Below, piece by piece: positions 1 to 64,000 of a DNA stretch of 64,000 nucleotides. The notes under the pieces are model-generated. The model saw only the letters and a list, made by a program, of their open reading frames with translations. It made no database searches and had not been told where the DNA came from. Numbering within the stretch: the stretch's first letter is position 1; each line of letters begins with the position of its first letter. The stretch covers positions 8,816 to 72,815 of the forward strand of contig CASEQD010000003.1 in NCBI GenBank assembly GCA_949289935.1, given 5' to 3'. The stretch comes from an uncultured Pseudomonadota bacterium (lineage in GTDB: Bacteria; Pseudomonadota; Alphaproteobacteria; RF32; CAG-239). Made by a program: the position numbers and the translations under genes.

Positions 1-191
1 ATGACGGCTGCTGTATTTATGCACTGGATTTGAAAGAAAAAGACGTTTGGGGATTTTATCCCGAGCAATACGGCGCCGCCGAATGATTTCAACAACATCC
101 TTCCCCTGTTTTTGCACGAAGAAGGATGTTGTTTTTTTCTAAAAAACTGTTTGACATTTTATTTCTGTTTATTTATAGTTCTTCTGTTGCT

Positions 192-267
<76 letters not shown>

Positions 268-395
268 GTTTCAGGCATTGCTTCGGCAATGCCTTTTTTT
301 GTTATTGTTTTGTCTCTTGTTTCATGTTATGCTGAAAAAGCATAAGGAGATGACAATGACGGTTTCAGAACAAATCATTGAAAAATTAAAAAAAA

Positions 396-1388
396 ATGAA
401 TGAAGCCGGGTTTCTTCCTTTTTCTTTTGATAATGAAAAAATTAAAATTATCCGGGAAGGCGGGCAGACTTTACCGCTTAAGGCCGGAAGCAAAATTATT
501 CGTGTTTCCAAGAATCGGGAACAGCAGTCCTGGGAAGACATGAAAAGAGAAAGCCTTATTTCCGATGTTTTAAGAAAACAAAATTTACAAACAACCGTTT
601 CCGATGTTAAAATTTTTTCCAATGATGATATTTCCCTTGCTTATCATGAAATTGTTCCCGGGGATATTCTGGAAGGTTCAAAAGGCGAAAAATTATACAA
701 ACGGCTTTCAGAAAAACAAAAAGACTTTTTGGCTGAAGATCTGGCCGTATTTTTTGCCGAACTGCATAAAATTCCACTGAAAGACGTTAAAAATCTTCCG
801 CCCTATGCCGGTAAAACAATTAATTACGATTATGAAAAGAATCCGGATTTTGATTATGGCGCCAATAAAAAACGTTTGCAAAAATTCGGAATTGATTTGG
901 ATGAGTTCCGAACATCTCTGACTGAAGACAAAGTTTTTTGCCACAATGATTTGCATGGCGGGAATCTGGCTGTTGACTCATCCCGGGAACATATATTGAA
1001 CGGTGTTTTTGATTTTGGAAATGCCGATATCAATAATCGCAGCGCCGATTTTATAAAACTTTGCGCCATGGACAGGAATCTGGCCCGGCGGACGATAAAA
1101 AAATATAATAAACTTACAAATGCCGGCATCAGTATGAAAGAAGTTGATTATCAGTATTTAAACTGGATGGCCGAAAGTATTAAAATGTTTGAAAATATGT
1201 CATTAAATGAAGAACAACAAGCCGCCGTAACACATAAATTCAAACGGGATTTGGGAATGTTTCGTTCAGATGTTCTTAAAGAAAGAATTTCAGAAAAAGA
1301 AAAACTTTCTTCGCTATCTTTACCTCAAGCTCAAAAAAAGAATCCGGTTGCTCTGCAGGCTTTTTATCAAAAAGACATTACGCGCTAA
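396..1388 (+). CDS. Phosphotransferase-family kinase (APH/choline-kinase-like fold)
   Basis: 330 aa ORF with catalytic-loop motif HNDLHGGNLAV followed by DFGNA, the Brenner and DFG-type motifs of aminoglycoside/small-molecule phosphotransferases. Confidence 0.65.
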   Translation: MNEAGFLPFSFDNEKIKIIREGGQTLPLKAGSKIIRVSKNREQQSWEDMKRESLISDVLRKQNLQTTVSDVKIFSNDDISLAYHEIVPGDILEGSKGEKLYKRLSEKQKDFLAEDLAVFFAELHKIPLKDVKNLPPYAGKTINYDYEKNPDFDYGANKKRLQKFGIDLDEFRTSLTEDKVFCHNDLHGGNLAVDSSREHILNGVFDFGNADINNRSADFIKLCAMDRNLARRTIKKYNKLTNAGISMKEVDYQYLNWMAESIKMFENMSLNEEQQAAVTHKFKRDLGMFRSDVLKERISEKEKLSSLSLPQAQKKNPVALQAFYQKDITR

Positions 1389-1390
1389 AA

Positions 1391-1428
1391 AAAGCCTTCT
1401 TTTTGAAGGCTTTTTACTTGTTTTTTAT
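1391..1428. terminator. Bidirectional rho-independent terminator between convergent genes
   Basis: Hairpin AAAGCCTTC-TTTTTG-GAAGGCTTT followed by a T-run, with an A-run on the opposite side. Confidence 0.6.
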
Positions 1429-2537
1429 TTTACGTAAATGCGAATTTCCGGCGATGTTACATCTCCGCCTGTTTTTGAAGAAAGGGAAATTTTATTGGCA
1501 GAAACACCCATTTCGATCATTTCTTCAAAGATTGCCGCCGCATTTTTCTGCAAATTTGTCTTAGACAATTGAGCCGCTCCGGATGGTGATACTGCTACTA
1601 TTTCAAATTTCACTCCCGGTTTGGCAGAAACCGCATTGCCGACAGCCTGTTTTAATGCCTCCTGGTAATTTACATCTGCCTTGTTAAACTTTGCAACAAA
1701 TAACGGTTTTGACATTGAAACAGACGAATTTCCTATTAAAATCGGCATGTTGTTTGATGTTCCTCTTTCTGATTTGCCGATCATAGGAAGATTATTTACC
1801 CCGTAACTGCCGACTTTGATGGAAGCGTTTAAATCCACAATATAATTCCTTGCACTTTCAATATATTGCTGTTGGCGGGAAATATCGGCGTTTACTTCAG
1901 ACAATAAGCTATTGATGAGGATTGACGTCTGGTTGGTTTCGTTTTCCAAAATACGCAGTTGGCGGTGGTCTTCATCTATGGCTCCTGATACACCGTATGC
2001 CGCGCGGATGGAATCCAGAAGATATGTCGTCATGGCGGCATCTGAAGCAACACGCGCAGAAAGCTGATTTAAAGCATCCGTATTGATATTCATAACCTGA
2101 ACATTGTTCTGCGCTTTTTGCAGCAATGTGTACATATTCGGATTGCCCGGCGTCGTTCCTACCTGCAGTTTGGCTTCTATTGTACCGATGGTTTTGTGGT
2201 ACTGCATGGCATTGCTTATGACTGAAGCCCTGACTTTTTGCAATTCTTCATTATGTTTTTTGATTGAATTCTGCAACTGGGTCAGCTCATTGCGAAAAGA
2301 TATAACCTTTTGTCCGACAAAAGTTCCCGTCCGGGTTCCTTCTTCAATTTCAATCGGTTCAAAGTTAGTCGTCCCCAGCGCCGGAAGGACTCCGGTATTT
2401 TGATAGCTTTCGGCAGCCTCTTCCTGCCCGTCATCACCTATCAGCGACGGAAAGAGCGCATCCCGGCTGAAAGTGCAGCCGCTTATTATCAGCATTGAGA
2501 CAGAGACTAAAGACAATTTTATGGCTATTTTCTTCAT
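1425..2537 (-). CDS. Lipoprotein, coiled-coil rich, function unknown
   Basis: 370 aa with signal peptide and lipobox LIISG-C. Long Q/N-rich helical middle region; C-terminal region weakly resembles a periplasmic anchoring domain. Confidence 0.5.
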   Translation of the reverse strand: MKKIAIKLSLVSVSMLIISGCTFSRDALFPSLIGDDGQEEAAESYQNTGVLPALGTTNFEPIEIEEGTRTGTFVGQKVISFRNELTQLQNSIKKHNEELQKVRASVISNAMQYHKTIGTIEAKLQVGTTPGNPNMYTLLQKAQNNVQVMNINTDALNQLSARVASDAAMTTYLLDSIRAAYGVSGAIDEDHRQLRILENETNQTSILINSLLSEVNADISRQQQYIESARNYIVDLNASIKVGSYGVNNLPMIGKSERGTSNNMPILIGNSSVSMSKPLFVAKFNKADVNYQEALKQAVGNAVSAKPGVKFEIVAVSPSGAAQLSKTNLQKNAAAIFEEMIEMGVSANKISLSSKTGGDVTSPEIRIYVK

Positions 2538-2765
2538 AAGCGTACCTTTAAAAAAAACCTGTTATATAACTTCTTTTTGTTTTACACTTTTATCTTCTTT
2601 TGTAAAGGGATTTTTGTAAAAAAACAAGAGTTAATACACTTTTTTAGCAAGAAAGCATCCTGCTTTGCAAAGTACTTTAGAGTTAAATTTTTAAAATTCT
2701 TTTAAATTATCAGAAAAAATTGCTTGCAAAATAAAATAAATCGCTGTATTAAAAGTACGTTATGT

Positions 2766-2842
2766 GCACTCGTAGCTCAATTGGATAGAGCATCTGACTA
2801 CGGATCAGAAGGTTGTGAGTTCGAACCCCGCCGAGTGCGCCA
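2766..2842 (+). tRNA. tRNA-Arg (anticodon ACG), includes CCA
   Basis: Acceptor GCACTCG/CGAGTGC, anticodon stem TCTGA/TCAGA, loop CTACGGA giving anticodon ACG, T-arm GGTTCGAACC. Confidence 0.85.
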
Positions 2843-2848
2843 TTTTAT

Positions 2849-2882
2849 AAAGACGTTCTGATTACAGACGTCTTTTTTTGTA
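2849..2882 (+). terminator. Rho-independent terminator after tRNA-Arg
   Basis: AGACGT...ACGTCT hairpin followed by TTTTTTTG. Confidence 0.55.
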
Positions 2883-2960
2883 TTTGAATATTCTGAGGCG
2901 CTGTTGTAATTTATGTTCATAAAAGTTTTATTGATATATTAAGTTTTTCCTCATAAACTC

Positions 2961-4115
2961 ATGTCAGTCCTTTTAAGAATGAGTTTATCAATGAAATTTC
3001 TCAGATATTTGTTTTTACTGTGTTTTTTTTCATTACCTGTTTCTGCCGGAGAAACAAGTTATTCCGTTTCCGGAAGGTCTGATTTGTTGTATGGCTATTC
3101 TGACGTATCATCACGGTATGAAAATTTTGATAAGAATAATAATTATGTCGGCAAATTTCAGCTGAACACAGCGGTTTTACATGAATTTAATGATGATTAC
3201 AGCGGCGGATTATATTTTAACCTGGCGGGAGGCAGCGGCATAGAGATTCAAAACTATACAAACGGCAACTGGGGAAAACAGATTTTCGGCGTTTTAAATA
3301 CACCGTTCGGACAAATTACCGGCGGTGAAACAGTTAATGCTGCCGCTCAACTCCAACAAGGAATTACGGCTCACGGCCCTTTAGGCATAAACAACTCGGG
3401 AATCGTCGATTTTATCAGCAATCCAAACTGGTATCGACGCACCCATAAATACAGCAGTTTTAAAACACTTAATTCGACATCAATGAACACAGACGGGCTG
3501 GCACCGAAAATTTCTTACTATACGCCGCAAATTGCCGGAATCATTGCCGGCTTTTCGTATGTTCCGGATACATACAGCCGTACCGGGCTGGTCAGCAATT
3601 ATGCCGATTATTCCCGTAAAGACGCTTATGTTGCCGCTTTGTATCAAGAAATTGATTTTGGCTTTGCTTCTGCCGCTGCTTCTATGGGATATGGCGTTTA
3701 TCATAAAACCGATAAGGATTTTACGGCCGGACTGACTCTTTACCACGGGAACTGGTCGTTTGGCGCCTCCTATCGAAAAACATATGTTGACGGAAACGAC
3801 AACCGGATTATGTCCGACAGCAAAAATCCCCGTACGCCGGACTGGTTTGACGCTTATCGCGAGGGACAAGCCTGGAGTGCGGGAATCGGTTATGCTTTCG
3901 GCCCGTATAAAGTCAGCCTTTCTTATTTTGAAGCAAAAGCGGATAATCTTCCCAACAAAGATGAAATCTTTTTGCTTTCCAACGATTTTCAAATTAATAA
4001 ACATTTTAATGTTTATGCCATTGCGGCACATACTAATTTCAGAGGAGAGAATCGGGATATCAGAAACAACAACCGCGGATATGCTTTTATTACGGGACTG
4101 GGAATCAATTTTTAG
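2961..4115 (+). CDS. Outer-membrane beta-barrel protein (porin-like); probable start at 2991 (MKFLRYL...)
   Basis: Signal peptide ending VSAGE; alternating aromatic/Gly-rich beta-strand pattern; C-terminal GLGINF with terminal Phe typical of outer-membrane beta-barrels. Confidence 0.55.
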   Translation: MSVLLRMSLSMKFLRYLFLLCFFSLPVSAGETSYSVSGRSDLLYGYSDVSSRYENFDKNNNYVGKFQLNTAVLHEFNDDYSGGLYFNLAGGSGIEIQNYTNGNWGKQIFGVLNTPFGQITGGETVNAAAQLQQGITAHGPLGINNSGIVDFISNPNWYRRTHKYSSFKTLNSTSMNTDGLAPKISYYTPQIAGIIAGFSYVPDTYSRTGLVSNYADYSRKDAYVAALYQEIDFGFASAAASMGYGVYHKTDKDFTAGLTLYHGNWSFGASYRKTYVDGNDNRIMSDSKNPRTPDWFDAYREGQAWSAGIGYAFGPYKVSLSYFEAKADNLPNKDEIFLLSNDFQINKHFNVYAIAAHTNFRGENRDIRNNNRGYAFITGLGINF

Positions 4116-4118
4116 AGG

Positions 4119-4739
4119 TTGAAAATGCCAAATATTTTATTGCTGACAGATGATGATTTTTTTGCCGAAGATTTATGTGAGCAAATTAAGTTGTACGCAC
4201 CGGAATTTGAGATTTTTCGGGAAGAACTTCCTCTGAAGACATATCATATTATTATCTTTGACGAGAAAACAGATAAGATTAAAACTTTTGCCGCCAAGGC
4301 TCCGGTCTTTTTTTTAACCAAGGATGAGAATCTTAATCCGGCCGGCGCCAGTCATGTCTTCATCAAACCTTTTAAACTTTTTAATTTTTTAGATATGCTG
4401 CGTGCGGGAATCAATCGTTTTGAAAACAGCTGCGACGGTTATTTATCGTTTAACCGTTATCAGCTCCGGCCGACAAAAAAAGAAATCGTTAATTTAAAAA
4501 ACGGAGAGCATATCAAGCTTACGGAAAAAGAAGTTGCAATGATTAAATATTTATATAATTCAAAAGGAAGAATTGTCGGTAAAAATGAGCTTTTACAGGA
4601 AGTTTGGGGATACAACCCCGATGTAACAACCCATACCATCGAAACCCATATTTATCGCTTGAGGCAAAAAGTTGAACACGACAACCCGGATGCTCAAATG
4701 ATTATGACCGAAGAGGGCGGATATTTATTGAAGTTTTAG
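4119..4739 (+). CDS. OmpR-type winged-helix transcriptional regulator with degenerate receiver-like N-terminus
   Basis: C-terminal trans_reg_C-like segment (LTEKEVAMIKYL...VWGY...THTIETHIYRLRQKV). The N-terminal region has an acidic DDD cluster and an FDE motif but is not a canonical receiver. Confidence 0.55.
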   Translation: MKMPNILLLTDDDFFAEDLCEQIKLYAPEFEIFREELPLKTYHIIIFDEKTDKIKTFAAKAPVFFLTKDENLNPAGASHVFIKPFKLFNFLDMLRAGINRFENSCDGYLSFNRYQLRPTKKEIVNLKNGEHIKLTEKEVAMIKYLYNSKGRIVGKNELLQEVWGYNPDVTTHTIETHIYRLRQKVEHDNPDAQMIMTEEGGYLLKF

Positions 4740-4760
4740 ATTTTAAGCCCTCTTCAGCTA

Positions 4761-5573
4761 TTAAAAAGCAAAATCCGCCAAAACTGGAACATGATCGGAA
4801 GGACGTTCCCATGCCCGGGCTTTTGTTAATATTTTGTAAGATTTGACATTGTTTCTTAACGGCTGTGTAACCCAAATATGGTCAAGACGGCGGCCTTTGT
4901 TGTTTATTTGCCAATTGGGATTGCGATAACTCCACCAAGTGTAAATTTTTTCCGGTTCAGGATGAAACTCGCGGGAAATGTCTATAAAATCCAACGATTT
5001 TTTCAAACGATTCAAACGTTCAACTTCTTCCGGCGTGTGAGAGACGATTTTAAGAAGTTGTTTGTGATTCCAAACATCGTTTTCATAAGGGGCAACATTA
5101 AAATCTCCGCAGATTATCATTTTTTTGCCACAATATTCATTTTTGTGTTGTTCCCAAAATTCAGCAATATCATCCATAAAAGTCAGCTTGTGGGCAAAGG
5201 AAAGATTAACAACCGGATCAGGAACATCCCCGCCAGCCGGTATATAAATATTATGCAGTTCAATATCTTCAAAAATATTAACTTTGATATGGCGGGCGTC
5301 ATTTTTTCCAACCCAGTTTAATTCTTCAATGCCGTTTAAGGTATATTTTGACAAGACAGCCACACCATTGTAACCGGCTTGACTGTATAGAGCAATGTGA
5401 GGATAACCCAGCGCGCGGATTTCATCAAAGGGAAAATCTTCCCGCCTGGCTTTAACTTCCTGAAGGCACAAAACATCGGGATTTTCTTCAGAAATAAATT
5501 TTTTTAACAGTTCAAGCCTGATGCGAACGGAATTGACATTCCATGTTGCTAAACGAAAGTCTTTGTCTTTCAT
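4761..5573 (-). CDS. xthA: Exodeoxyribonuclease III
   Basis: LATWNVNS...LCLQE N-terminus, and the C-terminal SDHVPV motif of the ExoIII/APE1 family. Confidence 0.9.
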   Translation of the reverse strand: MKDKDFRLATWNVNSVRIRLELLKKFISEENPDVLCLQEVKARREDFPFDEIRALGYPHIALYSQAGYNGVAVLSKYTLNGIEELNWVGKNDARHIKVNIFEDIELHNIYIPAGGDVPDPVVNLSFAHKLTFMDDIAEFWEQHKNEYCGKKMIICGDFNVAPYENDVWNHKQLLKIVSHTPEEVERLNRLKKSLDFIDISREFHPEPEKIYTWWSYRNPNWQINNKGRRLDHIWVTQPLRNNVKSYKILTKARAWERPSDHVPVLADFAF

Positions 5574-5577
5574 AATT

Positions 5578-6249
5578 CTATCTCATTTTATTAAAATCAA
5601 GCGGATTTTTTTGTTTTTTAAATTTAAATAAAGAGGCCGGCAATTCCGCATCTTTTTCGGAATTATACAAAGACACGACAACTTCAATTCCCTGAGAATC
5701 GACTATTTTCCATTGTTTCAGCTCGAACGGCCGGTTGCCGAAAACCAGTGTTATCGGTCCGATATCCTGATTTTTTTGATACTCTATAACAGCTTCTGTC
5801 GTGCCGGCATCTTTATAAAAATCAACAATTTTGAAATTTTTGCCATCAATTTTTACATCGTTTGACAGAATGAGACTGGCAGGAATATCGTCATAATCAA
5901 AATGAGTTACCTGATCAAGATCTTTGTCATTATAAACAATATCCCTGCCATCGCCGACTATCAGCACGTTTACCGGCGAATCATATTCCATACGGATTTT
6001 GTTCGGCTTTTCTATATAGAGTTTTCCTTCGGCGGTATTTCCGTTGCCGGCTGTCTGGACAAACGATGCTTTCAGGGTTTTTATTCCGTTCAGATATGTT
6101 TCTATTTTCCGGCTGTCTTCGGTTGTTTGAGCCAAGGATGGAAAAGAAGCGCAAAAGCAGAATATCCCTAAAAAGAAAACGGTTATTTTTTTCATGACAA
6201 ATCCCTTATTTTGTTTGTTGTCCGATCTTAGTATAGATATTTTCTCCAC
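5578..6249 (-). CDS. lolA: Outer-membrane lipoprotein carrier protein LolA-like; probable start 6195 (MKKITVFF...)
   Basis: About 205 aa periplasmic protein with signal peptide FPSLAQT and LolA-family size and beta-rich composition. Confidence 0.6.
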   Translation of the reverse strand: MEKISILRSDNKQNKGFVMKKITVFFLGIFCFCASFPSLAQTTEDSRKIETYLNGIKTLKASFVQTAGNGNTAEGKLYIEKPNKIRMEYDSPVNVLIVGDGRDIVYNDKDLDQVTHFDYDDIPASLILSNDVKIDGKNFKIVDFYKDAGTTEAVIEYQKNQDIGPITLVFGNRPFELKQWKIVDSQGIEVVVSLYNSEKDAELPASLFKFKKQKNPLDFNKMR

Positions 6250-6274
6250 AAAAGCAAAATAAAAAACCGATGTT

Positions 6275-6289
6275 TTTAAATACAGTGTT
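6275..6289 (+). repeat. Motif copy TTTAAATACAGTGTT (1 nt after the methyltransferase stop, upstream of lolA)
   Basis: Exact 15-mer; a variant copy TTTAAATACACCGTT follows at 6309-6323. Confidence 0.9.
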
Positions 6290-6290
6290 T

Positions 6291-7241
6291 TTAATCATAA
6301 TTTCTGGTTTTAAATACACCGTTTTCATACCCTTGTATCTCACGTTTTTTTTCAGCCAACTCCAAGCGTTTTTCAGCCAAAGCCACATATTCTTTTTCAC
6401 GTTCGATGCCGATGTAGCAACGTCCGAGTTTTTTGGCGACAACCGAAGTTGTACCTGATCCCAAGAAAGGATCAAGAACAACATCGCCGGGATTGCTGGA
6501 AGCCAAAATAAGCTTGGCCATTAGTTTTTCGGGCTTTTGCGTAGGATGAGGCGTGTTTTCGGGCATGGACCAGAAAGGAATGGATATATCCGTCCAAATA
6601 TTTGACGGATGAGTCAGCCGGCAGCATTTTTCTCCTTCACGACGCCAGTCTTTCGGCGCGCCACTGTCATCACGGTAAGGAGCAACCACCGGGCGAAGCA
6701 TTTTAACGCTGTCCAGATTAAACGTGTATTTTTTTGATTTCGTAAAAAACCATATGTCTTCAAGACAATTTTTCCAATTGTCCCTGGCTCCGCGCCCCTT
6801 TTCCCTTTCCCATGATATCCGGTTGCGTAAGATGAAATATTTTCCGGCAACTTCAGGAATGGAAATGGAGGTTTTCCAATCGGCGCAAATATAAAGACTG
6901 GCATTTTCCTTCATAAGACGGGGGAGTTTTTTGAGCCATCTGTTCAACCATTTTTTATATTCAGAAAAATCCCGCTCTTTAAATACACTGTTTCCAAAGT
7001 TTTTGGTCAGGTTATACGGCGGATCGGCAATAATCAAATCAGCACAGGCATCCGGCAGGCAATCCAAAGCTTTGAACACATCCTGGAGGATGGTTTTATT
7101 CAAAACATAATCCAACGACGCCTTAAAATTTAGCTTAAGCGCGCGGCGGGCATAAGCATTTGTTTCTTTCGGCGTTAATTCCAAGGTTTTATTGCGGGGT
7201 GCTTTTTCCGAAGTCATGAGAAAAAATTCAGTCTTCGCCAA
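6291..7241 (-). CDS. Beta-class N6-adenine (or N4-cytosine) DNA methyltransferase, CcrM/HinfI-like orphan
   Basis: Motif IV DPPYN (LIIADPPYNL) precedes the C-terminal motif I FLGSGTT, which is the beta-class order. No adjacent endonuclease. Shorter than canonical CcrM. Confidence 0.75.
   Translation of the reverse strand: MAKTEFFLMTSEKAPRNKTLELTPKETNAYARRALKLNFKASLDYVLNKTILQDVFKALDCLPDACADLIIADPPYNLTKNFGNSVFKERDFSEYKKWLNRWLKKLPRLMKENASLYICADWKTSISIPEVAGKYFILRNRISWEREKGRGARDNWKNCLEDIWFFTKSKKYTFNLDSVKMLRPVVAPYRDDSGAPKDWRREGEKCCRLTHPSNIWTDISIPFWSMPENTPHPTQKPEKLMAKLILASSNPGDVVLDPFLGSGTTSVVAKKLGRCYIGIEREKEYVALAEKRLELAEKKREIQGYENGVFKTRNYD
6978..6992 (+). repeat. Motif copy variant TTTAAATACACTGTT inside the methyltransferase CDS
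   Basis: 14/15 match; encodes NSVFKE in the protein. Confidence 0.8.
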
Positions 7242-7506
7242 ACTTGCTGTTAACCAGATTTGTCAAAGCATCCACAGCTTCCCGGGCTTCTTTTCCCGAG
7301 GCATTGATTTTTATGGTTGTTCCCTGAGACGCCGCCAGCATCATCAGTCCCATAATCGAACAGCCGCTGACAGTTTGTCCCAAACGTTCAACCGTTACTT
7401 CAACATCCAGATTTTCGATTGTTTTTACAAAGGCGGCAGCCGCCCGGGCATGCAACCCTTTTTTATTTTGAATTTTCAGCTCTGCGCTGAGAATCTCTCC
7501 GTTCAT
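7228..7506 (-). CDS. ptsH: HPr-family phosphocarrier protein (NPr/HPr)
   Basis: 92 aa with the GLHARAAA active-site His region and HPr-fold length. Confidence 0.8.
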   Translation of the reverse strand: MNGEILSAELKIQNKKGLHARAAAAFVKTIENLDVEVTVERLGQTVSGCSIMGLMMLAASQGTTIKINASGKEAREAVDALTNLVNSKFGED

Positions 7507-7511
7507 TGCCC

Positions 7512-7910
7512 TTACATTCCCAATAACTTAGAAGCAACATTGATATATTTTTTTCCGGCTTCCTGTGCGCCTTCCACTGCTTCTTTCAGAGATTTGTCTT
7601 TGCGGAGGGACGCTAATTTTATCAACATAGGCAGATTGATGCCGGCAATAATCTCAACCTTGGCTTTATCCATAATTGAAATAGCCAGATTGGACGGCGT
7701 GCCGCCGAACATATCTGTCAGCACAATGGCGCCGCTGCCTTTGTCTACTTCATCTACTTTATTTAAAATTTCACGGCGGCGGATTTCCATATCATCTTCA
7801 GGTCCGATGCATACTGCTTTTATCTGTTCTTGAGGACCGACAACATGCTGCATTGCAGAAATAAATTCTTCAGCCAGACGGCCGTGCGTTACCAAAACCA
7901 AACCTATCAT
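7512..7910 (-). CDS. PTS EIIA component, mannose family (the ORF track extends to 8045; probable start MIGLV)
   Basis: MIGLVLVTHGRLAEE... is an EIIA-Man fold with the catalytic His in the VTHG context. The 45 aa upstream extension has no similarity. Confidence 0.75.
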   Translation of the reverse strand: MIGLVLVTHGRLAEEFISAMQHVVGPQEQIKAVCIGPEDDMEIRRREILNKVDEVDKGSGAIVLTDMFGGTPSNLAISIMDKAKVEIIAGINLPMLIKLASLRKDKSLKEAVEGAQEAGKKYINVASKLLGM

Positions 7911-7938
7911 CTTCTCTGTTCTTCTTTCAAAAAAGTTA

Positions 7939-8358
7939 TTATGCCTTTTTGCCGCAACTCCAACAATGAACGGCGCCGAAACTTTTGATAAGTTCTTCCC
8001 GGCTCTTGGCTTTGACGATTTCATCGGCTCTTGTCCGCCGGCCATTTAAAACAATTTCTTCAACGTTTTCCACGGGGACGCCGTATGTACGGTTTACTAT
8101 TTTTCCCTCCAGCTCGACAATAAGGACAAATTCGGCCTCAGCCAAAGGTTCGCGGGTTTCTTCATGAATATCATCCAGCAAAACGGACAAACGGTCGTCT
8201 CTTTTCAGCAAAGCCCTGCTTTTTCCGTCAAACTCCAATACCGGATTTACGGGAGCATTGTCGCGGGCATCAATAAAAATAGCCAGTTCTCCGTATTTAT
8301 TTTCGATGATTTCGTAAAAATCCTGTTTTTCAATCAGTGTGTAATATTGATTTTCCAT
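7939..8358 (-). CDS. Hypothetical protein with C-terminal CxxC (HCWSCGKK)
   Basis: 139 aa acidic ORF occupying the position where hprK sits in Rhizobiales, but it lacks a P-loop. Confidence 0.4.
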   Translation of the reverse strand: MENQYYTLIEKQDFYEIIENKYGELAIFIDARDNAPVNPVLEFDGKSRALLKRDDRLSVLLDDIHEETREPLAEAEFVLIVELEGKIVNRTYGVPVENVEEIVLNGRRTRADEIVKAKSREELIKSFGAVHCWSCGKKA

Positions 8359-8377
8359 TTGTTTCAGCCTTTAGTGA

Positions 8378-10204
8378 TTGCACATATTTTTGAAATATGG
8401 TATATCATTACACAAAATAAGTCAATTCAGAGTTAATAAAATGGAAAAATCTGCAATAAAATTTCTGCGGCATTATATGCGACAATTTAAATGGTTTTTT
8501 ATTTTTACGCTTATTTGTCTGATTGTTTCGGCGACGGCGGGGCAGATTTATCCTTATTTTCCGGCAAAAATTTATGATATTGCCGCCGGACAGGGCAGCC
8601 ATTCCCCGACATATTGGAGCGACATGCTGTTTCTGGCTCTGAGCGGTTTTTTTATTGCGCTGATAAAAACCGGCGGGTATGAATGTTCTTTTTTTATTAT
8701 GGCCAAATTTTTACCGCCGATGAGAACTATTATAATTTCTGACATTTTCAGCCATGTCAATAAACTTTCCGCCGCTTATTTTAATGATGAAATGTCGGGA
8801 AGAATTGCCACAAAATTTTCGCAGCTGGAAAAAAGCGTCAACGAATTTTTTATGACTTTTTGGAATGCCGCCGACGGCCTTTTGTGGATATTGGTTACCT
8901 TTTGTATTCTCAGCTTTATCAGCCTTTATTTTCTGCCACCTCTGCTGCTGTGGCTGTTTTTTATTTGTCTGACAGCAAAACACCTCGGTAAAAAACGTTT
9001 GGAACTCGGAAAGGAAACCGGCAAGAAAGAAAGCCTGGTCAACGGAATCGTCGTAGACAGCATTACCAACTACAATGAAGTCAGAAGTTTTGCCAATTTT
9101 CGTTTTGAGCAGATTAATCTGCTGAAACATTTAAAGGCATTGCGCCGGGCGGACGGCCATGAACAAAAAATGAAAGCTTATATTCATTTGACGCAAAATC
9201 TGCTGACCGTATTTTCCATGTTATTGTTCTTTTTGCTGTCTCTGACGATTTTTAAGAGCGGCCGTATTACTACCGCCGAATTTATTTATGCCACAACCCT
9301 GCTTGCCAATCTTTCTTTCATCGTATTCGGCATGACATGGACTTATAACAATGTGTCGCGGCTTTTGGGAACAATGCAGTCTGCTCTTGATACTCTGGCG
9401 GCCGAACCGGAAATTTCAGACAAACCCGGCGCAAAAAAATTTGCTGCAAACAAGATTTCTATTGTTTTTGACAATGCAGGATTTAAATATAAAGGCAAAA
9501 GAAGAATTTTCAAAAATTTGAACATAAGCATCAAAGCCGGCGAAAAAATAGGATTGGTCGGACATTCCGGCGCCGGAAAATCGACTCTCATCAGACTGCT
9601 TGATCGTTGTTACGACGTTGACAGCGGCGCCATTAAAATAAACGGGACGGATATCCGGGATATTACGCAGGAATCCCTGCACAGGCATATTGCCGTTATT
9701 CCTCAGGATATCAGTTTGTTCAACCGCTCACTGAAAGAAAATATCCGTTACGGAAAAACAAATGCAACCGAGGAAGATATTGTAAAAGCAGCCAAACAGG
9801 CATCGGCAGACAAATTTATTGAGCTTCTGCCAAAAAAATATGATACAATCGTCGGAGAACGGGGTGTTATTCTTTCCGGCGGAGAAAGGCAAAGAATCGC
9901 CATCGCCCGGGCAATTTTGAAAAATGCACCGATTTTGATTTTTGATGAAGCAACTTCTGCTTTGGACAGCGACAGTGAAAAAAATATTCAACGTTCTCTC
10001 AGCCGGCTGATGAAAAATAAAACCGTTTTGGCCATTGCCCACCGTTTGTCGACCTTACGTGAAATGGATCGGATTTTAGTGCTTGAAAAAGGAAAAATTA
10101 TTGAAGAAGGTTCTCATGCCTCATTGCTGCGCAAAAAAGGCGCTTATTATAAACTTTACAAAATGCAGTCCGACGGTTTTATTTCCACTTCAAACCTGAG
10201 TTGA
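8378..10204 (+). CDS. ABC exporter, fused permease plus ATPase (MsbA-like fold); probable start 8441
   Basis: Six-TM N-terminal half; Walker A GHSGAGKST; signature LSGGERQR; Walker B ILIFDEATSALD. Confidence 0.85.
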   Translation: MHIFLKYGISLHKISQFRVNKMEKSAIKFLRHYMRQFKWFFIFTLICLIVSATAGQIYPYFPAKIYDIAAGQGSHSPTYWSDMLFLALSGFFIALIKTGGYECSFFIMAKFLPPMRTIIISDIFSHVNKLSAAYFNDEMSGRIATKFSQLEKSVNEFFMTFWNAADGLLWILVTFCILSFISLYFLPPLLLWLFFICLTAKHLGKKRLELGKETGKKESLVNGIVVDSITNYNEVRSFANFRFEQINLLKHLKALRRADGHEQKMKAYIHLTQNLLTVFSMLLFFLLSLTIFKSGRITTAEFIYATTLLANLSFIVFGMTWTYNNVSRLLGTMQSALDTLAAEPEISDKPGAKKFAANKISIVFDNAGFKYKGKRRIFKNLNISIKAGEKIGLVGHSGAGKSTLIRLLDRCYDVDSGAIKINGTDIRDITQESLHRHIAVIPQDISLFNRSLKENIRYGKTNATEEDIVKAAKQASADKFIELLPKKYDTIVGERGVILSGGERQRIAIARAILKNAPILIFDEATSALDSDSEKNIQRSLSRLMKNKTVLAIAHRLSTLREMDRILVLEKGKIIEEGSHASLLRKKGAYYKLYKMQSDGFISTSNLS

Positions 10205-10281
10205 ATCAATATCTTATTATTAACTAATAATCAAACAAATTCGGTTATTGTCATAAAAACAAAATTAAAGGAATTTTTTAA

Positions 10282-11781
10282 ATGCTGACGCTCAAACATC
10301 TGCCCATATTATCTTTTAATGAAAATCTCGCTTACCTTCACCGTGATTGTACAGCATATAAAGTGGATGACATTAATCAGCTGACAAAAATAGAAATTCA
10401 CGGCGGTTTAAAGACTGTTTATGCTTTTTTGCAGATTGTTGATGATGCCCGCCTGGTCAAGCCTAATGAAATTGCTCTGAATACGGAAGCTTTCAAAATG
10501 ACAAATCTGCCGGAAGGCGCAAAGGTTTCCATTACGCTTTCGGCTCCGCCGCCGAGCCTGAATTCCATTAAACGAAAAATAGCCGGTAATGTTCTGAGTT
10601 CGGGAGAATACAGCGCCATTGTCAATGATATTGCTTCCAAACGTTATTCTAATATGGATATTGTTTCTTTTCTGGTGGCTTCCGGTTCTTTTATGTCGGC
10701 GCCGGAAGTCCTTTCCCTGACCGAAGCACTTATCGGAGACAGAGTAATTTCATGGGATAAAGAATCGATTGTTGCAGATCACCACTGTCTGGGAGGCGTT
10801 CCGGGAAACAAAACAGATTTGATTGTTACGCCCATTGTTGCAGCTTACGGGCTTTCCATTCCCAAAACGGCATCTTATTCGCTGACTTCCTGCGCCGGCG
10901 TGGCCGATACGATGAGTGTTCTGGCCAATGTTGATTTTGACGAGGAAAACCTGAAAGAACTCATTGAACAAAACCGGGGCGCCATTGTCAGTTACAATGC
11001 CCTGGACATTGCCCGGGCAAACAAAATCGTCGGCAATGTCGAACGGCAAATAAGCATTACTCAGCCGGAACATATCACGGCATCTATTTTGGCCATAAAA
11101 ATGGCAGCGGGTATTACGCATCTGCTGATTGATATTCCCGTCGGTCCCAAATCCCGCATAAAAAATACAAACGAAGCCATGCGGCTGCGAAAACTTATGG
11201 AATATGTCGGCGATATGCTTTCCATTGAAATCGATGCCGTTATTACCGACGGAAGCGAACCCATCGGTAACGGCGTCGGCGCTGTTTTGGAAGCCCGCGA
11301 TGTGATGAAAGTTTTAAGCAATAAAAAAGATGCGCCTCAGGATTTAAGAGAAAAGTCATTGTTTTTGGCCGGAAGGATGCTTGAATTTGATCCAAAGCTG
11401 CGCGGCGGGCAGGGATATGCCGCTGCTCAGGAAATTCTTGATTCGGGACAGGCTTTGGAAATGATGAACCGCATTATCAAAGCTCAGGGGCAAAAAGATC
11501 CTCAGCAGCCCGGCAAACTGACTCGCGATGTTGTGGCTAATGTTAACGGCGTGGTTGATGCCATTGATAATTCACGCATTAATAAAATCGGCGTTTTAGC
11601 CGGTGCAACACAATATCCCGGCGCCGGAATTGATTTGTTGAAAAAAGTCGGAGATTCCGTTTATCAGGGTGAAACCCTTTTCAGAATTCATTCCTGCAAT
11701 TCTACCGATTTTGCTTTTGCAAACTCTGTTGTCGACGGCTATAACGGTTATGAAATTACGCCGCAGGACGATGAGGATTAA
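10282..11781 (+). CDS. Thymidine/AMP phosphorylase family protein (long form with N-terminal extension)
   Basis: Glycosyl-transferase family 3 / pyrimidine-nucleoside phosphorylase core (…CLGGVPGNKTDL…, …SGRGLGHTGGT-like region); about 500 aa. Confidence 0.65.
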   Translation: MLTLKHLPILSFNENLAYLHRDCTAYKVDDINQLTKIEIHGGLKTVYAFLQIVDDARLVKPNEIALNTEAFKMTNLPEGAKVSITLSAPPPSLNSIKRKIAGNVLSSGEYSAIVNDIASKRYSNMDIVSFLVASGSFMSAPEVLSLTEALIGDRVISWDKESIVADHHCLGGVPGNKTDLIVTPIVAAYGLSIPKTASYSLTSCAGVADTMSVLANVDFDEENLKELIEQNRGAIVSYNALDIARANKIVGNVERQISITQPEHITASILAIKMAAGITHLLIDIPVGPKSRIKNTNEAMRLRKLMEYVGDMLSIEIDAVITDGSEPIGNGVGAVLEARDVMKVLSNKKDAPQDLREKSLFLAGRMLEFDPKLRGGQGYAAAQEILDSGQALEMMNRIIKAQGQKDPQQPGKLTRDVVANVNGVVDAIDNSRINKIGVLAGATQYPGAGIDLLKKVGDSVYQGETLFRIHSCNSTDFAFANSVVDGYNGYEITPQDDED

Positions 11782-12738
11782 ATGAACAAATTACGAATTG
11801 CCGTTATCGGCGCCGGGCGGATGGGAACAAAACACATCGGCAACCTTTCCGCTTATTTTAAAGATAATGCCGAAATTGCCGGTATTCTTTGTTCTTCACC
11901 GGAAACATCCGAAGAGAAAGCAAAAAAATTTCACCTTCCTTTTTTTAACAGTATTGATGATATCAGCAAAGAAAACGTTGACGGCGTTATTATTGCCGCA
12001 CCGGCTCAAAAACATACTTTTCTCGGACGGCAGATTTTGAAGAAGGGCATCCCCTGCCTGATTGAAAAACCGTTGACAACAAATGTTTCAGAAGCAAAAG
12101 ATTTGTTTCAGACCGCCGAAGAAAACAACACGTTTGTTCTGCCCGGCTATATTGAACATTACAACCCGACATATCAGGCTCTTAAAAGAGCCATCGCCCT
12201 TCCCTTCCGTACAGTTAAAGCTTATCGCGTCGATAATTTTGAAAAGCGCAAATATGATGCCGACATTATTTTGGAACTGATGATTCATGATATCAGCATT
12301 ATTCTTGATTTGATGCCGCGGCGGCATTCCGTTCTCAGCGCCCAAATGATGAAAAAAAATCATTGGGAAAACGATGCCAAAGTTAAAATAGCCTATTCCA
12401 GCTCCTGTTTTGCAGAGCTGGTGGCCAGTCGTCTGTCTCCCGTCAGAGACAGACGTATGCTGATTAAGGATCATAATTATGATTTTTGGGAAATTGACTT
12501 TTTAAACGGTACAATTATCCGCAACAATATTAAAGTACATGAACATAAGACTTCCGAAACATCTCTGCAAAAAGAACTGCGTAATTTTCTTAATGCCATC
12601 CGGGGAACGGAAAAACCTCTCGTTTCTCCTTTTCTGGCCATCAATACTTTGCGGACAGCCCTTAATTTGCAACGCTGCTGCAGAGAAGAAGAAATAAAAC
12701 AAAAACAAACCCACCGCTCTCTGGTCGAAAATTTATAA
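11782..12738 (+). CDS. Gfo/Idh/MocA-family NAD(P)-dependent oxidoreductase
   Basis: N-terminal Rossmann IAVIGAGRMG and a GFO_IDH_MocA-like layout. Its start codon directly follows the stop of the upstream gene, suggesting translational coupling. Confidence 0.7.
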   Translation: MNKLRIAVIGAGRMGTKHIGNLSAYFKDNAEIAGILCSSPETSEEKAKKFHLPFFNSIDDISKENVDGVIIAAPAQKHTFLGRQILKKGIPCLIEKPLTTNVSEAKDLFQTAEENNTFVLPGYIEHYNPTYQALKRAIALPFRTVKAYRVDNFEKRKYDADIILELMIHDISIILDLMPRRHSVLSAQMMKKNHWENDAKVKIAYSSSCFAELVASRLSPVRDRRMLIKDHNYDFWEIDFLNGTIIRNNIKVHEHKTSETSLQKELRNFLNAIRGTEKPLVSPFLAINTLRTALNLQRCCREEEIKQKQTHRSLVENL

Positions 12739-12754
12739 AAAAATTTGTTTTGCC

Positions 12755-12790
12755 TCTTGCTTCGGGCTTTGTTGCCTCTTATATAAAGTT
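12755..12790 (+). promoter_or_regulatory. Probable RpoH (sigma-32) type heat-shock promoter of dnaK
   Basis: CTTG at 12756-12759, an 18 nt spacer, then CTTATAT at 12778-12784. This matches the alphaproteobacterial RpoH consensus CTTG-N17/18-CYTATNT, about 45 nt upstream of dnaK. Confidence 0.45.
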
Positions 12791-12831
12791 GTAGACAGAG
12801 AAAATTGTTTAATTAACAAAGGATATGAAAC

Positions 12832-14745
12832 ATGAGCAACAAAGTTCTTGGTATTGATCTGGGTACGACAAACTCCTGCTTTGCCGTGATGGACGGCAAA
12901 GATCCCAAGGTTTTGGAAAACAGCGAGGGCGCAAGAACAACGCCTTCCATGGTTGCCTTTACGGATACGGAAAGACTGGTCGGCGCAGCCGCAAAACGTC
13001 AGGCCGTAACCAACCCCGAAAACACCCTGTTTGCCATCAAACGTTTAATCGGACGCCGTTATAATTCTCCGGAAGTCGAAAAGGATAAAAAACTTGTTCC
13101 TTTTAAGATTATTGAAGGGGACAACGGCGACGCCTGGGTAGAGGTTAAAGGACAGAAATATGCCCCATCCCAGATTTCAGCCATCGTTTTACAAAAAATC
13201 AAAGAATATGCCGAAAGCTATTTGGGCGAGAAAATAGAGAAGGCCGTCATTACCGTTCCTGCTTATTTTAATGATTCCCAACGTCAGGCGACAAAAGACG
13301 CCGGAAAAATCGCAGGGCTTGATGTTTTGCGCATCATTAACGAACCGACGGCGGCCGCATTGGCTTACGGTATGGACAAGAAAGCTTCCGGTACGATTGC
13401 CGTTTACGATCTCGGCGGCGGTACGTTTGATATTTCCATTCTGGAAATCGGCGACGGCGTCTTTGAAGTTAAATCCACCAACGGCGATACTTTCCTCGGC
13501 GGCGAAGACTTTGACCAGAGGCTGGTTAACTATCTGAATGATGAGTTCAAAAAAGAAAGCGGCATTGATTTGAAAAATGACCGTTTGGCTTTGCAACGTT
13601 TGAAAGAAGCTGCCGAAAAAGCAAAAATCGAATTGTCTTCGGCAACCCAGACGGAAATTAACCTGCCGTTCATTACTGCCGATGCAACAGGTCCGAAGCA
13701 TCTGAATATCAAATTGACAAGGGCAAAATTGGAATCCCTGGTTGAAGATTTGATTGACCGGACGGTTGAACCCTGCCGCAAGGCTTTGGCCGATGCCGGT
13801 TTGAAAGCCAGCGAAATCAGCGAAGTCATTCTGGTCGGCGGTATGACCCGTATGCCGAAGGTTCAGGAAAAAGTTAAAGAAATTTTCGGAAAAGAACCGC
13901 ATAAAGGCGTTAACCCGGATGAAGTCGTCGCCATGGGCGCCGCTATTCAGGGCGGTGTTTTGGTCGGCGACGTCAAAGATGTTTTGTTGCTGGACGTTAC
14001 CCCGTTGTCTTTGGGTATTGAAACGCTGGGCGGCGTGTTTACCCGGCTGATTGACCGCAACACAACTATTCCGACGCGCAAATCACAGGTCTTTTCAACG
14101 GCCGAAGACGGACAGACTGCCGTTACCATCCGCGTCTTTCAGGGTGAACGTGAAATGGCGGCGGACAACAAGCTGCTCGGACAGTTTGATTTGGTCGGTA
14201 TTCCGCCGGCACCGCGCGGCATGCCCCAGATTGAAGTTACTTTCGATATTGATGCAAACGGTATTGTCAATGTTTCGGCAAAAGATAAAGCCACCAACAA
14301 AGAGCAGGCCATCCGCATTCAGGCCAGCGGCGGTTTGTCTGATGCCGACATCGAAAAAATGGTAAAAGATGCCGAAGCCAATGCCGAAGCCGACAAACGT
14401 AAAAAAGAGCTGGTTGAAGCCAAAAACCAGGCTGAGGGTTTGATTAACTCGACGGAAAAAACGCTGAAAGAACACGGCGATAAAATCAGCCCGGCAGAGA
14501 AATCAGCTATAGAAACAGCCGTCGGCGAGCTGAAAACCGCAATTGAAGCCGAAGACATGACTGTTATCAAAGAAAAAACCGAAGCTTTGATGCAGGCTTC
14601 AATGAAACTTGGTGAAGCCATGTATAAAGCTCAACAGTCTCAAACTCAGCAAGGTGCTGCCCAAGGGCCTGATGCCGGAGCTTCCGGCGCCGAGCAGCCG
14701 AAAGACGAAAAGGTCGTTGACGCTGATTTTGAAGAAGTCAAATAA
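12832..14745 (+). CDS. dnaK: Molecular chaperone DnaK (Hsp70)
   Basis: [18 protein letters not shown], and a full-length 637 aa Hsp70. Confidence 0.97.
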
Positions 14746-14762
14746 TTTCCGGTTTGAAAAAA

Positions 14763-14798
14763 ATACCGTCCGTATAAAACGGGCGGTATTTTTGTTTG
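14763..14798 (+). terminator. Rho-independent terminator after dnaK
   Basis: ATACCGTCCG...CGGGCGGTAT hairpin plus TTTTGTTTG. Confidence 0.65.
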
Positions 14799-14893
14799 CA
14801 GCAGTTTTTCTTTACAAAAAAGCTTGCGTTTTGATACAAAACTTCCTAAATAAGGGTTAAAGATTAATCTGATGAATTTAATGAAGTGAAAAC

Positions 14894-16042
14894 ATGACTA
14901 CCGAAAAAGATTATTACGAACTTCTGGAAGTGGCAAAAACAGCCAGCGGCGACGAAATCAAAAAATCTTATCATCGGCTGGCGATGAAATATCATCCGGA
15001 CAGAAATCCCGGAGATAAAGACGCCGAGGCAAAGTTCAAAGAAATTAACGAAGCTTATGATGTTTTGAAAGACGAGCAAAAGCGCGCCGCTTATGATCGT
15101 TACGGACATCAGGCCTTTGCCAACGGAGGAATGGGCGGCGGAAATCCGTTCAACGGATTTGATTTTAATTTCGGCGGTGGTTTTTCCGATATTTTTTCCG
15201 ATGTTTTTTCGGAATTTATGGGCGGCGGGCGGCAAAATTCCAAAAAGGCCGCTTATGCCCAGGACGGCGCCGATATTCGTTATAATCTGGAAATTACACT
15301 GGAAGAAGCTTTTACCGGTGTTGAAAAGGAAATCAAAATTCCGTCAACGAAAGAATGCGAAACCTGTCACGGACACGGAACCGCCGACGGCAAAGAAGCC
15401 CCGGCCTGTCCTTATTGCCACGGCAGCGGAAAAATCCGCACCCAGCACGGTTTTATGCTGGTGGAAACTTATTGCCCGCACTGTCACGGCGAAGGCCGTC
15501 TGGTAAAAGATGTTTGCAAAACCTGCCATGGCGAAGGGATTATTCATAATGAAAAAGTTTTGAAAATCAAAATTCCGGCCGGGGTGGAAGACAATACCCG
15601 GATGAGGGTTCCAAATGAAGGGCAAAGCGGCATCCGCGGCGGTGAAAACGGCGATTTGTATGTGTTTATATCGGTTAAAGAACATAAGCTTTTTATCCGC
15701 GACGGCGCCAGTTTGTTTGTGCGGGTACCCATTTCCATGACCTGTGCCGCATTGGGCGGAAAAATAGAAATTCCGGGAATCGATGGTGAAAAAATCGAGA
15801 TTGACGTTGCGTCCGGCACTCAAAATGACCAGCAGAAAAAAGTAAACGGCAAAGGCATGAGTGTTATCCGCTCGTCACGGCGCGGGGATTTGTTTGTTAA
15901 ATTCAGGGTAGAAACGCCGACGAATCTGACAGTCCGCCAGAAAGAACTGCTGGAAGAATTTCGCGAAATCAGCAAAGACGAAAACTGCCAGCCGGAAGCC
16001 AAAAGCTTTTTTGACAAGATAAAAGATTTGTTTGTGGCCTGA
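14894..16042 (+). CDS. dnaJ: Molecular chaperone DnaJ
   Basis: J-domain with HPD (YHPDRN), a G/F-rich region, and four CxxCxGxG zinc-finger repeats. Confidence 0.97.
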   Translation: MTTEKDYYELLEVAKTASGDEIKKSYHRLAMKYHPDRNPGDKDAEAKFKEINEAYDVLKDEQKRAAYDRYGHQAFANGGMGGGNPFNGFDFNFGGGFSDIFSDVFSEFMGGGRQNSKKAAYAQDGADIRYNLEITLEEAFTGVEKEIKIPSTKECETCHGHGTADGKEAPACPYCHGSGKIRTQHGFMLVETYCPHCHGEGRLVKDVCKTCHGEGIIHNEKVLKIKIPAGVEDNTRMRVPNEGQSGIRGGENGDLYVFISVKEHKLFIRDGASLFVRVPISMTCAALGGKIEIPGIDGEKIEIDVASGTQNDQQKKVNGKGMSVIRSSRRGDLFVKFRVETPTNLTVRQKELLEEFREISKDENCQPEAKSFFDKIKDLFVA

Positions 16043-16055
16043 AATTAGAGACAAG

Positions 16056-16087
16056 AAAGCCTGCCCTGAAAAGCAGGCTTTTAATTT
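16056..16087. terminator. Bidirectional terminator hairpin between dnaJ and the convergent gene
   Basis: AAAGCCTGC-CCTGAAAA-GCAGGCTTT followed by T-rich sequence. Confidence 0.55.
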
Positions 16088-16103
16088 GAGGTAATTTAAG
16101 ACA

Positions 16104-16886
16104 TTAAAATTCGATGACAGGATAAACATAACGGGAAAAATCCGCAGGGTCATTGCTCAACCCTCCTTGAACAGTTCCTCCATCAATTGACATAAAAAAC
16201 CAAACTTCACTGGTACCTTTATAGCCTATCGTTGATGACCAACTGTTAGGACTTTCTGAAAATTTTTTGCTTCCGCCAAGTTTGGATATGGTATTGTCTA
16301 TAACAGCCATATTGGTGTAAACACTGTTCCAAACTCCCGCAGCCGGCAGGCACCATTTACCTTTTGTCTTTGAAGCGGCGGATGGCGAATAGTTTTTTGC
16401 CGCCCAGGCTGCCGGATATTCATATGATGAACCTTCCTGCGTTATTTTTTGGGTGTTTCCGCAGCTGTCATAGTCTTTTATTGCCGATGTATAATTATCA
16501 TATCCCGGTAAATCAACCGAAATATAGCTGTCGTCACTTTTCCATTCATATGAACCTATCGAATTTGCAGTTATTGCCTGGCCGCAGTTGTCAGAACCGA
16601 TATATACCACAACGGCAAGCGGTTTTTTTCCGGAAACGATATCGGCGGAACAGGTTCCGTCTGAATTCAGAATATCTCCGATTTTGCAGTTTTTGGCGTA
16701 ACCGGTGCACTGACCGAGAACGGCGGCTTTCGGTTCTTCGGGCTGGCAGGCACCGTCTTTCCATTCGTATCCGTCTTCACAGTCTTTCGGGCAATAATAA
16801 TATTCTCCGAACGGGCATTTTAATCCCGGCGTTTTGCAGGAAGTTTTATTATAGCCCAAACTCACACAACACATTTCATTCTCCAC
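16104..16886 (-). CDS. Cys-rich protein, paralogue of the secreted protein at 26734-27642; N-terminally truncated (no signal peptide, GTG/ATG start immediately after a stop), possible pseudogene
   Basis: Shares LGY..TSC..G.KCPFG, GYEWKDG.CQ, GYAK.C..G..LNSDGTC, KKP...V.YI, CGQAI, DSCGNTQKI.Q.G, YPAAWAA, KG.WCLPAAGV and the C-terminal IEF with the paralogue. Confidence 0.55.
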   Translation of the reverse strand: MENEMCCVSLGYNKTSCKTPGLKCPFGEYYYCPKDCEDGYEWKDGACQPEEPKAAVLGQCTGYAKNCKIGDILNSDGTCSADIVSGKKPLAVVVYIGSDNCGQAITANSIGSYEWKSDDSYISVDLPGYDNYTSAIKDYDSCGNTQKITQEGSSYEYPAAWAAKNYSPSAASKTKGKWCLPAAGVWNSVYTNMAVIDNTISKLGGSKKFSESPNSWSSTIGYKGTSEVWFFMSIDGGTVQGGLSNDPADFSRYVYPVIEF

Positions 16887-17076
16887 ACTTTATTACTCTG
16901 GTTTTAGTGTAGCATGGATTTTGCTATTGTTCAATTACTAATTTTATGTGGAAGTGAAAAAAATAAAGAAGATTTTTCAGGATGCCGAAATCTATTTCAG
17001 AAAGAGAATTTGAAAAATATCTCTATTTATGGAGAAAAAAGAAATTTATTTGAGAAAAAAACAGGGGAATAACAAA

Positions 17077-18147
17077 TTATTTTGGTTCTTCTTTTTTGGA
17101 TTTGAGCTGGCCGCAGGCGGCAAGGATATCTTGTCCGCGGGCAACGCGAATCGGCGCAGCAAAGCGGTTCTTTTGCAATTCTTTGGAAAAAGCAATGATT
17201 TTGCTGCGGGAACTTGGCTCATAATCACAGCCCGGCCAGGGATTAAAAGCTATCAGATTAAATTTGGCATTAATCCTGAAACGGCGCATCAAATCCATCA
17301 GTTTGTGCGCATCTTCAAGAGAATCGTTAAAATCTTTCAGCATCAGATATTCAAAAGTTACAAAATGACTGCCGTCAAGCTGCTGATAGTCATGGCAGGC
17401 CTGCAAGACTTCCTCCAGCGGATATTTTTTGTTAATCGGCATAATCCGCGAACGTTTTTCGTTATCCGGCGCATGAAGACTGATTGCCAATTTGACGCCG
17501 GTTGTCTGGACAAGCGGAATGATATTCGGGGCAATTCCGGATGTGGACAAGGTTATCCGGCGGCGGGAAATGGAAATTCCTTCCCCATCCGTTAAAATTT
17601 TAAGGGCTTTAATGACATTGTCCAAATTTTGCAGCGGTTCACCCATACCCATAACTACAATATTTGACAAATAGCGTGTTTCGTCTTTAGGCGTCGGCCA
17701 TTCTTTGTAAACATCACGGGCAACCATAAACTGTCCGACAATTTCTCCGGCCGTCAGGTTGCGGGTGAGTTTCTGGCTGCCGGTGTGGCAGAATCTACAC
17801 CCCATTGCACAACCGACCTGCGTGGATATGCAAACAGCGCCACGGTCTTCTTCGGGAATATAAACCGTTTCAATGCGTTGTCCGTCCGAAAATTCCAACA
17901 GCCATTTATGGGTTTTGTCGACGGAAATCTGTTCTGCAACAATTTTCGGACGGGTAATGGTAAAATTTTCTGCCAGTTTTTCCCTTAATTCTTTTGAAAA
18001 ACTGGTCATAAGAGAAAAATCGGTTTCTCCATGGAAATACAGCCACTGCCAAAGCTGTTTGGCTCGAAAAGGCTTTTCACCGAGAGCAACTACGGCTTGC
18101 GTCAGTTCTTCCTTACTCAGTTCGGTCAGTTCTGTTTTTCCGGGCAT
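17077..18147 (-). CDS. rlmN: 23S rRNA/tRNA m2A methyltransferase RlmN (radical SAM)
   Basis: CxxxCxxC cluster CAMGCRFCHTG; MGMGEPL motif; about 356 aa. Confidence 0.92.
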   Translation of the reverse strand: MPGKTELTELSKEELTQAVVALGEKPFRAKQLWQWLYFHGETDFSLMTSFSKELREKLAENFTITRPKIVAEQISVDKTHKWLLEFSDGQRIETVYIPEEDRGAVCISTQVGCAMGCRFCHTGSQKLTRNLTAGEIVGQFMVARDVYKEWPTPKDETRYLSNIVVMGMGEPLQNLDNVIKALKILTDGEGISISRRRITLSTSGIAPNIIPLVQTTGVKLAISLHAPDNEKRSRIMPINKKYPLEEVLQACHDYQQLDGSHFVTFEYLMLKDFNDSLEDAHKLMDLMRRFRINAKFNLIAFNPWPGCDYEPSSRSKIIAFSKELQKNRFAAPIRVARGQDILAACGQLKSKKEEPK

Positions 18148-18148
18148 T

Positions 18149-18673
18149 TTATTTTCCGCATTTTAAACTGATGGCCTTATAGGCACCGGTAAATCCGTTT
18201 AACGAATAAGTATCCTTGGTTTCGGTTCCCCGAGACGAAGTTCCGCGGACAATCATTCTCTGCCCTTTTTTCATGGCATTGACAAGTTCTTTGTCGGCGG
18301 CGGCATTGACCGTCCAAGCTTTGTCTCCTTCCGTAAACAAATCATCAATGGTCGTGTTGCCGATTTTTACAACGACTTTGGCACCGGGTTTGTAGGTATA
18401 TCCGGCCACGAAATTAACAACATCAAAACTTTTTTCATAAGGACGGTGTGTTACAACAACATAGATATCTCCGCGCGCGGTATATTTTCCCTCGTCTTTT
18501 TTCGGGGCTGAGGCCATATAACAGATTTTTCCCTGCGGACTGTCGTAATAATAAGCAACCCAGTCTTTATATTCGCCAATCAACTGCGGTTTCTGCGCTG
18601 CGGCAAAAGTTTGTCCGGCTGTCAGCAAACATGTTGAAAAAATCATAAAATACTTTAATTTCATTTTAATCAT
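18149..18673 (-). CDS. Secreted protein, invasion-associated-locus-B (IalB)-like family
   Basis: 174 aa with signal peptide and WxxxC / conserved Cys pattern. Size and composition resemble IalB-family proteins of Rhizobiales; assignment is tentative. Confidence 0.4.
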   Translation of the reverse strand: MIKMKLKYFMIFSTCLLTAGQTFAAAQKPQLIGEYKDWVAYYYDSPQGKICYMASAPKKDEGKYTARGDIYVVVTHRPYEKSFDVVNFVAGYTYKPGAKVVVKIGNTTIDDLFTEGDKAWTVNAAADKELVNAMKKGQRMIVRGTSSRGTETKDTYSLNGFTGAYKAISLKCGK

Positions 18674-18769
18674 ACCAATATACTCACAAATCTTTTTTGA
18701 TTTCTTTACATAATAATTGAAAAATATATAAAAAATGTTAATTTCTTTTCAGCTTTCAGGATTTTCGGA

Positions 18770-20020
18770 ATGATCAGAGACAATTACATTGATATCAGCA
18801 AACTTGTTAAAAACAAGGGAATTTTTAAACTTTTCAGAACCGTTGAAAACCATGGCGGCGTTTTGCGCTTTGTGGGCGGCGCCGTAAGAGACACCCTTGC
18901 CGGCATAAGCAATTTTGACATTGACCTGGCAACAGATCTTTCTCCGGAAGAGCTTGTGGAAGCATGCGAAGAAAACGGATTGAAAACCGTTCCTATCGGC
19001 ATAAAATTCGGTACTGTCGGCGTTCTTATAAACAAGCAGCTGTTTGAAGTGACCTCCCTGCGCAAAGATGTTCAGACCGACGGAAGGCACGCCGAAGTGG
19101 AGTTTACCTCGGATTGGAATGCTGATGCTTCACGCCGCGATTTAACCATTAATGCCATTTATGCCGATGAAAAAGGAACCGTTTTTGACTATTATAACGG
19201 AATTGACGATTTGGAAAAAGGAATCGTCCGTTTTATCGGCAATGCCGGACAGCGTATTAAAGAAGATTATTTACGCATTTTGCGCTTTTTTCGTTTTTAT
19301 TCCATTTTCGGAAAAGGCAAAATCGACGATAAGGCTCTTAAAGCCTGCATTGAAAACAAAGACGGGCTGAGAAGCCTTTCAATTGAGAGAATCCGCAGCG
19401 AACTTGAGAAAATCATGCTGACTTCCAATGCCGTCAAAACTCTCAGGATTATGTTTGAAAATGAAATTCTTATTCATTTTCTGCCGACAGGAAAAAATCC
19501 GGAACAGCTGCAGTTTTTGATTAATCTGGTTGACAAGCACCATATTCCGCATGAATTTTTGCGGCGCTTTTTTATTTTATACGAACCAGATGAAAAACTG
19601 GCGGAAAATCTGGCCAACCGGCTGAAATTCAGCAACAAAGAAAAAGAACTTTTTGTCAGCTGGGCCGTTTATAACGATATTGTTTTGGAGGATTTCTTTT
19701 CTGCCGAATCCGTTAAAAAGCTTTTATATCAATACGGAAGAGAGTTTTGTTTCAACAAGTTTTTGATTCTTGCTTCTCTTGGAAAAAAAGAACCCGAAAA
19801 TTTTGATGAAATCGTTAATCAGATAAAGAATCTTGAAATTCCCGTTTTTTCTTTCAAAGGAAAAGACGTTATTGCCGCAGGGATTTCAGACCATCGCCAT
19901 ATCCGACAAATATTAAACCAGTTGGAAAAAATATGGATTGAAAGCGGTTTTACGCTCTCTTACAATGATTTGTCCGAACAAGCCGGCGTTTTGATTGCAA
20001 CCCTGGAAAAAGCAGGTTAA
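18770..20020 (+). CDS. CCA-adding tRNA nucleotidyltransferase / poly(A) polymerase family
   Basis: FVGGAVRD nucleotidyltransferase motif, a DxD region, and a C-terminal HD-like helical domain. Confidence 0.85.
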   Translation: MIRDNYIDISKLVKNKGIFKLFRTVENHGGVLRFVGGAVRDTLAGISNFDIDLATDLSPEELVEACEENGLKTVPIGIKFGTVGVLINKQLFEVTSLRKDVQTDGRHAEVEFTSDWNADASRRDLTINAIYADEKGTVFDYYNGIDDLEKGIVRFIGNAGQRIKEDYLRILRFFRFYSIFGKGKIDDKALKACIENKDGLRSLSIERIRSELEKIMLTSNAVKTLRIMFENEILIHFLPTGKNPEQLQFLINLVDKHHIPHEFLRRFFILYEPDEKLAENLANRLKFSNKEKELFVSWAVYNDIVLEDFFSAESVKKLLYQYGREFCFNKFLILASLGKKEPENFDEIVNQIKNLEIPVFSFKGKDVIAAGISDHRHIRQILNQLEKIWIESGFTLSYNDLSEQAGVLIATLEKAG

Positions 20021-20367
20021 AATGCATTTTTGATGTGTTTTATCTGAAAAGGAAAACAGATTAAAACAACGTCAAACCGGATATCACAGCCTTGAAAGCG
20101 GCTTTGTCCGGCCAAAAAGTTTTCCGCAGCACGACGAATGCGTTTTATTTGTTTCGGCTTAAGCGCTTCAGCGGCCGTTTCCATATCCCGGCGTTTTTTT
20201 ACTTCGACAAAAACGATTGTTTTTCCCCGCCGGGCAATAAAGTCTATTTCCCCTGCTCCCGTTCTTCTGCCGGTGACATAGTTTTTGGCAATAATACCGT
20301 ATCCCTGAACTCGAAAAAACTGACGCGCCATAAACTCGGCCAAATGTCCGGAAAAATTATTTTTCAT
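20017..20367 (-). CDS. yraN: YraN (UPF0102) family endonuclease-like protein
   Basis: About 116 aa with GE.D..A motif (GEIDFIAR). Conserved synteny next to rsmI. Confidence 0.75.
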   Translation of the reverse strand: MKNNFSGHLAEFMARQFFRVQGYGIIAKNYVTGRRTGAGEIDFIARRGKTIVFVEVKKRRDMETAAEALKPKQIKRIRRAAENFLAGQSRFQGCDIRFDVVLICFPFQIKHIKNAF

Positions 20368-21199
20368 TTTTTATGCCCAACGCCATTTCGTAAATTTCAT
20401 TTTTATTAGCGCCATATTCTTCGACAATTTCCTTTACGGCGCTTTTCAAGCTTGCGGTTTGCAGCTTCTGCCTCAGCTGATTTTGCATTTCCGCCCGGGA
20501 AATTTCCGTCGTTTCTTCCTCTGCCGGCGCAATCATAAGAACCATTTCCCCTTTTGCTCCCCGTTCCGAAAAATGCCTGATGAGTTCTTCAGCCGTTCCG
20601 GTGATGCATTCTTCATAAATTTTTGAAATTTCCCGGGCAACGGCCATTTCTCTTCCGCCCAAAACTTCCTGCGCCGTTTCAAGCGTTTTGACAATCCGAC
20701 CGGCTGTTTCGTAAAAAACAACCGTCGCTTTAAGGTTTTTTATTTCGAGAAAAGCATCCTGCCGCGCTTTGTCTTTAACAGGAAGAAAACCGGCAAACAA
20801 AAAACGATTGGTGGGCAGGCCGGAAAGCTGTAAGGCACAAATCAGCGCGCAGCATCCCGGAATCGTTGTTATAAAAATGTTTTCGTCCCGACAGGCCCGA
20901 ATCAGTTTATATCCCGGATCGGAAATCAGCGGCGATCCGGCATCACTTATCAGAGCAACGCTTTTGTTTTCGTCTTTAATGACCGAGATTATTTTTTTGA
21001 GATGCCGGTCTTCATTATGATCATGAAGCGTTATAAATGTTTTGTTCAGACTTATTCCCAAAAGAGACAAAAGTTTTTTGCTTATTCTTGTATCTTCGCA
21101 GGCAATAACATCCGCATTGTGCAGTGTTTCCACCGCACGGGGAGAAATGTCCCCCATGTTTCCTATCGGCGTGGCGACAATGTATAATCCGCTTTTCAT
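20357..21199 (-). CDS. rsmI: 16S rRNA (cytidine1402-2'-O)-methyltransferase RsmI
   Basis: LYIVATPIGN N-terminus and a tetrapyrrole-methylase fold; 280 aa. Confidence 0.9.
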   Translation of the reverse strand: MKSGLYIVATPIGNMGDISPRAVETLHNADVIACEDTRISKKLLSLLGISLNKTFITLHDHNEDRHLKKIISVIKDENKSVALISDAGSPLISDPGYKLIRACRDENIFITTIPGCCALICALQLSGLPTNRFLFAGFLPVKDKARQDAFLEIKNLKATVVFYETAGRIVKTLETAQEVLGGREMAVAREISKIYEECITGTAEELIRHFSERGAKGEMVLMIAPAEEETTEISRAEMQNQLRQKLQTASLKSAVKEIVEEYGANKNEIYEMALGIKNEK

Positions 21200-21274
21200 G
21201 TTTTGTTCTTTACAATCCGTTTTTTTTATTCTAAATCTGTATTATAGGTTTAGAATGGTGTTTTTCGGGGTAAA

Positions 21275-22786
21275 ATGCAAGTGTTAAAAAAATATGCTTT
21301 TGTTTTTTTGGGCATGATGGCGGCAGGATGCAGCTCAACGCAACAGGAGGCGCCTGCCATTACAGGGTATGTTCCGTCGGCAGAATACAGCCAAGACGCT
21401 CTTTCCGGCAGTATTGACCTGGTTAACAGAAATCTTGTTCAGGACGGAAATTTCCGGGTGGGAATGTTGCTGCCGCTGACCGGAAAAGCTTCAAAATACG
21501 GACAAGGTTTGAAAAACGCCGCTTTGATGGCGCTGGATGATGTACAGAATGACCGTCTTATTTTGCAATTTTATGACACACAAAGTACTCCCAGCGGTGC
21601 AAGAGTGGCTGTCGAAAATGCCATCGCCCAAAATGCCGGGTTGATTATCGGGCCGTTGATGAGTTCTTCCGTCAGCGCCATCAAAGATGAAACAACTTAT
21701 AAAGATATTCCCGTTATTGCTTTTTCAACAGACAAAAATATTTTGGAACCCGAAGTTTATACGCTCGGCCTGCTTATTGATGAACAAGTCAACAGAATTA
21801 TCAGTTATGCCGCCGCCCAAAAACGTTCGCGTTTTGCCTTACTGCTGCCAGACAACCAAACAGGATTGTCCATTGCACGCGCCGCGGTCAAGGCCGCCAT
21901 GGAAAACAATGTAGAAATCACACGTATTTCTTTTTATACTCCGGAAACGACAAATTTTTCCGAACCGGTTAAGGCTTTGACTGATTTTGATGTCAGAAGC
22001 CAGCGGTTGAAAAAAATCAGAAATCAGCTGACGCTTCAGGCAAATTCCGGAAGCGTAAATGCCAAACAGGCATTGAAAAGAATGGAGAGAATTCAGGCTT
22101 TGGGCGATGTGGATTTTGATGCGGTGCTTATTCCGGAATCCGGCGCCCGTTTGAGATCGGCATTTTCGATGTTCGGATATTATGACGTTTATGCCCCAAA
22201 AGTTAAGTTTCTGGGAACCACGGTATGGGAAAATACCAGCTTAAACCGGGAAACAATGGCTTCGGGGGCATGGTATCCGGCTTTATCCCGAACCCACGGC
22301 GATTATTTTTCAAGAAAATATAAAGAACTTTTCGGTGAAAATCCGCAAAGTCTGTATTCTCTGGCTTATGACGCCGTTGCTTTAGCTGCTTCCCTGTCAG
22401 CAAAAGAGGCCGGGGAATTGAATACTTTTATTGCCGCACCTGAAGGATATATCGGCATAAACGGTTTGTTCAGGCTCTTTCCCGACGGAACCAACGAGCA
22501 CAGTCTTGATATTGTAGAAATTACCGAAAACGGCGATAAGGTTATTCAGTCCGCCCCGCAAAAATTTTCGTCCCTCAATTTTCAGACTCAAGGCGACAAT
22601 ACGCTTTTGATAACGCCGGATTATAAAGCACCCAAGATTTTCGGAAAGAATGCCGACGCGGTTCAAACCTTTATTTTCGGAAAAGTTTTGGAAGAAGACA
22701 ACCAACCGGAAGAAGAAACGGATCCTGCCGAAGAAATGGAAATTATCCGTAAATCTCTTAAAGAACTGAATGTGGTCGTTCCTTAA
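21275..22786 (+). CDS. Lipoprotein with periplasmic ligand-binding fold, LpoA-like penicillin-binding-protein activator
   Basis: Lipobox AAGCSS and Peripla_BP type-1 pattern. Divergent from rsmI, as lpoA is in enterics. Confidence 0.5.
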   Translation: MQVLKKYAFVFLGMMAAGCSSTQQEAPAITGYVPSAEYSQDALSGSIDLVNRNLVQDGNFRVGMLLPLTGKASKYGQGLKNAALMALDDVQNDRLILQFYDTQSTPSGARVAVENAIAQNAGLIIGPLMSSSVSAIKDETTYKDIPVIAFSTDKNILEPEVYTLGLLIDEQVNRIISYAAAQKRSRFALLLPDNQTGLSIARAAVKAAMENNVEITRISFYTPETTNFSEPVKALTDFDVRSQRLKKIRNQLTLQANSGSVNAKQALKRMERIQALGDVDFDAVLIPESGARLRSAFSMFGYYDVYAPKVKFLGTTVWENTSLNRETMASGAWYPALSRTHGDYFSRKYKELFGENPQSLYSLAYDAVALAASLSAKEAGELNTFIAAPEGYIGINGLFRLFPDGTNEHSLDIVEITENGDKVIQSAPQKFSSLNFQTQGDNTLLITPDYKAPKIFGKNADAVQTFIFGKVLEEDNQPEEETDPAEEMEIIRKSLKELNVVVP

Positions 22787-22837
22787 AAAATAATTGATTT
22801 TTTCTTCGGAAAATAATAGTATTTCGGGGAAAAGTCC

Positions 22838-22932
22838 GATGGAGGGCAGTGGGTTAATTATTCGCCAATCCGGTCAGGTTCGGAAGAAAGCAGCCGTAAC
22901 GAACCAATTAAGGTCAGTGTCCCTCCGCCTTA
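22838..22932 (+). ncRNA. ffs: Signal recognition particle RNA (4.5S, ffs)
   Basis: Conserved domain IV sequence CCGGUCAGGUUCGGAAGAAAGCAGCC, closed by the GGAGGGCAGUG...CAGUGUCCCUCC helix. Sits in the classical position immediately upstream of dnaX. Confidence 0.75.
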
Positions 22933-22953
22933 GTAATTTTTGTAAAGATTTTT

Positions 22954-24699
22954 TTGATGGCTGAAGACGAAAACAAAGACAACCAGTATGTTATTCTGGC
23001 GCGAAAGTACCGCCCGCAGACGTTTGAAGATTTGCTCGGGCAGGATGCTCTGGTGCAAACATTGACTAACGCCATTAAAAACAACCGGCTTCATCACGCT
23101 TATATTTTGACAGGAATCCGCGGGGTTGGAAAAACATCAACCGCCAGAATTATTGCCAAGGCATTAAATTGTACGGGAATCGACGGTAAGGGAGGACCGA
23201 CGGTTCATCCCTGCGGGGTATGCGAAAACTGCAAAGCAATTACGGCCGGACGGCATATTGATGTTTTGGAGCTTGACGCCGCATCCCGTACCGGTGTTGA
23301 CGACATCAGAGAAATATTGGACGGTGTTCGCTATAAACCGACGAATGCCCGTTATAAAATATATATTATCGATGAAGTTCATATGCTGTCGAAAAATGCT
23401 TTTAATGCTTTGTTGAAAACGTTGGAAGAGCCTCCTTCTCACGTAAAGTTTATTTTTGCCACGACAGAAATCAGAAAAGTTCCCGTTACCATTCTTTCAC
23501 GCTGTCAACGATTTGATTTGCAGCGTCTGAGAATCGACGAGCTGATGAAAATGTTTCATAAAATTATTGCCGCAGAAGGCTTGAAGGCTGATGAAGAAGC
23601 TTTGCAGCTTCTGGCCAGAGCCGCCGACGGTTCGGCGCGCGATGCGACTTCTTTGCTAGATCAGGCCATATCTCTCGGTGTGGGAAATGTTAAGCTTGAT
23701 GTGGTAAAAAATATGATCGGCTTAGCCGATAAAACCCAAAATTTCGAATTATTTGAACATTTGGTTGCCGGAAACACAGATAAGGTTTTGGCGCTTTTGG
23801 ACAGTCAGTACAAAAACGGCGCCAATCCGATTACCATTTTACAGGATCTGATAAATATCACGCATTTGGCGGCAAAAACCAGAATCATTCCTTCATCTGT
23901 CGATGATCCGGCGGTTTCGGAAGAAGAGAAAGAATTTGCCAAGAGGATGGCCGGCAGTGTATCAATTGCCATTTTATCAAAAATCTGGCAAATGATGATT
24001 AAGGGGATTAGCGAGCTTCAAATTGCTCCGCAGCAAATTGACGCATTGGAGATGATTTTAATCAGAATCGCCTATGCCGCTCATCTTCCCACGCCGTATG
24101 AAATTTTAAACGACGTAAAAAAAAACTCTAATTTAAGCCCGCTGAAAGCCAATTTTGTTTTGCCGCCACAAACGGCCGCGGCAAGGGAAATTTCTTCTCC
24201 TGCCCCGAAAAAGCCGGCTTTGTTCGAACAAAACAGTCCGGAATCGTTTAAAAATATCAAAACCATTGAAGATTTTATCCGTTATTTGGAAGAAACAAAA
24301 AAACTGCTTGTTCTTTATTCTTTCAAAAACGATCTTTCCGTTGAACGTTTTGAAGACGGTTTTATTGAGATGACCGTTTCGGAAAAAATAAATCAGGATT
24401 ATGTTTTGTCCCTGCATAAAATTCTGGAAAAAGCTACCGGAAAGAAGTGGAAGATTGACATTCGCCGGGGAAATCCCGGGCAGACTCTGGCTCAAAAAGA
24501 AAATGCCAAAACGGAAGAAGAAAAAAGAAATATTATGGAATATCCTTTGGTGAAAGCTATTATGGCGGAATTTAAAGGAGCAAAAATTGAAACTCTCACC
24601 CGTAAATTTACCGAAGAAACCGAAGAAGAAGACAGTTCTTCTTTTGTGACGGAAGAAAACGACTTTAATTATACAGACAACAACGAAGACGAGGATTAA
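22954..24699 (+). CDS. dnaX: DNA polymerase III subunits gamma/tau
   Basis: Walker A GIRGVGKTST, DEVHML, the SRC sensor motif, and a Zn-module of Cys residues. Confidence 0.95.
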   Translation: MMAEDENKDNQYVILARKYRPQTFEDLLGQDALVQTLTNAIKNNRLHHAYILTGIRGVGKTSTARIIAKALNCTGIDGKGGPTVHPCGVCENCKAITAGRHIDVLELDAASRTGVDDIREILDGVRYKPTNARYKIYIIDEVHMLSKNAFNALLKTLEEPPSHVKFIFATTEIRKVPVTILSRCQRFDLQRLRIDELMKMFHKIIAAEGLKADEEALQLLARAADGSARDATSLLDQAISLGVGNVKLDVVKNMIGLADKTQNFELFEHLVAGNTDKVLALLDSQYKNGANPITILQDLINITHLAAKTRIIPSSVDDPAVSEEEKEFAKRMAGSVSIAILSKIWQMMIKGISELQIAPQQIDALEMILIRIAYAAHLPTPYEILNDVKKNSNLSPLKANFVLPPQTAAAREISSPAPKKPALFEQNSPESFKNIKTIEDFIRYLEETKKLLVLYSFKNDLSVERFEDGFIEMTVSEKINQDYVLSLHKILEKATGKKWKIDIRRGNPGQTLAQKENAKTEEEKRNIMEYPLVKAIMAEFKGAKIETLTRKFTEETEEEDSSSFVTEENDFNYTDNNEDED

Positions 24700-24705
24700 A
24701 AAAAC

Positions 24706-25026
24706 ATGCTTAATATTCAGGGAATTATGAAACAAGCACAAGCCATGCAGAAAAAAATGGAAGAAATGCAAAACAAGCTTGCCCAGGAAGAAGTTTCCGG
24801 CGTCAGCGGCGGCGGATTGGTTAAGGTAACGATGAATGGAAAATTTGAAATAAAAAAGGTTGAAATTGACAAGTCGTTGATGGTTGCCGACGAAGTTGAC
24901 ATTCTGGAGGATTTAATCGCCGCAGCCGGAAACGATGCCAAAAACAAAGTCGAATCGATGATGGGCGAAAGTATGAAAGACGCTACCGGCGGACTGAATA
25001 TTCCCGGATTGAAACTTCCGTTTTAG
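24706..25026 (+). CDS. ybaB: Nucleoid-associated protein YbaB/EbfC
   Basis: 106 aa with MKQAQAMQ...GGGLVKVTMNG. Confidence 0.9.
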   Translation: MLNIQGIMKQAQAMQKKMEEMQNKLAQEEVSGVSGGGLVKVTMNGKFEIKKVEIDKSLMVADEVDILEDLIAAAGNDAKNKVESMMGESMKDATGGLNIPGLKLPF

Positions 25027-25036
25027 CGAGGGAATC

Positions 25037-25633
25037 GTGGCCGGAAAAGACATAGAAAAACTAATCAAGCTGGTAGCCAAACTGCCGGCGCTGGGAACCA
25101 GATCTTCCCGCAGAATTGTTTTGCAGCTGCTGAAAAAAAAGGAATCGCTTTTTCTGCCTTTGATTGATGCAATGCAAAATGTTGCCGATAATATCAAAGT
25201 CTGTGATATCTGTGGTAATTATGACACGGAATCGCCCTGCTCCATTTGTGCTTCAACAACCCGGGACGCTCATCAGCTTTGCGTTGTTCAGGACGTGGCC
25301 GATTTATGGGCAATGGAGCGTGTTTCAATGTTTAAGGGAAAATATCATGTGCTGGGCGGAATTTTATCCGCTTTAGACGGTGTATCACCGGAAGATTTGA
25401 ATATTGAAAAACTTTTTTTGAGAATCGAAGAAGAAAATATCAGTGAAATTATTCTGGCTCTGCCGGCTACGATTGACGGGCAGATTACTTCAAACTATCT
25501 GCTTCAGCAGCTGAAAGATTCCGGCGTTAAAGTTACAACGCTTGCACAGGGAATTCCCATGGGAGCCGAGCTTGATTATATGGATGAAGGAACCATTCAG
25601 CTGGCGTTGAATTCACGAAAGGTTTTATCATGA
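25037..25633 (+). CDS. recR: Recombination protein RecR
   Basis: C4 zinc finger CDICGN...CSIC, plus Toprim and Walker-B-like regions. Confidence 0.95.
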   Translation: MAGKDIEKLIKLVAKLPALGTRSSRRIVLQLLKKKESLFLPLIDAMQNVADNIKVCDICGNYDTESPCSICASTTRDAHQLCVVQDVADLWAMERVSMFKGKYHVLGGILSALDGVSPEDLNIEKLFLRIEEENISEIILALPATIDGQITSNYLLQQLKDSGVKVTTLAQGIPMGAELDYMDEGTIQLALNSRKVLS

Positions 25634-26403
25634 AAAAATATGACGCGGCCATTCCTCTCGGAAATTTCTGTTCAGCCTCTTTTCATTTGAGGCATAATGG
25701 TTTGCAGGTTGAATCTTATCCGTTTGACTGGGTGGGATTTGACAGCGTGGTTATTCCGGCAACGCTGATTGCCAATGGTTTTAAAGATTTTTTTGTTCCG
25801 GAACGTTTGGAACGGGTTGAGGGAGAAAACGGCAACCATCTGCCTTATATTCAATATCCGGAACATTATCTGTTTTATCATTGCGTAGAAAAGGATTTGC
25901 CTTTTGAAGAGGCTTGTCAAAAGGCCAAAGCTATGTTTGAGCGTCGGATTGCCCGTTTATATGAGCATCTTGAAAAGGCTCGCAACATTTTATTTTTGAA
26001 TGCCAGCAATGATTCCGTCAGGGAAGAAGAAGCCATTGAAGCTCTGGAAATTTTGCAAAAAAAATTTCCCGGCAAGAATATAGACCTTATTGTTGTGGAT
26101 ATGAAGCCGGATTATCACAATTTGGAAATTAAGGAACTCAATGAGCATATTACTTTTGCCAAGCTGAATTTTCATAACAAAAAAAATGAATATTCCGACA
26201 GAAAAGAAGAATTTCAGATTTTGTTAAAAAACCGGAAATTAGCCTCGCAAAAAGAAGTTATCAGGCTTCGTCTGCATCGGAAATTTTTTGCGCTTAAGAG
26301 AGTTCTGGTCAATGCGCTTTGCTGCCTTATTCCGATAAAAAAAGCGAGAAAAGCCATTCGCAAAAAAATGCAGATTTCAACACAGGATTTTAATCATAAT
26401 TAA
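25630..26403 (+). CDS. Hypothetical protein with conserved N-terminal LGNFCSAS motif and a basic C-terminal tail (LCCLIPIKKARKAIRKK)
   Basis: 257 aa, no transmembrane segment. Shares the terminal basic motif with three sugar-modification proteins at 33.3-36.1 kb. Possibly DUF1796-like (from memory only). Confidence 0.4.
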   Translation: MKKYDAAIPLGNFCSASFHLRHNGLQVESYPFDWVGFDSVVIPATLIANGFKDFFVPERLERVEGENGNHLPYIQYPEHYLFYHCVEKDLPFEEACQKAKAMFERRIARLYEHLEKARNILFLNASNDSVREEEAIEALEILQKKFPGKNIDLIVVDMKPDYHNLEIKELNEHITFAKLNFHNKKNEYSDRKEEFQILLKNRKLASQKEVIRLRLHRKFFALKRVLVNALCCLIPIKKARKAIRKKMQISTQDFNHN

Positions 26404-26499
26404 AAATATGGGCGGAATATAAAAATTCCGCTCTTTTTATGTTTCCGATGCGGTTCTATAAAAATATTCTTTATTTTTTAACTTGTTTCCGCTATACTG

Positions 26500-26733
26500 T
26501 TTTTATGCGGTTGAATTGGCCGCTGAGGGCGTGACAACCCTTTATTCACATAGTCGTCGGCATAAACGACTTAAAATAAGAGTATGCTGATATCTGCTAT
26601 TTATGGGCGGATGTCAGCGTTATAAGGCTTTGCACGAAGACGCTGAGCCATTTATGTGAATATGGTTGTCAACATCCGTCCTCCTTTCCGGGAGGATTTT
26701 TTTGTTTTAACTAAAAAACAAGGATGTTGTAAC
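26500..26733 (+). promoter_or_regulatory. Structured 5' leader with intrinsic terminator and alternative antiterminator pairing (riboswitch/attenuator-like)
   Basis: Long-range helix TTATTCACATA (26538-26548) with TATGTGAATA (26655-26664). Internal hairpins GTCGT...ACGAC and GCTGATATC...GGATGTCAGC. Terminator UCCUCC-UUUCCG-GGAGGA plus U7 at about 26679-26705. The GGUUGUCAACAUCC strand can alternatively pair with GGAUGUUGUAAC overlapping the start codon region. Confidence 0.45.
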
Positions 26734-27642
26734 ATGAATACGAATTTCAAATTTTTATTTTCAGGGGCGGGATTGTTTTTAATTCCGCTGGCGGCTTCTG
26801 CACAATGCATAGCAACAACTGATTGTGCCACGTTAGGTTATACTGAAACATCTTGCCCAAACGGCAAAGGTATTAAATGTCCCTTTGGCGATACTTGGGC
26901 TTGTCCGACAACAGAAACAGAATTTTGCGAAAAATATGGTTTCAAATATGACTGTTCCGGTTCCGGATATAAAGGCGGCGGGGAGAGCTCCTGTAATGGG
27001 AAATATGCTTTTTGCAACTGCCAGAACGGATATGAATGGAAAGATGGAAAATGCCAGAGAAAAAGCATGATAGAAACTTCTTTGGGATATTGTTCCGGTT
27101 ATGCCAAGTTTTGCCGACTAGGTCAGTTGTTGAACAGCGACGGAACATGTACAGATAAAGAAGAACCCAATAAAAAACCAATCGGAACCGTAGCTTATAT
27201 TAGTGTTGAAGGCTGCGGACAAGCCATTGCTCCCGTAACATCAGCAGCATGGTCGACCGTAGATAACGAAACGGGCGCTTTTTCAACTATTTCTGCCGAA
27301 GAGGCCTGGAATGATTTTGACAGTTGCGGCAATACACAAAAAATTATTCAAAATGGAGATAAAAGTAAATATCCGGCGGCTTGGGCTGCTGTTGACTATG
27401 CTCCGGAAAATGCTCCGGAAACAAAAGGATTATGGTGTCTTCCCGCTGCCGGAGTATTTCATCATATGTATGAAAACAGAAATGTTTTTACAGATGACTG
27501 GTATTCCCGATGGTCGTCAACAGAATCTTCAGCATGGAATGCCTGGGAACTGGAATTTGATGATAAATACGGAACAGGAGGGATTGTCAGCTCTCGAAAA
27601 GATAATGGCAACCGTGAGGTTTGGGCCGTTATTGAATTTTAA
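26734..27642 (+). CDS. Secreted Cys-rich protein (the ORF track starts at 26656; real start MNTNFKF with AAGGA RBS)
   Basis: Signal peptide LFLIPLAASA; more than 25 Cys; repeated GYEWKDGKCQ-type modules; C-terminal VIEF. Paralogue of 16104-16886. Confidence 0.6.
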   Translation: MNTNFKFLFSGAGLFLIPLAASAQCIATTDCATLGYTETSCPNGKGIKCPFGDTWACPTTETEFCEKYGFKYDCSGSGYKGGGESSCNGKYAFCNCQNGYEWKDGKCQRKSMIETSLGYCSGYAKFCRLGQLLNSDGTCTDKEEPNKKPIGTVAYISVEGCGQAIAPVTSAAWSTVDNETGAFSTISAEEAWNDFDSCGNTQKIIQNGDKSKYPAAWAAVDYAPENAPETKGLWCLPAAGVFHHMYENRNVFTDDWYSRWSSTESSAWNAWELEFDDKYGTGGIVSSRKDNGNREVWAVIEF

Positions 27643-27694
27643 CTTTAATGATTTTAAGGCAGGTTTTACAACCTGCCTTGTTTTTTCTTTTGCC

Positions 27695-28426
27695 TTATTC
27701 AATATTGTCAATCAGACGATCGAGGTCTGCCCGTTCGGCACTGTTATAGCCGTCAAATTCTTCTTTGACTTTTTCTTTTGCTTTCTTTTTGACATTTTCT
27801 ATTTTCGGCTTGGCCAATTTTTCAAAAAGTTCATCACCTTCTTTGGCGCCGTCTTTTCTTTCTTCAATTTTTATTTTTTCTATATCTTCGGGCTTATCTT
27901 CTTTCAAAAACTCGGAATTTTGCGCTTTACTCTTGATATTTTCCAAAGTTGTTTCGGGAATAAGATCTTCAATCGGTTTGGCAAAATTTCCCGCCAAGTT
28001 AAAATAGCGCGATTCACGGAAAAAAGGAGACTGTTTTTCTTTGGGAACAATCCAGCTGATGAGAATATTTAATAAAATTACAAGCAGGCAGGCTCTGACA
28101 ATGCCGAAGAATAATCCCAGCATCCGGTCCAGATTGCTCAGTTTGCTGGAACGTACTTTGCCGACAAGTTTTGCCGTTAAGAGAATCCAAAAAACAAGAA
28201 AAACTATCAGAATAACAACAGATGTTAAAATTCCGGCCATGGTGCCGTTTTTGACATAGTTTTCCGTAATGGGGTTAAGAATCGGCAGAAGATAGATTAT
28301 TGCCATACAGGCCAGCACCCAGCCGACAATAGACAGAACTTCTTTAAGCAATCCCCTGCTTAATGCAATTAATGCCGAAATACCAACAATAATTAAAATC
28401 ACGACATCCAGATTATTCAGCTGCAT
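27695..28426 (-). CDS. cvpA: CvpA-family membrane protein
   Basis: N-terminal four-TM CvpA-like region with a charged C-terminal tail. Confidence 0.7.
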   Translation of the reverse strand: MQLNNLDVVILIIVGISALIALSRGLLKEVLSIVGWVLACMAIIYLLPILNPITENYVKNGTMAGILTSVVILIVFLVFWILLTAKLVGKVRSSKLSNLDRMLGLFFGIVRACLLVILLNILISWIVPKEKQSPFFRESRYFNLAGNFAKPIEDLIPETTLENIKSKAQNSEFLKEDKPEDIEKIKIEERKDGAKEGDELFEKLAKPKIENVKKKAKEKVKEEFDGYNSAERADLDRLIDNIE

Positions 28427-28436
28427 GGTAAATTCC

Positions 28437-29810
28437 TCAGTTAAACCAGTTTATGAGACGTTGAACATTGCCAATCTCATGGATGGACATTTCAACACGA
28501 TTGTTTTTTTTCTCCCGGGCGGCAAAATTAGCCGGAATAATGGCGCTTTTAAACCCCAGTTTATAAGCTTCCTTCAAACGGGATGACGGCTGACTGACAG
28601 CCCGGATTTCACCCGATAACCCAATTTCGCCGAAAATAACCGCATCTGCCGGTAAAGGCTTATTGGTCATTGATGAAATGACAGCCATCGCTACGGCCAA
28701 ATCTGCCGCCGGTTCGGATATTTTCAACCCGCCGGCTATGTTCAGATAAATATCCTGTGAACTCAAATTCATCCCGCAGCGGGCTTCCAATACGGCCAAA
28801 ACCATTGACAAACGATTAGAATCCCAGCCGACAACCGCTCTTTTGGGACTGGCATAACTGGTCGGGCAAACCAAAGCCTGTATTTCAACCAAAACCGGGC
28901 GGGATCCTTCTATGCCGGCAAAAACACACGAGCCTGAGATGTTGCCCTGTCTTTCCGCCAGAAAGAGCGCCGAAGGGTTTTCCACTTCTATCAATCCCTG
29001 ATCCTGCATTTCAAAAACACCGATTTCATCCGTGGCTCCATAGCGGTTTTTGACCGCCCTTAAAATGCGAAAATGATGTCCTCTTTCACCTTCAAAATAG
29101 AGAACCGTGTCGACCATATGCTCTAAAACGCGCGGACCGGCTATGGCTCCCTGTTTGGTTACGTGTCCTACCAGGAACAAAACAAAACCTTTCCGTTTGG
29201 CCAGCTTTATCAATTCATAAGCACATGCCCGAACCTGAGCAACGCTTCCCGGCGTGGACTCCACCTCTTCCAGATACATCGTTTGGATAGAATCGATGAT
29301 AACCACCGCTGCCCGGGATTTTTCCAAAGTGGTTATAATATCTTTTACTTCCGTCGCACTGGCAAGATTAACCGGAGATTGTTCCAGATGCAGCCGTTTG
29401 GCGCGGATGCGCACCTGATCAATAGCTTCTTCTCCGGAAATATAATAACATTCTCGACGTTCCGGCGCAGAAGCAATGCTGGCTGAAACCTGAAGCAGCA
29501 AAGTTGATTTTCCAATTCCGGGATCGCCGCCAACAAGGATAACCGATCCCGGCACCAATCCGCCGCCGCAAACCCGGTCAAGCTCTTTAATACCGGTTTT
29601 GATTCTGTCCAAAACTTTTTCTTCACCGTAAAGAGGAACGAAATCTATTATTTTTCCCTTCTTTTTGGGGGCAATGTTTGAAAAACCTTCTCCTCCGGAT
29701 TTTTCTTCCGCAATTGTATTCCATTCCCCGCAGGCATCGCACTTTCCCTGCCATTTGGGATAAACAGCCCCGCAGTTTTGACAGACGAATTCGCTCCCTT
29801 TTTTAGACAA
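28437..29810 (-). CDS. radA: DNA repair protein RadA/Sms
   Basis: C4 zinc finger CQNCGAVYPKWQGKCDACGEW, RecA-like Walker A GDPGIGKST, KNRYG, and a Lon-like C-terminal domain. Confidence 0.95.
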   Translation of the reverse strand: MSKKGSEFVCQNCGAVYPKWQGKCDACGEWNTIAEEKSGGEGFSNIAPKKKGKIIDFVPLYGEEKVLDRIKTGIKELDRVCGGGLVPGSVILVGGDPGIGKSTLLLQVSASIASAPERRECYYISGEEAIDQVRIRAKRLHLEQSPVNLASATEVKDIITTLEKSRAAVVIIDSIQTMYLEEVESTPGSVAQVRACAYELIKLAKRKGFVLFLVGHVTKQGAIAGPRVLEHMVDTVLYFEGERGHHFRILRAVKNRYGATDEIGVFEMQDQGLIEVENPSALFLAERQGNISGSCVFAGIEGSRPVLVEIQALVCPTSYASPKRAVVGWDSNRLSMVLAVLEARCGMNLSSQDIYLNIAGGLKISEPAADLAVAMAVISSMTNKPLPADAVIFGEIGLSGEIRAVSQPSSRLKEAYKLGFKSAIIPANFAAREKKNNRVEMSIHEIGNVQRLINWFN

Positions 29811-29812
29811 GG

Positions 29813-30592
29813 TTAAATCTCCACTTTTATCGGTCCCTGAGAACTGCCGTTGATGAACTGGCGGACATATTCGTTTTCGGTTTTATCCAGCTCTTTGACC
29901 GTTCCCTGCCAGATGATTTTTCCCTGATATAACATGGCAATTCTATCGGCTATTTTACGCGCCGATGCCATATCGTGCGTGATTGTCAGCGCCGTTGCCC
30001 CCAACCCCTTGACAGATTCGATAATCAAATCATTAATAACATCGGCCATAATCGGATCAAGCCCGGTTGTCGGCTCGTCAAAAAAGATTATTTCAGGTTT
30101 GGTTGCTATTGCCCGCGCCAGACTTACCCTTTTTTGCATGCCGCCGGAAAGTTCGCTCGGGTATAAATCCGCAACATCCGGCGCCAAACCAACCTGGCGT
30201 AAAACCCGGACGGCTTCGGTGCGGGCTTCTTTTCGGGGCATTTTCTGATTTTCAATCAGGCCGAAAGCAACATTTTCCCAAACCCGAAGACTGTCAAACA
30301 AAGCACCGCCCTGGAAAAGCATTCCCATTTTGGAATGGAGGCGGTTTTGTTCGCGCTCGTTGACACCGACCGTTTCTTCTCCGTCGATTTGTATAGATCC
30401 GCCATCCGGCTGCAACAATCCCTGAATGCATTTGATTAAAACGGATTTTCCCGTTCCCGAACCGCCGATAACAACCAGAGATTCGCCTTTTTCAACATCC
30501 AAATCAACGCCGTTTAAGACAACCTTTTTGCCAAAAGCTTTGCGAAGGCCGGTAATTTTTATTTTTGTTTCGCTCATCTTAACCTTCTCCAA
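29813..30592 (-). CDS. mlaF: Mla-type ABC transporter ATP-binding protein
   Basis: GGSGTGKS, LSGGMQKRVSLAR, IIFFDEPTTGLD. Confidence 0.88.
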   Translation of the reverse strand: MEKVKMSETKIKITGLRKAFGKKVVLNGVDLDVEKGESLVVIGGSGTGKSVLIKCIQGLLQPDGGSIQIDGEETVGVNEREQNRLHSKMGMLFQGGALFDSLRVWENVAFGLIENQKMPRKEARTEAVRVLRQVGLAPDVADLYPSELSGGMQKRVSLARAIATKPEIIFFDEPTTGLDPIMADVINDLIIESVKGLGATALTITHDMASARKIADRIAMLYQGKIIWQGTVKELDKTENEYVRQFINGSSQGPIKVEI

Positions 30593-31381
30593 TCAGTTTG
30601 CAAAAAACAGTTCGGTGATAATATAATTGAATATTAAAATCAGAATGGAAGCCGATACAACGGCATTAGTCGTTGCCTCGCCCACGCCCTGAGCTCCGCC
30701 GCGGGAACGGTAGCCGTTGTAGCATCCCATTAATGTGATGATAAAACCAAAAACCGCCGCTTTTACCAGACCGGACACAATATCCAACGTTTCCATGTTT
30801 TGCAGGGTCGAATTAATGTAGTTAGCCGGGTTAAAGCCCAGTTTATAGACGCCGATGACATAACCGCCGAAAATGCCGATAACATCGCCGATAAAAACCA
30901 ACAGCGGCAAAACAATTATTCCGGCAATAATGCGCGGGGCAACCAGATATTTAAACGGATTTGTAGATAAGGTGCGCAGCGCATCAATCTGTTCCGTTAC
31001 GCGCATGGTTCCGATTTCGGCAGCCATGGCCGCCCCTATGCGTCCGGCAACCATTAATCCGGATAAAACGGGCGCCAGCTCCCGCGTTACGGAAATCAGA
31101 ACAACAGAAGCAACCGCGCTTTCAGCGCCAAAACGGGCAAACCCCGTATAACTCTGCAAAGCAATAACCATACCGGCAAAAACCGTTGTTAAACCAACAA
31201 CCGGCAAAGAATAAAAACCAATATCCAAAAACTGGCGTCCCAGCAATTTAAAATAAAAAGGCGGGGTGATGCAGTGATACAGCGACTGGCCGATAAACAT
31301 TGTCAAATTTCCCAGACGCATAAAAAAGACAACAAGCGGTTTACCCAATGCCTGCAAAAAACTCTGAATCTTGTTTTCCAT
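30593..31381 (-). CDS. mlaE: Mla-type ABC transporter permease (MlaE/YrbE family)
   Basis: 262 aa, 5-6 TM, MlaE-like conserved region (…GAESAVA…RELAPV…). Confidence 0.85.
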   Translation of the reverse strand: MENKIQSFLQALGKPLVVFFMRLGNLTMFIGQSLYHCITPPFYFKLLGRQFLDIGFYSLPVVGLTTVFAGMVIALQSYTGFARFGAESAVASVVLISVTRELAPVLSGLMVAGRIGAAMAAEIGTMRVTEQIDALRTLSTNPFKYLVAPRIIAGIIVLPLLVFIGDVIGIFGGYVIGVYKLGFNPANYINSTLQNMETLDIVSGLVKAAVFGFIITLMGCYNGYRSRGGAQGVGEATTNAVVSASILILIFNYIITELFFAN

Positions 31382-31438
31382 TGAAATTTTCCCTTTTTTC
31401 AGGTGGATTTTTTATTGATATTACGGCAACGGCAGAAA

Positions 31439-31861
31439 TTAATCAATAAGACTCTCTAACTTTATAACAAGCTTATCCGGGGCAGAATTTTCAAACGGAT
31501 ATAATTTTAACAACGGGATTTTTATACCGCAGACATCATAAAAACAATCTTTCGGCAGGCGCTCTATGTCTTGAAAACTTTTAGCCAGTTCCACCGCCAT
31601 TTTTACTTCGCAAAAATCTAAAGAATGAACTTTTTGTACGCCGACGCCGCGCACTTCAAGCCGGCCTTTTATCGCTGCGGGACATGAGGCTATTATGCGC
31701 TTTTCCCTAATATCTATATTGGTACGGTCATCCGCAACGAGAACCGCGTTTTTGTGAGCAATGCAACGCAAGGCCAAATCGGACTTTCCGGAACCGGGAG
31801 CTCCGAAAATCAAAACCCCCTGCCCGTTAAAAGCAATACATGTTGTATGGATATTCATCAT
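31439..31861 (-). CDS. hprK: HPr kinase/phosphorylase, short alphaproteobacterial form (C-terminal domain only)
   Basis: P-loop GAPGSGKSDLAL and downstream LVADD. Confidence 0.75.
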   Translation of the reverse strand: MMNIHTTCIAFNGQGVLIFGAPGSGKSDLALRCIAHKNAVLVADDRTNIDIREKRIIASCPAAIKGRLEVRGVGVQKVHSLDFCEVKMAVELAKSFQDIERLPKDCFYDVCGIKIPLLKLYPFENSAPDKLVIKLESLID

Positions 31862-32322
31862 TGTCCGAAATATTCCCTTAAACGGCGGTTGTTTTCTTCA
31901 TTTTCTGAAAAAATTTCTATTCTGCGGCTTGAAGCATCCGGAAATATTTCCACCCGAAAACATTTTTTTGGCAGATACAAGCCCATTTTTTCCGGCCATT
32001 CTATCAGGCTTACCCCTTCATAAAGAGCTTCTTCCATTCCCAATTCAAAAATTTCATCCGGCATCTTGAGCCTATACAAATCAAAATGATAAATTGTAAA
32101 ATTGTCCGTATCATATAATTGTACCAGGGTAAATGTCGGACTCGGCACTTCTTCCCGGCCGGCAAGCTCCTGAATGAAGCCCCGCGCCAAAACGCTTTTT
32201 CCCATACCCAATGTTCCGAAAAGCGCAAAACAATCTCCTCTTCCGGCAAAATGTGCCAGTTTCTTACCGATATCAGTTGTTTTATCTTCCGAAGCAGAAT
32301 AAAAAATTATCTTATCAGACAT
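31858..32322 (-). CDS. tsaE: tRNA threonylcarbamoyladenosine biosynthesis protein TsaE (the ORF track extends to 32460; probable start MSDKII)
   Basis: GTLGMGKSVLARG P-loop and SPTFTLVQ motif. Confidence 0.85.
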   Translation of the reverse strand: MSDKIIFYSASEDKTTDIGKKLAHFAGRGDCFALFGTLGMGKSVLARGFIQELAGREEVPSPTFTLVQLYDTDNFTIYHFDLYRLKMPDEIFELGMEEALYEGVSLIEWPEKMGLYLPKKCFRVEIFPDASSRRIEIFSENEENNRRLREYFGQ

Positions 32323-33274
32323 CCAACAACCTCTTTTTGCGGGTTTTTTGTTTGATGATTTTAATTTTTGGCTTTTGCGCCTGCAATACTCTCCAATCCC
32401 AAGGCATATAAAATTCTCCCTGCCACAATCCGTTCCGGTTTGTCCGGGCATTTTCTTCATAAGGATAATAAATATCCGTATATTTCAGGTAAGCAACAGC
32501 CCAACCGGCATTAACAATCGCCGCTCCCAGATCGTATTGTCCCAAAGAACAGGTTCCGACCATGTTGCCGTTGTCATCCTGCTGCATTACCCGGCATTCG
32601 AGCACATTATCCTGAAGCCAGCTGCGTAGCCAGTTTCCAGCTTCTTCACCACAGCGGTATGCCCGGCCGTGCGCTCCGGCGCAAGTTTGATTGGTTTCAG
32701 GCGCATCTATGCCATATAAACGAAAATAAGCTCCGTTGATTTTTAAAGTGTCGCCATTAATAACTTTTGCGCTGCCATAAATTGCAGGAAAATCTTCCGG
32801 ATTGAAAATTTCTTCGTTTTCCTTACCCATCAGGGAATCGACAAATTGTTGAACGGTTCCCGGTTCGGAGACAGATTGTTCCGCATTGTCGGAAATGTCT
32901 GAAAAATTTTCAGAAGGCAACGCAGCCGGATTTTCCGCCAATTGTAATTTTCCGGAAACTTCCGTTCCGGATGTTTGCGCGCCTTGTCCCATAAAAGTGC
33001 GGATGTTGCGTCCGATGTTGGTAAAACCGTTGTTAAAACCGCCAATAGCGTAAATAATGAAACAAACTATTCCGCTGAAAATAAGAAACGACGGAAGACA
33101 TCCCATTGCCCGCCAAGCCATTTTGGTAAAAATATATAAAATTACCAAACCGATGATAAGGCCTATAAAACCACCACCCTGAAGCAAAAGGCTGTTGCTC
33201 TGGGTTCCGGCTCCGCCCCAAAGGATAAAAACAAAAGCGGCTATACCCAACAATACTTTTTTCAAAAAAAACAT
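32315..33274 (-). CDS. Membrane-anchored thermonuclease (SNase-like) family protein
   Basis: N-terminal TM helices; C-terminal staphylococcal-nuclease fold motifs YGIDAPE and GLWQG. Confidence 0.7.
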   Translation of the reverse strand: MFFLKKVLLGIAAFVFILWGGAGTQSNSLLLQGGGFIGLIIGLVILYIFTKMAWRAMGCLPSFLIFSGIVCFIIYAIGGFNNGFTNIGRNIRTFMGQGAQTSGTEVSGKLQLAENPAALPSENFSDISDNAEQSVSEPGTVQQFVDSLMGKENEEIFNPEDFPAIYGSAKVINGDTLKINGAYFRLYGIDAPETNQTCAGAHGRAYRCGEEAGNWLRSWLQDNVLECRVMQQDDNGNMVGTCSLGQYDLGAAIVNAGWAVAYLKYTDIYYPYEENARTNRNGLWQGEFYMPWDWRVLQAQKPKIKIIKQKTRKKRLLDV

Positions 33275-33336
33275 AAAAGTTCCTTTATCTGGTTCTTTCC
33301 CTGCAATATATAAAATTATGGTAAAAATAAAGTTAC

Positions 33337-33933
33337 TTATTTTTCCATATATTTTTTATAACCGCTAACCCGTTCCCATTCTATGCCGTCGCATTGAAAA
33401 TATTTTTGTTCTCTTTCAAGCCGGTCATATTCTTTTATATTTCTCCATCCGATTATTTTTGCCGGATTTCCTCCGATGACAGCACATTTCGGAACAGATT
33501 TCGTTACAACTGAACCTGCAGCCACAACAGCTCCTTCCTCAATCTTAACGCCCGCTAAAATCAGGCTGTTTGAGCCGATCCAGACGTTTTTTTCCAGATA
33601 TACTTCCTGAAGAAAACCTTTTTTATCAAAAGGAAGCGCCGAAGCCTGTTTAAAATTATGGGCCGTGGTAAGAATTGTTACGTTTGCGGCAAGCGTGGCA
33701 TTATCTTCCAGAACAAGCCCGCCTTCCGCATAAATGTTGACATTTTTGCCTATATAAACATTTTTGCCCATTTTTATATTTTCAGGATTATGCAGATTTG
33801 CTTCGCGGCTGACATGGCTTTCCGGATATTCCGGGCAAAACAAAAAATAATGACGGTTTTTCAATCGCAGTTTTTTGCGAATTTTTTTCAGCGGAATCAA
33901 ATTAATCAGAAATTTTTTTAATCTTACAGGCAT
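33337..33933 (-). CDS. Hexapeptide-repeat (LbH) sugar O-acetyltransferase
   Basis: Left-handed beta-helix repeats (IGKNVNIY..., IGSNSLILAGVKIEEGAVVAAGSVV). N-terminal basic LIPLKKIRKKLR motif. Confidence 0.75.
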   Translation of the reverse strand: MPVRLKKFLINLIPLKKIRKKLRLKNRHYFLFCPEYPESHVSREANLHNPENIKMGKNVYIGKNVNIYAEGGLVLEDNATLAANVTILTTAHNFKQASALPFDKKGFLQEVYLEKNVWIGSNSLILAGVKIEEGAVVAAGSVVTKSVPKCAVIGGNPAKIIGWRNIKEYDRLEREQKYFQCDGIEWERVSGYKKYMEK

Positions 33934-33942
33934 TTTTATTCC

Positions 33943-34908
33943 TCAAAAATTTCCCCGCAGAATATTGCGGAATTTCTTTCTGTATGCCTTAACCGGCGTT
34001 ATCCGGCTAAGCAGGTACCATAACGGATTAAACAGGCTTAAAAAGATTTTTTTCTTTCTTGATTTTTGATATTCGAAAAAATAAGGCGACTGCCGGATAT
34101 AGTCGTAATAATCCGGAGCCGGCTTGATTTTTTTCCACATTTTTACAATAGCGCCGGCATAGTGGACGATTACCGGACTTTCTATGGCCGCATCAATTTC
34201 AGCATCAGAATAAACATTGCGCAAAAATTTGTATTCTGCCGTTGCCTGATATTTTCCATAATAAACATTTTCCAAAACACAATATTCAAATCCCAGCGGC
34301 TTAATTTTATCACAGGACAAATTCATAACTTCAAGATCAAACATTTTCAGGCGGTTTTTATGCTTATGCATATTGGCAAAAAATTTATTGACAATATTAT
34401 CTTCCCGACATTTTTTATTGTTAAAAACAATCAACCCCGAAAAGAAAATGAAATCGCCGGTATATTCTTCATAATGCTGGTGAATGCCGTTTAATTCGTC
34501 CGTTCGTTCCGCCGCAACGGCACCTATTTGATAATTGGAATAATCCTGATTGAATAAATGGCTTAAATCGCCTTTAAACATGACATCAACATCAGAATAA
34601 ACGACTTTGTCATATTGAGAAAGCACTTCCGGAATAATCAGCCGGTAATAAACCTCATACGGCCAAGCTGGAGATTTCGGCGCCTGATTAAACCTGTTGT
34701 TGTCGATTTTGATAAAAGTTATTTTTGCCCGGTCGGTTTGCAAATCTGCAAACAGTTTTTGATTTTCTTCACTCAGCCGTGAATATAAAATAAAGATATG
34801 ATAAAAAGTTACACGTTCCGCACAGGCTATCAACGACTTTACGGCAATCCACGCCGGAAGTCTGAAATTATCATCAAAGCAAAAAACAACGGGGATTTCG
34901 TTTTTCAT
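33943..34908 (-). CDS. Glycosyltransferase family 8 (LPS/LOS alpha-1,3-hexosyltransferase-like)
   Basis: IPVVFCFDDNF N-terminus and DxD VYSDVDVMF, as in RfaJ/Lgt-type GT8 enzymes. C-terminal basic tail ITPVKAYRKKFR. Confidence 0.8.
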   Translation of the reverse strand: MKNEIPVVFCFDDNFRLPAWIAVKSLIACAERVTFYHIFILYSRLSEENQKLFADLQTDRAKITFIKIDNNRFNQAPKSPAWPYEVYYRLIIPEVLSQYDKVVYSDVDVMFKGDLSHLFNQDYSNYQIGAVAAERTDELNGIHQHYEEYTGDFIFFSGLIVFNNKKCREDNIVNKFFANMHKHKNRLKMFDLEVMNLSCDKIKPLGFEYCVLENVYYGKYQATAEYKFLRNVYSDAEIDAAIESPVIVHYAGAIVKMWKKIKPAPDYYDYIRQSPYFFEYQKSRKKKIFLSLFNPLWYLLSRITPVKAYRKKFRNILRGNF

Positions 34909-36122
34909 TATTTTTTCCTTTGTATTGCATCAATGGTCTGCCGCAAATTTTTTTCGGATTTTGTTGCGACGGAAACAGCATGCCGCTCCAAAGCCCGGCA
35001 AACGGAAGCATATTCCTTTTCTTTCATATTAATGGCTTTTTTCATGGCTTCATATAATTCATCTCCTTGATAAAGAACAGCATCTTTTGCAGAAAACCCA
35101 TAAACATCGGCAAAAGTTTGTTCTATCAGCATTGGTTTGTTCAACCCCAAAGACAGCTGTTTTGAACCGGTGGTTGTGCCGTTTTTATAGCTTTTTTGCT
35201 GCGGACTGTCCGGATCAAGCAAGGCCAAAAGAAAATCGCTTTTCATGCAGTTATGGTACATATCGTTAAAATTCAGACGTCCCAGCTTTTTTATGTGCCT
35301 TTTTAAGGCTTCGGGGACAGCCATTCCACCGGAACCAATGACCAGAACTTTAAAGTTTTTGATATTTTCATTTATTAACTTTTCAACCGCCGCCAACAAT
35401 TGAGAACAATTTCTGGTGTTGGGGGACAAACGTCCGATCATAACAAAACAGGTTTTGGCATTTTTTTTATGCACCGGAATTTTTCCGAAATATATCGGAC
35501 AGAGAAGCTTTGCTTTGTCTTTTGCCAAAGGAAAATCATTCAGAACAAAAAGGCGTTTTCCCAAATATTTTTCGTTTTCATCATAAGGTTCGATATTTTG
35601 GCAATTGTGATAAACGCACAGAGCCCCAAAACGACTTTGAGGTTCGCTTCCCAAGTAGTCAAAATAACGCTCTTTGGTTTCCTGATAATCAAACGAAGAG
35701 ACAAAAACAAAGTCATAATTTTTGATGATTTTGTTTTTCAGAATTTGGGAAACCCTCCATTTTTGCAAGGGATAGACTGCCGGAAGTTCGTTTTTCTTAA
35801 ATAAAGCAAACGGATTTTCTTCATAATTGGAAATCCGCAGAACAACATCAACATTATATCCCAAATTCTGCCAGTATTTTACAAAACCGGGAACAATTTC
35901 TCCGTGATAATTATTTGGTTCAACGAGCAAAACTGTTTTTGGTTTAACGGCATGATTTAGAAAATCTGTATAAAAATGGTTATATTTTTGATAATTGCAC
36001 AGAATTTTTTCCGCATTAAATTCCTTAAGAGAAGCTATGGCTTTTTTTCTGTATTTTTTGACAGGAATCCAGCAGCAAAGCATTTGAGCCAGTTGTTTCT
36101 TCATGTGAAACCTCATTGTCAA
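34908..36122 (-). CDS. Putative GT-B-like glycosyl/phosphotransferase, uncharacterised family
   Basis: 404 aa with two Rossmann-like halves (…VLLVEP…, …FVMIGRL…VLVIGSGG…). N-terminal LCCWIPVKKYRKK motif. Stop/start overlap with the GT8 gene. Confidence 0.45.
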   Translation of the reverse strand: MTMRFHMKKQLAQMLCCWIPVKKYRKKAIASLKEFNAEKILCNYQKYNHFYTDFLNHAVKPKTVLLVEPNNYHGEIVPGFVKYWQNLGYNVDVVLRISNYEENPFALFKKNELPAVYPLQKWRVSQILKNKIIKNYDFVFVSSFDYQETKERYFDYLGSEPQSRFGALCVYHNCQNIEPYDENEKYLGKRLFVLNDFPLAKDKAKLLCPIYFGKIPVHKKNAKTCFVMIGRLSPNTRNCSQLLAAVEKLINENIKNFKVLVIGSGGMAVPEALKRHIKKLGRLNFNDMYHNCMKSDFLLALLDPDSPQQKSYKNGTTTGSKQLSLGLNKPMLIEQTFADVYGFSAKDAVLYQGDELYEAMKKAINMKEKEYASVCRALERHAVSVATKSEKNLRQTIDAIQRKK

Positions 36123-36226
36123 TTAAGAATAATATTCTTTTTAGCAAAGTTTGCGCCTGAGGTCAATCAATTATCTTTATTTGTTTTGTTTCAAAAAAAA
36201 TACCGGAGATTTTTCTCCGGTATTTT

Positions 36227-37216
36227 TCAGTCGACAATTTTCATGGTAAATTTTTCTTCCGGTTCCGGAACAGAATCAGAAACAGGTGAGGATGAAACCA
36301 TATTTCCGACATTTTTCCGATTTTGTTCCAACAAATCTATGATTTTATCCAGTTCGGCTATTGAAGAATATTCCAAAACAACTTTTCCATTTCCCTGTTT
36401 TCCCTGACTGATTTTTATTTTCAATCCCAGAGATTTGTTCAGAGATTTTTCGATATCCATCAAATCCTGATTAACTTCTTTTTTGTTTTTCTCCCGGGGA
36501 GCGGCGTTTTTGAGTTTGTTAACCAACTCTTCAACCTGACGGACGTTTAAGTCTTTTTTGATGATTAGTTGCGCCAGTTCTTCGGCATTTTCCAAACCGA
36601 CAAGGCTGCGGGCATGTCCGGCAGAAAGTTTTCCTTCCTTAATCAGGTTTTGTACACTTTCGGGCAAAGTTAAAAGACGCAGAGTATTGGCAATATGGCT
36701 GCGGGATTTTCCGACAATTTTGGACAAGGCTTCCTGAGTGTGGGAAAATTCATTTATCAGACGCTGCAGCCCTTCTGCTTCTTCTATGGCAGAAAGGTTT
36801 TCCCGCAACAGATTTTCGATTAAGGCAACTTCCAAAACTTCCTGATCGCTCATTTCTTTGATAATAACCGGAACTTCTTTCAGTCCTGCAATTTTTGACG
36901 CACGAAGACGCCTTTCTCCGGCAATCAGTTCATATCCGTTTTCACTGCGGCGGACAAGAAGCGGCTGTAAAACACCTTTTTCTTTTACAGAATCGGCAAG
37001 CGCCTGAAGAGCTTCTTCGTCAAACTCGGTTCTGGGCTGGAAAGGACTGGCTTTAATTGAAGAAATATCAACATAATTTGCCTTGTTGTCTGAAACTTTT
37101 TTTTCTTCTGCCGAAAATTCATCCAAATCAAAATCTATTTCATCATCTCCCAACAAAGCGCCCAAACCGCGCCCGAGGCTTTTTCTTTTTCCATGATTTT
37201 CATTTTCTGCCGACAT
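36227..37216 (-). CDS. parB: Chromosome partitioning protein ParB
   Basis: ParB box GERRLRA and the HTH region. Confidence 0.95.
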   Translation of the reverse strand: MSAENENHGKRKSLGRGLGALLGDDEIDFDLDEFSAEEKKVSDNKANYVDISSIKASPFQPRTEFDEEALQALADSVKEKGVLQPLLVRRSENGYELIAGERRLRASKIAGLKEVPVIIKEMSDQEVLEVALIENLLRENLSAIEEAEGLQRLINEFSHTQEALSKIVGKSRSHIANTLRLLTLPESVQNLIKEGKLSAGHARSLVGLENAEELAQLIIKKDLNVRQVEELVNKLKNAAPREKNKKEVNQDLMDIEKSLNKSLGLKIKISQGKQGNGKVVLEYSSIAELDKIIDLLEQNRKNVGNMVSSSPVSDSVPEPEEKFTMKIVD

Positions 37217-37234
37217 TGTTGTTTCCTTTCTTGT

Positions 37235-38014
37235 TTAGCAGGCGATTAATTCTTTTTCTCTTTTTAAGACTTCTCCCGTCAGACTGATGTAAGCCTGAGA
37301 ACCGGAACATTTGAAATCGTATAAAAGAACCGGTTTGCCATGCGACGGAGCTTCCGATATGCGTACGTTTCGGGGAATAACAGTCTGATAAACTTTTTTA
37401 CCGAAAAAACTTCTGACATCATCTTCAACCATTTGACTCAGGTTGTTGCGCTTGTCATACATGGTGAGCACAACTCCCTGAAGTTCCAGTCCCGGATTGA
37501 ACTTCTTTTTGATGATATTGATATTGCGAATCAGATCGGTAATTCCCTCCAAGGCCAAAAATTCACATTGCAGCGGAACAATAACGGCATTGGCGGCAAC
37601 CAAAGCATTAATTGTGACTAAACTCAGCGAGGGAGGACAATCAATTAAAATATAGTCATAATTTACAGCCCCCTTCTCTATTGCCTGTTTTAAGGCAAAC
37701 TCACGATGAGGCTGATCAACCAGCTCAACCTCGGCTCCTGCCAGATCTGCCGATGAAGGAACTATTGAGAAATTTGGAATTTCAGTCCAAACAATCGCTT
37801 CGGAAATATTTCTTTCTCCCAGCAAAACTTCATAAGATGAAGCCATCCGGCCTTTTTTATCTATTCCCATTGAAGTGGTGGCATTTCCCTGCGGGTCCAA
37901 ATCTATAACCAAAACTTTTTTACCGGCGGCGGCCATGGCTGTGGCAACATTCACCGTTGTGGTTGTTTTTCCGACCCCGCCTTTACGATTGGCTACGGCT
38001 ATAATTCTCGGCAT
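37235..38014 (-). CDS. parA: Chromosome partitioning ATPase ParA
   Basis: Deviant Walker A KGGVGKTTT. Confidence 0.95.
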   Translation of the reverse strand: MPRIIAVANRKGGVGKTTTTVNVATAMAAAGKKVLVIDLDPQGNATTSMGIDKKGRMASSYEVLLGERNISEAIVWTEIPNFSIVPSSADLAGAEVELVDQPHREFALKQAIEKGAVNYDYILIDCPPSLSLVTINALVAANAVIVPLQCEFLALEGITDLIRNINIIKKKFNPGLELQGVVLTMYDKRNNLSQMVEDDVRSFFGKKVYQTVIPRNVRISEAPSHGKPVLLYDFKCSGSQAYISLTGEVLKREKELIAC

Positions 38015-38016
38015 AA

Positions 38017-38667
38017 TTATCTCCTTTTTTCAGACAAGTTCGTTATAACAATTATCATTCCTTCATCGCTGGAAAGACTTCTAACCAGACGATAATCAAA
38101 ATTCCAGAATTTTTCTGCTTCGGAAATTTCTTCGGCATATTTTTTTCCTTTGGGAAAAATACATTTTGTTTCCGGCCGGCAAAAACGAAAAGAATATTTT
38201 AGCAGCTCATTTAACCGGCACAACGCCCGGGATGTTATGACGTCGGCTTTTTCGGTTTTGACGTTTTCAATTCGATCATTAATAATTTTAATATTATTTA
38301 GCCCGCATTTTTCAGAAACAAAGTTTAAATACAGCGTTTTCTTTTTTATGCTTTCTATCAGATTAATTTTTAAATACGGTGTTTTTTCTTGCAACACAAC
38401 AGCCAGAACCATCCCTGGAAAACCGGCTCCAGAACCAAAATCATACATAACTTTCGCATCTTTTGGAACAAGCGGTAGAAGCTGTAAAGAATCCAAAAAA
38501 TGACGATTCCATGCATCCGGCAAAGAAGCTTTACTAACTAAGTTAAATTTTTTCTGCCACTCATTTAAGCTTGCTTCATAAAGCTTCAGTTTAGAAAGTG
38601 TTTCACGTGAAACATTGTATTTTTCAATTAAATTTTCCATAAAAATATTTATATAAACTTTCAACAA
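38017..38667 (-). CDS. rsmG: 16S rRNA m7G527 methyltransferase RsmG (GidB); probable start 38637
   Basis: SAM motif DFGSGAGFPG. Confidence 0.92.
   Translation of the reverse strand: MLKVYINIFMENLIEKYNVSRETLSKLKLYEASLNEWQKKFNLVSKASLPDAWNRHFLDSLQLLPLVPKDAKVMYDFGSGAGFPGMVLAVVLQEKTPYLKINLIESIKKKTLYLNFVSEKCGLNNIKIINDRIENVKTEKADVITSRALCRLNELLKYSFRFCRPETKCIFPKGKKYAEEISEAEKFWNFDYRLVRSLSSDEGMIIVITNLSEKRR
38369..38383 (+). repeat. Motif copy variant TTTAAATACGGTGTT inside rsmG
   Basis: 14/15 match. Confidence 0.8.
38599..38614. promoter_or_regulatory. parS centromere site (perfect palindrome TGTTTCACGTGAAACA) inside rsmG
   Basis: Exact match to the universal ParB binding consensus. Confidence 0.85.
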
Positions 38668-38768
38668 AGTTTAAAACACATTTAATCAAGTTATAAACAC
38701 AAAAAGGAAAGCATATTTAAAATAATTTTAAATTCAACAACTTAAACGATGTTTACTTATTTATAACT

Positions 38769-39590
38769 TTAAAACTTTAGTCGATTTACATAGTTAATTT
38801 CTGAAAGAAAAACCTCGGCTTTATCAAAATTTTCTCCCAATTGAGCAACAGAATGCGCATCATCGCTGATAACGACAGGAACCTTGCGTTTGTTTAGCTC
38901 TTCAACAATCCAATTCTCTGGAAAAAAATGATTTGTTTTCCGAAGCCCTTTTGTGCTTAATTCGAATCCTGTGCGACTTTCGGCCAAAGCTTCTATTACA
39001 GACCATTTGGCAGCATCCCATTCTGATGTCTGGCAAAAACCTTTTGATGTTATCTGATCTATATGCGCCATAAAAGAAAACCATCCGTTCTTAATGGCGG
39101 CAACAAGATTTTTCCAATGATTTTCAAGGCCTTTTTTGATAATTTCATCATCTAACAAGTCCGGACGTCGTTTCAAATAGGAAATTTTTAATATCTTACT
39201 AAAATTATTATTGTAAATAAAGTGGCTGGCTCCGATATAATAATCAACATCCAAAGATTTTCGCATTCTATCAAAAAAATCCAGCCATTCTTTGTTATCA
39301 AAATAATCGACCTCGAATCCGACATAAACTTTTATTTTATGCCTTAGAGCCGTTTTGCGAATTTCATCAATGACTTGTTTATAAATTTGTTCGGCCTGAG
39401 CATAATTACGAAAATACATTGACTGCATTTTATCTATTTCGCAAATTCCCGGATTACAAATTAAATGATTGGAAATTCCGATTTCTTGAAAGCCCAGTTC
39501 TTCAGCACGGGAAATCATTTCATCGGCAGTATTTATTCCGTCAAAAATTCCCAAACTATTGGTATGCGTATGGTAAGAAAAAAGCTGCAT
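38769..39590 (-). CDS. PHP-family phosphoesterase (HisJ-type histidinol-phosphatase-like)
   Basis: N-terminal HTHT motif (SYHTHTN), further His/Asp metal ligands, 273 aa. Confidence 0.7.
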   Translation of the reverse strand: MQLFSYHTHTNSLGIFDGINTADEMISRAEELGFQEIGISNHLICNPGICEIDKMQSMYFRNYAQAEQIYKQVIDEIRKTALRHKIKVYVGFEVDYFDNKEWLDFFDRMRKSLDVDYYIGASHFIYNNNFSKILKISYLKRRPDLLDDEIIKKGLENHWKNLVAAIKNGWFSFMAHIDQITSKGFCQTSEWDAAKWSVIEALAESRTGFELSTKGLRKTNHFFPENWIVEELNKRKVPVVISDDAHSVAQLGENFDKAEVFLSEINYVNRLKF

Positions 39591-39614
39591 ATTTCCTCCT
39601 TGCGGAGAAAAATA

Positions 39615-40235
39615 TCATTTAATCGCTAAAAAATTATAAATATCATTTTGACATTTCTCATCAAAGAAAGATTTAATTTCGTATAAATCTTTCTTTATAT
39701 TATTTAACTGTTTCAAAGGGATTTGATACTCTGCAGAGACGGACTGAATCCGACTGTCAATTGAACAAATTTTTCCCGCGTTGTTCATCATATTGCACAA
39801 AGAGATGAGCTTGTCATAATCATCAAAAGAAAAATTTTCCATTATTTTACGGCATTCAGGAATGAAATCCTGCAAATGAGGATAATCTTCGTCACGGAAA
39901 TTTTCCGTATAAAAACTATGAGTCAGGCAAACTTTGGCAACCTCATCATATCCTAAAGACATCATATAATGATAGCCAACCACTCCGTGAAAAATATGTT
40001 CTTTCTTTTCATCAAGGATATATCCACAATCATGCAGCAGTCCCAAGACATAAGCTTTTTCATGATTTAAATATTTTGTTTTTTTAGCAAATATTTCGGC
40101 AACCATACCGACATCCCGGCTATGAGCCCGAAAAGCTATTTCAGCTTTTTCAGAAAAAGGATATTGTGTGGCATTTCTTACATCTATTATTTTATTCAAA
40201 ATGTTTTCGGCTTCTTTTTTGCTTGGACAGCTCAT
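39615..40235 (-). CDS. HD-domain phosphohydrolase (paralogue 1)
   Basis: H...HD (GLLHDCGY)...H..H...D signature; about 40% identical to the neighbouring paralogue. Confidence 0.7.
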   Translation of the reverse strand: MSCPSKKEAENILNKIIDVRNATQYPFSEKAEIAFRAHSRDVGMVAEIFAKKTKYLNHEKAYVLGLLHDCGYILDEKKEHIFHGVVGYHYMMSLGYDEVAKVCLTHSFYTENFRDEDYPHLQDFIPECRKIMENFSFDDYDKLISLCNMMNNAGKICSIDSRIQSVSAEYQIPLKQLNNIKKDLYEIKSFFDEKCQNDIYNFLAIK

Positions 40236-40244
40236 TTGTTTCCC

Positions 40245-40259
40245 TTTAAATACAGTGTT
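40245..40259 (+). repeat. Motif copy TTTAAATACAGTGTT at the HD2/HD1 junction (supplies the HD2 stop codon)
   Basis: Exact match. Confidence 0.9.
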
Positions 40260-40884
40260 AAAATTCGTCTTTTATCTCTAACAACTTGTAAATATCACAA
40301 CCGCATTTCTCATCAAAATATTTTTTGTTTTTTACAGCATTGTCATAAAAATTTTTTGTATCTGTTTCTTTTAAATTGTAGCGAAAGGAGATGCCTTTTA
40401 TTCGTTTTTTTATACAGACTTTTTCCAAACCTTCAAAAAACAAATCACATAATTGGACTAGACGGTCGTAATCGTTAAAGATTAAAGAACTCATTTTTTC
40501 TTTTGCCCAAAGAAGCCATTCTTTTTTATAAGACGGATAGTCATTATCTTTGAAATCCGGAGCATAAAAGCTATGAGTCAGGCAAACTCTGGCAACATCA
40601 TCATACCCCATAGCCATCATAATTTCATAACCTTCCCGCCCGTGAAAACGTCCCGTAATTTTTTCGGAAATTCGTTTTCCATAATCGTGAAGTAATCCGA
40701 GAGCATAAGCTTTTTCAACATTCAGCTCAGAGCAATTTTCGGCAATAATGCGACAGCAGCGCCCTACTCCCCGGGAATGAAAAATATATTCATCTTTCTC
40801 AGGAAAAGGATAATGTGTTTCTCTGTATAAAACACCTTCTTTCCATATTTTTTCAGCATTTCTGATACTCGGATATTTTTTCAT
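40258..40884 (-). CDS. HD-domain phosphohydrolase (paralogue 2)
   Basis: GLLHDYGK and the same layout as 39615-40235, including the shared CLTHSFY and FDEKC..DIY motifs. Confidence 0.7.
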   Translation of the reverse strand: MKKYPSIRNAEKIWKEGVLYRETHYPFPEKDEYIFHSRGVGRCCRIIAENCSELNVEKAYALGLLHDYGKRISEKITGRFHGREGYEIMMAMGYDDVARVCLTHSFYAPDFKDNDYPSYKKEWLLWAKEKMSSLIFNDYDRLVQLCDLFFEGLEKVCIKKRIKGISFRYNLKETDTKNFYDNAVKNKKYFDEKCGCDIYKLLEIKDEF

Positions 40885-40885
40885 G

Positions 40886-40900
40886 TTTAAATACAGTGTT
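40886..40900 (+). repeat. Motif copy TTTAAATACAGTGTT forming the whole mnmG/HD2 intergenic spacer
   Basis: Exact match; 1 nt from the HD2 start codon, and it overlaps the mnmG stop. Confidence 0.9.
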
Positions 40901-42753
40901 TATTTTTTTATATATCCCAGAATTGCCGTAACGGCGGCAGGGGTTACCCCCGGAATGCGGGAAGCTTCTCCAATGGTTGCCGGTTTGACTTTGGTTAACT
41001 TTTGTACCATTTCACGGGATAAACCTCCTATTTTTTTATAATCAATATCTTCTCTTATTTTTAAGTTTTCATCTTTTTTGAAAACTTCAATATCTGCTTT
41101 CTGGCGTTTAATATATCCGGCATAGCGGGCTTCTATTTCTATTTGTTCATAAATTTCATCTGGAACAGAAAATAAATCAGGCCAAAGATCATTGATTGTT
41201 TCACGTGAAACATTATCATAAGACATTATATTATATGCAGTCCGTTTGGTACCGTCCTGCTTGACTTTTATTCCTCTTTTTTCAAGTTCAGACGGTTTGG
41301 TTATCAGTTTTTCACAAAGAGTGCGACATTGGTTTAATTTTTCCTGTTTTGCTTTAAATACAGTGTATCGTTTTTCAGAAACACATCCTGTCTGCCAACC
41401 TTTTTCAGTCAGACGCAAATCAGCATTGTCAGCTCTGAGTAATAAACGATATTCAGAACGAGAAGTAAACATTCTGTATGGTTCATCAACGCCTTTGGTG
41501 ATAAGATCGTCAATCATAACACCTATATATCCTTCGCTACGGTCAACAGTAAATTCCCGCCCTTCTTTTCTTGCCATTAAAGCCGCATTAATTCCGGTAA
41601 CAATTCCCTGAGCGGCAGCTTCTTCATAGCCGGTTGTTCCGTTAATTTGTCCTGCTAAAAAAAGTCCCGGGACTTTTTTACATTCCAACCTGTGATTTAA
41701 TTCCTGCGGATCAACATAATCATATTCTATGGCATAGGCATAGCGCAGAATTTTGACATTTTTCAAACCATCCATGGTGTGAATAAAATCTTCCTGCACA
41801 TCAGCCGGAAGAGATGTTGATATTCCGTTTGGATAAACAACTTTGGAATTATAGCCTTCAGGTTCAAGAAAAATCTGATGACTGTTACGATCCGGAAATT
41901 TTACCAGTTTATCTTCAATACTTGGGCAATAACGCGGGCCAACCCCTTTTATCAATCCGGAAAACAACGCACATTTTTCAAAATTATCCCGAATAATCTG
42001 ATGTGTCTTTTCATTAGTATGAGTAATTGCGCATTGTATTTGTGGTTGAAGAATATCTTTTGTTAAAAAAGAAAAAGGAACAGGTTTTTCGTCTCCGTTT
42101 TGTTTGGGTAGTGATTCCCAATCTATGGAATCAAAATCCAACCGGGCAGGGGTTCCTGTTTTTAATCTTCCTGTTTTTAGTCCAAAAGCGTTTAAATACG
42201 GTGTTATTCCCATACAAGAAACATCATTTACCCGTCCTCCAACCGTTGTCTGATGACCGGTGAACATTATTCCGTTTAAAAAAGTTCCTGATGTGAGAAT
42301 GACCGTTTCTGATTTTATTTCGGTTCCGTCTGCCAGAATAACACCACATATTTTTTCTTTATCAGACAATAAACCTTCGACAGATGCTTCAATAAGTGTT
42401 AAATTTTTTTGTTTTTGCAAAGCTTCAAGCATATATTTTTTATACAAATCTCTGTCTGCCTGCGCACGCGGTCCACGAACCGCCGGCCCTTTTGATGCAT
42501 TCAGCATGCGAAACTGTATGCCTGCTTTATCAATAACCTGAGCCATTAATCCGTCAAGAGCATCTATTTCCCTGACAAGATGTCCTTTTCCCAAACCACC
42601 GACGGCCGGATTGCAGGACATTTCTCCTATTGAGGAAATTTTATGCGTAATCAAAGCCGTTTTTGCACCTATACGAGCTGACGCGGCACAAGCTTCACAT
42701 CCGGCATGTCCTCCGCCAACAACTATTACATCAAATTTCTGATTATTGTTCAT
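40900..42753 (-). CDS. mnmG: tRNA uridine 5-carboxymethylaminomethyl modification enzyme MnmG (GidA)
   Basis: FAD-binding [13 protein letters not shown]; 617 aa. Confidence 0.97.
41197..41212. promoter_or_regulatory. parS site (TGTTTCACGTGAAACA) inside mnmG
   Basis: Exact palindromic consensus. Confidence 0.85.
41353..41367 (+). repeat. Motif copy TTTAAATACAGTGTA inside mnmG
   Basis: 14/15 match. Confidence 0.8.
42191..42205 (+). repeat. Motif copy variant TTTAAATACGGTGTT inside mnmG
   Basis: 14/15 match. Confidence 0.8.
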
Positions 42754-42868
42754 TTATTCAAATGTCCAAAAATAAATATTGTTTTAAGGGTTTACAACAG
42801 GTTATATAATTTAGCAAGAGATTAATTTGTTAAAAAAAGCTTTTTTTAAACAAATTACGGACATAAAG

Positions 42869-42883
42869 TTTAAATACAGTGTT
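42869..42883 (+). repeat. Motif copy GTTTAAATACAGTGTTATTTT at the mnmE 3' end (supplies the mnmE stop codon)
   Basis: Exact match with extended flanks. Confidence 0.9.
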
Positions 42884-44225
42884 ATTTTCCAATACAAAAA
42901 CTACCGAATATCTTATCAAGAATTTCATCTATCTCTATTTGTCCGGTAATTTTTCCTATTTCCCGCGCAGCTAAACGAATATCTTCAGCCGACAACTCTA
43001 TTTCTTTATTCAGATTAAACAAACTAAGCGATTGTAAAGCTTCTCTTAAAGCTTCACGGTAGCGTGTGCGGGTTATGAGAAGACTTGAGTTTGAGGTAAA
43101 TTTATCATTGATAACCGAACTTATTTTATTAAGAATAATATCAATTCCTTTCTGTTGTTTAACAGAGATCAGAGGAATTCCCTGCTTTTGAATTTCGGAA
43201 CACTGTTCTTTTGTTAAAGCATCACATTTGTTGGCAAAAAAGAACATTTTGTTTTTAAATGATTTTTCAATATTTTCAAAGACCTGAACAGTGTCTTGAG
43301 ATGCATCAAACAAACAAAGAAGAAAATCAGCATCTTTTATTTTTTGATAAGCAATTTCAACGCCCTGGCGTTCAATAGCTTCTTCAGTTTCTCTGATGCC
43401 TGCCGTATCCGTGATAATTACGGGATAACCGTTTAAGTCTAAATGAATATCAACAGCATCGCGGGTTGTACCGGCAACATCGGAAACAATGACGACGTCT
43501 CTTTTAGCTATGGTATTCAGCAAACTCGATTTTCCAGCATTCGGACGTCCAACGATGACAACACGAAAACCTTCCCGCAAGCGTTCACCTATATTATCTT
43601 CTTCCAAATGCCCTTTTATTTCTTCCCGCAGTTTAAATACAGTGTTATTTATATTAGAAACAATATCTTCGGGAATTTCTTCATCGGGAAAATCAATATA
43701 GGCCTCAAGGTATGCCATAATATTAAGTAGCCGGGCTCGCCAGTCTTCATATAAATTTTTCAGGCTGCCTTCCATTTGCCGCAAAGCATATTGCTGCTGC
43801 GCTTTTGTTTCGGCATCTATTAAATCAGCGAGGCCTTCAGCCTCGGTTAAATCCATTTTTTGATTATAAAAAGCCCGTTTTGAATATTCACCGGGTTCAG
43901 CCAGACGAAATCCGGGGATGAGGCTGAGATTTTCAAGAACTGTTGCAATAACAGCCCGGGAACCGTGTGTCTGTAATTCAACAATATCTTCTCCGGTAAA
44001 AGAATTTGGCGCTCTAAAGTAAAGCAACAAACATTTATCAAGAGTTTGTCCGGTTTTTATATCTTTCAGATTAGTAAAATAGGCATAACGCGGTTTAATA
44101 TCAGCAAGGCTTATGTTTGTCATTAATCTGACTACCTGCAAAGCTTCGCTGCCTGAAATGCGAATAACGGCAACACCCGATTTTCCCAATACGGTAGATA
44201 AAGCATAAATTGTTTTATTGTCCAT
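42882..44225 (-). CDS. mnmE: tRNA modification GTPase MnmE (TrmE)
   Basis: G1 GRPNAGKSSL, G3 DTAG, C-terminal CIGK. Confidence 0.97.
   Translation of the reverse strand: MDNKTIYALSTVLGKSGVAVIRISGSEALQVVRLMTNISLADIKPRYAYFTNLKDIKTGQTLDKCLLLYFRAPNSFTGEDIVELQTHGSRAVIATVLENLSLIPGFRLAEPGEYSKRAFYNQKMDLTEAEGLADLIDAETKAQQQYALRQMEGSLKNLYEDWRARLLNIMAYLEAYIDFPDEEIPEDIVSNINNTVFKLREEIKGHLEEDNIGERLREGFRVVIVGRPNAGKSSLLNTIAKRDVVIVSDVAGTTRDAVDIHLDLNGYPVIITDTAGIRETEEAIERQGVEIAYQKIKDADFLLCLFDASQDTVQVFENIEKSFKNKMFFFANKCDALTKEQCSEIQKQGIPLISVKQQKGIDIILNKISSVINDKFTSNSSLLITRTRYREALREALQSLSLFNLNKEIELSAEDIRLAAREIGKITGQIEIDEILDKIFGSFCIGK
43631..43645 (+). repeat. Motif copy GTTTAAATACAGTGTTATTTA inside mnmE
   Basis: Exact match with extended flanks; encodes NNTVFKL. 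Confidence 0.9.
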
Positions 44226-44420
44226 AACAAATTCCTGATAAAAATTTTGTTTATTATCGGTATATTAAAATTCAAAAATTTATGCAAGTTTTTAAAAATC
44301 CGTTTTTAAGGACTCCTCAGCGTTTTTTTAAGTTTATTTAACCAAAGTATCATAGAGTATTTAAAATTCTTTTGTACGGGCTTTATACGGACTCGTTTTT
44401 TTCACTTAAAGGTTTTTGAT

Positions 44421-45098
44421 ATGAAAAACAAACTACAATTAATTATTTGGGATTTTGACGGCGTTATTGCCGATTCCGAAAAAATATGGCTGGAAAACCG
44501 TAGAGTTTTTTTTAAAGAGCGTTTAGGCGTTGATTGGAATTTTGAAACAATCAACAAATATTTCGGCGGAACAAGCGATAAAACAAAAAAACAAATTTTA
44601 AGCCGTCTGGGATATGAAACCGATGAACAATTCTGGAAAGATGTTTTGGACAGAGATGTTGCTTTTATGAAAAAACACGGAATTGAAAAAATGCCCGGCG
44701 TTGAAAAGATATTGGTAGACAAAAGATTTAAGCATTGTGTGGCAACCGGTGGAACAAAAGCAAAAACAAAGTTGAAAACAGACATTATCGGTTTGGAAAA
44801 GTTCATTCCCGAACATCATGTTTTTACGGTCGACAATGTTGAAAAAGGAAAACCAGAGCCTGATTTGTTTTTATTTGCAGCGGAAAAAATGGGAGAAAAA
44901 CCGGAAAACTGTCTGGTTATCGAAGATTCAATAGCCGGAATGACCGCGGCGCAAAGGGCGGGAATGAAAGTTGTTGCCTTTTTGGGAAGCAGTATTTATC
45001 AAAATGAAGACTATTTACAAAAAGTCAAAAAATTAGGAATTAAAGATATCTTTTATAATATGAAAGATTTATATGAGTTTATAAAAATTAATGTTTGA
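44421..45098 (+). CDS. HAD-superfamily hydrolase (beta-phosphoglucomutase/phosphatase-like)
   Basis: Motif I DFDGVIADSE, with a later K and a DD-containing motif. Confidence 0.75.
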   Translation: MKNKLQLIIWDFDGVIADSEKIWLENRRVFFKERLGVDWNFETINKYFGGTSDKTKKQILSRLGYETDEQFWKDVLDRDVAFMKKHGIEKMPGVEKILVDKRFKHCVATGGTKAKTKLKTDIIGLEKFIPEHHVFTVDNVEKGKPEPDLFLFAAEKMGEKPENCLVIEDSIAGMTAAQRAGMKVVAFLGSSIYQNEDYLQKVKKLGIKDIFYNMKDLYEFIKINV

Positions 45099-45805
45099 CA
45101 AAAAATGTGCGAAAGATTAGATTGAGGGCGTTAAATTTATTACTAAATTTTATAATTATGGATAAAAAAGTTTTTGAATGGTACAGAAACGGCCTCAGCG
45201 CCCAAAAGAAAGCCGAAGAAGAACTTGAACTTCTGACTTCTGCTGAAAAAAATCTAAAAACAGAGAAAGAGATTATAGCCTCTTTTAAGGATTGCTATCT
45301 TAAGATAAAGGAATCCGGCAAACAAATGGCTGAAGCTGCTTTGCTATTGTTTCAACAATCTTTCCCCAAAAACGTCAAAGATTTTGAGGATGGCGGCATG
45401 CATCAATTTTTCAGCAATATCCGCATGCATCCTGAAATGTTGAAAGGATGTGAAAACAAACTTTTTCTTTTAATCAAAAAGGCAGCCGAACCAGGTAATG
45501 CAAATTCCTTTTCTTGGTGTTGGAGTCCGGTTTATGCCGTTTTAACCGAAAAAGAGATTAAGGATTTTGTTTTGAACAATTATTCAGAAGATTTTGCTGC
45601 TATGGTTTCTTCTTTATCTTTACACTTGGATCCGATTGGCGGTGATGATGAGGAGAGGGCGGTTGCTTTCTTTACATCATTAGGACAGTTTGAAGAAAAG
45701 AATCCGGGAATTGTGCAAAAAAGTCTGGATAATCTTCTTAAAGATGTAAATTTTTACAGAAGCAGCTGGGTAGCAAAGGTGGTTGATTTTTATCATCAAA
45801 ATTAA
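45095..45805 (+). CDS. Hypothetical protein (probable start 45158, MDKKVF)
   Basis: Helical, no recognisable motif; coupled to the upstream HAD gene by a 4-nt overlap. Confidence 0.4.
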   Translation: MTKNVRKIRLRALNLLLNFIIMDKKVFEWYRNGLSAQKKAEEELELLTSAEKNLKTEKEIIASFKDCYLKIKESGKQMAEAALLLFQQSFPKNVKDFEDGGMHQFFSNIRMHPEMLKGCENKLFLLIKKAAEPGNANSFSWCWSPVYAVLTEKEIKDFVLNNYSEDFAAMVSSLSLHLDPIGGDDEERAVAFFTSLGQFEEKNPGIVQKSLDNLLKDVNFYRSSWVAKVVDFYHQN

Positions 45806-45810
45806 TAAAA

Positions 45811-45849
45811 AAAGAGAGGTGTTTTAGCAAACATCCTCTCTTTTTTTTA
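45811..45849. terminator. Bidirectional rho-independent terminator between the hypothetical gene and rho
   Basis: AAAGAGAGG-loop-CCTCTCTTT followed by T8. Confidence 0.65.
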
Positions 45850-47100
45850 ACTATTCATATTATTGAAAAAATCCTGGTTGTTTTTGGATATTTTTAATTT
45901 ATCCAGCAAAAATTCCATTCCGTCCGTCATTCCCATCTGCATCAAAACGCGACGGAGAACCCACATTTTAGCCAAGGTCTGACGATCAACCAAAAGTTCT
46001 TCTTTGCGTGTTCCCGAACGAGTAATATCAATGGTCGGAAACAAACGTTTGTCAACAAGTTTCCGGTCAAGAATAATTTCGGAATTGCCCGTTCCCTTGA
46101 ATTCTTCAAATATAACCTCATCCATACGCGAACCTGTATCAATCAAAGCCGTAGCAATAATAGTCAGAGATCCGCCTTCTTCAACATTTCTCGCAGCTCC
46201 CAGTAGGCGTTTCGGACGTTGCAGGGCATTGGCATCCACACCGCCGGTCAGCACTTTTCCGGAAGAAGGGATAACCGCGTTATAGGCTCGTCCCAAACGG
46301 GTTATAGAATCCAAAAGAATGACAACATCTTTTTTGGTTTCAACCAATCTTTTGGCTTTTTCAACCACCATTTCGGCAACCTGAACGTGACGTGTTGCCG
46401 GTTCGTCAAAAGTTGAAGATATAACTTCACCTTTGACGGAGCGCGTCATATCCGTTACCTCTTCCGGGCGCTCATCTATAAGTAAGACCATCAGATAGAC
46501 TTCAGGGTGGTTTTCGGCAATGGCATGGGCTATATTTTGCAGCATAACCGTTTTACCTGTCCGGGGCGGGGCGACAATCAATCCGCGTTGTCCTTTTCCC
46601 TGAGGGGCAACCAAATCAATAACCCGGGTGGTATAATCTTTTTCACCGCAGATAATATCAAAATTCAGTTTTTCCGTAGGATAAAGCGGTGTCAGATTGT
46701 CAAAATTAACACGAAGTTTTGATTTTTCCGGATCTTCAAAATTTATTTTATTAATTTTTGTCAGAGCAAAATAACGTTCATTTTCTTTCGGAGCTCTGAT
46801 TTCACAATCGACCGTATCACCTGTTCTTAATCCGAACTTTTTTACCTGAGCCGGTGAAACATAAATATCATCAGGACTGGCCAGATAATTGGATTCAACC
46901 GAACGCAAAAATCCAAAGCCATCGGGTAAAACTTCAATTGTACCGTTTCCGTATATAATTTCATCATCGGAAGCTACTTTTTTCAGAATTGCAAAGATAA
47001 GATCCTGAACACGCATTGAAGATGCATCTTCAATGCCCAGCTCTTCAGCCTGGGTTAAAAGCTCTTTCGGAGACTTTTGTTTTAATTCTTGTAAGTGCAT
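45847..47100 (-). CDS. rho: Transcription termination factor Rho (the ORF track extends to 47187; start MHLQELK)
   Basis: N-terminal [15 protein letters not shown], the RNA-binding OB domain, Walker A PPRTGKT, 418 aa. Confidence 0.97.
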
Positions 47101-47598
47101 TATAAACCTTAAATGTCTGAGTGGAAATTTAAGCAGGAAATTGCTTAAGATTGATTTGTTTATATGATTTAAATGTTCAAGAGTCAAATGTTTGTTTTGA
47201 AAAAAGGTTATGCACAGTCTGCCTGCCCAAACATATTTATTTAAATTTATGTGGTTATTTGTATATACCTGTGAGTTGTGTGGATAAGTTTTTCAGAGGA
47301 TTTTTTATAAGTTTGTTAATAATGTGTTAACGAATCTGACATGACGAAAAAACTAAAAGTTAATAGAATCTTAATATTTTTACCGAGTCAGTTTTTGTAA
47401 AGCAATTTTATGTTGCAACAGGTAAAATTTTTATTTCAGGAGCAAAACGAATCCAGACGGGCGCTGTGGGTAAATATGTAGAATAAATTTTACATTATGA
47501 GGATTAATTTGTATAAATAAGAAAAAGAGCTGAGTTATGCACAGACAAGTTCAAAATTGTGTATAACAAAACAACATATTGTTTTTTTAGGACTTTTT

Positions 47599-48198
47599 AT
47601 GAAACTTGTTGCTATTACAGGATCTATCGGTTGTGGTAAGACAACTTTGGCCAGACAGGTAAAATCGCTTGGTTATGTTGTTTATGATGTTGACGGGTGG
47701 GTCAGACGTTTATATAACAAAAAAGCTTTTGTAAAAGTTGTTGCCGGGCAGTTTCCCGAGGTAGCCGAAGCCGGCGGGATAAATAAGAAAAAGTTAAGGA
47801 AAATTGTTTTTGACAATAATGAAAAGTTGAAAAAACTGGAAAATCTCATACATCCTTTTTTGAAACAAATGCTGAAGGAAGTTATTCGCAATAATTGTCA
47901 GAGAGATGTTTTGGTTTTTCTTGATGTTGCTTTATTGTTTGAGATGAAATGGGATTGTTATTGCGATTATGTTATTGTTGCCGATGCTGCTTATGAACTT
48001 CAGAAGAAAAGAGTTATGGAAAGAGATCATATTACGGCGGATGATTTTGAAAAAATAAACAGTGTGCAGATGAATAATTCAGCTAAAAAGTTATTGGCTG
48101 ATTTTGTTGTTGATACGGACAAGCCGGTGAATGTGTTGAGAGCAGCGGCGGCTTGTATTGCGGATAGGACGAAATATGTTAAGAGAAATTGTTTTTGA
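47599..48198 (+). CDS. coaE: Dephospho-CoA kinase
   Basis: MKLVAITGSIGCGKTT P-loop; about 200 aa. Confidence 0.9.
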   Translation: MKLVAITGSIGCGKTTLARQVKSLGYVVYDVDGWVRRLYNKKAFVKVVAGQFPEVAEAGGINKKKLRKIVFDNNEKLKKLENLIHPFLKQMLKEVIRNNCQRDVLVFLDVALLFEMKWDCYCDYVIVADAAYELQKKRVMERDHITADDFEKINSVQMNNSAKKLLADFVVDTDKPVNVLRAAAACIADRTKYVKRNCF

Positions 48199-48862
48199 TA
48201 CGGAAACAACGGGATTTCATCCGGAAGAGGGTGATAAACTGGTTGAAATAGGCGCTGTGGAATTGTTGAATCATGTTCCGACAGGTGTTCAGTTTCATCA
48301 ATATATTAATCCGGAAAGAGATATGCCGGAGGATGCTTTTAAAGTGCACGGTCTCAGTACCGAATTTTTGAAAGATTTTCCGACTTTTAAAGATGTAGCC
48401 AAAGATTGGCTGGATTTTGTCGGCGATGCCAAGCTGGTGGCTCATAATGCTTCTTTTGATATGAAGTTTGTTAATTTTGAGCTGAAAGGACTGGGGTATG
48501 AAGAGCTTTCCTGGGACAGAGTGGTTGATACACTGGAAATTGCCCGTAAGCTTTTCCCCGGAGCCAGAGTTAATCTGGATGCTTTGTGTCGTCGTTATGG
48601 CGTTGACAATACCAGCCGTACACTTCACGGCGCTTTACTTGATGCCCAGCTTTTGGCTGAAGTTTATCTTGAAATGCTGGGCGGACAAGAACCTTCCATG
48701 TTAATGGAAGAGAAAAAAATTTCAAAACATTCGGATGCCGATTTTATTCGACAGAAACGTGTTTTCAGAGAACCTCGTCCTTTTCCTTTGAGCGAGGAAG
48801 AAATTAAGGCTCATGAAGATTTTATTGCGTCCAAGCTTTCTAACGCCGTATGGTTGGCTTAG
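48176..48862 (+). CDS. dnaQ: DNA polymerase III epsilon subunit (3'-5' exonuclease)
   Basis: Exo I FDTETTG and the DEDDh motifs. Confidence 0.9.
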   Translation: MLREIVFDTETTGFHPEEGDKLVEIGAVELLNHVPTGVQFHQYINPERDMPEDAFKVHGLSTEFLKDFPTFKDVAKDWLDFVGDAKLVAHNASFDMKFVNFELKGLGYEELSWDRVVDTLEIARKLFPGARVNLDALCRRYGVDNTSRTLHGALLDAQLLAEVYLEMLGGQEPSMLMEEKKISKHSDADFIRQKRVFREPRPFPLSEEEIKAHEDFIASKLSNAVWLA

Positions 48863-49421
48863 TGTTTCTGCGGCGCCGCAGTAAAATATATAAAGCGCCG
48901 TTTCCGCCCCGGGCTTCCGAAGGATGACGGTATGATAAAATCAACGGGCGGAGTTCGGGAGTGTTGAGCCAGTTTGGAACACTGTTTTTTAGTATGCCCC
49001 GGACAGCGAAGATATCTTCTTCCTGTTCTTTGTGATAATTTCCTTTGCCTGTGATAATCATGATGCAGCGTTTGTTCTGCATGTAAGCATTTGTTATGAA
49101 ATTTCGAACGAGTTCAAAGGCATTTTTTTCGGTTTTTCCGTGTAAGTCAAGAACGGCTTCAACGGGAAATTCTTCTTTTGAGAATTTTTTTAAGGTGCTG
49201 CGGTCTATACCGGCATTAAATCCTTCTTCCAAATCGGATAATTTTTCTCCGTGGTAGGCGTCAAAAATATTTACGACCGGTCGAATATCAATTGTTAAAA
49301 CGGAATCATCTTCTATTTTATCAGAATCCGGAAGTTTTTTTATGTTTTGGACAAGTTCTTCCCAAGCTCGGGTGTCTTCTTTGTCCGGTTCAGGCTGAAA
49401 GTTTTGTTTCTGTTTCGTCAT
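48840..49421 (-). CDS. Smr-domain protein
   Basis: C-terminal LDLHG...IITGKG Smr motif. Confidence 0.8.
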   Translation of the reverse strand: MTKQKQNFQPEPDKEDTRAWEELVQNIKKLPDSDKIEDDSVLTIDIRPVVNIFDAYHGEKLSDLEEGFNAGIDRSTLKKFSKEEFPVEAVLDLHGKTEKNAFELVRNFITNAYMQNKRCIMIITGKGNYHKEQEEDIFAVRGILKNSVPNWLNTPELRPLILSYRHPSEARGGNGALYILLRRRRNTKPTIRR

Positions 49422-49908
49422 TTTTTACTGTTTCATCTTTTTGAGAATCGATCATGTAATCGGCGAAATTTTGAACGATGAATTCTTTCCAGTCGCCATT
49501 GGGGGAGATGCAGCCGGATTTTTTGTTTTTGGTATTTACCAAAACTATTCCGCCGAAGTTCCATAAATTTTGGCAACAATCGTAGCTTTGAGTTATGTAT
49601 TTTTTTGTTCTTTCTATAATGCGATGATATATTTTTTTCTTGAAATAGTTCATGTATATCAGAATTGCGGCTGTGATGAACAATAGTCCGGATATGATAT
49701 AATCGAAGATTATCAGCAGCATGCCGATAAGAACGGGGGTTAAAACAGGCAGGAGTTTTTCCCAGGGATCATATACGGGGGATCCGGGACGGTTTATTTT
49801 TCCATAATCAAGGTACAGGCGAAGTTTGTCTTCTTCCAAGGCTTTATTCAGGGCTTTATATATCAAGAGTTCGGCCTTGTTGGGCTTTTTTGTTTTTTTA
49901 TTATTCAT
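49390..49908 (-). CDS. Hypothetical membrane protein
   Basis: Two TM helices and a Cys-containing periplasmic tail; no known motif. Confidence 0.4.
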   Translation of the reverse strand: MNNKKTKKPNKAELLIYKALNKALEEDKLRLYLDYGKINRPGSPVYDPWEKLLPVLTPVLIGMLLIIFDYIISGLLFITAAILIYMNYFKKKIYHRIIERTKKYITQSYDCCQNLWNFGGIVLVNTKNKKSGCISPNGDWKEFIVQNFADYMIDSQKDETVKNDETETKLSA

Positions 49909-51097
49909 AAAGTTTCTCCATTTCTTTGGGAATAAAAATGAAATATCTTCCCGTGGAATTCATTCTTCCGGCTTTATCCAAAACATCATCGGCACCTGAT
50001 CCCCAAAAATAATCGCCGCGCACTATTCCTTTTATGGCGCTTCCTATATCCTGAGCAACAACCAGTTTTTCTATTTTTTCTTTATCAGGTCCGGTGGTTT
50101 CCAGCCAGAGCAGTGCTCCCAAAGGTATGTATTTTCGGTCTACGGCCAAACTGCGTCCTGCTTGAAGAGCAACGCCGTGAGCACCGATGGGGCCGTCGCT
50201 GTTTGTTAGACGGTGGAATATATAACGATTGTTTTCATGAAGATTTTCTTCAGCTTTTCCAGGATTGTTTTTTAACCATTTTTTTATGTGAGACATAGAT
50301 GCTTCTCCCGGTTTTACCAAACCTTTTTCAAGAAGAACGGAGCCTATACCCTTAAAAGGCAGGCCGTTGTTTTCGGCATAACCGATGCGTACTTTTTCTC
50401 CGGTGTTTAGTTTTGCTACGGCAGAGCCTTGTATTTGCATGATATGTATATCAATAAGGCTGTCTCCCCATAAAAGTACGGGAGCATTTATTTTGTTTTT
50501 TTCTATTTCCCGGCGAGTGTAATAGGGAACAAATTTCTGGTTTTCTATTCTACCGACCAGACGGCGGTTCGGAAGCTCAGAATCGAAGTCTTTCAAGTTT
50601 ATTTCGACCAAATCGAAAGGTTTTCCGTATATGGGATATTTGTAAGTTTTATCAGGTATGCGGGAAGCATTGACGGATGCTTCAAAATAAGAGGTGAATT
50701 TTCCTTTTTCTTTTCCGTTTTCGGTTACAAGAAAAGGCGTGAAGTTTTCTTCAATGAATTTTTTGAAAGAAGGTGTATCTATGGGTTGTTTTTTCAGAAA
50801 TTTTTGACAGATTTTTTTGTAAGAATCCGTTGGCAGGCGTAATTCGGCATCAGACATAAATTTTTTGTTTTCGTTGATTATTTTTTTGCAGGAACGGCGA
50901 AAGCTTTCCGCTGCGTCTATTTGCGAATCCAGATTCCAATTTTTCAGTTCGCCGAAGGATGTTTTTATTAATTTTAATCCGGAAGCGTTTGCTGTTGTTT
51001 CTTTTTCGGCAGGTGCAAACATAAACATCTGTTCTTTTTTTAACAGAATGAACAAACAAACGGCAGCCAGCCCGGAGAATATTAAAAACTTTTTCAT
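49901..51097 (-). CDS. mltA: Membrane-bound lytic murein transglycosylase A
   Basis: MltA domain plus a C-terminal 3D domain; conserved synteny with the Tim44-like gene. Confidence 0.85.
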   Translation of the reverse strand: MKKFLIFSGLAAVCLFILLKKEQMFMFAPAEKETTANASGLKLIKTSFGELKNWNLDSQIDAAESFRRSCKKIINENKKFMSDAELRLPTDSYKKICQKFLKKQPIDTPSFKKFIEENFTPFLVTENGKEKGKFTSYFEASVNASRIPDKTYKYPIYGKPFDLVEINLKDFDSELPNRRLVGRIENQKFVPYYTRREIEKNKINAPVLLWGDSLIDIHIMQIQGSAVAKLNTGEKVRIGYAENNGLPFKGIGSVLLEKGLVKPGEASMSHIKKWLKNNPGKAEENLHENNRYIFHRLTNSDGPIGAHGVALQAGRSLAVDRKYIPLGALLWLETTGPDKEKIEKLVVAQDIGSAIKGIVRGDYFWGSGADDVLDKAGRMNSTGRYFIFIPKEMEKLYE

Positions 51098-51756
51098 GAT
51101 TTTTTTGTGGAAGCAAGAAGCCAGTTGGGGCTGGTTGAGGTCAGATTTCTTTCAAAAGTCCAGATATCGGTGATGTTCTGTATGTATTGATCGTCTCCTT
51201 CAATTACTTCTCCCTCTTTGTTTTTGAGCAGGTTTACCTGTTCGGAAATAAATTTTACGGTGATTTTGACCAAATCGTTTTTGGTTATCTGCGCATTGGT
51301 TATTTCGGCAGAATCAAAACCGATGAAATCTGTTTCGGCTGTTATGCCTTCTGCCTGACGCTGGTTTAATATTTCCTGAAATTTACGGGAAACATTTTTT
51401 GAAACGAGTTTTTCAAGAGTTTCGGTATCGCCTTTGCTGAAAGAAATTAAAATTAACTCAAAAGCTTTTTTGGCACCGGTAAGGAATTTTTCTTTATTAA
51501 ATCCGGGAATTTTTTGAAGTGTTTGTTCCGTTTCATTCTGTTCGGGCGTTGATGTTTCCGCTTCTGTATTTTCAGTTTGTTCGGCCGGTTCTTTTTTTTC
51601 AGTTTCCCGGGTAACAAAGGTTAAAATACGAGCTGTTTTTTCTTCAATGATATTTTGTTTTTGGTTTTTGGCATCGTTGTTTATGATGCTGATGTATTTG
51701 ATAATGATGTAGGTTACGGCTGCCAAGAGCAATAAAATTTCAACAACGGGTTCCAT
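51094..51756 (-). CDS. Tim44-like domain membrane protein
   Basis: N-terminal TM helix; C-terminal Tim44-like region (…WTFERN…W). Confidence 0.8.
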   Translation of the reverse strand: MEPVVEILLLLAAVTYIIIKYISIINNDAKNQKQNIIEEKTARILTFVTRETEKKEPAEQTENTEAETSTPEQNETEQTLQKIPGFNKEKFLTGAKKAFELILISFSKGDTETLEKLVSKNVSRKFQEILNQRQAEGITAETDFIGFDSAEITNAQITKNDLVKITVKFISEQVNLLKNKEGEVIEGDDQYIQNITDIWTFERNLTSTSPNWLLASTKKS

Positions 51757-51865
51757 CTTTTCCTCAAATTTTTATGGGTTTATGTTTAATATATAGCGTT
51801 TTTTGCTTTGATTATCAACAGAATTGAATTATATTCCTATACATTGTTAATAAGGAGGTTTTTTT

Positions 51866-52357
51866 ATGAGTGAAGAAAATAAAGAACAGTCAACCGCCAA
51901 TGATAATGCCGGCCGGGAAAAAGAAAATCAGCATCCGATGCCGCCTATTGTCATAAACAGCCAGTATATTAAGGATTTTTCTCTGGAAATTCCTCATGCC
52001 CCGGAAATTTTTAAGGAAATTACCCAGACTCCCGATATGAAGATAAATGTTGATGTTAACGCCAGACATTTGGAAGGCAATTTTTTTAATGTGGAACTGA
52101 GTATTGAAATGGACGGGAATGTTCAAAATAAAAAGTTGTTTATTCTGGAATTGAAATATGCAGCCGTTGCGGCTTTGAATGTTCCCGAAGAACATGTTGA
52201 GCCGGTATTGTTGATTGAAATTCCGCGAATGATTTTTCCTTTTGCCAGAAGTATTATCACTAACAGTCTGGTTGAAGGCGGACTGCCGCCGTTTATGCTT
52301 AATCCGATAGATTTTGTTATGATGTATCAAAAACGCAAGCAGGCAGAGAAAAAATAA
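51866..52357 (+). CDS. secB: Protein-export chaperone SecB
   Basis: SecB-family size and conserved FILEL.Y..A core. Confidence 0.88.
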   Translation: MSEENKEQSTANDNAGREKENQHPMPPIVINSQYIKDFSLEIPHAPEIFKEITQTPDMKINVDVNARHLEGNFFNVELSIEMDGNVQNKKLFILELKYAAVAALNVPEEHVEPVLLIEIPRMIFPFARSIITNSLVEGGLPPFMLNPIDFVMMYQKRKQAEKK

Positions 52358-52376
52358 AAAAAACAGCGGAGAAAGT

Positions 52377-53018
52377 TTATTTCTCCGCTGTTTTGTCTTT
52401 TGAACGGCAAAATTGTTTTACCGGACAAATCTTGCAATCCGGCTTTTGGGCTTTGCAGGTATATCTTCCGAACAAAACAAGCCAATGGTTAGCTTTTTTT
52501 ATGTATTCTTCGGGAAGGTTTTTCAGCAGATCTTTTTCTACGGCCAGGGGGTTTTTTCCGTCACTGAATCCGAGCCGGTGTGAAATTCTCATAACATGAG
52601 TGTCAACAGCGAGGGCAGCTTCGTTGAACCAGACATTTAATACAACGTTAGCCGTTTTTCTGCCGACTCCGGCAAGACTTTCCAAAGCTTCGCGGTTGTG
52701 AGGAACTTCTCCTTTATATTTTGCAAGCAGTTCCTGACTGAGCAACATGATATTTTTGGCTTTGTTGTTGTACAAGCCTATGCTTTTGATGTGTTTTTTT
52801 AGCTCGTCTATTCCCAGATTAAGCATTTTTTGCGGTGTATCCGCGATTTTGAATAGTTCGGCAGTGGCTTTGTTTACGCCTTTATCCGTGGTTTGCGCTG
52901 AAAGAACAACGGCGACCAGAAGCGTGTAAGCATTGTGAAAATTCAGTTCACATTTCGGGTCAGGATTGAGTTTGTTGAAAATCTCCATTATTTTTAATAT
53001 TTCTGATTTTTTGCGCAT
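52377..53018 (-). CDS. nth: Endonuclease III
   Basis: HhH-GPD motif and C-terminal 4Fe-4S cluster CKAQKPDCKICP. Confidence 0.93.
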   Translation of the reverse strand: MRKKSEILKIMEIFNKLNPDPKCELNFHNAYTLLVAVVLSAQTTDKGVNKATAELFKIADTPQKMLNLGIDELKKHIKSIGLYNNKAKNIMLLSQELLAKYKGEVPHNREALESLAGVGRKTANVVLNVWFNEAALAVDTHVMRISHRLGFSDGKNPLAVEKDLLKNLPEEYIKKANHWLVLFGRYTCKAQKPDCKICPVKQFCRSKDKTAEK

Positions 53019-53019
53019 G

Positions 53020-54108
53020 TCAGGCTTTTACTCCTCCTGCTCCGGCGGCTTTTGGGGCGTTTTCATCCAAAGGCCAGCGCGGCCGTGGTTTGAAATCCAG
53101 TTCATTGGTATATCCGTTTTGAAATCGTTCCAGTCCGGCCCAGGCTATCATAACGCCGTTGTCCGTGCAAAAACGCACCGGCGGAGCGGAAAATTCCAGA
53201 TGGTGCCGGGCGGCCAGGTTTTTGAGGGCGTTTCTTAAATATGTGTTGGCGGCAACACCTCCGGCAACAACCAGATCTTTGCCGTCAGGATAATGAGATT
53301 TAAAATAACGAACGGCTTTTTCCAATTTTCCCGTCAGGCATTCCGTTACTGTTTTTTGAAAACAGGCGCAAATGTCAGCAGTGTCTTTTTCTCCAATGAT
53401 GGCATGTTCTATTTTTCCGTCGGGAGAATATGCCTCGATGATTTTTCTTACGGCCGTTTTCAGTCCGGAAAAAGACAGATTCATATCGTTTGAGCCGGAG
53501 AGGGGATGCGGCAGGGTAAAACGATTTTCGTCGCCTGATGCGGCTTTTTTTTCTATCATCGGTCCTCCGGGGTAGCTGAGATTTAACATTTTTGCTACTT
53601 TATCAAAGGCTTCGCCGGCGGCATCGTCTATTGTGGTGCCGAGGCGTTCGTAATTTCCGACATTACGGACAACCAAAATCTGGCAGTGGCCTCCTGAGAC
53701 AAGCAAGAGCAGATACGGATAGCAGACGTCTGAGGTCAGGCGTGCCGTGAGAGCGTGTCCTTCAAGGTGGTTGACGGCGATAAAAGGTTTGTTCAAAGCC
53801 AGAGAAATGGCTTTCCCTGCCATGACGCCGATAACAACACCGCCAATCAGTCCCGGTCCGGAAGAGGCTGCGACAGCGTCTATATCAGATAGTTTTACGC
53901 CGGCGTTTTTTAGTGTTTTTTCAATTATTTCGTCAATATGTTCCAAATGGGCGCGCGCGGCTATTTCGGGAACAACGCCGCCGAAGGTTTTGTGTTCTTC
54001 CTGTGAGAGGACGCATTCACCCAGAATTTCTTTTTTGTCATTTACGATTGCTGCGGCGGTTTCATCGCAGCTGCTTTCTATTCCCAAGACAATCATTATT
54101 ATTTCCAA
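53020..54108 (-). CDS. tsaD: tRNA N6-adenosine threonylcarbamoyltransferase TsaD (Gcp)
   Basis: LGIESSCDET N-terminus and the HxxGH metal site (NHLEGH). Confidence 0.95.
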   Translation of the reverse strand: MEIIMIVLGIESSCDETAAAIVNDKKEILGECVLSQEEHKTFGGVVPEIAARAHLEHIDEIIEKTLKNAGVKLSDIDAVAASSGPGLIGGVVIGVMAGKAISLALNKPFIAVNHLEGHALTARLTSDVCYPYLLLLVSGGHCQILVVRNVGNYERLGTTIDDAAGEAFDKVAKMLNLSYPGGPMIEKKAASGDENRFTLPHPLSGSNDMNLSFSGLKTAVRKIIEAYSPDGKIEHAIIGEKDTADICACFQKTVTECLTGKLEKAVRYFKSHYPDGKDLVVAGGVAANTYLRNALKNLAARHHLEFSAPPVRFCTDNGVMIAWAGLERFQNGYTNELDFKPRPRWPLDENAPKAAGAGGVKA

Positions 54109-54192
54109 AGATGTTGTTTTTTTTATAATTATTTAAGATTATATACACTATAAAAATATTTATGCCAAGCAAATAACATAAAGGATTTTAAA

Positions 54193-55239
54193 ATGGTTAA
54201 ACGTAGCGCCGATGAAGTTTCCGAAGAGAAAAAAACAGTTGTTAAAGACCATCATCGGCATGTATCGCGCGGTTTTGTTTTTAAGGTTTTTGTTTTGTCG
54301 GCTGTTTTTCTGTTATTTGCCGGGGTATGGTTCAGGCCGGATTCTTTTTATAATCTGGCGGAAAAAGTTAAAAATATGTTTGTTTCAGAAGAACAGAAAA
54401 AGCCCGAGGTTGATTTTTTTCAGGTTCAAAAAGAACTTAATGATGTTAAAATCAGTCTTTTGAATTTGAATGCTTCTTTGCAGCGTTTGCGGGAAAAAGC
54501 CGTCAACAGAGAAGATTTGAAGCTGTTGGAGGACAGAATTGTCGCGGCAGAAACAAAAAATGATGAAATTTTAAATGCCAAAGCCGATTCATCGGTCGTT
54601 ATGGGATTGATTTCCCGTTTGGATAAACAGGAACACAGGCTGGATGAACAAGTTAAGCTTTCAGACAGAGGGGCTTTGATTTTGACAGCGGTAATGTTTG
54701 TGAAAGACAGCGCTGAAAGGGGAAATTCTTTTGTATATGAAGCTGAAATTTTGAAACAGATGGCTGAGGGAGAAGATGCTCTTAATGCTCCGGTAACGGT
54801 TATAGAAAACTGCGCCGGTCAGATTATTCCGTCGTCTTCCTCTTTAAAAGAGGCTTTTGAGCAAATTTATGTTAAAATATCAAAAGCCGAGAAAAACAGG
54901 AAACTTCAGGAAAAAAACTGGAAAGAAGTTTTGCGTCAGAAATTTGACGAGTATGTCCGGTTTAGTTATGCAAATGAGCCTGCTTCTTTGGAAATTAAAG
55001 AAAAAGATGTTTTGCAGGCCGTTTATGAAGCCGTAAGAGAAAATAGAATTGAGCAGGCTTTAAATATTTTGAAAAAGCCGGAAGGAGCGCTTTTGTTTAA
55101 TTTATATCCGGCTTTGAAAGAATGGAGCAGCAGGGCAGAACTCCATGTCAGGTTTTATGCCGCTGTTTCTGATATATCTTCCCAGGCGCTGGTTTTGATG
55201 AAAGTTAATTATCTTAAACAAACGGCGGCCGGAGAGTAA
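54193..55239 (+). CDS. Hypothetical membrane-anchored coiled-coil protein
   Basis: One N-terminal TM helix followed by about 300 aa of helical/coiled-coil sequence; no motif. Confidence 0.4.
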   Translation: MVKRSADEVSEEKKTVVKDHHRHVSRGFVFKVFVLSAVFLLFAGVWFRPDSFYNLAEKVKNMFVSEEQKKPEVDFFQVQKELNDVKISLLNLNASLQRLREKAVNREDLKLLEDRIVAAETKNDEILNAKADSSVVMGLISRLDKQEHRLDEQVKLSDRGALILTAVMFVKDSAERGNSFVYEAEILKQMAEGEDALNAPVTVIENCAGQIIPSSSSLKEAFEQIYVKISKAEKNRKLQEKNWKEVLRQKFDEYVRFSYANEPASLEIKEKDVLQAVYEAVRENRIEQALNILKKPEGALLFNLYPALKEWSSRAELHVRFYAAVSDISSQALVLMKVNYLKQTAAGE

Positions 55240-55284
55240 GAGATTTTTGTTTATGGTGAAATAAAAAACAGCAAAGAGGTCATA

Positions 55285-56682
55285 ATGATAAATGAAGAAT
55301 TAAAGAAAATCTGGTTGGAAAAATTTGAAACGGTTCCGCAGACATTGCAGAAAATGCAAAATGTAGAATCGGCGGCAACGGCTTTTAATGCAAATATTGA
55401 TGCCGTTTTGAAAATTAAAGGGAATCGGATTGCCGAACTGGCGGAGCAATTCGGGCTGACATTGTCCGAACTGGAGAATATTCATACTGCCAAGCTTAAT
55501 GAACCGGTGGATGTTTTGAAGGGGTTGTTTCGTTGTTTTAAACGAGGTATTGCCGAAGAATGGTTGACGGAAGATAAATTTGTTTATGACTGGATGGTGA
55601 AAAATCTCGGTTATGACCGTTTGCAAATGGGCGGGCAGGGCGGTATTGTTGCCAATGCTCTGGCCGTTGCCGGCGTCAGGAAAGTTTTTGTTCATACAAA
55701 TTCACTGCCGGAGCTGCAGGCAAAACAATTTTTGGCGCTGGATAATCTTTTGTCTTTTGATGCTGACGGAACGGAAAAACCGGCTTATCAGATAAACAGA
55801 GAGACGGATATTCCTCTTATTCACTGGATTTTGGAATTTGACAAAGGAGATGTTGTTGAAATCGGCGGCAAGAGTTTTGTCTGTCCAAAATCGAATCGTT
55901 TTATTGCGACGTATGATCCGTTGAATTTATATTTGGTTATGGATGAGCATTTTGTTGAAAAAATGTCAAAGGAAAAAGCGGATTATGTGATTTTGTCCGG
56001 TTTCCATGCTTTGACGGAGCATAACGGCGGTGTGAAGCGTCAAGATGATGTTTTGCCGATTATATTGTCCTGGAAAAAACAGGGAGATTTGATTCATTTG
56101 GAAATTGCTTCCACGCAGGATATTGCCGTGCGTAAAAGAATTATTGAAAAAATTGCGCCGGTTGTTGATTCTGTCGGCGTGAATGAACGTGAAACCATAG
56201 ACATTCTGGAAGTTACCGGATTTGAAAAACTGGCCGAACAATGCAATGAAGATACACACAGCGTTAATATGTTTAAGGCTCTGTTGAACATAAAAAAATA
56301 TATGAAAACACCGCGTATTCAGTTGCATATGTTTGGCTTGTACATGACTTTGCAAGACAAGGGATTTAAAATTACGCCTGAAGAAAATCTGCGGGGAATG
56401 ATGCTGGCTTCAACCGTTGCCGCCGGTAAAGCCGGTACGGGTACAATAGATATTCGGGAGAATTTGTTGTGGGCTCAGGGGCAGTCTGTTTCCGATGTCG
56501 GATTGAACGAACTTCGTAATCTGGCCGAATATTTGCAAAAAGGAGAACTTTTGGAAAAGGGAATGACCGAAACCGATGGATTTGATTTGATTGCCGTTCC
56601 GACAATTCTGGTGGAAAAACCGGTAACATTGGTTGGTATGGGAGATACTATTTCATCCATTTCTCTGGTGGGGGCGAGGTAA
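55285..56682 (+). CDS. ADP-dependent sugar kinase family protein (ADP-glucokinase/phosphofructokinase-like, ribokinase superfamily)
   Basis: N-terminal NANIDAV; the MGGQGGIVANALA motif (GGNAxxMA-type); C-terminal catalytic GxGD (LVGMGDTISSIS); 465 aa, matching ADP-GK/PFK architecture. Confidence 0.55.
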   Translation: MINEELKKIWLEKFETVPQTLQKMQNVESAATAFNANIDAVLKIKGNRIAELAEQFGLTLSELENIHTAKLNEPVDVLKGLFRCFKRGIAEEWLTEDKFVYDWMVKNLGYDRLQMGGQGGIVANALAVAGVRKVFVHTNSLPELQAKQFLALDNLLSFDADGTEKPAYQINRETDIPLIHWILEFDKGDVVEIGGKSFVCPKSNRFIATYDPLNLYLVMDEHFVEKMSKEKADYVILSGFHALTEHNGGVKRQDDVLPIILSWKKQGDLIHLEIASTQDIAVRKRIIEKIAPVVDSVGVNERETIDILEVTGFEKLAEQCNEDTHSVNMFKALLNIKKYMKTPRIQLHMFGLYMTLQDKGFKITPEENLRGMMLASTVAAGKAGTGTIDIRENLLWAQGQSVSDVGLNELRNLAEYLQKGELLEKGMTETDGFDLIAVPTILVEKPVTLVGMGDTISSISLVGAR

Positions 56683-56701
56683 TTTGAATAAAAACCGGAG
56701 T

Positions 56702-57256
56702 TTATACTCCGGTTTTTTGTTGCCTGTCGATGAATTTGCCAATGGCCTCTATTACCCGGTTGACGGTGTTGTCGACGATTTCTTCTTTGGTTTCGACAAC
56801 AATGTCGGCTTCGGAATAGTAAGGATATTCTTCTTTGATATAGGTTTCGAGCTTGTTTTTCAGGTGAGAATCGTTTCCTTCCAGAAATGGACGGTGTTTT
56901 CTTCCGGCCGTGCGGTTGTAAAGCGTATCAATGTCTGCTTTTAGCCAGACGGTGATGGCATGTTCTTTTGCCAGCCGCCGGGTTTGTTCGGCAACAAATG
57001 AGCCTCCGCCTGAAGCCAGAACGCAAGGAGTGCCCTGTAAAAGCCGTTTCATGACACGTTCTTCTCCCGCCCGGTATTCTTCAGCACCAAAGCATTTTAA
57101 AACATCTACCAGTGATAATCCGGCTGCTTTTTCGATTTCCTGGTCTCCGTCGACAAAGGGCAGGTTTAATTTTTTTGCCAAGCGTTTGCCGACGCTGGTT
57201 TTTCCGCTGCCCATCAGGCCGACAAGCAATATAATCTTATTTGTTTTTTTTATCAT
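56702..57256 (-). CDS. aroK: Shikimate kinase
   Basis: P-loop LVGLMGSGKTSVG. Confidence 0.92.
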   Translation of the reverse strand: MIKKTNKIILLVGLMGSGKTSVGKRLAKKLNLPFVDGDQEIEKAAGLSLVDVLKCFGAEEYRAGEERVMKRLLQGTPCVLASGGGSFVAEQTRRLAKEHAITVWLKADIDTLYNRTAGRKHRPFLEGNDSHLKNKLETYIKEEYPYYSEADIVVETKEEIVDNTVNRVIEAIGKFIDRQQKTGV

Positions 57257-57491
57257 GGTTATATTTGTTTTTTTAATGGTTCTTTCAAAATATTATGCTA
57301 AATATATAAACAGTTTGTATTTTTAGCAATATACTTTTTTGAGAGGAAAAAATGAAGCAGAAAAATTCAAATGCCTGGCTGTATATCGGTGTGCTTATTT
57401 TGCTTGGACTTGTATTGTTTGTTGCATCGCGGGAAGTGCCGTTAAAACAGGAACAAACAGAACAGGTATTGGATAATTCTTTTTTGGAAAA

Positions 57492-58394
57492 ATGATGTCT
57501 GCAGACAAATTGGTTGATGATTTTTTGGAAATGATGTCTGCCGAACGCGGCGCATCCGTTCATACGCTTGATGCTTACAGGCGGGATGTTGAGCAATTTT
57601 GGGCGTGTTGCAGTGAAAATACTCCGAAAGCCGTCAGCCGGGATGATATTTCCGATTTTGTGGTTTTTTTGAGCAGACAGGGTTTTTCTTCTAAAACCAT
57701 AGCCCGGAAGCTTTCGGCTGTCAGAGAGTATTTTAAGTTTTTGTATTCGGAAAAAGAAATTGAAGAGAATCCGGCAATTAATATTTTAACACCGAAACAA
57801 AGCAAGCCTTTGCCCAAGTTTTTGACAGTTGAAGAAATTGATATGCTTATTACAGCGGCACAGAATCACAAACAGCTTCGTTACAGACGGATGGCGGTTA
57901 TGCTGATTTTAATGTATGCCTGCGGGTTGAGGGTTTCCGAACTTGTGGAGCTGCCGGAAAATTGTATTAATTATGATAAAAAACAAATACTTGTCAGAGG
58001 AAAAGGAAATAAAGAAAGAATTATTCCGGTGGCAGAAAAGGCCATTCATGCCGTTTTGGATTATTTTAGTTACCGGGATTGTTTTTTGAAACAAGGTCGG
58101 AAGTCGGTATGGATGTTTCCTTCTTTTTCTGCTTCCGGACATATTACAAGGGATGCTTTTTTTAAAAATCTTAAAAGTTTGGCTTCTGAGGCCGGTATTT
58201 CCAGGGAAAAGGTTTCTCCGCATGTGCTGCGTCATTCGTTTGCCACGCATTTGCTTAATAATCATGCTGATTTACGTTCTGTTCAACAGATGCTCGGGCA
58301 TTCCAGCATTGCTACAACGGAAGTTTATACTCATATTATCGGGGATGAATTGATAAATACCGTGCAAAGGCTTCATCCGTTGAGTAAAAAATAA
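57492..58394 (+). CDS. xerD: Tyrosine site-specific recombinase XerD
   Basis: R...HxxR...Y catalytic tetrad (HVLRHSFATHLL…EVYTH) and an N-terminal core-binding domain. Confidence 0.93.
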   Translation: MMSADKLVDDFLEMMSAERGASVHTLDAYRRDVEQFWACCSENTPKAVSRDDISDFVVFLSRQGFSSKTIARKLSAVREYFKFLYSEKEIEENPAINILTPKQSKPLPKFLTVEEIDMLITAAQNHKQLRYRRMAVMLILMYACGLRVSELVELPENCINYDKKQILVRGKGNKERIIPVAEKAIHAVLDYFSYRDCFLKQGRKSVWMFPSFSASGHITRDAFFKNLKSLASEAGISREKVSPHVLRHSFATHLLNNHADLRSVQQMLGHSSIATTEVYTHIIGDELINTVQRLHPLSKK

Positions 58395-58426
58395 AAGAGG
58401 GTTTTTTTACCCTCTTTTATTTTTTA
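58394..58426. terminator. Bidirectional rho-independent terminator after xerD
   Basis: AAAGAGGGT-TTTTTT-ACCCTCTTT followed by a T-run. Confidence 0.65.
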
Positions 58427-58433
58427 CTTTGGC

Positions 58434-59120
58434 TTATTTTTCGGTGAAAAAGTCTATTAAATCGCCAATGGTTTTGTTTTCGATAAAGTTGTTGTTGACG
58501 GTTTTTTTGAAAGTATCTTCCAACCAAAGAATAACCAGATAGTAGCTCATTTCTCCGCATTTTTCGATTGACGGCGTGAGCGTTTTTATTGATGCTTTTT
58601 CATCAATATCTTCCGGTTCAATTCCGCAAGAATCAGCCAGGTAGCTTTTAATTGTCTGTCTGGAAGCCGCAGGTTTTTGAACAAGCAGCAAAATGTTGTC
58701 AAGCTTGCTGCACCGGTTGGTGAAGAAGTTGGCAAAATCTTCAATAGTAATCTGTTCTCCGTCGGGGCAGGCATCCTCCAAATATCTTAAAGGAGCATCG
58801 CTGTCTTCCCGGGAGATTTTTTTTCCGGTATAGTTTTCTAATGCGAAAACAATGCCGAGCAATGTCTCCCGTAAAATTCTTCCGCCGGAAATGTTGTCAG
58901 TTTTTTTGACATAAGCTTCTTTTTCAAACAAGCGCAGTATCTGGCTTTTTTTCAAAACAGGAAAAGCTTTGATGGTGTTTTCCAGTTCGCTGCACAGAAT
59001 GCCTTTTCTGACGCTGAAAATTTTTTTGCTGATCTCGTTGCTGCAGTTGTACTTGTTTTTAAGCAAGTTGAGCAATTCTTTTTTTGGAATAACGGCCAAA
59101 GTTTCTTTTAATTTTTCCAT
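58434..59120 (-). CDS. Hypothetical protein
   Basis: 228 aa, cytoplasmic, no recognisable motif. Confidence 0.4.
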   Translation of the reverse strand: MEKLKETLAVIPKKELLNLLKNKYNCSNEISKKIFSVRKGILCSELENTIKAFPVLKKSQILRLFEKEAYVKKTDNISGGRILRETLLGIVFALENYTGKKISREDSDAPLRYLEDACPDGEQITIEDFANFFTNRCSKLDNILLLVQKPAASRQTIKSYLADSCGIEPEDIDEKASIKTLTPSIEKCGEMSYYLVILWLEDTFKKTVNNNFIENKTIGDLIDFFTEK

Positions 59121-59220
59121 AATTATATAAGTTAATTAGTTAATAAAAATAAATTATCATGGTATACGATAGCATAAAATTTTTGTTTGACAAGTCTTTT
59201 TGTTAATTTTTTTGACAAAA

Positions 59221-60075
59221 TTACAATAAGCAGGCCAGAGTCAGATATTGTTCCGGGCTGATTTGTTCTGCCCGAAAAGTTTCGTCAATGTTCGCTTTTT
59301 GTAGTTTTTCTGAAAGATTCGTAATTTGTTTGAGGCTTTGACGAATCATTTTACGACGTTGGCTAAAAGCTAAATTTGTCAAAAATTCAATGTTTTTTAT
59401 TTGTTTCGGAGACGGTCGTTCCGCAAGCGTGCGAAACAGCAAAACAGCTGACCATATTTTGGGCGGCGGGGTAAAACATTCCGGATTTAAATCCATCAGC
59501 CAGTCTATTTTGCAACACAATTGAGCCAGAACGGAAATGCGTCCGTAGTTTTTCGATCCGGTCGGAGCCGTGATTCTTTCCGCGACTTCTTTTTGAAACA
59601 TTAGTGTCAGGCTTTGATATGCCTTGATTTGTTTTAGCCAATTTAGCAGCAGGGGAACGGAAATGTTGTAAGGCAGATTGCTGACAATGTGGCGGGGGCT
59701 GGAATCTTTTTCGGCGAAATTTTGCTGCAGTGCATCTCCGCTGATTATTTCAAGACGGCTGCCTATTTTTTCTTTGATGTCTTCCATAATGGAAATGCAA
59801 CGGCTGTCCATTTCCACAACGGTGAGTTTTTTCGGATTATGTGCCAGAACGGCTCTTGTTAAACCTCCGGGACCGGGCCCGACTTCGTAAACAAAATCTT
59901 CTGCATAATCTGTTTTGTTTTGTTTTTGAAGCGATAAGCGGATGATTTTGTCGGGGATATTGGCATCAAGCAAAAAGTTTTGTCCCAGAGATTTTTTTGC
60001 CATTAAACCATATGCGTCCACAATGGTGCGAAGCGAGGGAAAGGTTGATATTATTTCTGCCGGGGAAAGATTCAT
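59221..60075 (-). CDS. rsmA: 16S rRNA (adenine1518/1519-N6)-dimethyltransferase RsmA (KsgA)
   Basis: SAM motif VYEVGPGPGGLT and the NLPY catalytic motif. Confidence 0.93.
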   Translation of the reverse strand: MNLSPAEIISTFPSLRTIVDAYGLMAKKSLGQNFLLDANIPDKIIRLSLQKQNKTDYAEDFVYEVGPGPGGLTRAVLAHNPKKLTVVEMDSRCISIMEDIKEKIGSRLEIISGDALQQNFAEKDSSPRHIVSNLPYNISVPLLLNWLKQIKAYQSLTLMFQKEVAERITAPTGSKNYGRISVLAQLCCKIDWLMDLNPECFTPPPKIWSAVLLFRTLAERPSPKQIKNIEFLTNLAFSQRRKMIRQSLKQITNLSEKLQKANIDETFRAEQISPEQYLTLACLL

Positions 60076-60082
60076 TTTTGTT

Positions 60083-61138
60083 TTATCCCCGGAATTCTAT
60101 AACGGATTTTTGCCGCAGATCCTGAATGTATTGCGTCGCAAAAATATCTGTCCGCTGATTTTCGAGAAAGCGGCGGATATCTTCATCTGTCGGCGGTGTT
60201 ATTTTGTCTTTTTCCGGGTTGAACGTTTGTTCCATCCTGATGATGTAATAGTCTTCGCCAATTTGAATCGGTTGAGATATTTCTCCCGGTTTCATTTTTT
60301 CTACGGTTTTGGCAATCGGCGCCGGAAGGCTTTCTTTATTTATCCATCCCAGTTTGCCTCCGTTTGCCGCTGTCGGACTTTCCGAAAAACGAAAAGCATA
60401 TAATTCAAAACGTGGATCTTTTTTTAGTATTTCGACCAACGAATCGATATCTTTGGCATTTTGTTTTTTTATCATGATTTCTGAAATCATAACTTTGGGT
60501 GTTGAAAAGTCTTTTAAGGCGGTTTGTTTTTCTATGTCGATGTCTTTTTGGGTGATTTCTCCGTTCAAGCGGCTTTTTTGACGAATCAGACGCAGCCAGG
60601 CAAGGTCTGAAGCTATTTGTTCCCGGAAAGCCCGTTCGCTGATGCCGTTTTTGCGCAGAAGCTGCGGTAATTTGCCGAGAGGGATTTTATTCGTTTCGGC
60701 AAAACCGGCGATGGATGCATCTATATCTTCTTCAGATATGATGATGTTGTTGCGTTTTGCTTCCTGCATTTTCAGCTTTTCATCTATGGTTGCCGTCAGG
60801 ACTTTTTGATAGATCATGCTTTTGGTTTCGTTATTCATGGGAATTTGCGATGTCATGATGAAAGCATTTATCCGGTTGTCAAGATCTTCTGTTGAAATGA
60901 TGTCGCCGTTAACGACGGCAACAATTTTAACGCTGCTGCTGCGCAAAGGAACGAGTTTTTGTGTTTGTTTTGGTTGAGAAACGTTTTTTTTGAAAACGGA
61001 AGATTCTTTTTTTCCGGTTGTGTCGGAATCTTTTTCCTGAGAAGCTATTCTGGGGTCAAGGATGGAAAAATCAAAGGCTTTTGCCGGTAAAGTCAGAGCC
61101 AGATTCAGCAAGCATATGATTAAAAATGATTTTTTCAT
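60083..61138 (-). CDS. surA: SurA-family periplasmic chaperone / parvulin-like PPIase
   Basis: Signal peptide, SurA N-terminal domain, and synteny with lptD. Confidence 0.7.
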   Translation of the reverse strand: MKKSFLIICLLNLALTLPAKAFDFSILDPRIASQEKDSDTTGKKESSVFKKNVSQPKQTQKLVPLRSSSVKIVAVVNGDIISTEDLDNRINAFIMTSQIPMNNETKSMIYQKVLTATIDEKLKMQEAKRNNIIISEEDIDASIAGFAETNKIPLGKLPQLLRKNGISERAFREQIASDLAWLRLIRQKSRLNGEITQKDIDIEKQTALKDFSTPKVMISEIMIKKQNAKDIDSLVEILKKDPRFELYAFRFSESPTAANGGKLGWINKESLPAPIAKTVEKMKPGEISQPIQIGEDYYIIRMEQTFNPEKDKITPPTDEDIRRFLENQRTDIFATQYIQDLRQKSVIEFRG

Positions 61139-61153
61139 AATTTTCTCCTTTTT

Positions 61154-63451
61154 TTATTCCGAACCGATTGTTCCCAGAGTTTTGAGAAGAATTGTCGCGG
61201 TAAATTCAAAATCACCATTATAATCCGAGGATGCATAGTTGTAACGGCGGATGTCAAGAATGAAGCGCAGGCATTCATTGTCGTAGGTTATGGAACCGCC
61301 GTGTTCCAGAGAGCGGTCTATGTTAGCCAAATCCTGGCGGTTGTAAATGGAGGCTGACCAGTCGCGGCTTAATTTCATTTTTACCGAAGTGTACAGTTCT
61401 TTGCGTTCGTTGTAACCCTGGATAACCGAGTTCGGGCTGCTTTGCAGGTAGATGTATGAAATGTGAGTTTTTAACATATCCGGACCAAAAGTAGCGGATA
61501 ATTCGCTGTAGCTGAAATCAAGCGTATCTTTGTCCAGGGAGAAACGGTAATTTAAATCAAGATATTCGTTCGGTTTGGCGTTGATGCGTCCGACATAGTC
61601 GCTGAAATAGCTGTCCTGATTGAGATTTTGATTAAAGCCTTCTCCTTTTTTGAAACTGTAGCTTTGAGCTATGAATGCAGATGTATGTCCAAAAGCGTCG
61701 CCGTATGAGCTCCAGTTTAATCCATAGCTGACACGGCTTCCCGTATCGTTCCTGTCGTATCCGGCATATCTGTCCAGACTTAAGATGTTGGTATCGTCAA
61801 GCTCAATATCCTGGCTGTCTTCGTTGGGAATTTTGTCGTTTTTATCACCGCCGTCCGGAGCCGCAACGGCAACAATTACAGGTTCAATAATCTGCCGGCT
61901 GGTTTCACTTGCCCGGATAAAAGGCATGCGCCATTCCAAACCAACTTGTGGAAAGATACGTGCCACTGTTCCTGAAAAAGTTTCGTTATCGCTGTTGGTA
62001 TAATGGTCGACATAGTATAAATCTGATTTTAAAGATGCCGAAAGTTTGTATTTTTCACCATAAGGGCTGGTATAAGGCAGAATCCATGAATTTATCATGG
62101 TCAGGCGCTGAGAGCTCGCTTCGTCATCCCGGATGACGGAGGCAAAGTCGAAGTTTGTTTTGGTATAGGCGCCGTAACGGTTCGGATCGCCGATATTTTC
62201 ATAAGTAAACATCGGCAAAACCAGAGGCTTTTCCGTGGCTCGCGGCAAGTCGTAATAAGTAATCAGTTTATAATAGTAAGCTTCTATGCTGGCATAGTTG
62301 CGATTGTCAAACCCCTGGGCGCTTACAGAAGAAGTCAGCCAGGTATAATCTTTTTCCGGCAGGGAAATGTCTTTCAGATAATAGCGGTCGGAAACATATT
62401 TGATATCGGCGTTGCCTACCCAATAATCGTTAAATTCATAACGCCCCCGCAAAAACAGATTGCCGCGGTTTTTATCTCCGCTGTTGTATTCCGGGTCTTC
62501 ATAGTCCGGTTTAGTTTCTCTGGGGCCGTTGATGTATGTTCCGGTAGCAAATAATTCTCCTCTGTTGAAATATTTGTTGTAGGATGCTCCCCATAAAATT
62601 CCCCGGTCGGAAGTAATCATCGGTGAAAAGGTTAAATCTTCGTTATCGGATATTGCCCAGAAATAGTTTGTTTTAAGAGAAGAGCCCAAATATTTTGTGC
62701 TGGTTATGCTTGGCGGAAGGAAACCCGAGCGTCTTTTGACGGTTGGGTCCGGATGGGAAAAATACGGCGTGTAAAATACGGGAATTCCCAGAAATTCGAG
62801 GAAAGCGTGATTGTAAACAACGTTTTTTTCTTCAGCATAGTGTTTGACGGTTTGAGCTTTCAGCTGCCACAGAGGATTTTCGTTTTTGCAGACGCTGCAG
62901 GGGGAATAAACGGCTTTATCCATAATTTTGTTATCTTTATCCAAACGCCGGAAACGTTTGGCTGCAACGCGGCTTTCGTCAGCCATAACGACTTTTACTT
63001 CATCCATTGAACCTTTGGACATTTTATCTGTCAGCCGTACATAGTCTGAGAAGATGACATTGCCGTCTTTTTCAACCATAATGACATTGCCGATAGCGGT
63101 TACGACATCGTCTTTTTGATTATAGACAACTTTGTCGGCGACGACAGTGGTGTCATTACGGATGATGTTGACATTGCCGATGGCTGTGACTGTTTGCAGC
63201 TGGTCGTTGTTTATCATTTCATCGGCGCTGAAATAAATATCTGTTGTTTCTTTTTCAGATTCCGAAGGGCCGGAGTAGATGTCGGTGATGTTGGATTGTT
63301 CCAGTTTTGCGCCGGGGATGATGCTTTTTTCCCGGCTGAGTTCTTCAGAATCGACAACTTGTCCGGCAATGTATTCTTCTTCCGCTGCCGCCGGATAACT
63401 GAGCAACAGGCTGATACAAAAGAGCGGCAGGAAACGTTTATTGTTCATCAA
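61154..63451 (-). CDS. lptD: LPS-assembly outer-membrane protein LptD
   Basis: 765 aa with signal peptide, an N-terminal OstA domain and a C-terminal beta-barrel. Confidence 0.93.
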   Translation of the reverse strand: MMNNKRFLPLFCISLLLSYPAAAEEEYIAGQVVDSEELSREKSIIPGAKLEQSNITDIYSGPSESEKETTDIYFSADEMINNDQLQTVTAIGNVNIIRNDTTVVADKVVYNQKDDVVTAIGNVIMVEKDGNVIFSDYVRLTDKMSKGSMDEVKVVMADESRVAAKRFRRLDKDNKIMDKAVYSPCSVCKNENPLWQLKAQTVKHYAEEKNVVYNHAFLEFLGIPVFYTPYFSHPDPTVKRRSGFLPPSITSTKYLGSSLKTNYFWAISDNEDLTFSPMITSDRGILWGASYNKYFNRGELFATGTYINGPRETKPDYEDPEYNSGDKNRGNLFLRGRYEFNDYWVGNADIKYVSDRYYLKDISLPEKDYTWLTSSVSAQGFDNRNYASIEAYYYKLITYYDLPRATEKPLVLPMFTYENIGDPNRYGAYTKTNFDFASVIRDDEASSQRLTMINSWILPYTSPYGEKYKLSASLKSDLYYVDHYTNSDNETFSGTVARIFPQVGLEWRMPFIRASETSRQIIEPVIVAVAAPDGGDKNDKIPNEDSQDIELDDTNILSLDRYAGYDRNDTGSRVSYGLNWSSYGDAFGHTSAFIAQSYSFKKGEGFNQNLNQDSYFSDYVGRINAKPNEYLDLNYRFSLDKDTLDFSYSELSATFGPDMLKTHISYIYLQSSPNSVIQGYNERKELYTSVKMKLSRDWSASIYNRQDLANIDRSLEHGGSITYDNECLRFILDIRRYNYASSDYNGDFEFTATILLKTLGTIGSE

Positions 63452-64000
63452 AAACGTCTCCCCGTTTGCGGCGTTGGAAAAAGGCCGGATTGTAAAACAA
63501 CAACAAATAAACGCAGACAGCCAGAGGCAGCAACAGATTTATGTAGAGAAGAAACAACAGGCCAATGTGTTTTGCCGCCAGATTTTCAAATACAAGTTCC
63601 AGAGATTGGATAATAACCATTCCCAAAATGGACAGACAGATGATTTTGCTTTGTCCCCGACGGTTAAAGTTGCCGATAATCAGTCCTACACAGCCTAAAA
63701 GGGCGAAAAGAAGGTTATAAAACGGGTTTATTAGACGTTTGTGTCCTTCAACCAGATAGCGGTTTGCATCTTGTTCATCCAAGGTTTTGTCTTCCCGGGC
63801 ATTGAGCAGTTCGAAAAGACTTTTTTCTCTGACGCCTTCTTCTTTTTCCTGCTGGTAATTGTTGTTTCCAAAGTCTACGGAATAGCGGTTGAATGCAAGG
63901 GAAGAAAATTGTTTGCTTTTTTTATCTATTTCCTGACGGACTCCGTTTATCAGAATGATGCGCGGACCGTCAGGCGTGTAGACAACGCGTCCTTTTTCGG
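63438..64000 (-). CDS. lptG: LPS export permease LptG/LptF family (C-terminal part; the gene runs off the window)
   Basis: YjgP/YjgQ-family C-terminal TM helices. The frame stays open with no in-frame stop up to position 64000. Confidence 0.75.
   Translation of the reverse strand, partial: EKGRVVYTPDGPRIILINGVRQEIDKKSKQFSSLAFNRYSVDFGNNNYQQEKEEGVREKSLFELLNAREDKTLDEQDANRYLVEGHKRLINPFYNLLFALLGCVGLIIGNFNRRGQSKIICLSILGMVIIQSLELVFENLAAKHIGLLFLLYINLLLPLAVCVYLLLFYNPAFFQRRKRGDVFDEQ

Follow-up and report, generated by a model that had tools for sequence, protein, structure and literature searches.

Does the noncoding DNA ahead of a gene for a secreted Cys-rich protein specify a cis-regulatory RNA, and how would such an RNA act? 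A preliminary description of the window (the whole stretch of 64,000 nucleotides analysed here) had pointed to a structured leader at this locus. Our analysis suggests that the element is probably the 5' leader of a Cys-rich Lcl/DUF1566-like gene and belongs to an uncatalogued cis-regulatory leader family, attenuator- or riboswitch-like and off by default. The features of the locus are collected in Table 1.

Table 1. Features of the leader and of the adjoining gene, in positions of the window
Feature	Positions	Strand	Sequence and pairing	Basis and conservation
Promoter	26470-26498	+	-35 TTTATT 26470-26475, 17-nt spacer, -10 TATACT 26493-26498	
5' terminal hairpin	26507-26523	+	GCGGUU-GAAUU-GGCCGC	MFE fold; all 5 pairs vary on both sides within the family
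P0 5' strand, SD mimic	26527-26532	+	GGGCGU; pairs with anti-SD ACAUCC 26672-26677	RNAalifold and MFE folds
P1 5' strand	26533-26539	+	GACAACC; partner 26664-26670	
P1b 5' strand, hypervariable helix	26543-26552	+	UAUUCACAUA; partner 26653-26662	
Hairpin A	26553-26570	+	GUCGU-CGGCAUAA-ACGAC	MFE fold; 100% paired in the family; identity 0.95
Junction strand, conserved	26571-26583	+	UUAAAAUAAGAGU	UUAAAAUAAG identical in all copies
Hairpin B	26584-26620	+	5' strand AUGCUGAUAUCUGCU, a wobble copy of the anti-SD region; 3' strand GGCGGAUGUCAGCGU with SD mimic GGAUGU	
Hairpin C	26626-26649	+	GGCUU...GAGCC	MFE fold and covariation
Alt-H	26646-26667	+	AGCCAU 26646-26651 with AUGGUU 26662-26667; loop is the P1b 3' strand	Covariation
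P1b 3' strand	26653-26662	+	UAUGUGAAUA	Complementarity and covariation
P1 3' strand	26664-26670	+	GGUUGUC; partner 26533-26539	Covariation
Anti-SD	26670-26677	+	CAACAUCC; alternative partners P0 26527-26532 and SD region 26722-26729	
Intrinsic terminator	26678-26708	+	GTCCTCCT-TTCC-GGGAGGAT; stem-loop 26678-26697, then U7GU4	
U-tract:A-tract hairpin	26699-26724	+	UUUUUUGUUU with AAAAACAAGG, reaching into the SD	MFE folds
SD and start codon	26720-26736	+	SD AAGGA 26720-26724; SD-helix strand GGAUGUUG 26722-26729; ATG 26734-26736	Anchored counting, paralog starts
Regulated gene	26734-27642	+	302-aa secreted Cys-rich protein	Public gene calls

Genomic position and downstream gene

The leader is the promoter-proximal 5' untranslated region at positions 26505 to 26733, on the same strand as the gene that follows it. 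The element adjoins dnaX-ybaB-recR, and at the recR-cvpA locus the leader and the gene were either present together or absent together. Conservation of the family started at the promoter region upstream of the leader. When 34 copies were aligned with the 5' hairpin as anchor, a TTGCTA-like -35 box, a 17-nt spacer, and a TGnTAnnnT motif were all kept. This conserved promoter, apparently of the sigma-70 type, would begin the transcript 1 to 2 nt before the 5' hairpin, and we infer a start at about 26505. The distance from the U-tract to the ATG was only 25 to 35 nt across copies, too short a stretch for a separate promoter of the downstream gene.

The public gene calls give the downstream protein 302 residues, and an equivalent Met is present in all paralogs. 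Thus, the true start is ATG 26734, not GTG 26656, and the longer open reading frame that runs through the terminator is an artifact, as the preliminary description had argued. The C-terminal half of the protein has an Lcl/DUF1566 lectin-like fold (AF2 model, pLDDT 85.5), with Foldseek matches to the Lcl C-terminal domain 8q4e (E = 4e-5) and the fimbrial protein 4eps (E = 7e-5); none of its 691 homologs carries a functional name. Three members with other signal-peptide types (L129, L136, and L138) lie in tandem operons, 21 to 28 nt behind another called gene, and have no leader, which restricts the leader to part of the protein family. In L136 and L138, that preceding gene looks like Cys-rich coding sequence.

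The absence of a recognizable riboswitch consensus, noted at the outset from the sequence, held up in a search of positions 26500 to 26733 against Rfam 15 (4227 models), which gave no match at the gathering thresholds. At E <= 10, the element showed chance-level matches only, such as SNORD116 and Phe_leader at 16 to 18 bits. The best Rfam leader match, L20_leader (25.5 bits against a cut-off of 58.7 bits), fell on the terminator of the upstream gene, outside the element, and no matches were obtained for six related leaders (L135, L133, L069, L140, L042, and L083). SRP RNA, 6S RNA, and other known RNAs were considered because of the position beside dnaX-ybaB-recR; the SRP RNA lies at 22838-22932, and none of these matched the element in Rfam. 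A literature search on RF32 riboswitches, DUF1566-linked RNA motifs, and structured RNAs of gut Alphaproteobacteria found nothing relevant.

Two further candidates were rejected. A possible leader peptide, AUG CUG AUA UCU GUC UAG, was not conserved across copies; the sole recurrent AUG (26585, in hairpin B) had no conserved SD, and its frame and stop varied. The motif ACAAGGAUGU resembles the CsrA SELEX consensus. In leaders of type II and of the HTH type, GGAGCU or GGAGUU stands in its place, and we therefore regard the likeness as a coincidence with an SD.

Conserved fold and covariation

The minimum free energy of the leader was -89.3 kcal/mol, compared with -57.2 +/- 4.3 kcal/mol for shuffled sequences (z = -7.43), and none of 200 shuffles was as stable. 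From 5' to 3', the fold consists of a 5' hairpin, a four-way junction with a long bipartite closing helix, the terminator, the U-tract:A-tract hairpin, the SD, and the ATG. Folding models showed that the predicted RNA is a four-way-junction domain with hairpins A, B, and C, closed by the stacked helix P1b-P1-P0. The long-range closing helix described earlier was found where it had been placed: its two 10-nt strands, TATTCACATA and TATGTGAATA, are 100% complementary and lie 100 nt apart, and the helix extends outward through GACAACC and GGTTGTC (P1). The internal hairpins had been counted as two; there are three, in addition to the 5' terminal one.

One metagenome scan yielded approximately 42 homologous copies, 35 of them distinct, and each assembly contained 10 or more at comparable coverage. 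Each of the approximately 42 copies is followed, on the same strand and at a constant spacing, by a paralog from one and the same family of Cys-rich secreted proteins. The host group is uncultured gut Alphaproteobacteria (the 'CAG-495', Candidatus Scatocola, or 'uncultured Azospirillum' group). The type I leaders were gathered with a 20-base exact pattern, which inflates the apparent conservation of those bases. The invariance of UUAAAAUAAG in the junction strand is partly imposed by this pattern, yet L140 and L124, two leaders recovered independently of the pattern, carry the motif as well.

The structure was conserved among the related leaders, with abundant compensatory changes, and the leader idea was thereby spared the refutation that a lack of conservation in relatives would have brought. 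Covariation was strong: 98.8% of cells were paired and 18 pairs had changes on both sides. None of 500 shuffles matched the observed percentage paired, the number of both-side changed cells, or the covariation score, and slid controls were 31 to 51% paired. The leader thus contains a conserved structured domain, of the kind expected for a sensor, with covariation support. The same layout was found in divergent type II leaders and in the shorter leaders before small HTH genes.

Conservation was distributed over the domain in an aptamer-like way, with identities of about 0.40 to 0.44 in the closing helices compared with 0.83 to 0.99 in the core. In the 35 leaders, P1b took 23 different sequences, with a mean identity of 0.40 between pairs; all seven modelled pairs had changed on both sides, with four to five pair types each. 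P1 had 12 distinct variants, and its outer three pairs covaried (CG 23/GC 7/AU 6, GC 18/AU 17, and AU 16/CG 16/UA 4). P0 was invariant within type I, and its support is limited to a few divergent leaders, in which it changed together with the anti-SD (GGAGU:ACUCC in the L069 type and G:U to G:C in L140). Hairpin B was 99.8% paired across the family, mostly with G:C to G:U changes, and its complementarity extends to ACAUCCGUCC. Hairpin C occurred in two sequence forms.

Terminator, anti-SD exchange, and alternative hairpin

The intrinsic terminator was present as the preliminary description had it, a predicted G+C-rich stem-loop followed directly by a U-tract. Across 40 expression platforms, there were 36 distinct terminator segments, each with a predicted hairpin (-9.9 to -16.5 kcal/mol) and a U-tract after it. 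In addition, UUUUGUUUUAAC...AAAACAAGGA was kept in all three leader types. A search of the leader folds for an antiterminator gave no convincing one. The only candidate pairs the 3' strand of hairpin B with ACAUCCGCCC, and forcing this helix costs 12 to 27 kcal/mol (mean, 20 kcal/mol); the terminator therefore looks constitutive in silico, in thermodynamic models that ignore tertiary structure and cotranscriptional kinetics. The underlying complementarity of GGGCGGAUGU in hairpin B with ACAUCCGUCC was itself conserved and tracked sequence variants, with C:G versus U/U at columns 155 and 229, GGGUG:CACCC in L140, and GGCGGAG, GGUGGAG, or AGUGGAG in type II. Because of its mean cost, we did not accept this pairing as a spontaneous switch; it may be a state driven by an effector. 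A shifted register, GGGCG:CGCCC, was dropped since the CUCCC and CGGCC variants introduce mismatches into it.

Classical attenuators (trp-type, PyrR, and TRAP, with 1:2, 2:3, and 3:4 pairings) offer a partial parallel. Like them, the leader has an intrinsic terminator; the 5' strand of hairpin B nearly copies the anti-SD and the 5' region of the terminator, and its 3' strand is complementary to both. Unlike trp-type attenuators, it has no conserved leader peptide, and its 2:3-like helix is the one that costs about +20 kcal/mol.

The pairing of GGUUGUCAACAUCC with the SD region, proposed earlier, is real and covaries across leader types. The 3' strand of the P1-P0 closing helix ends in the anti-SD ACAUCC, whose alternative partners are GGGCGU in P0 and GGAUGU at the SD; CAACAUCC and GGAUGUUG can form 8 contiguous base pairs over the SD. 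Positions 1 to 5 of this helix were paired in 40 of 40 platforms, as counted by an anchored script (a MAFFT platform alignment misplaced the SD and was discarded). Compensatory variants included ACAUCC:GGAUGU, ACACCC:GGGUGU, AGCUCC:GGAGCU, and AACUCC:GGAGUU across the three leader types. Copies with a weakened core (GGAUGA) pair instead with their own P1 3' strand, through UUGACA in L083 and AGUAAC in L092.

The terminator and the SD-sequestering helix had been described as mutually exclusive; they are not, and both coexist in a three-way junction. In the folding models, it is the closing helix of the upstream domain, P1/P0, that competes with the SD helix. The two alternatives, P0 state and SD-helix state, were nearly isoenergetic, with a mean difference of -0.7 kcal/mol (range, -4.8 to +6.9), and the mean probability of an unpaired SD was 0.15.

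A further hairpin, Alt-H, is incompatible with P1, P1b, and the base of hairpin C. Its cells were 98.6% paired, and its R:Y pair (GC 23, AU 12; paired in 35 of 35 leaders) ranked eighth by mutual information among all column pairs. The equivalent in type II and L069-type leaders is ACUG:CAGU. Relative to the closed fold, Alt-H was disfavored by approximately 9.5 kcal/mol. This one covarying pair, whose partners lie 16 nt apart and may be co-inherited, supports a putative second, mutually exclusive conformation. Altogether, the mutually exclusive platform structures with support are the exchange of the anti-SD between P0 and the SD, and Alt-H; no plausible antiterminator was found on the terminator side.

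Possible modes of action

Under the reading that we favor, a default-off leader, the junction domain would act as the sensor for an effector of small-molecule, protein, or RNA nature. The ligand or temperature control proposed earlier is possible, and a protein or RNA effector is no less plausible. In the locked, closed form of the domain, P0 would hold the anti-SD and leave the SD free. Without this lock, the anti-SD, in some copies together with the P1 3' strand, would capture the SD and block translation; Alt-H would mark this open conformation. The intervening terminator would stop most transcripts early, as leader RNAs of about 200 nt. By this proposal, early termination and SD capture would turn the gene off by default at two levels. 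Since a genome has this leader ahead of at least 10 paralogs, the entire adhesin-like family could be under the control of a single signal.

The exchange resembles that of the Vibrio vulnificus add adenine riboswitch, a translational ON switch in which P1 and the anti-SD exchange strands. As in add-type ON riboswitches, the 3' strand of the helix closing the junction domain can pair with the SD instead, the states are balanced, and a variable closing helix encloses a conserved core. Unlike add, the leader matches neither the purine class nor any other Rfam class, it has a four-way rather than a three-way junction, its anti-SD and SD are separated by an intrinsic terminator, and its downstream genes are not metabolic.

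The genomic distribution resembles that of the c-di-GMP riboswitches GEMM-I and GEMM-II, of which a single genome of Clostridioides difficile or Geobacter can carry many copies, placed ahead of genes for adhesins, pili, and surface proteins. Both those classes and the leader are multicopy, lie in the 5' untranslated regions of secreted or adhesin-like genes, and use terminator-based platforms; the GEMM models of Rfam do not match the leader even at E <= 10. The likeness is an analogy only and no evidence for c-di-GMP as the ligand. The only GGDEF match in 1.4 Mb of collected DNA, a redundant sample that includes chance loci of other organisms, fell in an unrelated chance locus, a result that says little about c-di-GMP signalling. 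The associated genes, which encode adhesin-like and small HTH proteins, point to no metabolite. We regard as rather doubtful a more specific version, in which type I leaders would form an orphan riboswitch class, with type II as a sister class on the same platform. Such a class would sense a signalling molecule, switch between the closed P0-P1-P1b and open Alt-H forms, and coordinately control a hypervariable family of at least 10 secreted lectin- or adhesin-like proteins in uncultured human-gut Alphaproteobacteria. In it, the hypervariable P1b, displayed in the Alt-H loop, could serve as a locus-specific address that lets family members be regulated separately, for example, via the terminated leader RNA of the same locus.

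The strongest competitor, to which we give minor but appreciable weight, is a protein-dependent leader, in which a dedicated RNA-binding antiterminator or translational regulator reads the nearly invariant hairpins and junction and relieves or enforces termination and SD sequestration, with no small-molecule ligand. Sequence itself, and not merely pairing, is conserved in hairpins A and B and in the junction strands (identity, 0.88 to 0.95), as is typical of protein sites. The lack of an energetically plausible intramolecular antiterminator fits an external factor, and the regulon comprises one surface or secreted protein family and small regulators rather than metabolic genes. However, the genes beside the copies are unrelated housekeeping genes, with no linked candidate for a regulator, and a variable helix closing a four-way junction would be just as characteristic of an aptamer.

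It is unlikely that the element is instead an independent small RNA gene of about 200 nt acting in trans, for example, through ACAUCC on the GGAUGU SDs of the family mRNAs, with only incidental read-through into the downstream gene. Such a gene would account for the promoter and the strong canonical terminator, and trans pairing is possible because the anti-SD and SD sequences are common to at least 10 loci per genome. The terminated SAM riboswitches SreA and SreB of Listeria act in trans and provide a precedent; likewise, early termination of the leader would release a stable, structured RNA of about 200 nt with an exposed or exchangeable anti-SD, although its trans action is purely hypothetical. 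Against an independent gene, no promoter separates the U-tract from the downstream genes, which thus depend on read-through, and the pairing of the SD region with the copy's own P1 3' strand in L083, L092, and L099 argues for action in cis. Trans and cis roles can also coexist.

A constitutive structural leader that protects or stabilizes the mRNA or serves as a folding scaffold, with no switching and with coincidental alternative pairings, would suit the closed fold, by far the most stable state, and the 5' terminal hairpin, which is typical of stabilizing elements. We consider this very improbable: a strong terminator inside a stabilizing leader would be counterproductive, the anti-SD:SD helix covaries, the Alt-H R:Y pair covaries despite its incompatibility with the closed fold, and the P0 and SD states are balanced. 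A DNA-level repeat, either a MITE or REP-type element or an invertible phase-variation segment bounded by TATTCACATA and TATGTGAATA, might be suspected from the copy number and the bounding inverted repeat but can be practically dismissed, because the inverted repeats differ fully between copies (0.40 identity) around a conserved interior, whereas transposon or invertase sites show the reverse, the G:U pairs and compensatory changes point to selection on the RNA, all profile matches are collinear, full length, and in one orientation toward the family gene at the same distance, with no inverted interior, and the promoter lies outside the repeat.

The Alphaproteobacteria that carry this leader family are common in human and animal guts and have never been cultured, and almost nothing is known of their gene regulation. 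A cassette of promoter, leader, and terminator is reused before at least 10 paralogs of a secreted Cys-rich protein with the C-terminal fold of the Legionella adhesin Lcl, which suggests coordinated, possibly individually addressable, control of surface factors that bind hosts or glycans. The leader is an orphan RNA candidate with strong covariation, a balanced anti-SD exchange, and evidence for a second conformation, and its two sensor architectures on one expression platform constitute a natural experiment on modularity. With a covariance model of the leader family, the correct starts of hundreds of genes now called 'hypothetical' could be annotated and false N-terminal extensions, like the one found in the window, removed.

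Fold and genomic setting of the leader

The 241-nt RNA was predicted to fold at -89.3 kcal/mol, compared with -57.2 ± 4.3 kcal/mol for dinucleotide shuffles (z = -7.4); the opposite strand of the segment gave z = -5.5. The perfect 10-nt inverted repeat that the preliminary description had taken for the closing helix was recovered at 26543-26552 and 26653-26662, and the helix extends outward through pairing of GACAACC with GGUUGUC. Its stacked segments are referred to here as P0, P1, and P1b. It encloses three hairpins (A, B, and C) of a four-way junction, rather than the two reported earlier, and a further hairpin lies at the 5' end. The intrinsic terminator (26678-26697, followed by U7GU4) is canonical, and the proposed pairing of CAACAUCC with GGAUGUUG across the SD sequence was confirmed. 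Because this SD helix and the terminator coexist, the earlier wording, which made termination and sequestration mutually exclusive, is not right. The N-terminal extension of the reading frame (GTG 26656) is an artefact, as had been suspected; public gene calls and all paralogs begin at the equivalent of ATG 26734.

Coordinates of the locus in the window and of leaders between cvpA and recR in related loci
Feature	Locus	Position	Strand	Remark
SRP RNA	window	22838-22932
dnaX	window	22954-24699
ybaB	window	24706-25026
recR	window	25037-25633
DUF1796 gene	window	25630-26403
Terminator of DUF1796 gene	window	26410-26433
Promoter -35 (TTTATT)	window	26470-75
Promoter -10 (TATACT)	window	26493-98
Structured leader	window	about 26505-26733
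302-aa Cys-rich ORF	window	26734-27642
Terminator after Cys-rich ORF	window	27655-27680
cvpA and radA	window	downstream of 27655-27680	-
Shorter leader without hairpins A and B	L069	6870-7065	-	before 77-aa ORF; L073 and L080 likewise
Type II leader	L042	about 8020-8250	-	before 86-aa ORF
Related leader	L060	about 6800-7026	+	before an ORF

Among 80 RecR loci of related species, the element was present at this position in only the two closest (L003 and L005), with the same synteny as the window and a Cys-rich gene downstream. The window derives from an uncultured gut alphaproteobacterium, and RecR relatives at 72-88% identity belong to MAGs from human and animal guts, named "uncultured Azospirillum sp.", "Proteobacteria bacterium CAG:495", and "Candidatus Scatocola". 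In loci such as L004 and L074, DUF1796 directly adjoins cvpA with no leader-gene unit between them, thereby indicating that leader and gene were gained or lost as one unit. The DUF1796 gene, which encodes a putative papain-like peptidase and shares 4 nt with the end of recR at its stop codon, occurs in only a minority of related RecR loci and in 3/3 loci with the leader-gene cassette at this position. The bacterial small SRP RNA (60.7 bits) lies directly 5' of dnaX, an arrangement repeated in L069 and L042.

Copies, covariation, and novelty

A 20-base pattern taken from the conserved core was used in one metagenome scan; of the 46 loci retrieved, 6 were chance matches. Profile and CM searches brought in further copies without the exact pattern. 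Distinct window-like (type I) leaders numbered 35. Assembly ERZ780157 held at least 10 copies on contigs at 30-39x and UESE01 at least 11 at 101-164x; with several copies at similar coverage in one assembly, the element is multi-copy within genomes. Every copy with a readable downstream product is followed by a paralog of one protein family (MNINFKFLLLGTSLSLIP...AQC..., 262-339 aa); the L123 product is truncated to 80 aa. Measured downstream from the pattern start, the distance to the ATG is 137-177 nt overall and 163-177 nt in all copies except L117, for which the script took an upstream TTG.

Conservation of the structure in relatives, which the preliminary description had left to be checked, was found as compensatory changes in a CM alignment of 36 distinct rows and 49 pairs. 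In this alignment, 98.8% of cells were paired and 18 of the 49 pairs showed both-sided changes. None of 500 shuffles matched the observed percentage paired, both-sided changed cells, or covariation score, and slid controls gave 31-51% pairing. All seven modelled pairs of P1b covary, with 4-5 pair types per pair, as do the outer three pairs of P1 and 5/5 pairs of the 5' hairpin; hairpins A, B, and C are nearly invariant or show only G:C to G:U exchanges. Mean pairwise identity was 0.40 in P1b (23 distinct sequences among 35 leaders), 0.44 in outer P1, 0.80 in the 5' hairpin stem, and 0.83-0.99 in the rest of the domain. This variable closing helix with a conserved core is the classical aptamer pattern in an extreme form. 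The promoter 5' of the leader is also conserved (TTGCTA-like -35, 17-nt spacer, TGnTAnnnT), and its position places the predicted transcription start 1-2 nt 5' of the 5' hairpin. Conservation reaches past the leader into the signal-peptide codons.

The earlier statement that no known riboswitch consensus is recognizable was borne out by Rfam 15, which at gathering thresholds matched nothing in the whole window except two tRNAs and the SRP RNA. At E ≤ 10 the leader region gave chance-level matches only, related leaders at six other loci likewise had no match, and literature searches found nothing relevant. In a related organism, an Rfam rpsB sRNA/leader match (45 bits) lies 5' of rpsB-tsf (L140:2273-2427, minus strand).

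Expression platform and competing conformations

Across 40 distinct platforms, divergent leader types included, anti-SD:SD positions 1-5 were paired in all 40, position 6 in 36, and position 7 in 34. Compensatory forms are ACAUCC:GGAUGU, ACACCC:GGGUGU (L140), AGCUCC:GGAGCU (type II leaders), and AACUCC:GGAGUU (HTH-type leaders). Where the core has the weakened form GGAUGA, additional pairing is provided by the variable P1 3' strand of the same copy (UUGACA with UGUCAA in L083 and L089; AGUAAC with GUUACU in L092 and L130). Each of the 36 distinct terminator sequences forms a hairpin (-9.9 to -16.5 kcal/mol) followed by a U-tract, which is able to pair with the A-tract immediately 5' of the SD. 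No credible antiterminator was found in the leader; for a candidate formed by the 3' strand of hairpin B with ACAUCCGYCC, complementarity is conserved and formation costs about +20 kcal/mol.

The anti-SD doubles as the 3' strand of P0, and the GGGCGU:ACAUCC pairing lengthens P1. In divergent leaders, P0 changes in step with the anti-SD (GGAGU:ACUCC in the L069 type; G:U to G:C in L140). The P0 and SD-helix states of full-length leaders differed by a mean of -0.7 kcal/mol (range, -4.8 to +6.9), and the system is balanced in these calculations. In L108:2045-2234, L109:1051-1240, and L111:7539-7728, L088-type 5' strands of P1b and P1 are combined with 3' strands of another copy, resulting in mismatches; these leaders look like recombinants between paralogous leaders. 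Their P0 state was 4.5-6.9 kcal/mol worse than the SD-helix state in silico.

In addition, the purine that follows GAGCC covaries with the pyrimidine of UAYGGUU without exception or wobble (GC in 23, AU in 12); the mutual information of this pair is the eighth highest in the alignment, close behind the P1b and P1 pairs. The pair sits in a 6-bp alternative hairpin, Alt-H (AGCCRU with AYGGUU, 26646-51 with 26662-67), which has the hypervariable P1b 3' strand as its loop and is incompatible with P1, P1b, and the base of hairpin C. The counterpart in type II and HTH-type leaders is ACUG:CAGU, which flanks the P1b 3' strand of the respective leader. Forcing Alt-H cost about 9.5 kcal/mol in the model, and the SD helix then formed. 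The covariation may be taken to indicate an open state, which would need an effector or kinetic help; alternatively, the two sites, which are 16 nt apart, may simply have been co-inherited.

Downstream genes and the wider leader family

None of the best 120 of 691 homologs of the 302-aa protein carries a functional name. In a structure comparison of its AF2 model (pLDDT, 85.5), the C-terminal half matched 8q4e, the C-terminal domain of Legionella Lcl (E = 4e-5), and 4eps, a fimbrial protein of Bacteroides (E = 7e-5); a longer family member has a weak Pfam Lcl_C match. In the N-terminal part of the 302-aa protein, the signal peptide is followed by a Cys-rich module. The family gene behind the intact type I leader at L122:1847-2100 is probably a pseudogene, since the sequence after the leader (AAGGATGTTTCAACATTATAGGGAC) lacks both the start codon and the initial codons of the signal peptide. 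A second family paralog in the window (16104-16886, minus strand; 37% identity over 299 aa), probably truncated or decaying, has no signal peptide or structured leader; a promoter-like motif of the family, TCTTCTTTATTTTTTT, persists in the DNA 5' of it (to about 17000). Family members with different signal peptides occur in tandem operons without a leader.

Type II leaders (L004, L042, L106:3876, L133, and L135) share the 5' hairpin, a P0-like GGUGU, a covarying P1, a hypervariable P1b, an internal hairpin mimicking SD:anti-SD, the anti-SD, the terminator, and UUUGUUUUAAC...AAACAAAGGAG. Weak matches to Cro/C1-type HTH domains, under the Pfam cut-offs (E = 4e-4 to 8e-3), were obtained for the 77-aa and 86-aa products behind the leaders located between cvpA and recR. 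The P1 strands of the L060 leader are mismatched, and this leader may be degenerate. G+C-rich palindromic repeats (e.g., CCCTCTCCCTTGAGGGGAGAGGGT and CTCCCTCCCTGAGGTAGGGAGGG) 5' of family genes at L135:1-90 and L138:4560-4700 look like REP-type elements of these genomes. The type II leader at L135:270-496 (contig k87_5719135, ERZ17292903) precedes family paralog P0033. Its contig and that of the window come from one metagenome, and the promoters of the two leaders (TTCTTTATTTTTTAAC..CCGCTATACT) are almost identical. Therefore, a single organism seems to combine one promoter and expression platform with two sensor architectures.

Altogether, the leader represents a new family of structured RNAs; it is real, conserved, and located in cis, and the best-supported mechanism is a candidate default-OFF attenuator or riboswitch-like device. 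In such a device, the intrinsic terminator would truncate transcripts, and in read-through mRNA the anti-SD would toggle between the SD and the closing helix of the four-way-junction sensor.

Follow-up and report, generated by a model that had tools for sequence, protein, structure and literature searches.

What are the two related cysteine-rich reading frames found in the genome of an uncultured alphaproteobacterium, why does only one of them open with a signal peptide, and what governs its expression? Both lie in a single window of 64,000 nucleotides, the whole stretch of DNA analysed here, at the positions given in the initial annotation. Gene A, on the forward strand (26734-27642, stop codon included), encodes 302 amino acids and is monocistronic, with a terminator-like hairpin and T-run on its 3' side (27655-27690, +). 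An identical protein (P0001) is present in other assemblies. Gene B, on the reverse strand (16104-16874, within an open reading frame that runs to 16886), encodes 256 amino acids and is followed by a terminator-like hairpin with a weak T-tail (16056-16081, -). Their paralogy, proposed at the outset, is borne out by BLASTP (37% identity, E=3e-52), and the A-B alignment contains the shared motifs CPFG, GYEWKDGxCQ, GYAKxC..LNSDGTC, KKPxxxVxYI, CGQAI, DSCGNTQKI, YPAAWAA, KGxWCLPAAGV and IEF. The reading that we favour, with a probability of about 0.72, is that A and B belong to a large, fast-diversifying family of Sec-exported, disulfide-rich, lectin-like proteins, in which A stands behind a switch-like leader and B has most likely been disabled.

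The N-terminus of A reads as a typical Sec signal peptide, with an n/h/c-region layout and an AxA motif. It comprises residues 1-23 (MNTNFKFLFSGAGLFLIPLAASA, codons at 26734-26802, +), and cleavage is predicted just before QC. This segment is kept across the family, with P18, A23, Q24 and C25 nearly invariant, and residues 1-24 have low pLDDT in the AF2 model. A lipoprotein was considered and rejected: the residue before the Cys is Q, not G, A or S, which leaves no lipobox. Next comes an N-terminal Cys "head" module, delimited on the family alignment (residues 24-58, 26803-26907, +; QCxxxxDCxxLGYxxxxCxxxxGxKCPFGxxxxCP), in which C25, C31, L34, G35, Y36, C49, P50, F51, G52 and C57 are invariant or nearly so. 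Family comparison then places a Cys-rich repeat module at residues 59-110 (26908-27063, +; C..GFKY.C.G.GY..G....C..KY..C.C..GYEWKDGKC), which is predicted to form small beta-hairpins in the AF2 model. This is the extra Cys-rich segment that had been seen in A relative to B. It occurs in zero to three copies in relatives, and B retains just its last part, CEDGYEWKDGAC. The rest of A is a C-terminal domain resembling Lcl_C/DUF1566 and C-type lectins, as judged from Foldseek and from Pfam matches in relatives (residues 117-302, 27082-27639, +), with VWAVIEF at its end. The same plan recurs across the family: a signal peptide, the conserved Cys head, the Cys-rich modules, and a C-terminal domain of about 185 amino acids, usually single and sometimes present in two or more copies. 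The description of A as secreted with more than 25 cysteines thus holds for the signal peptide but not for the count, since A has 17 cysteines in total and B 13. A is off-consensus at 5 of 56 conserved columns, including a change from VRPV to VWAV, and lacks about 20 residues found in most members, so the functionality of A itself is not assured.

The AF2 model of A (mean pLDDT 88.3) gives the C-terminal domain a C-type-lectin-like alpha/beta fold like that of the C-terminal domain of Legionella Lcl (Lcl-CTD). The latter is the top Foldseek match in the PDB (8q4e_A, E=1.9e-5, prob 1.00, TM 0.60 on the target), followed by a Bacteroides fimbrial protein and by the C-type lectin-like domains of snake venom and CD23. 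Direct sequence comparison is far less telling. Scanned against Pfam and NCBIfam, neither A nor B has a match even at E<=10, as the initial annotation anticipated when it recognised no known family, but the fold search and transitive profile evidence do point to one. Pfam Lcl_C (PF07603, gathering score 34.9 bits, which neither A nor B reaches) matches 9 of 33 members weakly, with a best E of 1.3e-4. Tandem members reach 28-32 bits, with E of about 1e-7. Of six multi-repeat relatives picked up with the family profile, five exceed the cut-off, at 50-114 bits. In relatives, these matches stop at the C-terminus of the family domain. Against PDB sequences, the family profile finds only 8q4e, at E=3.1, and a tandem-member profile finds no match. 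The link to Lcl_C is therefore based on the predicted structure and on transitive matches, which together place the A/B family, as a remote branch, in the Lcl_C/DUF1566 superfamily.

DUF1566 is a CLec-fold scaffold tolerant of variation (PMC11661182) and forms the GAG-binding head of Lcl, a trimer that binds sulphated GAGs through a basic surface (PMC11162425); the family was modelled here as a monomer. Both groups are made of bacterial secreted proteins, and HMMER alignment shows that they share core C-terminal motifs: W-x-LP..., WSS..AW, and VRxV at the very end. However, the domain of this family contains six conserved cysteines, whereas Lcl-CTD is disulfide-free (PMC11162425). In place of the collagen-like repeats and N-terminal helix of Lcl, there are the Cys-rich head and the repeat modules, and no collagen-like GXY repeats occur in A, B or any relative inspected. 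Only the A/B family is present in dozens of copies per genome. [quoted passage not shown] It differs from the Fibrobacter and DUF1566-related sets in that A and B have no NCBIfam or Pfam match at E<=10, and in that the export signal is a Sec signal peptide rather than a lipoprotein signal. A DGR variable protein was rejected as an identity for A or B, because blastn of the two genes against the window returns their cross-match alone and no TR-like repeat. With no template repeat in the window, the diversity of the family would come from paralogy and recombination rather than from retro-mutagenesis.

The terminal IEF, initially described as conserved, is indeed found in both copies, but family-wide it is one variant of [IL]-x-F: among 211 members, 67 end in IAF, 59 in IEF and 46 in LAF. 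A terminal Phe could suggest a BAM beta-barrel sorting signal. This possibility was discarded, since the internal domain of tandem relatives ends in VRPVxEF or VRPVVGF and is then followed by more protein, and since the model shows an alpha/beta lectin-like domain and no barrel. The terminal motif is thus the last strand of the domain and not a sorting tag.

The two copies had been taken for a two-member family. While tblastn finds just A and B in the window, the family is far larger elsewhere: 691 clusters at 90% identity (E<=1e-3), or 586 at E<=1e-20 with B as the query, and 5,307, 1,548 and 334 representatives at 50% identity for E<=1e-3, 1e-10 and 1e-30, respectively. The genome-wide search for further paralogues that the initial annotation had suggested confirmed 145 loci, of which 79 were kept. 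Among the latter, the gut MAG UMGS63 has at least 29 copies and S36M_St_32 at least 41, making this one of the largest paralogous families of these genomes. Most of the paralogues are full-length. The carriers are uncultured human-gut Alphaproteobacteria, with MAGs named "uncultured Azospirillum sp.", Pseudomonadota or Alphaproteobacteria. Divergence is rapid: genes in the same slot are 37-43% identical, compared to 86-92% for the flanking RlmN, DnaJ and RadA, and the most variable segment of the family alignment lies in the C-terminal part of the lectin-like domain. Expansion of the paralogues and their fast turnover would diversify the binding loops of surface proteins. The earlier suggestion of a lineage-restricted surface or secreted family of adhesin-like character fits well with both the Lcl_C-like lectin fold and a divergence far faster than that of the flanking genes.

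What these proteins do once exported may be approached in two ways. They may be ligand-binding, adhesin-like proteins of the cell surface or extracellular space, with glycans as the probable ligands. Alternatively, they could be secreted toxins, bacteriocin-like effectors or phage-receptor decoys, with the Cys modules and the variable C-terminal domain recognising the targets. A secreted, disulfide-rich, hypervariable and multi-copy family would suit such a role, as would the presence of snake-venom proteins among the structural neighbours after Lcl. However, no toxin, enzymatic or immunity domain is detected in A or B with Pfam or NCBIfam, the genes at the loci inspected stand alone amid housekeeping genes, with neither an immunity nor a secretion partner beside them, and the closest characterised relative is the head of an adhesin (PMC11162425). 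We therefore regard a toxin or decoy as quite improbable. Uncultured Alphaproteobacteria of this kind are common in the human gut. A family with dozens of genes per assembled genome, exported, built on a lectin-like adhesin fold and far quicker to diverge than its neighbours, is an obvious candidate for their interface with the host, mucus, diet or phages. In terms of annotation, "hypothetical proteins" can now be described as a divergent Lcl_C/DUF1566 subfamily.

The start and status of gene B are also to be revised. It does lack a signal peptide, as first reported. The GTG at 16886 directly after a stop codon, proposed as its start, is only the 5' limit of the mechanical reading frame; the real start is the ATG at 16874-16872, which follows a GGAG (16884-16881) and is aligned with the start of full-length relatives. 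The product then begins MCCVSLGY, and the public annotation (P0121) has the same 256-aa form. From LGQCTGYAKNC to VYPVIEF, homology to A and to the family defines the Lcl_C-like lectin domain (16107-16718, -). When the DNA is aligned with the L003 locus, the RBS and ATG are the same and are followed by a gap of about 98 nt that spans the signal-peptide codons. The alignment indicates that B lost about 33 codons, for the signal peptide and the first Cys, through an in-frame deletion that left the ancestral RBS and start codon in place. In the closest relatives, MRV..SAGKKVYFTLLASSFMFPISAFAQC is found here. An intact upstream exon or signal peptide, which would have made the truncation an artefact, was looked for upstream of B, and no remnant of one is found in any frame. 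The "VENE" preceding the Met of B was examined as a possible remnant of the "VDNED" of relatives, but the DNA alignment shows that it is merely the translated RBS region.

B is not, however, the decaying duplicate of A that it was first thought to be. Sequence comparison places it in another subfamily, one characterised by a short UTR behind a plain promoter. Its 5' UTR is unstructured, cmsearch detects no type-I leader (the structured RNA found ahead of A, see below), and a promoter-like TTGAAC-17-TACACT can be read on its 5' side (16906-16934, -), too weak for the consensus scan. The 103 nt upstream are 85% identical to the region upstream of the paralogue P0122 in L003. B is also a mosaic: residues 1-85 share 82-89% identity with P0122-P0128, the remainder only 38-44%. 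Outside the deleted N-terminus, a single one of the 56 conserved columns is off (R to Y in VRPV), so that the 5' lesion is the only sign of decay. This conservation of the remainder implies that the signal peptide was lost recently, and since the product would remain in the reducing cytoplasm, B is most likely a recently disabled copy.

Could B nevertheless be alive? The deletion might have been mis-assembled, or the protein might function without a signal peptide, whether in the cytoplasm, through another export route or as a silent donor for gene conversion. Indeed, the reading frame is intact, the RBS, ATG and promoter-like region are native, just one conserved column is altered, the mosaicism of the family would suit a donor cassette or a functional variant, and the deletion allele is documented in only one assembly. 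On the other hand, the seven closest relatives listed all keep the signal peptide or, in the frameshifted P0122, its C-terminal part. A Cys-rich protein of an exported family, here with 13 cysteines, is unlikely to fold in the cytoplasm. Independent 5' lesions in other family copies (L088, L145 and the frameshifted L003) fit with sporadic inactivation, and the majority of the paralogues are full-length rather than silent cassettes. A living B is thus rather unlikely, and recent disablement is the preferred reading.

Unlike B, gene A is preceded by a structured RNA. This type-I leader, which lies outside the annotated coordinates and had gone unnoticed in the initial annotation, was identified by blastn, cmsearch and covariation and extends from an approximate transcription start to a terminator U-run (26504-26705, +). 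Directly upstream of the conserved RNA, the family has a promoter consensus TTGCTA-17-TACCCT, whose position suggests that TATACT (26492-26497, +) is the -10 hexamer in A; the -35 element of this copy is poor, and the promoter is not called by the consensus scan. With cmsearch, the A leader scores 172.7 bits and is the sole copy in the window, while blastn detects sequences 70-82% identical to it upstream of about 40 paralogues. It precedes roughly half of the family genes that were sampled. An independent pattern scan confirms that the association is exclusive to the family: of the 99 downstream ORFs that could be called, 98 belong to it, and the remaining one is a family gene with a 5' deletion. 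The orientation is constant, the distance from pattern to ATG is 94-109 nt, and the mean column identity is 77-84%, above that of the coding region. A second leader type (type II), divergent in sequence, has the same architecture. The leader was previously uncatalogued. At gathering thresholds, an Rfam 15 scan of the window returns only two tRNAs and the SRP RNA, and when the A leader and L024 are scanned permissively, no Rfam family comes near its threshold. A search of the literature on the family, on DUF1566 with riboswitches and on the gut lineage found nothing specific.

In its stable fold S1, the leader is organised as follows (26531-26673, +). Downstream from a first hairpin, H1 (26507-26523), helices H2 (26531-26539/26664-26673) and H3 (26544-26551/26654-26661) enclose the three hairpins H4 (26552-26571), H5 (26586-26618) and H6 (26626-26649). 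On A4, pairing extends to 96.2% of cells, with 143 compensatory cells against 45.6±4.9 in shuffles, and on the metagenome set A6 the figures are 98.5% and 274 against 75.7±11.5, shuffle controls that inflate significance because the paralogues are related. The fairer slid-partner controls are also far lower (0.03-0.07 versus 0.30), with pairing falling to 33-47%. Compensatory changes are seen at 18 base pairs. The sequence of H3 is hypervariable, with such changes at all of its pairs, and standard pairing is kept in 84% of its cells for A4 and in 96.5% for A6. Single-sequence fold z-scores are -6.9 for the A leader and -6.7. Invariant U-G pairs at A4 115:146 and 119:142 are among the G-U pairs that identify the transcribed strand as the gene strand. 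The idea that this upstream conservation is a mere by-product of cassette duplication or gene conversion, devoid of any function at the RNA level, could appeal to the plain origin of the paralogues by duplication and to a leader more conserved than the coding region. It is hardly credible in view of the compensated pairs, above all those of H3, the collapse of pairing in the slid-partner controls, and the retention of the same architecture by the divergent type II.

The leader ends at an intrinsic terminator located by terminator scan 30 nt before the start codon (GUCCUCCU-UUCC-GGGAGGAU and a U-run; 26678-26703, +). It is maintained as two sequence classes, UCCUCC/GGAGGA and CCCGCC/GGCGGG, each then followed by a U-run. 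Immediately upstream, ACAUCC (26672-26677) is an anti-SD complementary to the Shine-Dalgarno region of A (AAGGAUGU, 26720-26727, +). In RNAalifold, the predicted helix is ACAUCC/GGAUGU in type I and AGCUCC/GGAGCU in type II, the two leader types thus being distinguished by two compensated positions.

An alternative fold, S2 (26605-26681, +), was recognised through a sub-threshold alignment to sRNA-Xcc1. It consists of an outer helix X1 (26605-26613, GGGCGGAUG, with 26673-26681, CAUCCGUCC) and two inner elements, X2 (26616-26644) and X3 (26646-26667). S2 excludes H2, H3, H5 and H6, and X1 overlaps the 5' arm of the terminator. X1 is invariant, and hence without covariation, but elsewhere S2 covaries: pair 183:199 of A4 is GC in 21 cases and AU in 12, without exception, and pair 169:185 of A6 is GC in 33 and AU in 20. 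X3 was also considered as a tertiary pseudoknot inside S1 and was rejected on steric grounds, as only about 1 nt links the 3' strand of H3 to that of X3. Forcing S2 on the A copy costs about 20 kcal/mol of stability relative to S1.

As in an attenuator, a terminator is thus found between promoter and RBS, along with mutually exclusive pairings that reach the terminator and the anti-SD. A model can be proposed on this basis. A leader of about 200 nt would be transcribed ahead of A and end at the intrinsic terminator. In the stable S1, the terminator can form and the anti-SD would be free to pair with the RBS. In S2, an internal strand containing GGAUGU would instead pair with both the anti-SD and the 5' terminator arm. 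The leader would then be a default-OFF attenuator of transcription, and probably of translation, switched ON by a putative effector, be it a ligand, a protein or an RNA. Shared by about half of the sampled genes, it would gate dozens of paralogues jointly. Instead of being the ON state, S2 could also be an intermediate in folding, or the structure that a processed product adopts.

The likeness to sRNA-Xcc1 (RF02221) leads to another explanation, in which the leader is a free-standing sRNA gene, distantly related to sRNA-Xcc1, with its own terminator and no cis switch, that simply accompanies the family genes, the protein gene being expressed by read-through or from another promoter. Folded as S2, the 3' half of the leader aligns with the whole 87-position model (GC-rich outer stem, two inner hairpins, C/U-rich tail), and it matches the full Rfam model in 8 of 11 leaders tested, at 25.8-35 bits, all far under the gathering score of 53 bits, with no match for the A leader at E<=5. 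sRNA-Xcc1 also lies just upstream of a gene, namely symE in integron cassettes (bioRxiv 10.1101/2025.06.18.660453). The strength of the terminator, and the fact that S1 together with it is the thermodynamic ground state, also favour a separate sRNA. However, the leader is more than twice as long as sRNA-Xcc1, its 5' domain has no counterpart there, and it occurs in another host lineage, ahead of another gene. Its fixed orientation and spacing relative to the family gene speak against an independent gene, and no other conserved promoter is present between terminator and ATG. The anti-SD pairs with the downstream SD and covaries with it between leader types, which is sensible only in cis. An independent sRNA is therefore unlikely, and cis action is preferred.

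Beyond attenuation, the type-I leader, and type II with it, may represent an undescribed class of riboswitch-like sensors, through which a small molecule or cellular factor would co-ordinately switch on dozens of hypervariable genes for lectin-like surface proteins. We put this forward as a tentative possibility. Like riboswitches and other leader attenuators, it has a structured, promoter-proximal 5' leader and an intrinsic terminator before the RBS, two exclusive covarying folds in which one strand has alternative partners, inside the sensor domain on the one hand and in the anti-SD and terminator arm on the other, and multiple copies per genome ahead of functionally related genes. It differs from them in that no Rfam class reaches its gathering score for the A leader, in that the genes concerned code for secreted lectin-like proteins rather than for metabolism or transport, and in having one hypervariable helix. 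If true, the adhesin repertoire of this uncultured alphaproteobacterial lineage of the human gut would in effect be RNA-gated. The leader is in any case a testable candidate for a new class of cis-regulatory RNA, and its effector would reveal the signal that controls the repertoire. As a minor observation, we take the Shine-Dalgarno region of A to resemble a GGA-motif site, as in CsrA-type control.

Gene A (26734-27642, forward strand), which encodes the exported 302-aa member of the family, is preceded by a 330-nt spacer with a terminator-like hairpin and U-run (26678-26703, forward strand) ending 30 nt before the ATG. By blastn, a stretch of about 240 nt preceding A shares 70-82% identity with the corresponding regions of about 40 paralogues from other genomes. 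This type-I leader (26504-26705, forward strand), which falls outside the initially annotated coordinates, is conserved better than the coding sequence, and the conserved region extends from a promoter-like TTGCTA-17-TACCCT down to the ATG. The window contains exactly one copy, found by the covariance model at 26504-26679 with 172.7 bits. Exact matching of three invariant blocks recovers 72 stretches from public metagenomes, and all those with a readable source label are human-gut assemblies. Over all loci the same pattern has 113 matches, 98 of them followed at 94-109 nt by an ORF matching the family HMM; the others are at contig ends, at 5'-deleted family genes, or in leaders that a MITE interrupts. 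The leader precedes roughly half of the family genes sampled; where BLAST finds none at a family locus, the covariance model detects remnants only. The leader is exclusive to the family, with dozens of copies in each genome and unusually strong covariation.

RNAalifold folds 33 leaders into a first structure, S1, in which a 5' hairpin (H1) is followed by the long-range helices H2 and H3, closing a junction with hairpins H4, H5, and H6. On the MAFFT alignment of these 33, 96.2% of the cells are paired, against 33-47% when the partners are slid. Compensatory changes occur in 18 pairs and amount to 143 cells, compared with 45.6±4.9 after shuffling (0/500), and the covariation score of 0.300 compares with 0.133 (shuffles) and 0.03-0.07 (slid partners). 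Helix H3 is hypervariable in sequence, with compensatory changes at all its pairs and standard pairs in 84% of cells, or 96.5% in the 72 metagenome leaders. These independent leaders, in an alignment fitted to the model, are 98.5% paired, with 274 compensatory cells vs. 75.7±11.5 and a score of 0.309. Single leader sequences give the same structure (z=-6.9 and -6.7), and invariant U-G pairs establish that the transcribed strand is that of the gene. In some loci an ORF-less MITE of about 270 bp, with terminal inverted repeats of about 30 bp, is inserted in the leader, always directly after GAGCCGUUUU, the 3' strand of H3, and in both orientations: L005 2601-2870, L065 2600-2869, L108 1937-2206, L118 6898-7167 and, in the other orientation, L103 7217-7484, with partial copies at L012, L067, and L072. 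The window has no copy of the MITE.

In Rfam scans of the window and leaders, no family reaches threshold for the leader, which falls within no catalogued RNA family. The nearest look-alike, sRNA-Xcc1, fails its membership threshold, matching 8 of 11 leaders at 25.8-35 bits vs. 53 and the window copy not at all. This sub-threshold match is a pointer to an alternative fold of the leader's 3' half, S2, built of X1 (GCGGAUG with CAUCCGC), X2, and X3. S2 covaries as well: pair 183:199 of the 33-leader alignment is G-C in 21 sequences and A-U in 12, with zero exceptions, and in the second set 169:185 is GC in 33 and AU in 20, 135:163 is AU, GC, or GU (29, 13, and 13), and 137:161 is CG, UA, or UG (42, 7, and 5). 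The two folds are mutually exclusive because the X3 loop holds the 3' strand of H3, while X1 takes the 3' strand of H5 and runs into the 5' arm of the terminator. In the window copy, forcing S2 costs about 20 kcal/mol in stability relative to S1.

Immediately 5' of the type-I terminator, ACAUCC is complementary to the Shine-Dalgarno (SD) region GGAUGU. Nine copies of a sequence-divergent type-II leader (L007 2805-3009, L011 2793-2997, L113 4051-4255, and at L021, L033, L034, L046, L049, and L080) lie upstream of other family members and share the type-I layout: 5' hairpin, hypervariable long-range helix, internal hairpin, anti-SD, terminator, and SD. The long-range helix is complementary in all nine, and the anti-SD/SD pair reads AGCUCC/GGAGCU, with two compensated differences from type I. 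Here an internal GAGUGGAG can pair with CUCCACUC, covering the anti-SD and the terminator arm. The most distant copy, L033, from a more distant MAG, has one position of the helix compensated from A-U to C-G and another as a G-U wobble (GCGUGGAG / CUCCGCGC). We infer the direction of a switch and the existence of an effector: the leader would be a default-OFF attenuator in which the terminator forms and the SD is sequestered, and an effector would shift it to S2, leading to antitermination and a freed SD. It would work like known terminator/anti-SD expression platforms. By itself the protein family would draw moderate interest, which the two-state leader raises. In a third kind of 5' region (L004 at about 2900-3000, and at L005, L013, L016, L020, L047, L058, L065, L067, L068, and L072), a canonical promoter, TTGAYT-17-TATAAT, precedes ACAGGAGAATAAAC-ATG, and in some loci this region is downstream of type-I leader remnants. 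This arrangement suggests that regulation has been replaced repeatedly.

The proteins have a modular build, read from family alignments and inspection of relatives. A signal peptide ending in A-Q-C is followed by a head module (QCxxxxDCxxLGYxxxxCxxxxGxKCPFGxxxxCP), by zero to three copies of a Cys-rich module (C..GFKYxCxGxGY..G....C..KY..C.C..GYEWKDGKC), and by a C-terminal domain of about 185 aa (LGxCxGYAKNCxIGxILNSDGTC...GKxPIGVVVYI...CGQA...DFDSCGNTxKI...YPAAWAA..Y.P....TKGKWCLPAAG...WSSSE...AW...VRPV[IL]x-F). The terminal IEF of the initial annotation is present, but is one form of [IL]-x-F (IAF in 67, IEF in 59, and LAF in 46 of 211 relatives). Certain relatives have two C-terminal domains in tandem, the internal one likewise ending in VRPVxEF or VRPVVGF; the terminal Phe motif is thus the domain's last strand, and its role as a sorting signal was rejected.

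Scanned directly against Pfam and NCBIfam, A and B give no match, in line with the initial statement that they belong to no recognized family, and both proteins themselves fail the formal test for membership in Pfam Lcl_C (PF07603, formerly DUF1566). Structure and relatives nevertheless point to that superfamily. The AlphaFold2 model of A, from a 105-sequence alignment, is confident (mean pLDDT 88.3), and its best PDB match is 8q4e_A, the C-terminal domain of the Legionella collagen-like adhesin Lcl (E=1.9e-5, probability 1.00, TM 0.60 on target), followed by a Bacteroides fimbrial protein and then classical C-type lectin-like domains. Weak Lcl_C matches occur in 9 of 33 members, and those of tandem members reach 28-32 bits (E about 1e-7), short of the 34.9-bit cut-off, which five of six multi-repeat relatives from the family profile exceed, at 50-114 bits. 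Profile searches of PDB sequences were not significant (E=3.1 to 8q4e with one profile, nothing with another). From the predicted fold and these matches, we conclude that the C-terminal domain is a distant branch of the Lcl_C/DUF1566 superfamily. The Lcl domain is a disulfide-free trimeric head that binds GAGs (PMC11162425); in the A/B family the domain carries six conserved Cys, and a collagen stalk is absent. DUF1566 has been described as a scaffold with a CLec fold that serves DGR hypervariation (PMC11661182); there is no DGR template repeat for A or B within the window. Within this known domain superfamily the protein family forms a new branch that is divergent, rich in Cys, and massively expanded, and we found no description of it or of its leader in the literature.

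The family was proposed to have two members, but searching 5.8 billion protein clusters with A gives 691 relatives (E<=1e-3) and with B 586 (E<=1e-20), nearly all unnamed metagenome proteins or "hypothetical proteins" of Pseudomonadota MAGs. With a 105-member profile, the number of representatives clustered at 50% identity is 5,307 at E<=1e-3, 1,548 at 1e-10, and 334 at 1e-30, and among them are giant proteins with up to 11 domain repeats. Giant relatives P0212 (1843 aa), P0213, P0214, and P0346 (1920 aa) have 5-11 domain copies and pass Pfam Lcl_C, and some relatives also have weak Phage_base_V-like stretches. Scanning one genome per species confirmed 145 loci. Of the best 79, the human-gut MAG "uncultured Azospirillum sp. 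UMGS63" holds 29 and the MAG "Pseudomonadota bacterium S36M_St_32" 41, the others being in further uncultured Alphaproteobacteria and Candidatus Scatocola. With RlmN, DnaJ, and RadA 86-92% identical to theirs, the source of the window is closely related to these genomes. Family genes are solitary and dispersed among housekeeping genes.

Overall, the observation in the initial annotation is partly confirmed and its interpretation partly supported. Both ORFs are present as initially annotated, B at 16104-16886 (reverse strand) and A as part of a longer ORF with a GTG start, and tblastn with both proteins finds no further copy in the window. Their paralogy holds (37% identity across the whole of B, E=3e-52, BLASTP), and the alignment includes every motif originally named. 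The Cys count was overstated: instead of more than 25, A has 17, and B has 13. The "extra insert" of A is a real Cys-rich segment, but it is the module occurring zero to three times in the family, and B retains just its last hairpin. A is flanked by a DUF1796 gene on one side and cvpA/radA on the other, and B by rlmN and dnaJ. A bidirectional terminator-like hairpin (26410-26433) lies directly 3' of the DUF1796 gene, between it and the leader promoter. A diverges from the family more than B does: 5 of 56 conserved columns deviate, VWAV replaces VRPV, and a segment of about 20 residues is missing.

B indeed has no signal peptide, and a search upstream for a remnant found none in any frame. Its GTG at 16886 is a mechanical ORF limit, the gene from its ATG spanning 16104-16874, and the "VENE" that the GTG start adds is just the translated RBS region. 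B's closest relatives begin MRV..SAGKKVYFTLLASSFMFPISAFAQCVDNEDCVSLGY. B keeps the promoter-like region, RBS (GGAG), and ATG (85% identity over 103 nt) of locus L003, which encodes its relative P0122; after the ATG it misses about 98 nt and picks up again at ..CVSLGY. Set against relatives that are in frame, the gap removes 33 codons without changing the reading frame, and with them the signal peptide and first Cys. Outside this deletion, just one of 56 conserved columns deviates (R->Y in VRPV), so the lesion is recent. It may instead be an assembly artefact, since no independent assembly carrying the allele was found. Independent 5' lesions occur in further copies: L088 and L145 lose the first codons, or the RBS together with the start codon, to small deletions at the gene start, and L003 has a one-base frameshift. 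In L003 (3940-4110, from the same metagenome sample as the window) the A-run (GGCAAAAGG) falls one base short of that in relatives with an intact frame, so the ATG and signal peptide are out of frame; the annotated start is internal (MFPISAFAQC), and the gene, flanked by secY and rplO, is on the opposite strand.

The slots themselves turn over rapidly. Between rlmN and dnaJ, UMGS63 has a 322-aa member just 43% identical to B (L004 3001-3969), and between DUF1796 and cvpA, S36M_St_32 has a family gene 37% identical to A (L036 3001-3915), while the flanking genes are 86-92% identical between genomes. B is a mosaic, residues 1-85 being 82-89% identical to P0122-P0128 and the remainder 38-44%. This divergence pattern fits diversifying selection and/or recombination among paralogues, as would be expected of an interaction surface. 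Elsewhere in the window, the Rfam scan identified a bacterial small SRP RNA (22838-22932, 60.7 bits) and tRNA genes at 192-264 and 2766-2839.

Follow-up and report, generated by a model that had tools for sequence, protein, structure and literature searches.

A proline-kinked basic peptide at the ends of three glycan-operon enzymes and of a DUF1796 protein as a likely membrane-docking anchor

The GT8 glycosyltransferases LgtC and WaaJ reportedly carry C-terminal basic and aromatic segments for membrane association, and this tail is said to have been cut off so that the protein was soluble enough for crystallography. Our literature search on WaaJ/LgtC membrane association retrieved no relevant paper. 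For bacterial GT6 enzymes a basic-hydrophobic-basic (BHB) domain has been described (Brew, Tumbale and Acharya 2010, as cited in PMC3516806). The tail region deleted from BoGT6a is this membrane-association domain; its removal lowers aggregation, and the tail-less enzyme, which transfers GalNAc, has been characterised enzymatically (PMC3516806). The H. pylori alpha-1,3/4-fucosyltransferases, GT-B proteins with no transmembrane (TM) domain, use two terminal amphipathic helices as an anchor (PMC4202792), and terminal amphipathic anchors are also found in PimA, LpxB and LpxK (PMC6286764). In TagA, an appendage at the C-terminus folds against the membrane and supplies arginines to the active site or for binding of the acceptor phosphate (PMC6493773). 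Here we compare with these systems a terminal peptide, hereafter the tag, that is shared by four proteins encoded in a stretch of 64,000 nucleotides (the window) from an uncultured gut alphaproteobacterium.

Three of the four proteins are encoded by a minus-strand operon: a GT-B-fold transferase of an unclassified family (34908..36104, 398 aa), a GT8 glycosyltransferase (33943..34908, 321 aa) and a hexapeptide-repeat (left-handed beta-helix) acetyltransferase (33337..33933, 198 aa). The open reading frame of the first gene reaches a TTG at 36122 (34908-36122, minus strand), giving 404 aa; its true start is likely the ATG at 36104, in agreement with the ENA contig call, and the protein then has 398 aa. 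An earlier note had placed a 4-nt ATGA start/stop overlap between the GT-B and GT8 genes, but the junction is a 1-nt TAATG overlap (TAA at 34910-34908, ATG at 34908-34906). The 9-nt gap that it gave between the GT8 stop codon and the acetyltransferase start was correct, and so were the flanks, parB at 36227-37216 and an SNase-domain membrane protein at 32315-33274, the latter with a TM-grade hydrophobic segment (hydropathy 2.35). Directly past the parB stop, as read from the sequence, lies a hairpin, CCGGAG-AAAAAT-CTCCGG, followed by eight T (36193..36220, minus strand), which probably separates the operon transcript from parAB; it was absent from the output of a promoter/terminator consensus scan that was otherwise uninformative. 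The gene order parB, GT-B, GT8, acetyltransferase, SNase is kept in eight related gut MAG species.

The assignment of the operon products to GT-B-like, GT8 and hexapeptide acetyltransferase families, proposed earlier, holds in view of the profile scores, the GT-B fold model and the PDB relatives. The AlphaFold model of the GT-B protein (pLDDT 93.8) predicts two Rossmann-like domains and matches solved GT-B structures, the best Foldseek match being PimA (2gej, E 1.2e-11, TM 0.58-0.63), followed by MshA, GlgA, BshA and WaaG. The suggested comparison of this protein with glycosyltransferase families by HMM matched Glycos_transf_1 and Glyco_trans_1_4, in both cases below the gathering score (17.1 against 26.4 and 21.1 against 27, respectively). 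Since it passes neither profile and the E-x7-E motif of GT4 occurs nowhere in its whole sequence, we file it as an unclassified GT-B family and not as GT4. This family has 42 database relatives, with E62, H67, E69 and H166 as invariant residues. The GT8 protein matches PF01501 over residues 7-261 with 119.4 bits (cut-off 24.3, E 2.5e-34), has the WbbM GT8 domain, 3tzt and LgtC as PDB relatives, and carries its DxD motif as D106-V-D108 in VVYSDVDVMF. Its nearest NCBIfam model, LPS 3-alpha-galactosyltransferase, gives 66.6 bits, so far under the cut-off of 461 that we assign no specificity. The acetyltransferase scores 50.6 bits with Hexapep and 54.3 bits with Hexapep_2 (cut-off 27). No NCBIfam model matched it at equivalog level, the nearest being the WcaF-family (69.5 against 192), WbbJ (67.2 against 243) and LacA (66.8 against 347) models together with Maa, also below its cut-off; it is therefore assigned at family level only.

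The fourth protein (25630..26403, plus strand, 257 aa) is encoded by a gene that overlaps the end of recR. The HMM search proposed for it was positive, with PF08795 (DUF1796) giving 54.3 bits against a cut-off of 23 (E 1.8e-14, residues 7-142). All four peptides quoted in the earlier note are present as written. [quoted passage not shown] The regular expression [ILVT]P[ILV]K[KA].RK[KA], applied to the six-frame translation of the 64 kb, gives exactly four matches, all of them at these sites, against a mean of 0.01 expected from 100 first-order Markov simulations; shuffling the residues of the 64 ORF-predicted proteins of the window 300 times gives none. The probability that all four tags fall within 35 residues of a protein end is about 0.004. 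The four copies differ at synonymous codon sites, which indicates conservation at the protein level and led us to reject a repeat in the DNA or a scar left by recombination. Phase variation by way of the A7 runs of the tag-coding DNA was set aside as improbable, since these are short stretches that result from AAA lysine codons.

The tag is about 25-30 residues long (29 positions in the profile) and has a net charge of +7 to +11 in the four peptides. It begins with a short amphipathic helix, hydrophobic at -9, -8, -6, -5, -2 and -1 relative to an invariant central proline kink, and continues into another amphipathic helix, in which Lys and Arg residues (K+2, R+5, K+6/+7, R+9) border a narrow stripe of hydrophobic positions (+1, +4, +8, +12). 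This periodicity is seen in 26 examples, among which the proline is conserved in 26/26 and Arg+5 in 25/26, figures inflated by the collection of some examples with a pattern requiring those residues. In the basic half, three of the tags have a hydrophobic moment of 0.64-0.82, and the GT-B tag does not exceed 0.51. In the models the GT-B tag forms helices at residues 2-9 and 16-27 with a break at CCWIPV, and the DUF1796 tag forms helices at 207-231 and 237-246 with a break at LIPIK. No TM segment was detected in the four tagged proteins (no 19-residue hydropathy window above 1.6), and no Pfam or NCBIfam model matched the tag peptide in any of them. The GT-B tag is kept in orthologues and in an Acidaminococcales homologue, the acetyltransferase tag (KKFLINLIPxKSxRKKLR) is conserved in 8/8 related species, L003 included, and the DUF1796 tag is among the best-conserved stretches across orthologues.

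The closest described counterpart is the BHB domain. Locus L128 encodes a tag-bearing GT6 that is a close homologue of BoGT6a (E 1.8e-58) and aligns with it as far as the 246-aa crystal construct extends; the tag lies in the approximately 40 residues beyond, at the very point where BoGT6a was truncated and in the region that was deleted from it. Both are terminal basic-hydrophobic-basic peptides on a bacterial glycosyltransferase without a TM helix, and the role proposed for the BHB domain is membrane association for LPS O-antigen synthesis. From position and composition in this homologue, the tag would be equivalent to the BHB domain. The two differ in that the BHB domain, in the account available through PMC3516806, is a C-terminal feature of GT6, whereas the tag is N- or C-terminal and occurs also on folds other than glycosyltransferases (acetyltransferase, FkbM, LicD and DUF1796), beyond the BHB description. 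A blastn search of E. coli genomes for WbnI with the L128 GT6 gene found nothing. The LgtC and WaaJ tails are alike in being C-terminal and on members of the same family as the window GT8. The H. pylori fucosyltransferases have C-terminal tails with heptad repeats, unlike the GT10-like protein of locus L015, which carries the tag at its N-terminus. With the helices of TagA, PimA, LpxK, MinD and FtsA the tag would share peripheral reversible binding by a basic amphipathic helix that places an enzyme beside its lipid-linked substrate (PMC6493773, PMC6286764). Those helices, however, are family-specific and not conserved in sequence across families, whereas the tag is one sequence, with its invariant proline kink, common to many.

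Searching 2,490 ORFs of the collected loci with the tag HMM gave 50 matches at iE < 1e-3, 49 of which lie at a protein end. At least 12 families from several phyla carry the tag at one terminus or the other, and all of them are glycan enzymes: GT8, the operon's GT-B family, left-handed beta-helix (LbH) acetyltransferase, DUF1796, polysialyltransferase-like, TagF-like, GT10-like, GT2, GT6, FkbM methyltransferase, LicD and GT4. The carriers belong to Alphaproteobacteria, Negativicutes, Bacteroidota, Melainabacteria and Brachyspira. With such a spread the tag alone cannot point to a single pathway, as the earlier note had claimed; it marks a class of enzymes. Broader searches were of little use. 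A profile of the four peptides gave 10 matches at E 1e-3 among 1.84 billion representatives, the top one (P0054) being an unrelated repeat protein, a 30-residue profile being too short to reach significance in so large a library. A homologue search with a 23-sequence tag alignment returned 148 candidates and one match, its word index being ill-suited to short motifs. A degenerate DNA pattern found 120 stretches in metagenome contigs, about 8 of them real and the rest chance matches in short ORFs, and the pattern shortened by its leading Leu codon gave 30 matches in viral contigs, none of them real (negative control). No real match to the tag profile was found among all PDB sequences, tblastn of one tag against plasmids found nothing, and a literature search with tag strings retrieved no relevant paper.

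We consider that the tag is most likely a membrane-docking anchor of the kind already described for bacterial blood-group-type glycosyltransferases. Docking, which had been suggested before together with complex assembly, is supported as a prediction by the anatomy of the sequence, the lack of a TM segment, the positional identity with the BHB domain (PMC3516806) and the TM-grade helix (hydropathy 1.74-2.24) that occupies the tag position in four Bacillota (Firmicutes) homologues of the GT-B protein. Membrane binding itself we infer by analogy and from sequence. Our main reading, to which we give a probability of about 0.68, is that the operon enzymes carry out BHB-anchored glycan extension and acetylation at the cytoplasmic face, with the tag as their interface anchor and likewise that of the DUF1796 protein. 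A soluble-type GT-B-fold transferase, a GT8 and a hexapeptide O-acetyltransferase would jointly extend and acetylate a lipid-anchored surface glycan at the cytoplasmic face of the inner membrane, the presumed acceptor being LPS/LOS core or another lipid-linked glycan. The tag would lie in the membrane interface with its hydrophobic faces buried and its basic side chains bound to anionic lipid head groups, and would hold the catalytic domain beside the membrane-bound acceptor. Such a module could work at either terminus and in many unrelated glycan-enzyme families, and the DUF1796 protein encoded near recR would carry the same anchor. The presence of LptD and SurA genes in the window shows LPS export by the organism. 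Against this reading, no initiating transferase, flippase or ligase gene was found near the operon. A simple positive-inside reading of the Firmicutes TM-like helix, for its part, would place the catalytic domain outside the cell, which also counts against.

The link between the 257-aa protein and the operon, first drawn from the peptide, now has independent support. In a rumen relative (locus L023), GT8, the operon's GT-B family and DUF1796 are fused in a single 1,845-aa ORF, and two other DUF1796 genes adjoin GT-D and RmlD genes; locus L016 encodes a GT-B::GT8 fusion. Conversely, at least one related species (L009) has the operon but apparently no DUF1796 gene at the usual place. The AlphaFold model (pLDDT 87.8) gave nothing at E < 0.01 with Foldseek against the PDB, the weak matches being Rossmann-like or G-domain-like, and the papain-like fold suggested by the Pfam name "putative papain-like cysteine peptidase" was rejected, as no papain-like match was present among the 50 listed. 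Literature searches on DUF1796/PF08795 found nothing useful. The fusion to a GT8 and GT-B module and the GT-D/RmlD neighbours give DUF1796 its first concrete functional context, one that favours a part in glycan assembly over the peptidase function implied by the Pfam name. We infer a glycan-related chemistry for this protein, which would most likely serve as a fourth enzyme in an assembly line of this type. A bolder and more tentative proposal, which we hold at clearly less than even odds, is that DUF1796 is an unrecognised catalytic glycan module without a solved fold relative, that GT8, GT-B and DUF1796 form a recurring unit, and that the tag is a sequence-specific, proline-kinked address on at least 12 families. 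The unit would then exist as separate BHB-tagged proteins in gut alphaproteobacteria or as one 1,845-aa polymerase-like protein in the rumen relative, and the tag could predict membrane-interface glycan enzymes genome-wide.

The conservation of the tag is stricter than a generic amphipathic anchor needs and leaves room for a specific partner. An address that docks the enzymes on a shared protein (a transporter, scaffold or polymerase) or on the undecaprenyl-pyrophosphate carrier, building a multi-enzyme machine, would account for the unusual strictness of Pro, K+2, R+5 and R+9 across unrelated families and phyla, and for the frequent tagging of adjacent genes (GT8 and acetyltransferase here, two adjacent LicD in locus L144). 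We regard it as unlikely. Carriers occur in pathways that differ in their export machinery (TagF-like, LicD, polysialyltransferase-like, LOS-type GT8) and in distant phyla, which makes a single common protein partner improbable; moreover, no candidate partner gene is found near the operon, the Firmicutes homologues have a plain hydrophobic helix instead of the tag, and the conservation figures are biased by the way in which examples were collected. Somewhat less probable still is that the tail serves chiefly in catalysis, with tethering secondary. Exactly this has been shown for TagA (PMC6493773), and the invariant Arg+5 and basic ridge could hold pyrophosphate or the phosphates of lipid A. 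The tag, however, is N-terminal on some folds and C-terminal on others (GT-A, GT-B, beta-helix, methyltransferase, LicD and DUF1796), so that equivalent reach to every active site is unlikely, and BoGT6a without its tail still transfers GalNAc (PMC3516806).

The N-terminal copies resemble Sec or lipoprotein signal peptides in their MKK start and basic N-terminus followed by 8-12 hydrophobic residues, and in a Cys-Cys pair (LCC in two copies). We nevertheless rejected this as very improbable, because two of the four copies are C-terminal (GT8 and DUF1796), the short hydrophobic stretch runs into KKxRKK and not into a cleavage site, the Cys is not preceded by a lipobox-type residue, and the acetyltransferase and GT8 tags have no Cys-Cys. 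The nucleotide-sugar and acetyl-CoA donors of such enzymes are, in addition, cytoplasmic. Low-complexity coincidence among Lys-rich protein ends, the outcome that the earlier note had said would undo its case, has a negligible chance of being right despite the AT-rich genome (Lys makes up 8.4% of encoded residues) and the predominance of chance among raw DNA-pattern matches in metagenome and viral contigs, being refuted by the four sites against about 0.01 expected, the shuffling controls and the orthologue conservation, while chance matches have neither the hydrophobic leader nor a terminal position in enzyme ORFs.

If the tag is indeed a docking anchor, its 29-position profile would pick out peripheral-membrane glycan enzymes whatever their fold, and with a curated model, capsule, LPS and teichoic-acid loci of uncultured gut bacteria would be better annotated. 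The tag would also mark the truncation point for soluble expression, as in BoGT6a. The GT8 gene is swapped as a cassette among related species, which makes the locus a likely source of surface-glycan variation in poorly known human and animal gut alphaproteobacteria. The GT8 tag is kept in orthologues, and the replacement GT8 allele (L006-L008) ends in the variant tail YPRSLRKKIR.

ORF calling recovered the reading frames as the earlier note had described them, and Pfam supported the GT8, hexapeptide and DUF1796 assignments. The first gene of the operon, at 34908-36122 (-), encodes the GT-B-fold protein, which is 404 aa long from a TTG and 398 aa from the ATG at 36104, the latter being the product annotated on the identical ENA contig. 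It is followed by the genes for the GT8 protein (33943-34908 (-), 321 aa; PF01501, 119 bits) and the acetyltransferase (33337-33933 (-), 198 aa; hexapeptide repeats by Pfam). The fourth tagged protein (257 aa) is encoded near recR at 25630-26403 (+), and the HMM check identified it as DUF1796 (PF08795, 54 bits). Both claimed flanks, parB and a membrane nuclease gene, were found, parB upstream and, downstream, the gene for an SNase-domain protein that has a hydrophobic segment of transmembrane grade. The proposed coupling of the genes held for the 9-nt gap between GT8 and acetyltransferase but not for the four-base ATGA overlap, since the GT-B stop and the GT8 start share a single base (TAATG). 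Immediately behind the end of parB, at 36193-36220, lies a hairpin with a run of eight T after it; it was read by eye, was not reported by the promoter/terminator scanner, and suggests that the three genes are transcribed apart from parAB.

A strict regular expression was drawn up from the four peptides; across the six-frame translation of the entire window it matched exactly four times, only in these four proteins. In 100 first-order Markov simulations of the window the mean was 0.01 matches, and no match arose in 300 residue-shuffled versions of its 64 ORF-predicted proteins. Each of the four matches is no more than about 35 residues away from a protein end, for which the joint probability is ~0.004 under uniform placement. 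In DUF1796 orthologues the tail ranks with the best-conserved parts of the protein, and related species also keep the N-terminal tags of GT-B and acetyltransferase and the C-terminal tag of GT8. Judged on the excess of matches over simulation and on this conservation, the shared peptide is real. A DNA repeat as its source was ruled out by synonymous differences among the four coding stretches (CCT/CCG, AAA/AAG, AGA/CGC), and selection therefore acts on the peptide. Three of the four coding stretches (36040-36060, 33880-33915 and 26335-26370) contain A7 runs formed by consecutive AAA lysine codons, at which slippage or ribosome sliding could in principle occur; the GT8 tag uses AAG, GCA and AGA codons instead and has no such run.

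Twenty-six examples of the tag were aligned on the proline (position 0), which is invariant. In this alignment hydrophobic residues precede it at -9, -8, -6, -5, -2 and -1, with a basic residue common at -7, and follow it at +1, +4, +8 and +12 (spacing i, i+3, i+4), while basic residues are found at +2 (96%), +5 (Arg in 25 of 26), +6, +7 and +9, frequencies that are inflated because the pattern by which several examples were retrieved demanded K-K-x-R-K-K. The arrangement reads as a helix-kink-helix made of two amphipathic helices, the second of which has a narrow apolar stripe flanked by Lys/Arg. This reading fits the hydrophobic moments (0.64-0.82 for the basic half in all but the GT-B tag, which has its maximum, 0.51, in the leader half), the two AlphaFold models, in which the helix is broken exactly at IP(V/I)K, and a hydropathy scan that found no transmembrane-grade segment in the four tagged proteins. 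The GT-B tag contains a Trp. None of the Pfam and NCBIfam models matched the tag in these proteins. Examples found by homology were more degenerate (e.g. LVPKRKWRQY and YPRSLRKKIR). We consider it unlikely that the tag is a sequence-specific docking address.

A 29-position HMM built from 23 examples was then run on the loci compared (2,490 ORFs, 1.48 Mb of DNA) and gave 50 matches with iE < 1e-3, 49 of them at a protein terminus. Carrier families were assigned by Pfam. Tags at the C-terminus were found on GT8 (window, L002-L009), DUF1796 (window and the independent example L068), a polysialyltransferase-like protein (P0060), GT2 (L125, L028) and GT6 (L128). Tags at the N-terminus were found on the GT-B family of the 398-aa protein (window, L011, L015, L030), hexapeptide acetyltransferases (window, L031, L126), a TagF-like glycerophosphotransferase and a GT10-like protein (both L015), FkbM methyltransferases (L134, L133), LicD (two adjacent genes of L144) and GT4 (L012). 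Among the hosts are Alphaproteobacteria, Acidaminococcales, Muribaculaceae, Gastranaerophilales/Melainabacteria and Brachyspira. The tag is thus general and not private to this genome. Raw DNA-pattern matches in viral contigs were all due to chance; they had no hydrophobic leader and did not lie at the ends of enzyme-length ORFs, and could therefore serve as a negative control. In L133 a 76-codon remnant ending in a C-terminal tag (7039-7266) is found a short way downstream of a reading frame for an IS630-like transposase and is followed by the FkbM methyltransferase gene (7354-8121), which starts with its N-terminal tag, the same tail-then-head order as GT8 and acetyltransferase in the window. 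In two short database proteins, P0058 (119 aa) and P0053 (194 aa), unrelated N-terminal sequence precedes a DUF1796-type tail (…LLCCLVPVKRIRHKIRKKFNIST…); both are probably gene fragments or assembly chimeras.

The tag belongs to an already described kind, the basic-hydrophobic-basic (BHB) membrane-association domain of bacterial GT6. According to PMC3516806, the Bacteroides enzyme BoGT6a aggregates at full length and was for that reason crystallised without its BHB domain. The GT6 carrier in L128 is a close BoGT6a homologue (E 1.8e-58), and the 246-residue crystal construct stops just where the L128 tail (...RERAEVRIMKFICPFIPIKKLRKKVRNFYRGL) starts. The tag therefore corresponds to the BHB domain in position and composition, as judged on this homologue and not on the original BHB sequences. 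Terminal amphipathic anchors are likewise documented for H. pylori fucosyltransferases (PMC4202792), for PimA, LpxB and LpxK (PMC6286764) and for TagA (PMC6493773). A TagA-like contribution of the tag to catalysis is less probable still than a docking address. That the likeness is a low-complexity coincidence is essentially excluded by the shuffled and Markov controls. A signal peptide is essentially excluded too.

The GT-B-like nature proposed for the 398-aa protein was upheld by its AlphaFold model (pLDDT 93.8), which has a GT-B fold with PimA, MshA, glycogen synthase, BshA and WaaG as best structural matches. Its Glycos_transf_1 signals stay below the Pfam threshold and it has no E-x7-E motif, on which grounds it is not a regular GT4 member. 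The family has invariant residues of its own (E62, H67, E69 and H166) and is small, with 42 database matches mostly limited to gut and rumen metagenome-assembled genomes of several phyla. In other phyla it lies within large polysaccharide loci, often again with GT8 and acetyltransferase. Four Bacillota homologues (L024, L026, L027, L029) have a transmembrane-grade N-terminal helix at the tag position (hydropathy 1.74-2.24, against 0.43-0.65 in diderm homologues), a replacement that supports an anchoring role of the tag. On a simple positive-inside reading these homologues would have an extracellular catalytic domain, an odd location for a nucleotide-sugar enzyme. A sub-branch (L010, P0012-P0022) has LVxDKxKRxKIRR in place of IPxKKxRKK and a Gln/Asn-rich, coiled-coil-looking insert of 40-100 residues between this motif and the catalytic domain. 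The GT8 protein has a DxD motif and resembles the WbbM GT8 domain and LgtC; LgtC and WaaJ are GT8 enzymes with a basic/aromatic membrane-association tail at the C-terminus. The acetyltransferase belongs, at family level only, to the WcaF/WbbJ/LacA/Maa branch.

The window is from an uncultured alphaproteobacterium of the gut, whose relatives in GTDB carry the labels "uncultured Azospirillum sp. UMGS63" or "uncultured Alphaproteobacteria". The order parA-parB, GT-B, GT8, acetyltransferase, SNase, tsaE is kept in eight species-level genomes. In three of the eight a 37%-identical GT8 takes the place of GT8 (L006:9197-10150, L007:9197-10150 and L008:5708-6661). Nucleotide comparison of the borders, which covered L006 and L007, showed that the DNA stops matching the window either within the 5' end of GT8 or slightly upstream of it, and matches again within 4 nt of the acetyltransferase start. 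This is a cassette exchange; it fits, and suggests, variation in glycan structure between species. The window contains LptD and SurA genes, so the organism exports LPS. No initiating transferase, flippase or ligase gene was found near the three-gene cluster, which must therefore use an acceptor made elsewhere; the LPS/LOS core is a reasonable guess for this putative acceptor.

Because the tag is generic, it alone does not tie DUF1796 to the operon as the earlier note had proposed; the two are linked instead by independent evidence, from fusions and gene neighbours. A yak-rumen alphaproteobacterial MAG (L023:2801-8338 (+)) encodes one uninterrupted ORF of 1,845 aa with GT8 (residues 18-323; Pfam E 1.9e-42), GT-B family (314-652) and DUF1796 (868-1012; E 5.5e-8) modules and BLAST matches to window proteins at E 6e-45, 8e-26 and 2e-9. 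The ORF has no BHB tag; it has an SGGxDS (PP-loop-type) motif at about residue 1286, beyond the DUF1796 module, and a repeated module of ~120 aa ('RFPVWxDYKSIKIxGKE'), and it looks like a multi-domain polymerase. In another MAG (L016) GT-B is fused to GT8 with a single C-terminal tag. Of two unrelated DUF1796 genes, one (L068) adjoins a GT-D glycosyltransferase gene and the other (L183) an RmlD gene. Against strict coupling, the related species L009 keeps the operon but appears to have no DUF1796 at the recR position. A structure search with the DUF1796 model (pLDDT 87.8) found no solved structure alike and no papain-like match, so that the Pfam label "putative papain-like peptidase" has no backing from the predicted fold. 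Conserved residues of DUF1796, candidates for an active site, are Cys14, His84/Cys85 and a PFDW motif. Directly downstream of DUF1796, at 26656-27642 (+), lies the gene for a 328-aa cysteine-rich protein with no Pfam match and a hydrophobic N-terminal segment, possibly a signal peptide; relatives have shorter, 35%-identical ORFs (L002, L003) and L009 apparently has none.

In all, the finding is real and the initial interpretation was largely right. What the analysis establishes is the motif with its specificity and its place at protein ends, how widely it is spread over carrier families, the folds, the conserved gene order and the fusions. In the mechanism we favour, the tag would lie in the cytoplasmic-leaflet interface and hold each enzyme at a lipid-linked acceptor. 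The operon would add two sugars and an O-acetyl group to this acceptor, which may be LPS/LOS or a different lipid-linked glycan, and DUF1796 may act in the same line as one more modifying enzyme. What is new is modest: the use of the tag at either terminus and by at least 12 families, the recognition of an unclassified GT-B family, and a first functional context for DUF1796.

Elsewhere in the window, the usual gidA-gidB-parAB block is interrupted at 39615-40884 (-), between gidA and gidB, by a PHP-domain gene and a tandem pair of paralogues with HD/HDOD domains (206 and 208 aa). An ADP-dependent phosphofructokinase/glucokinase family protein (PF04587, E 1e-71) is encoded at 55285-56682 (+); this family is typical of archaea and eukaryotes and, to our knowledge, uncommon in Alphaproteobacteria. 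Within ~42000-46000 the GC skew changes sign near 44 kb, where gene orientation also splits (the minus strand carries mnmE, gidA, gidB, parA and parB, and the plus strand the genes that start at 44421 and beyond), and together these features suggest a replication origin about 8-10 kb from the operon.
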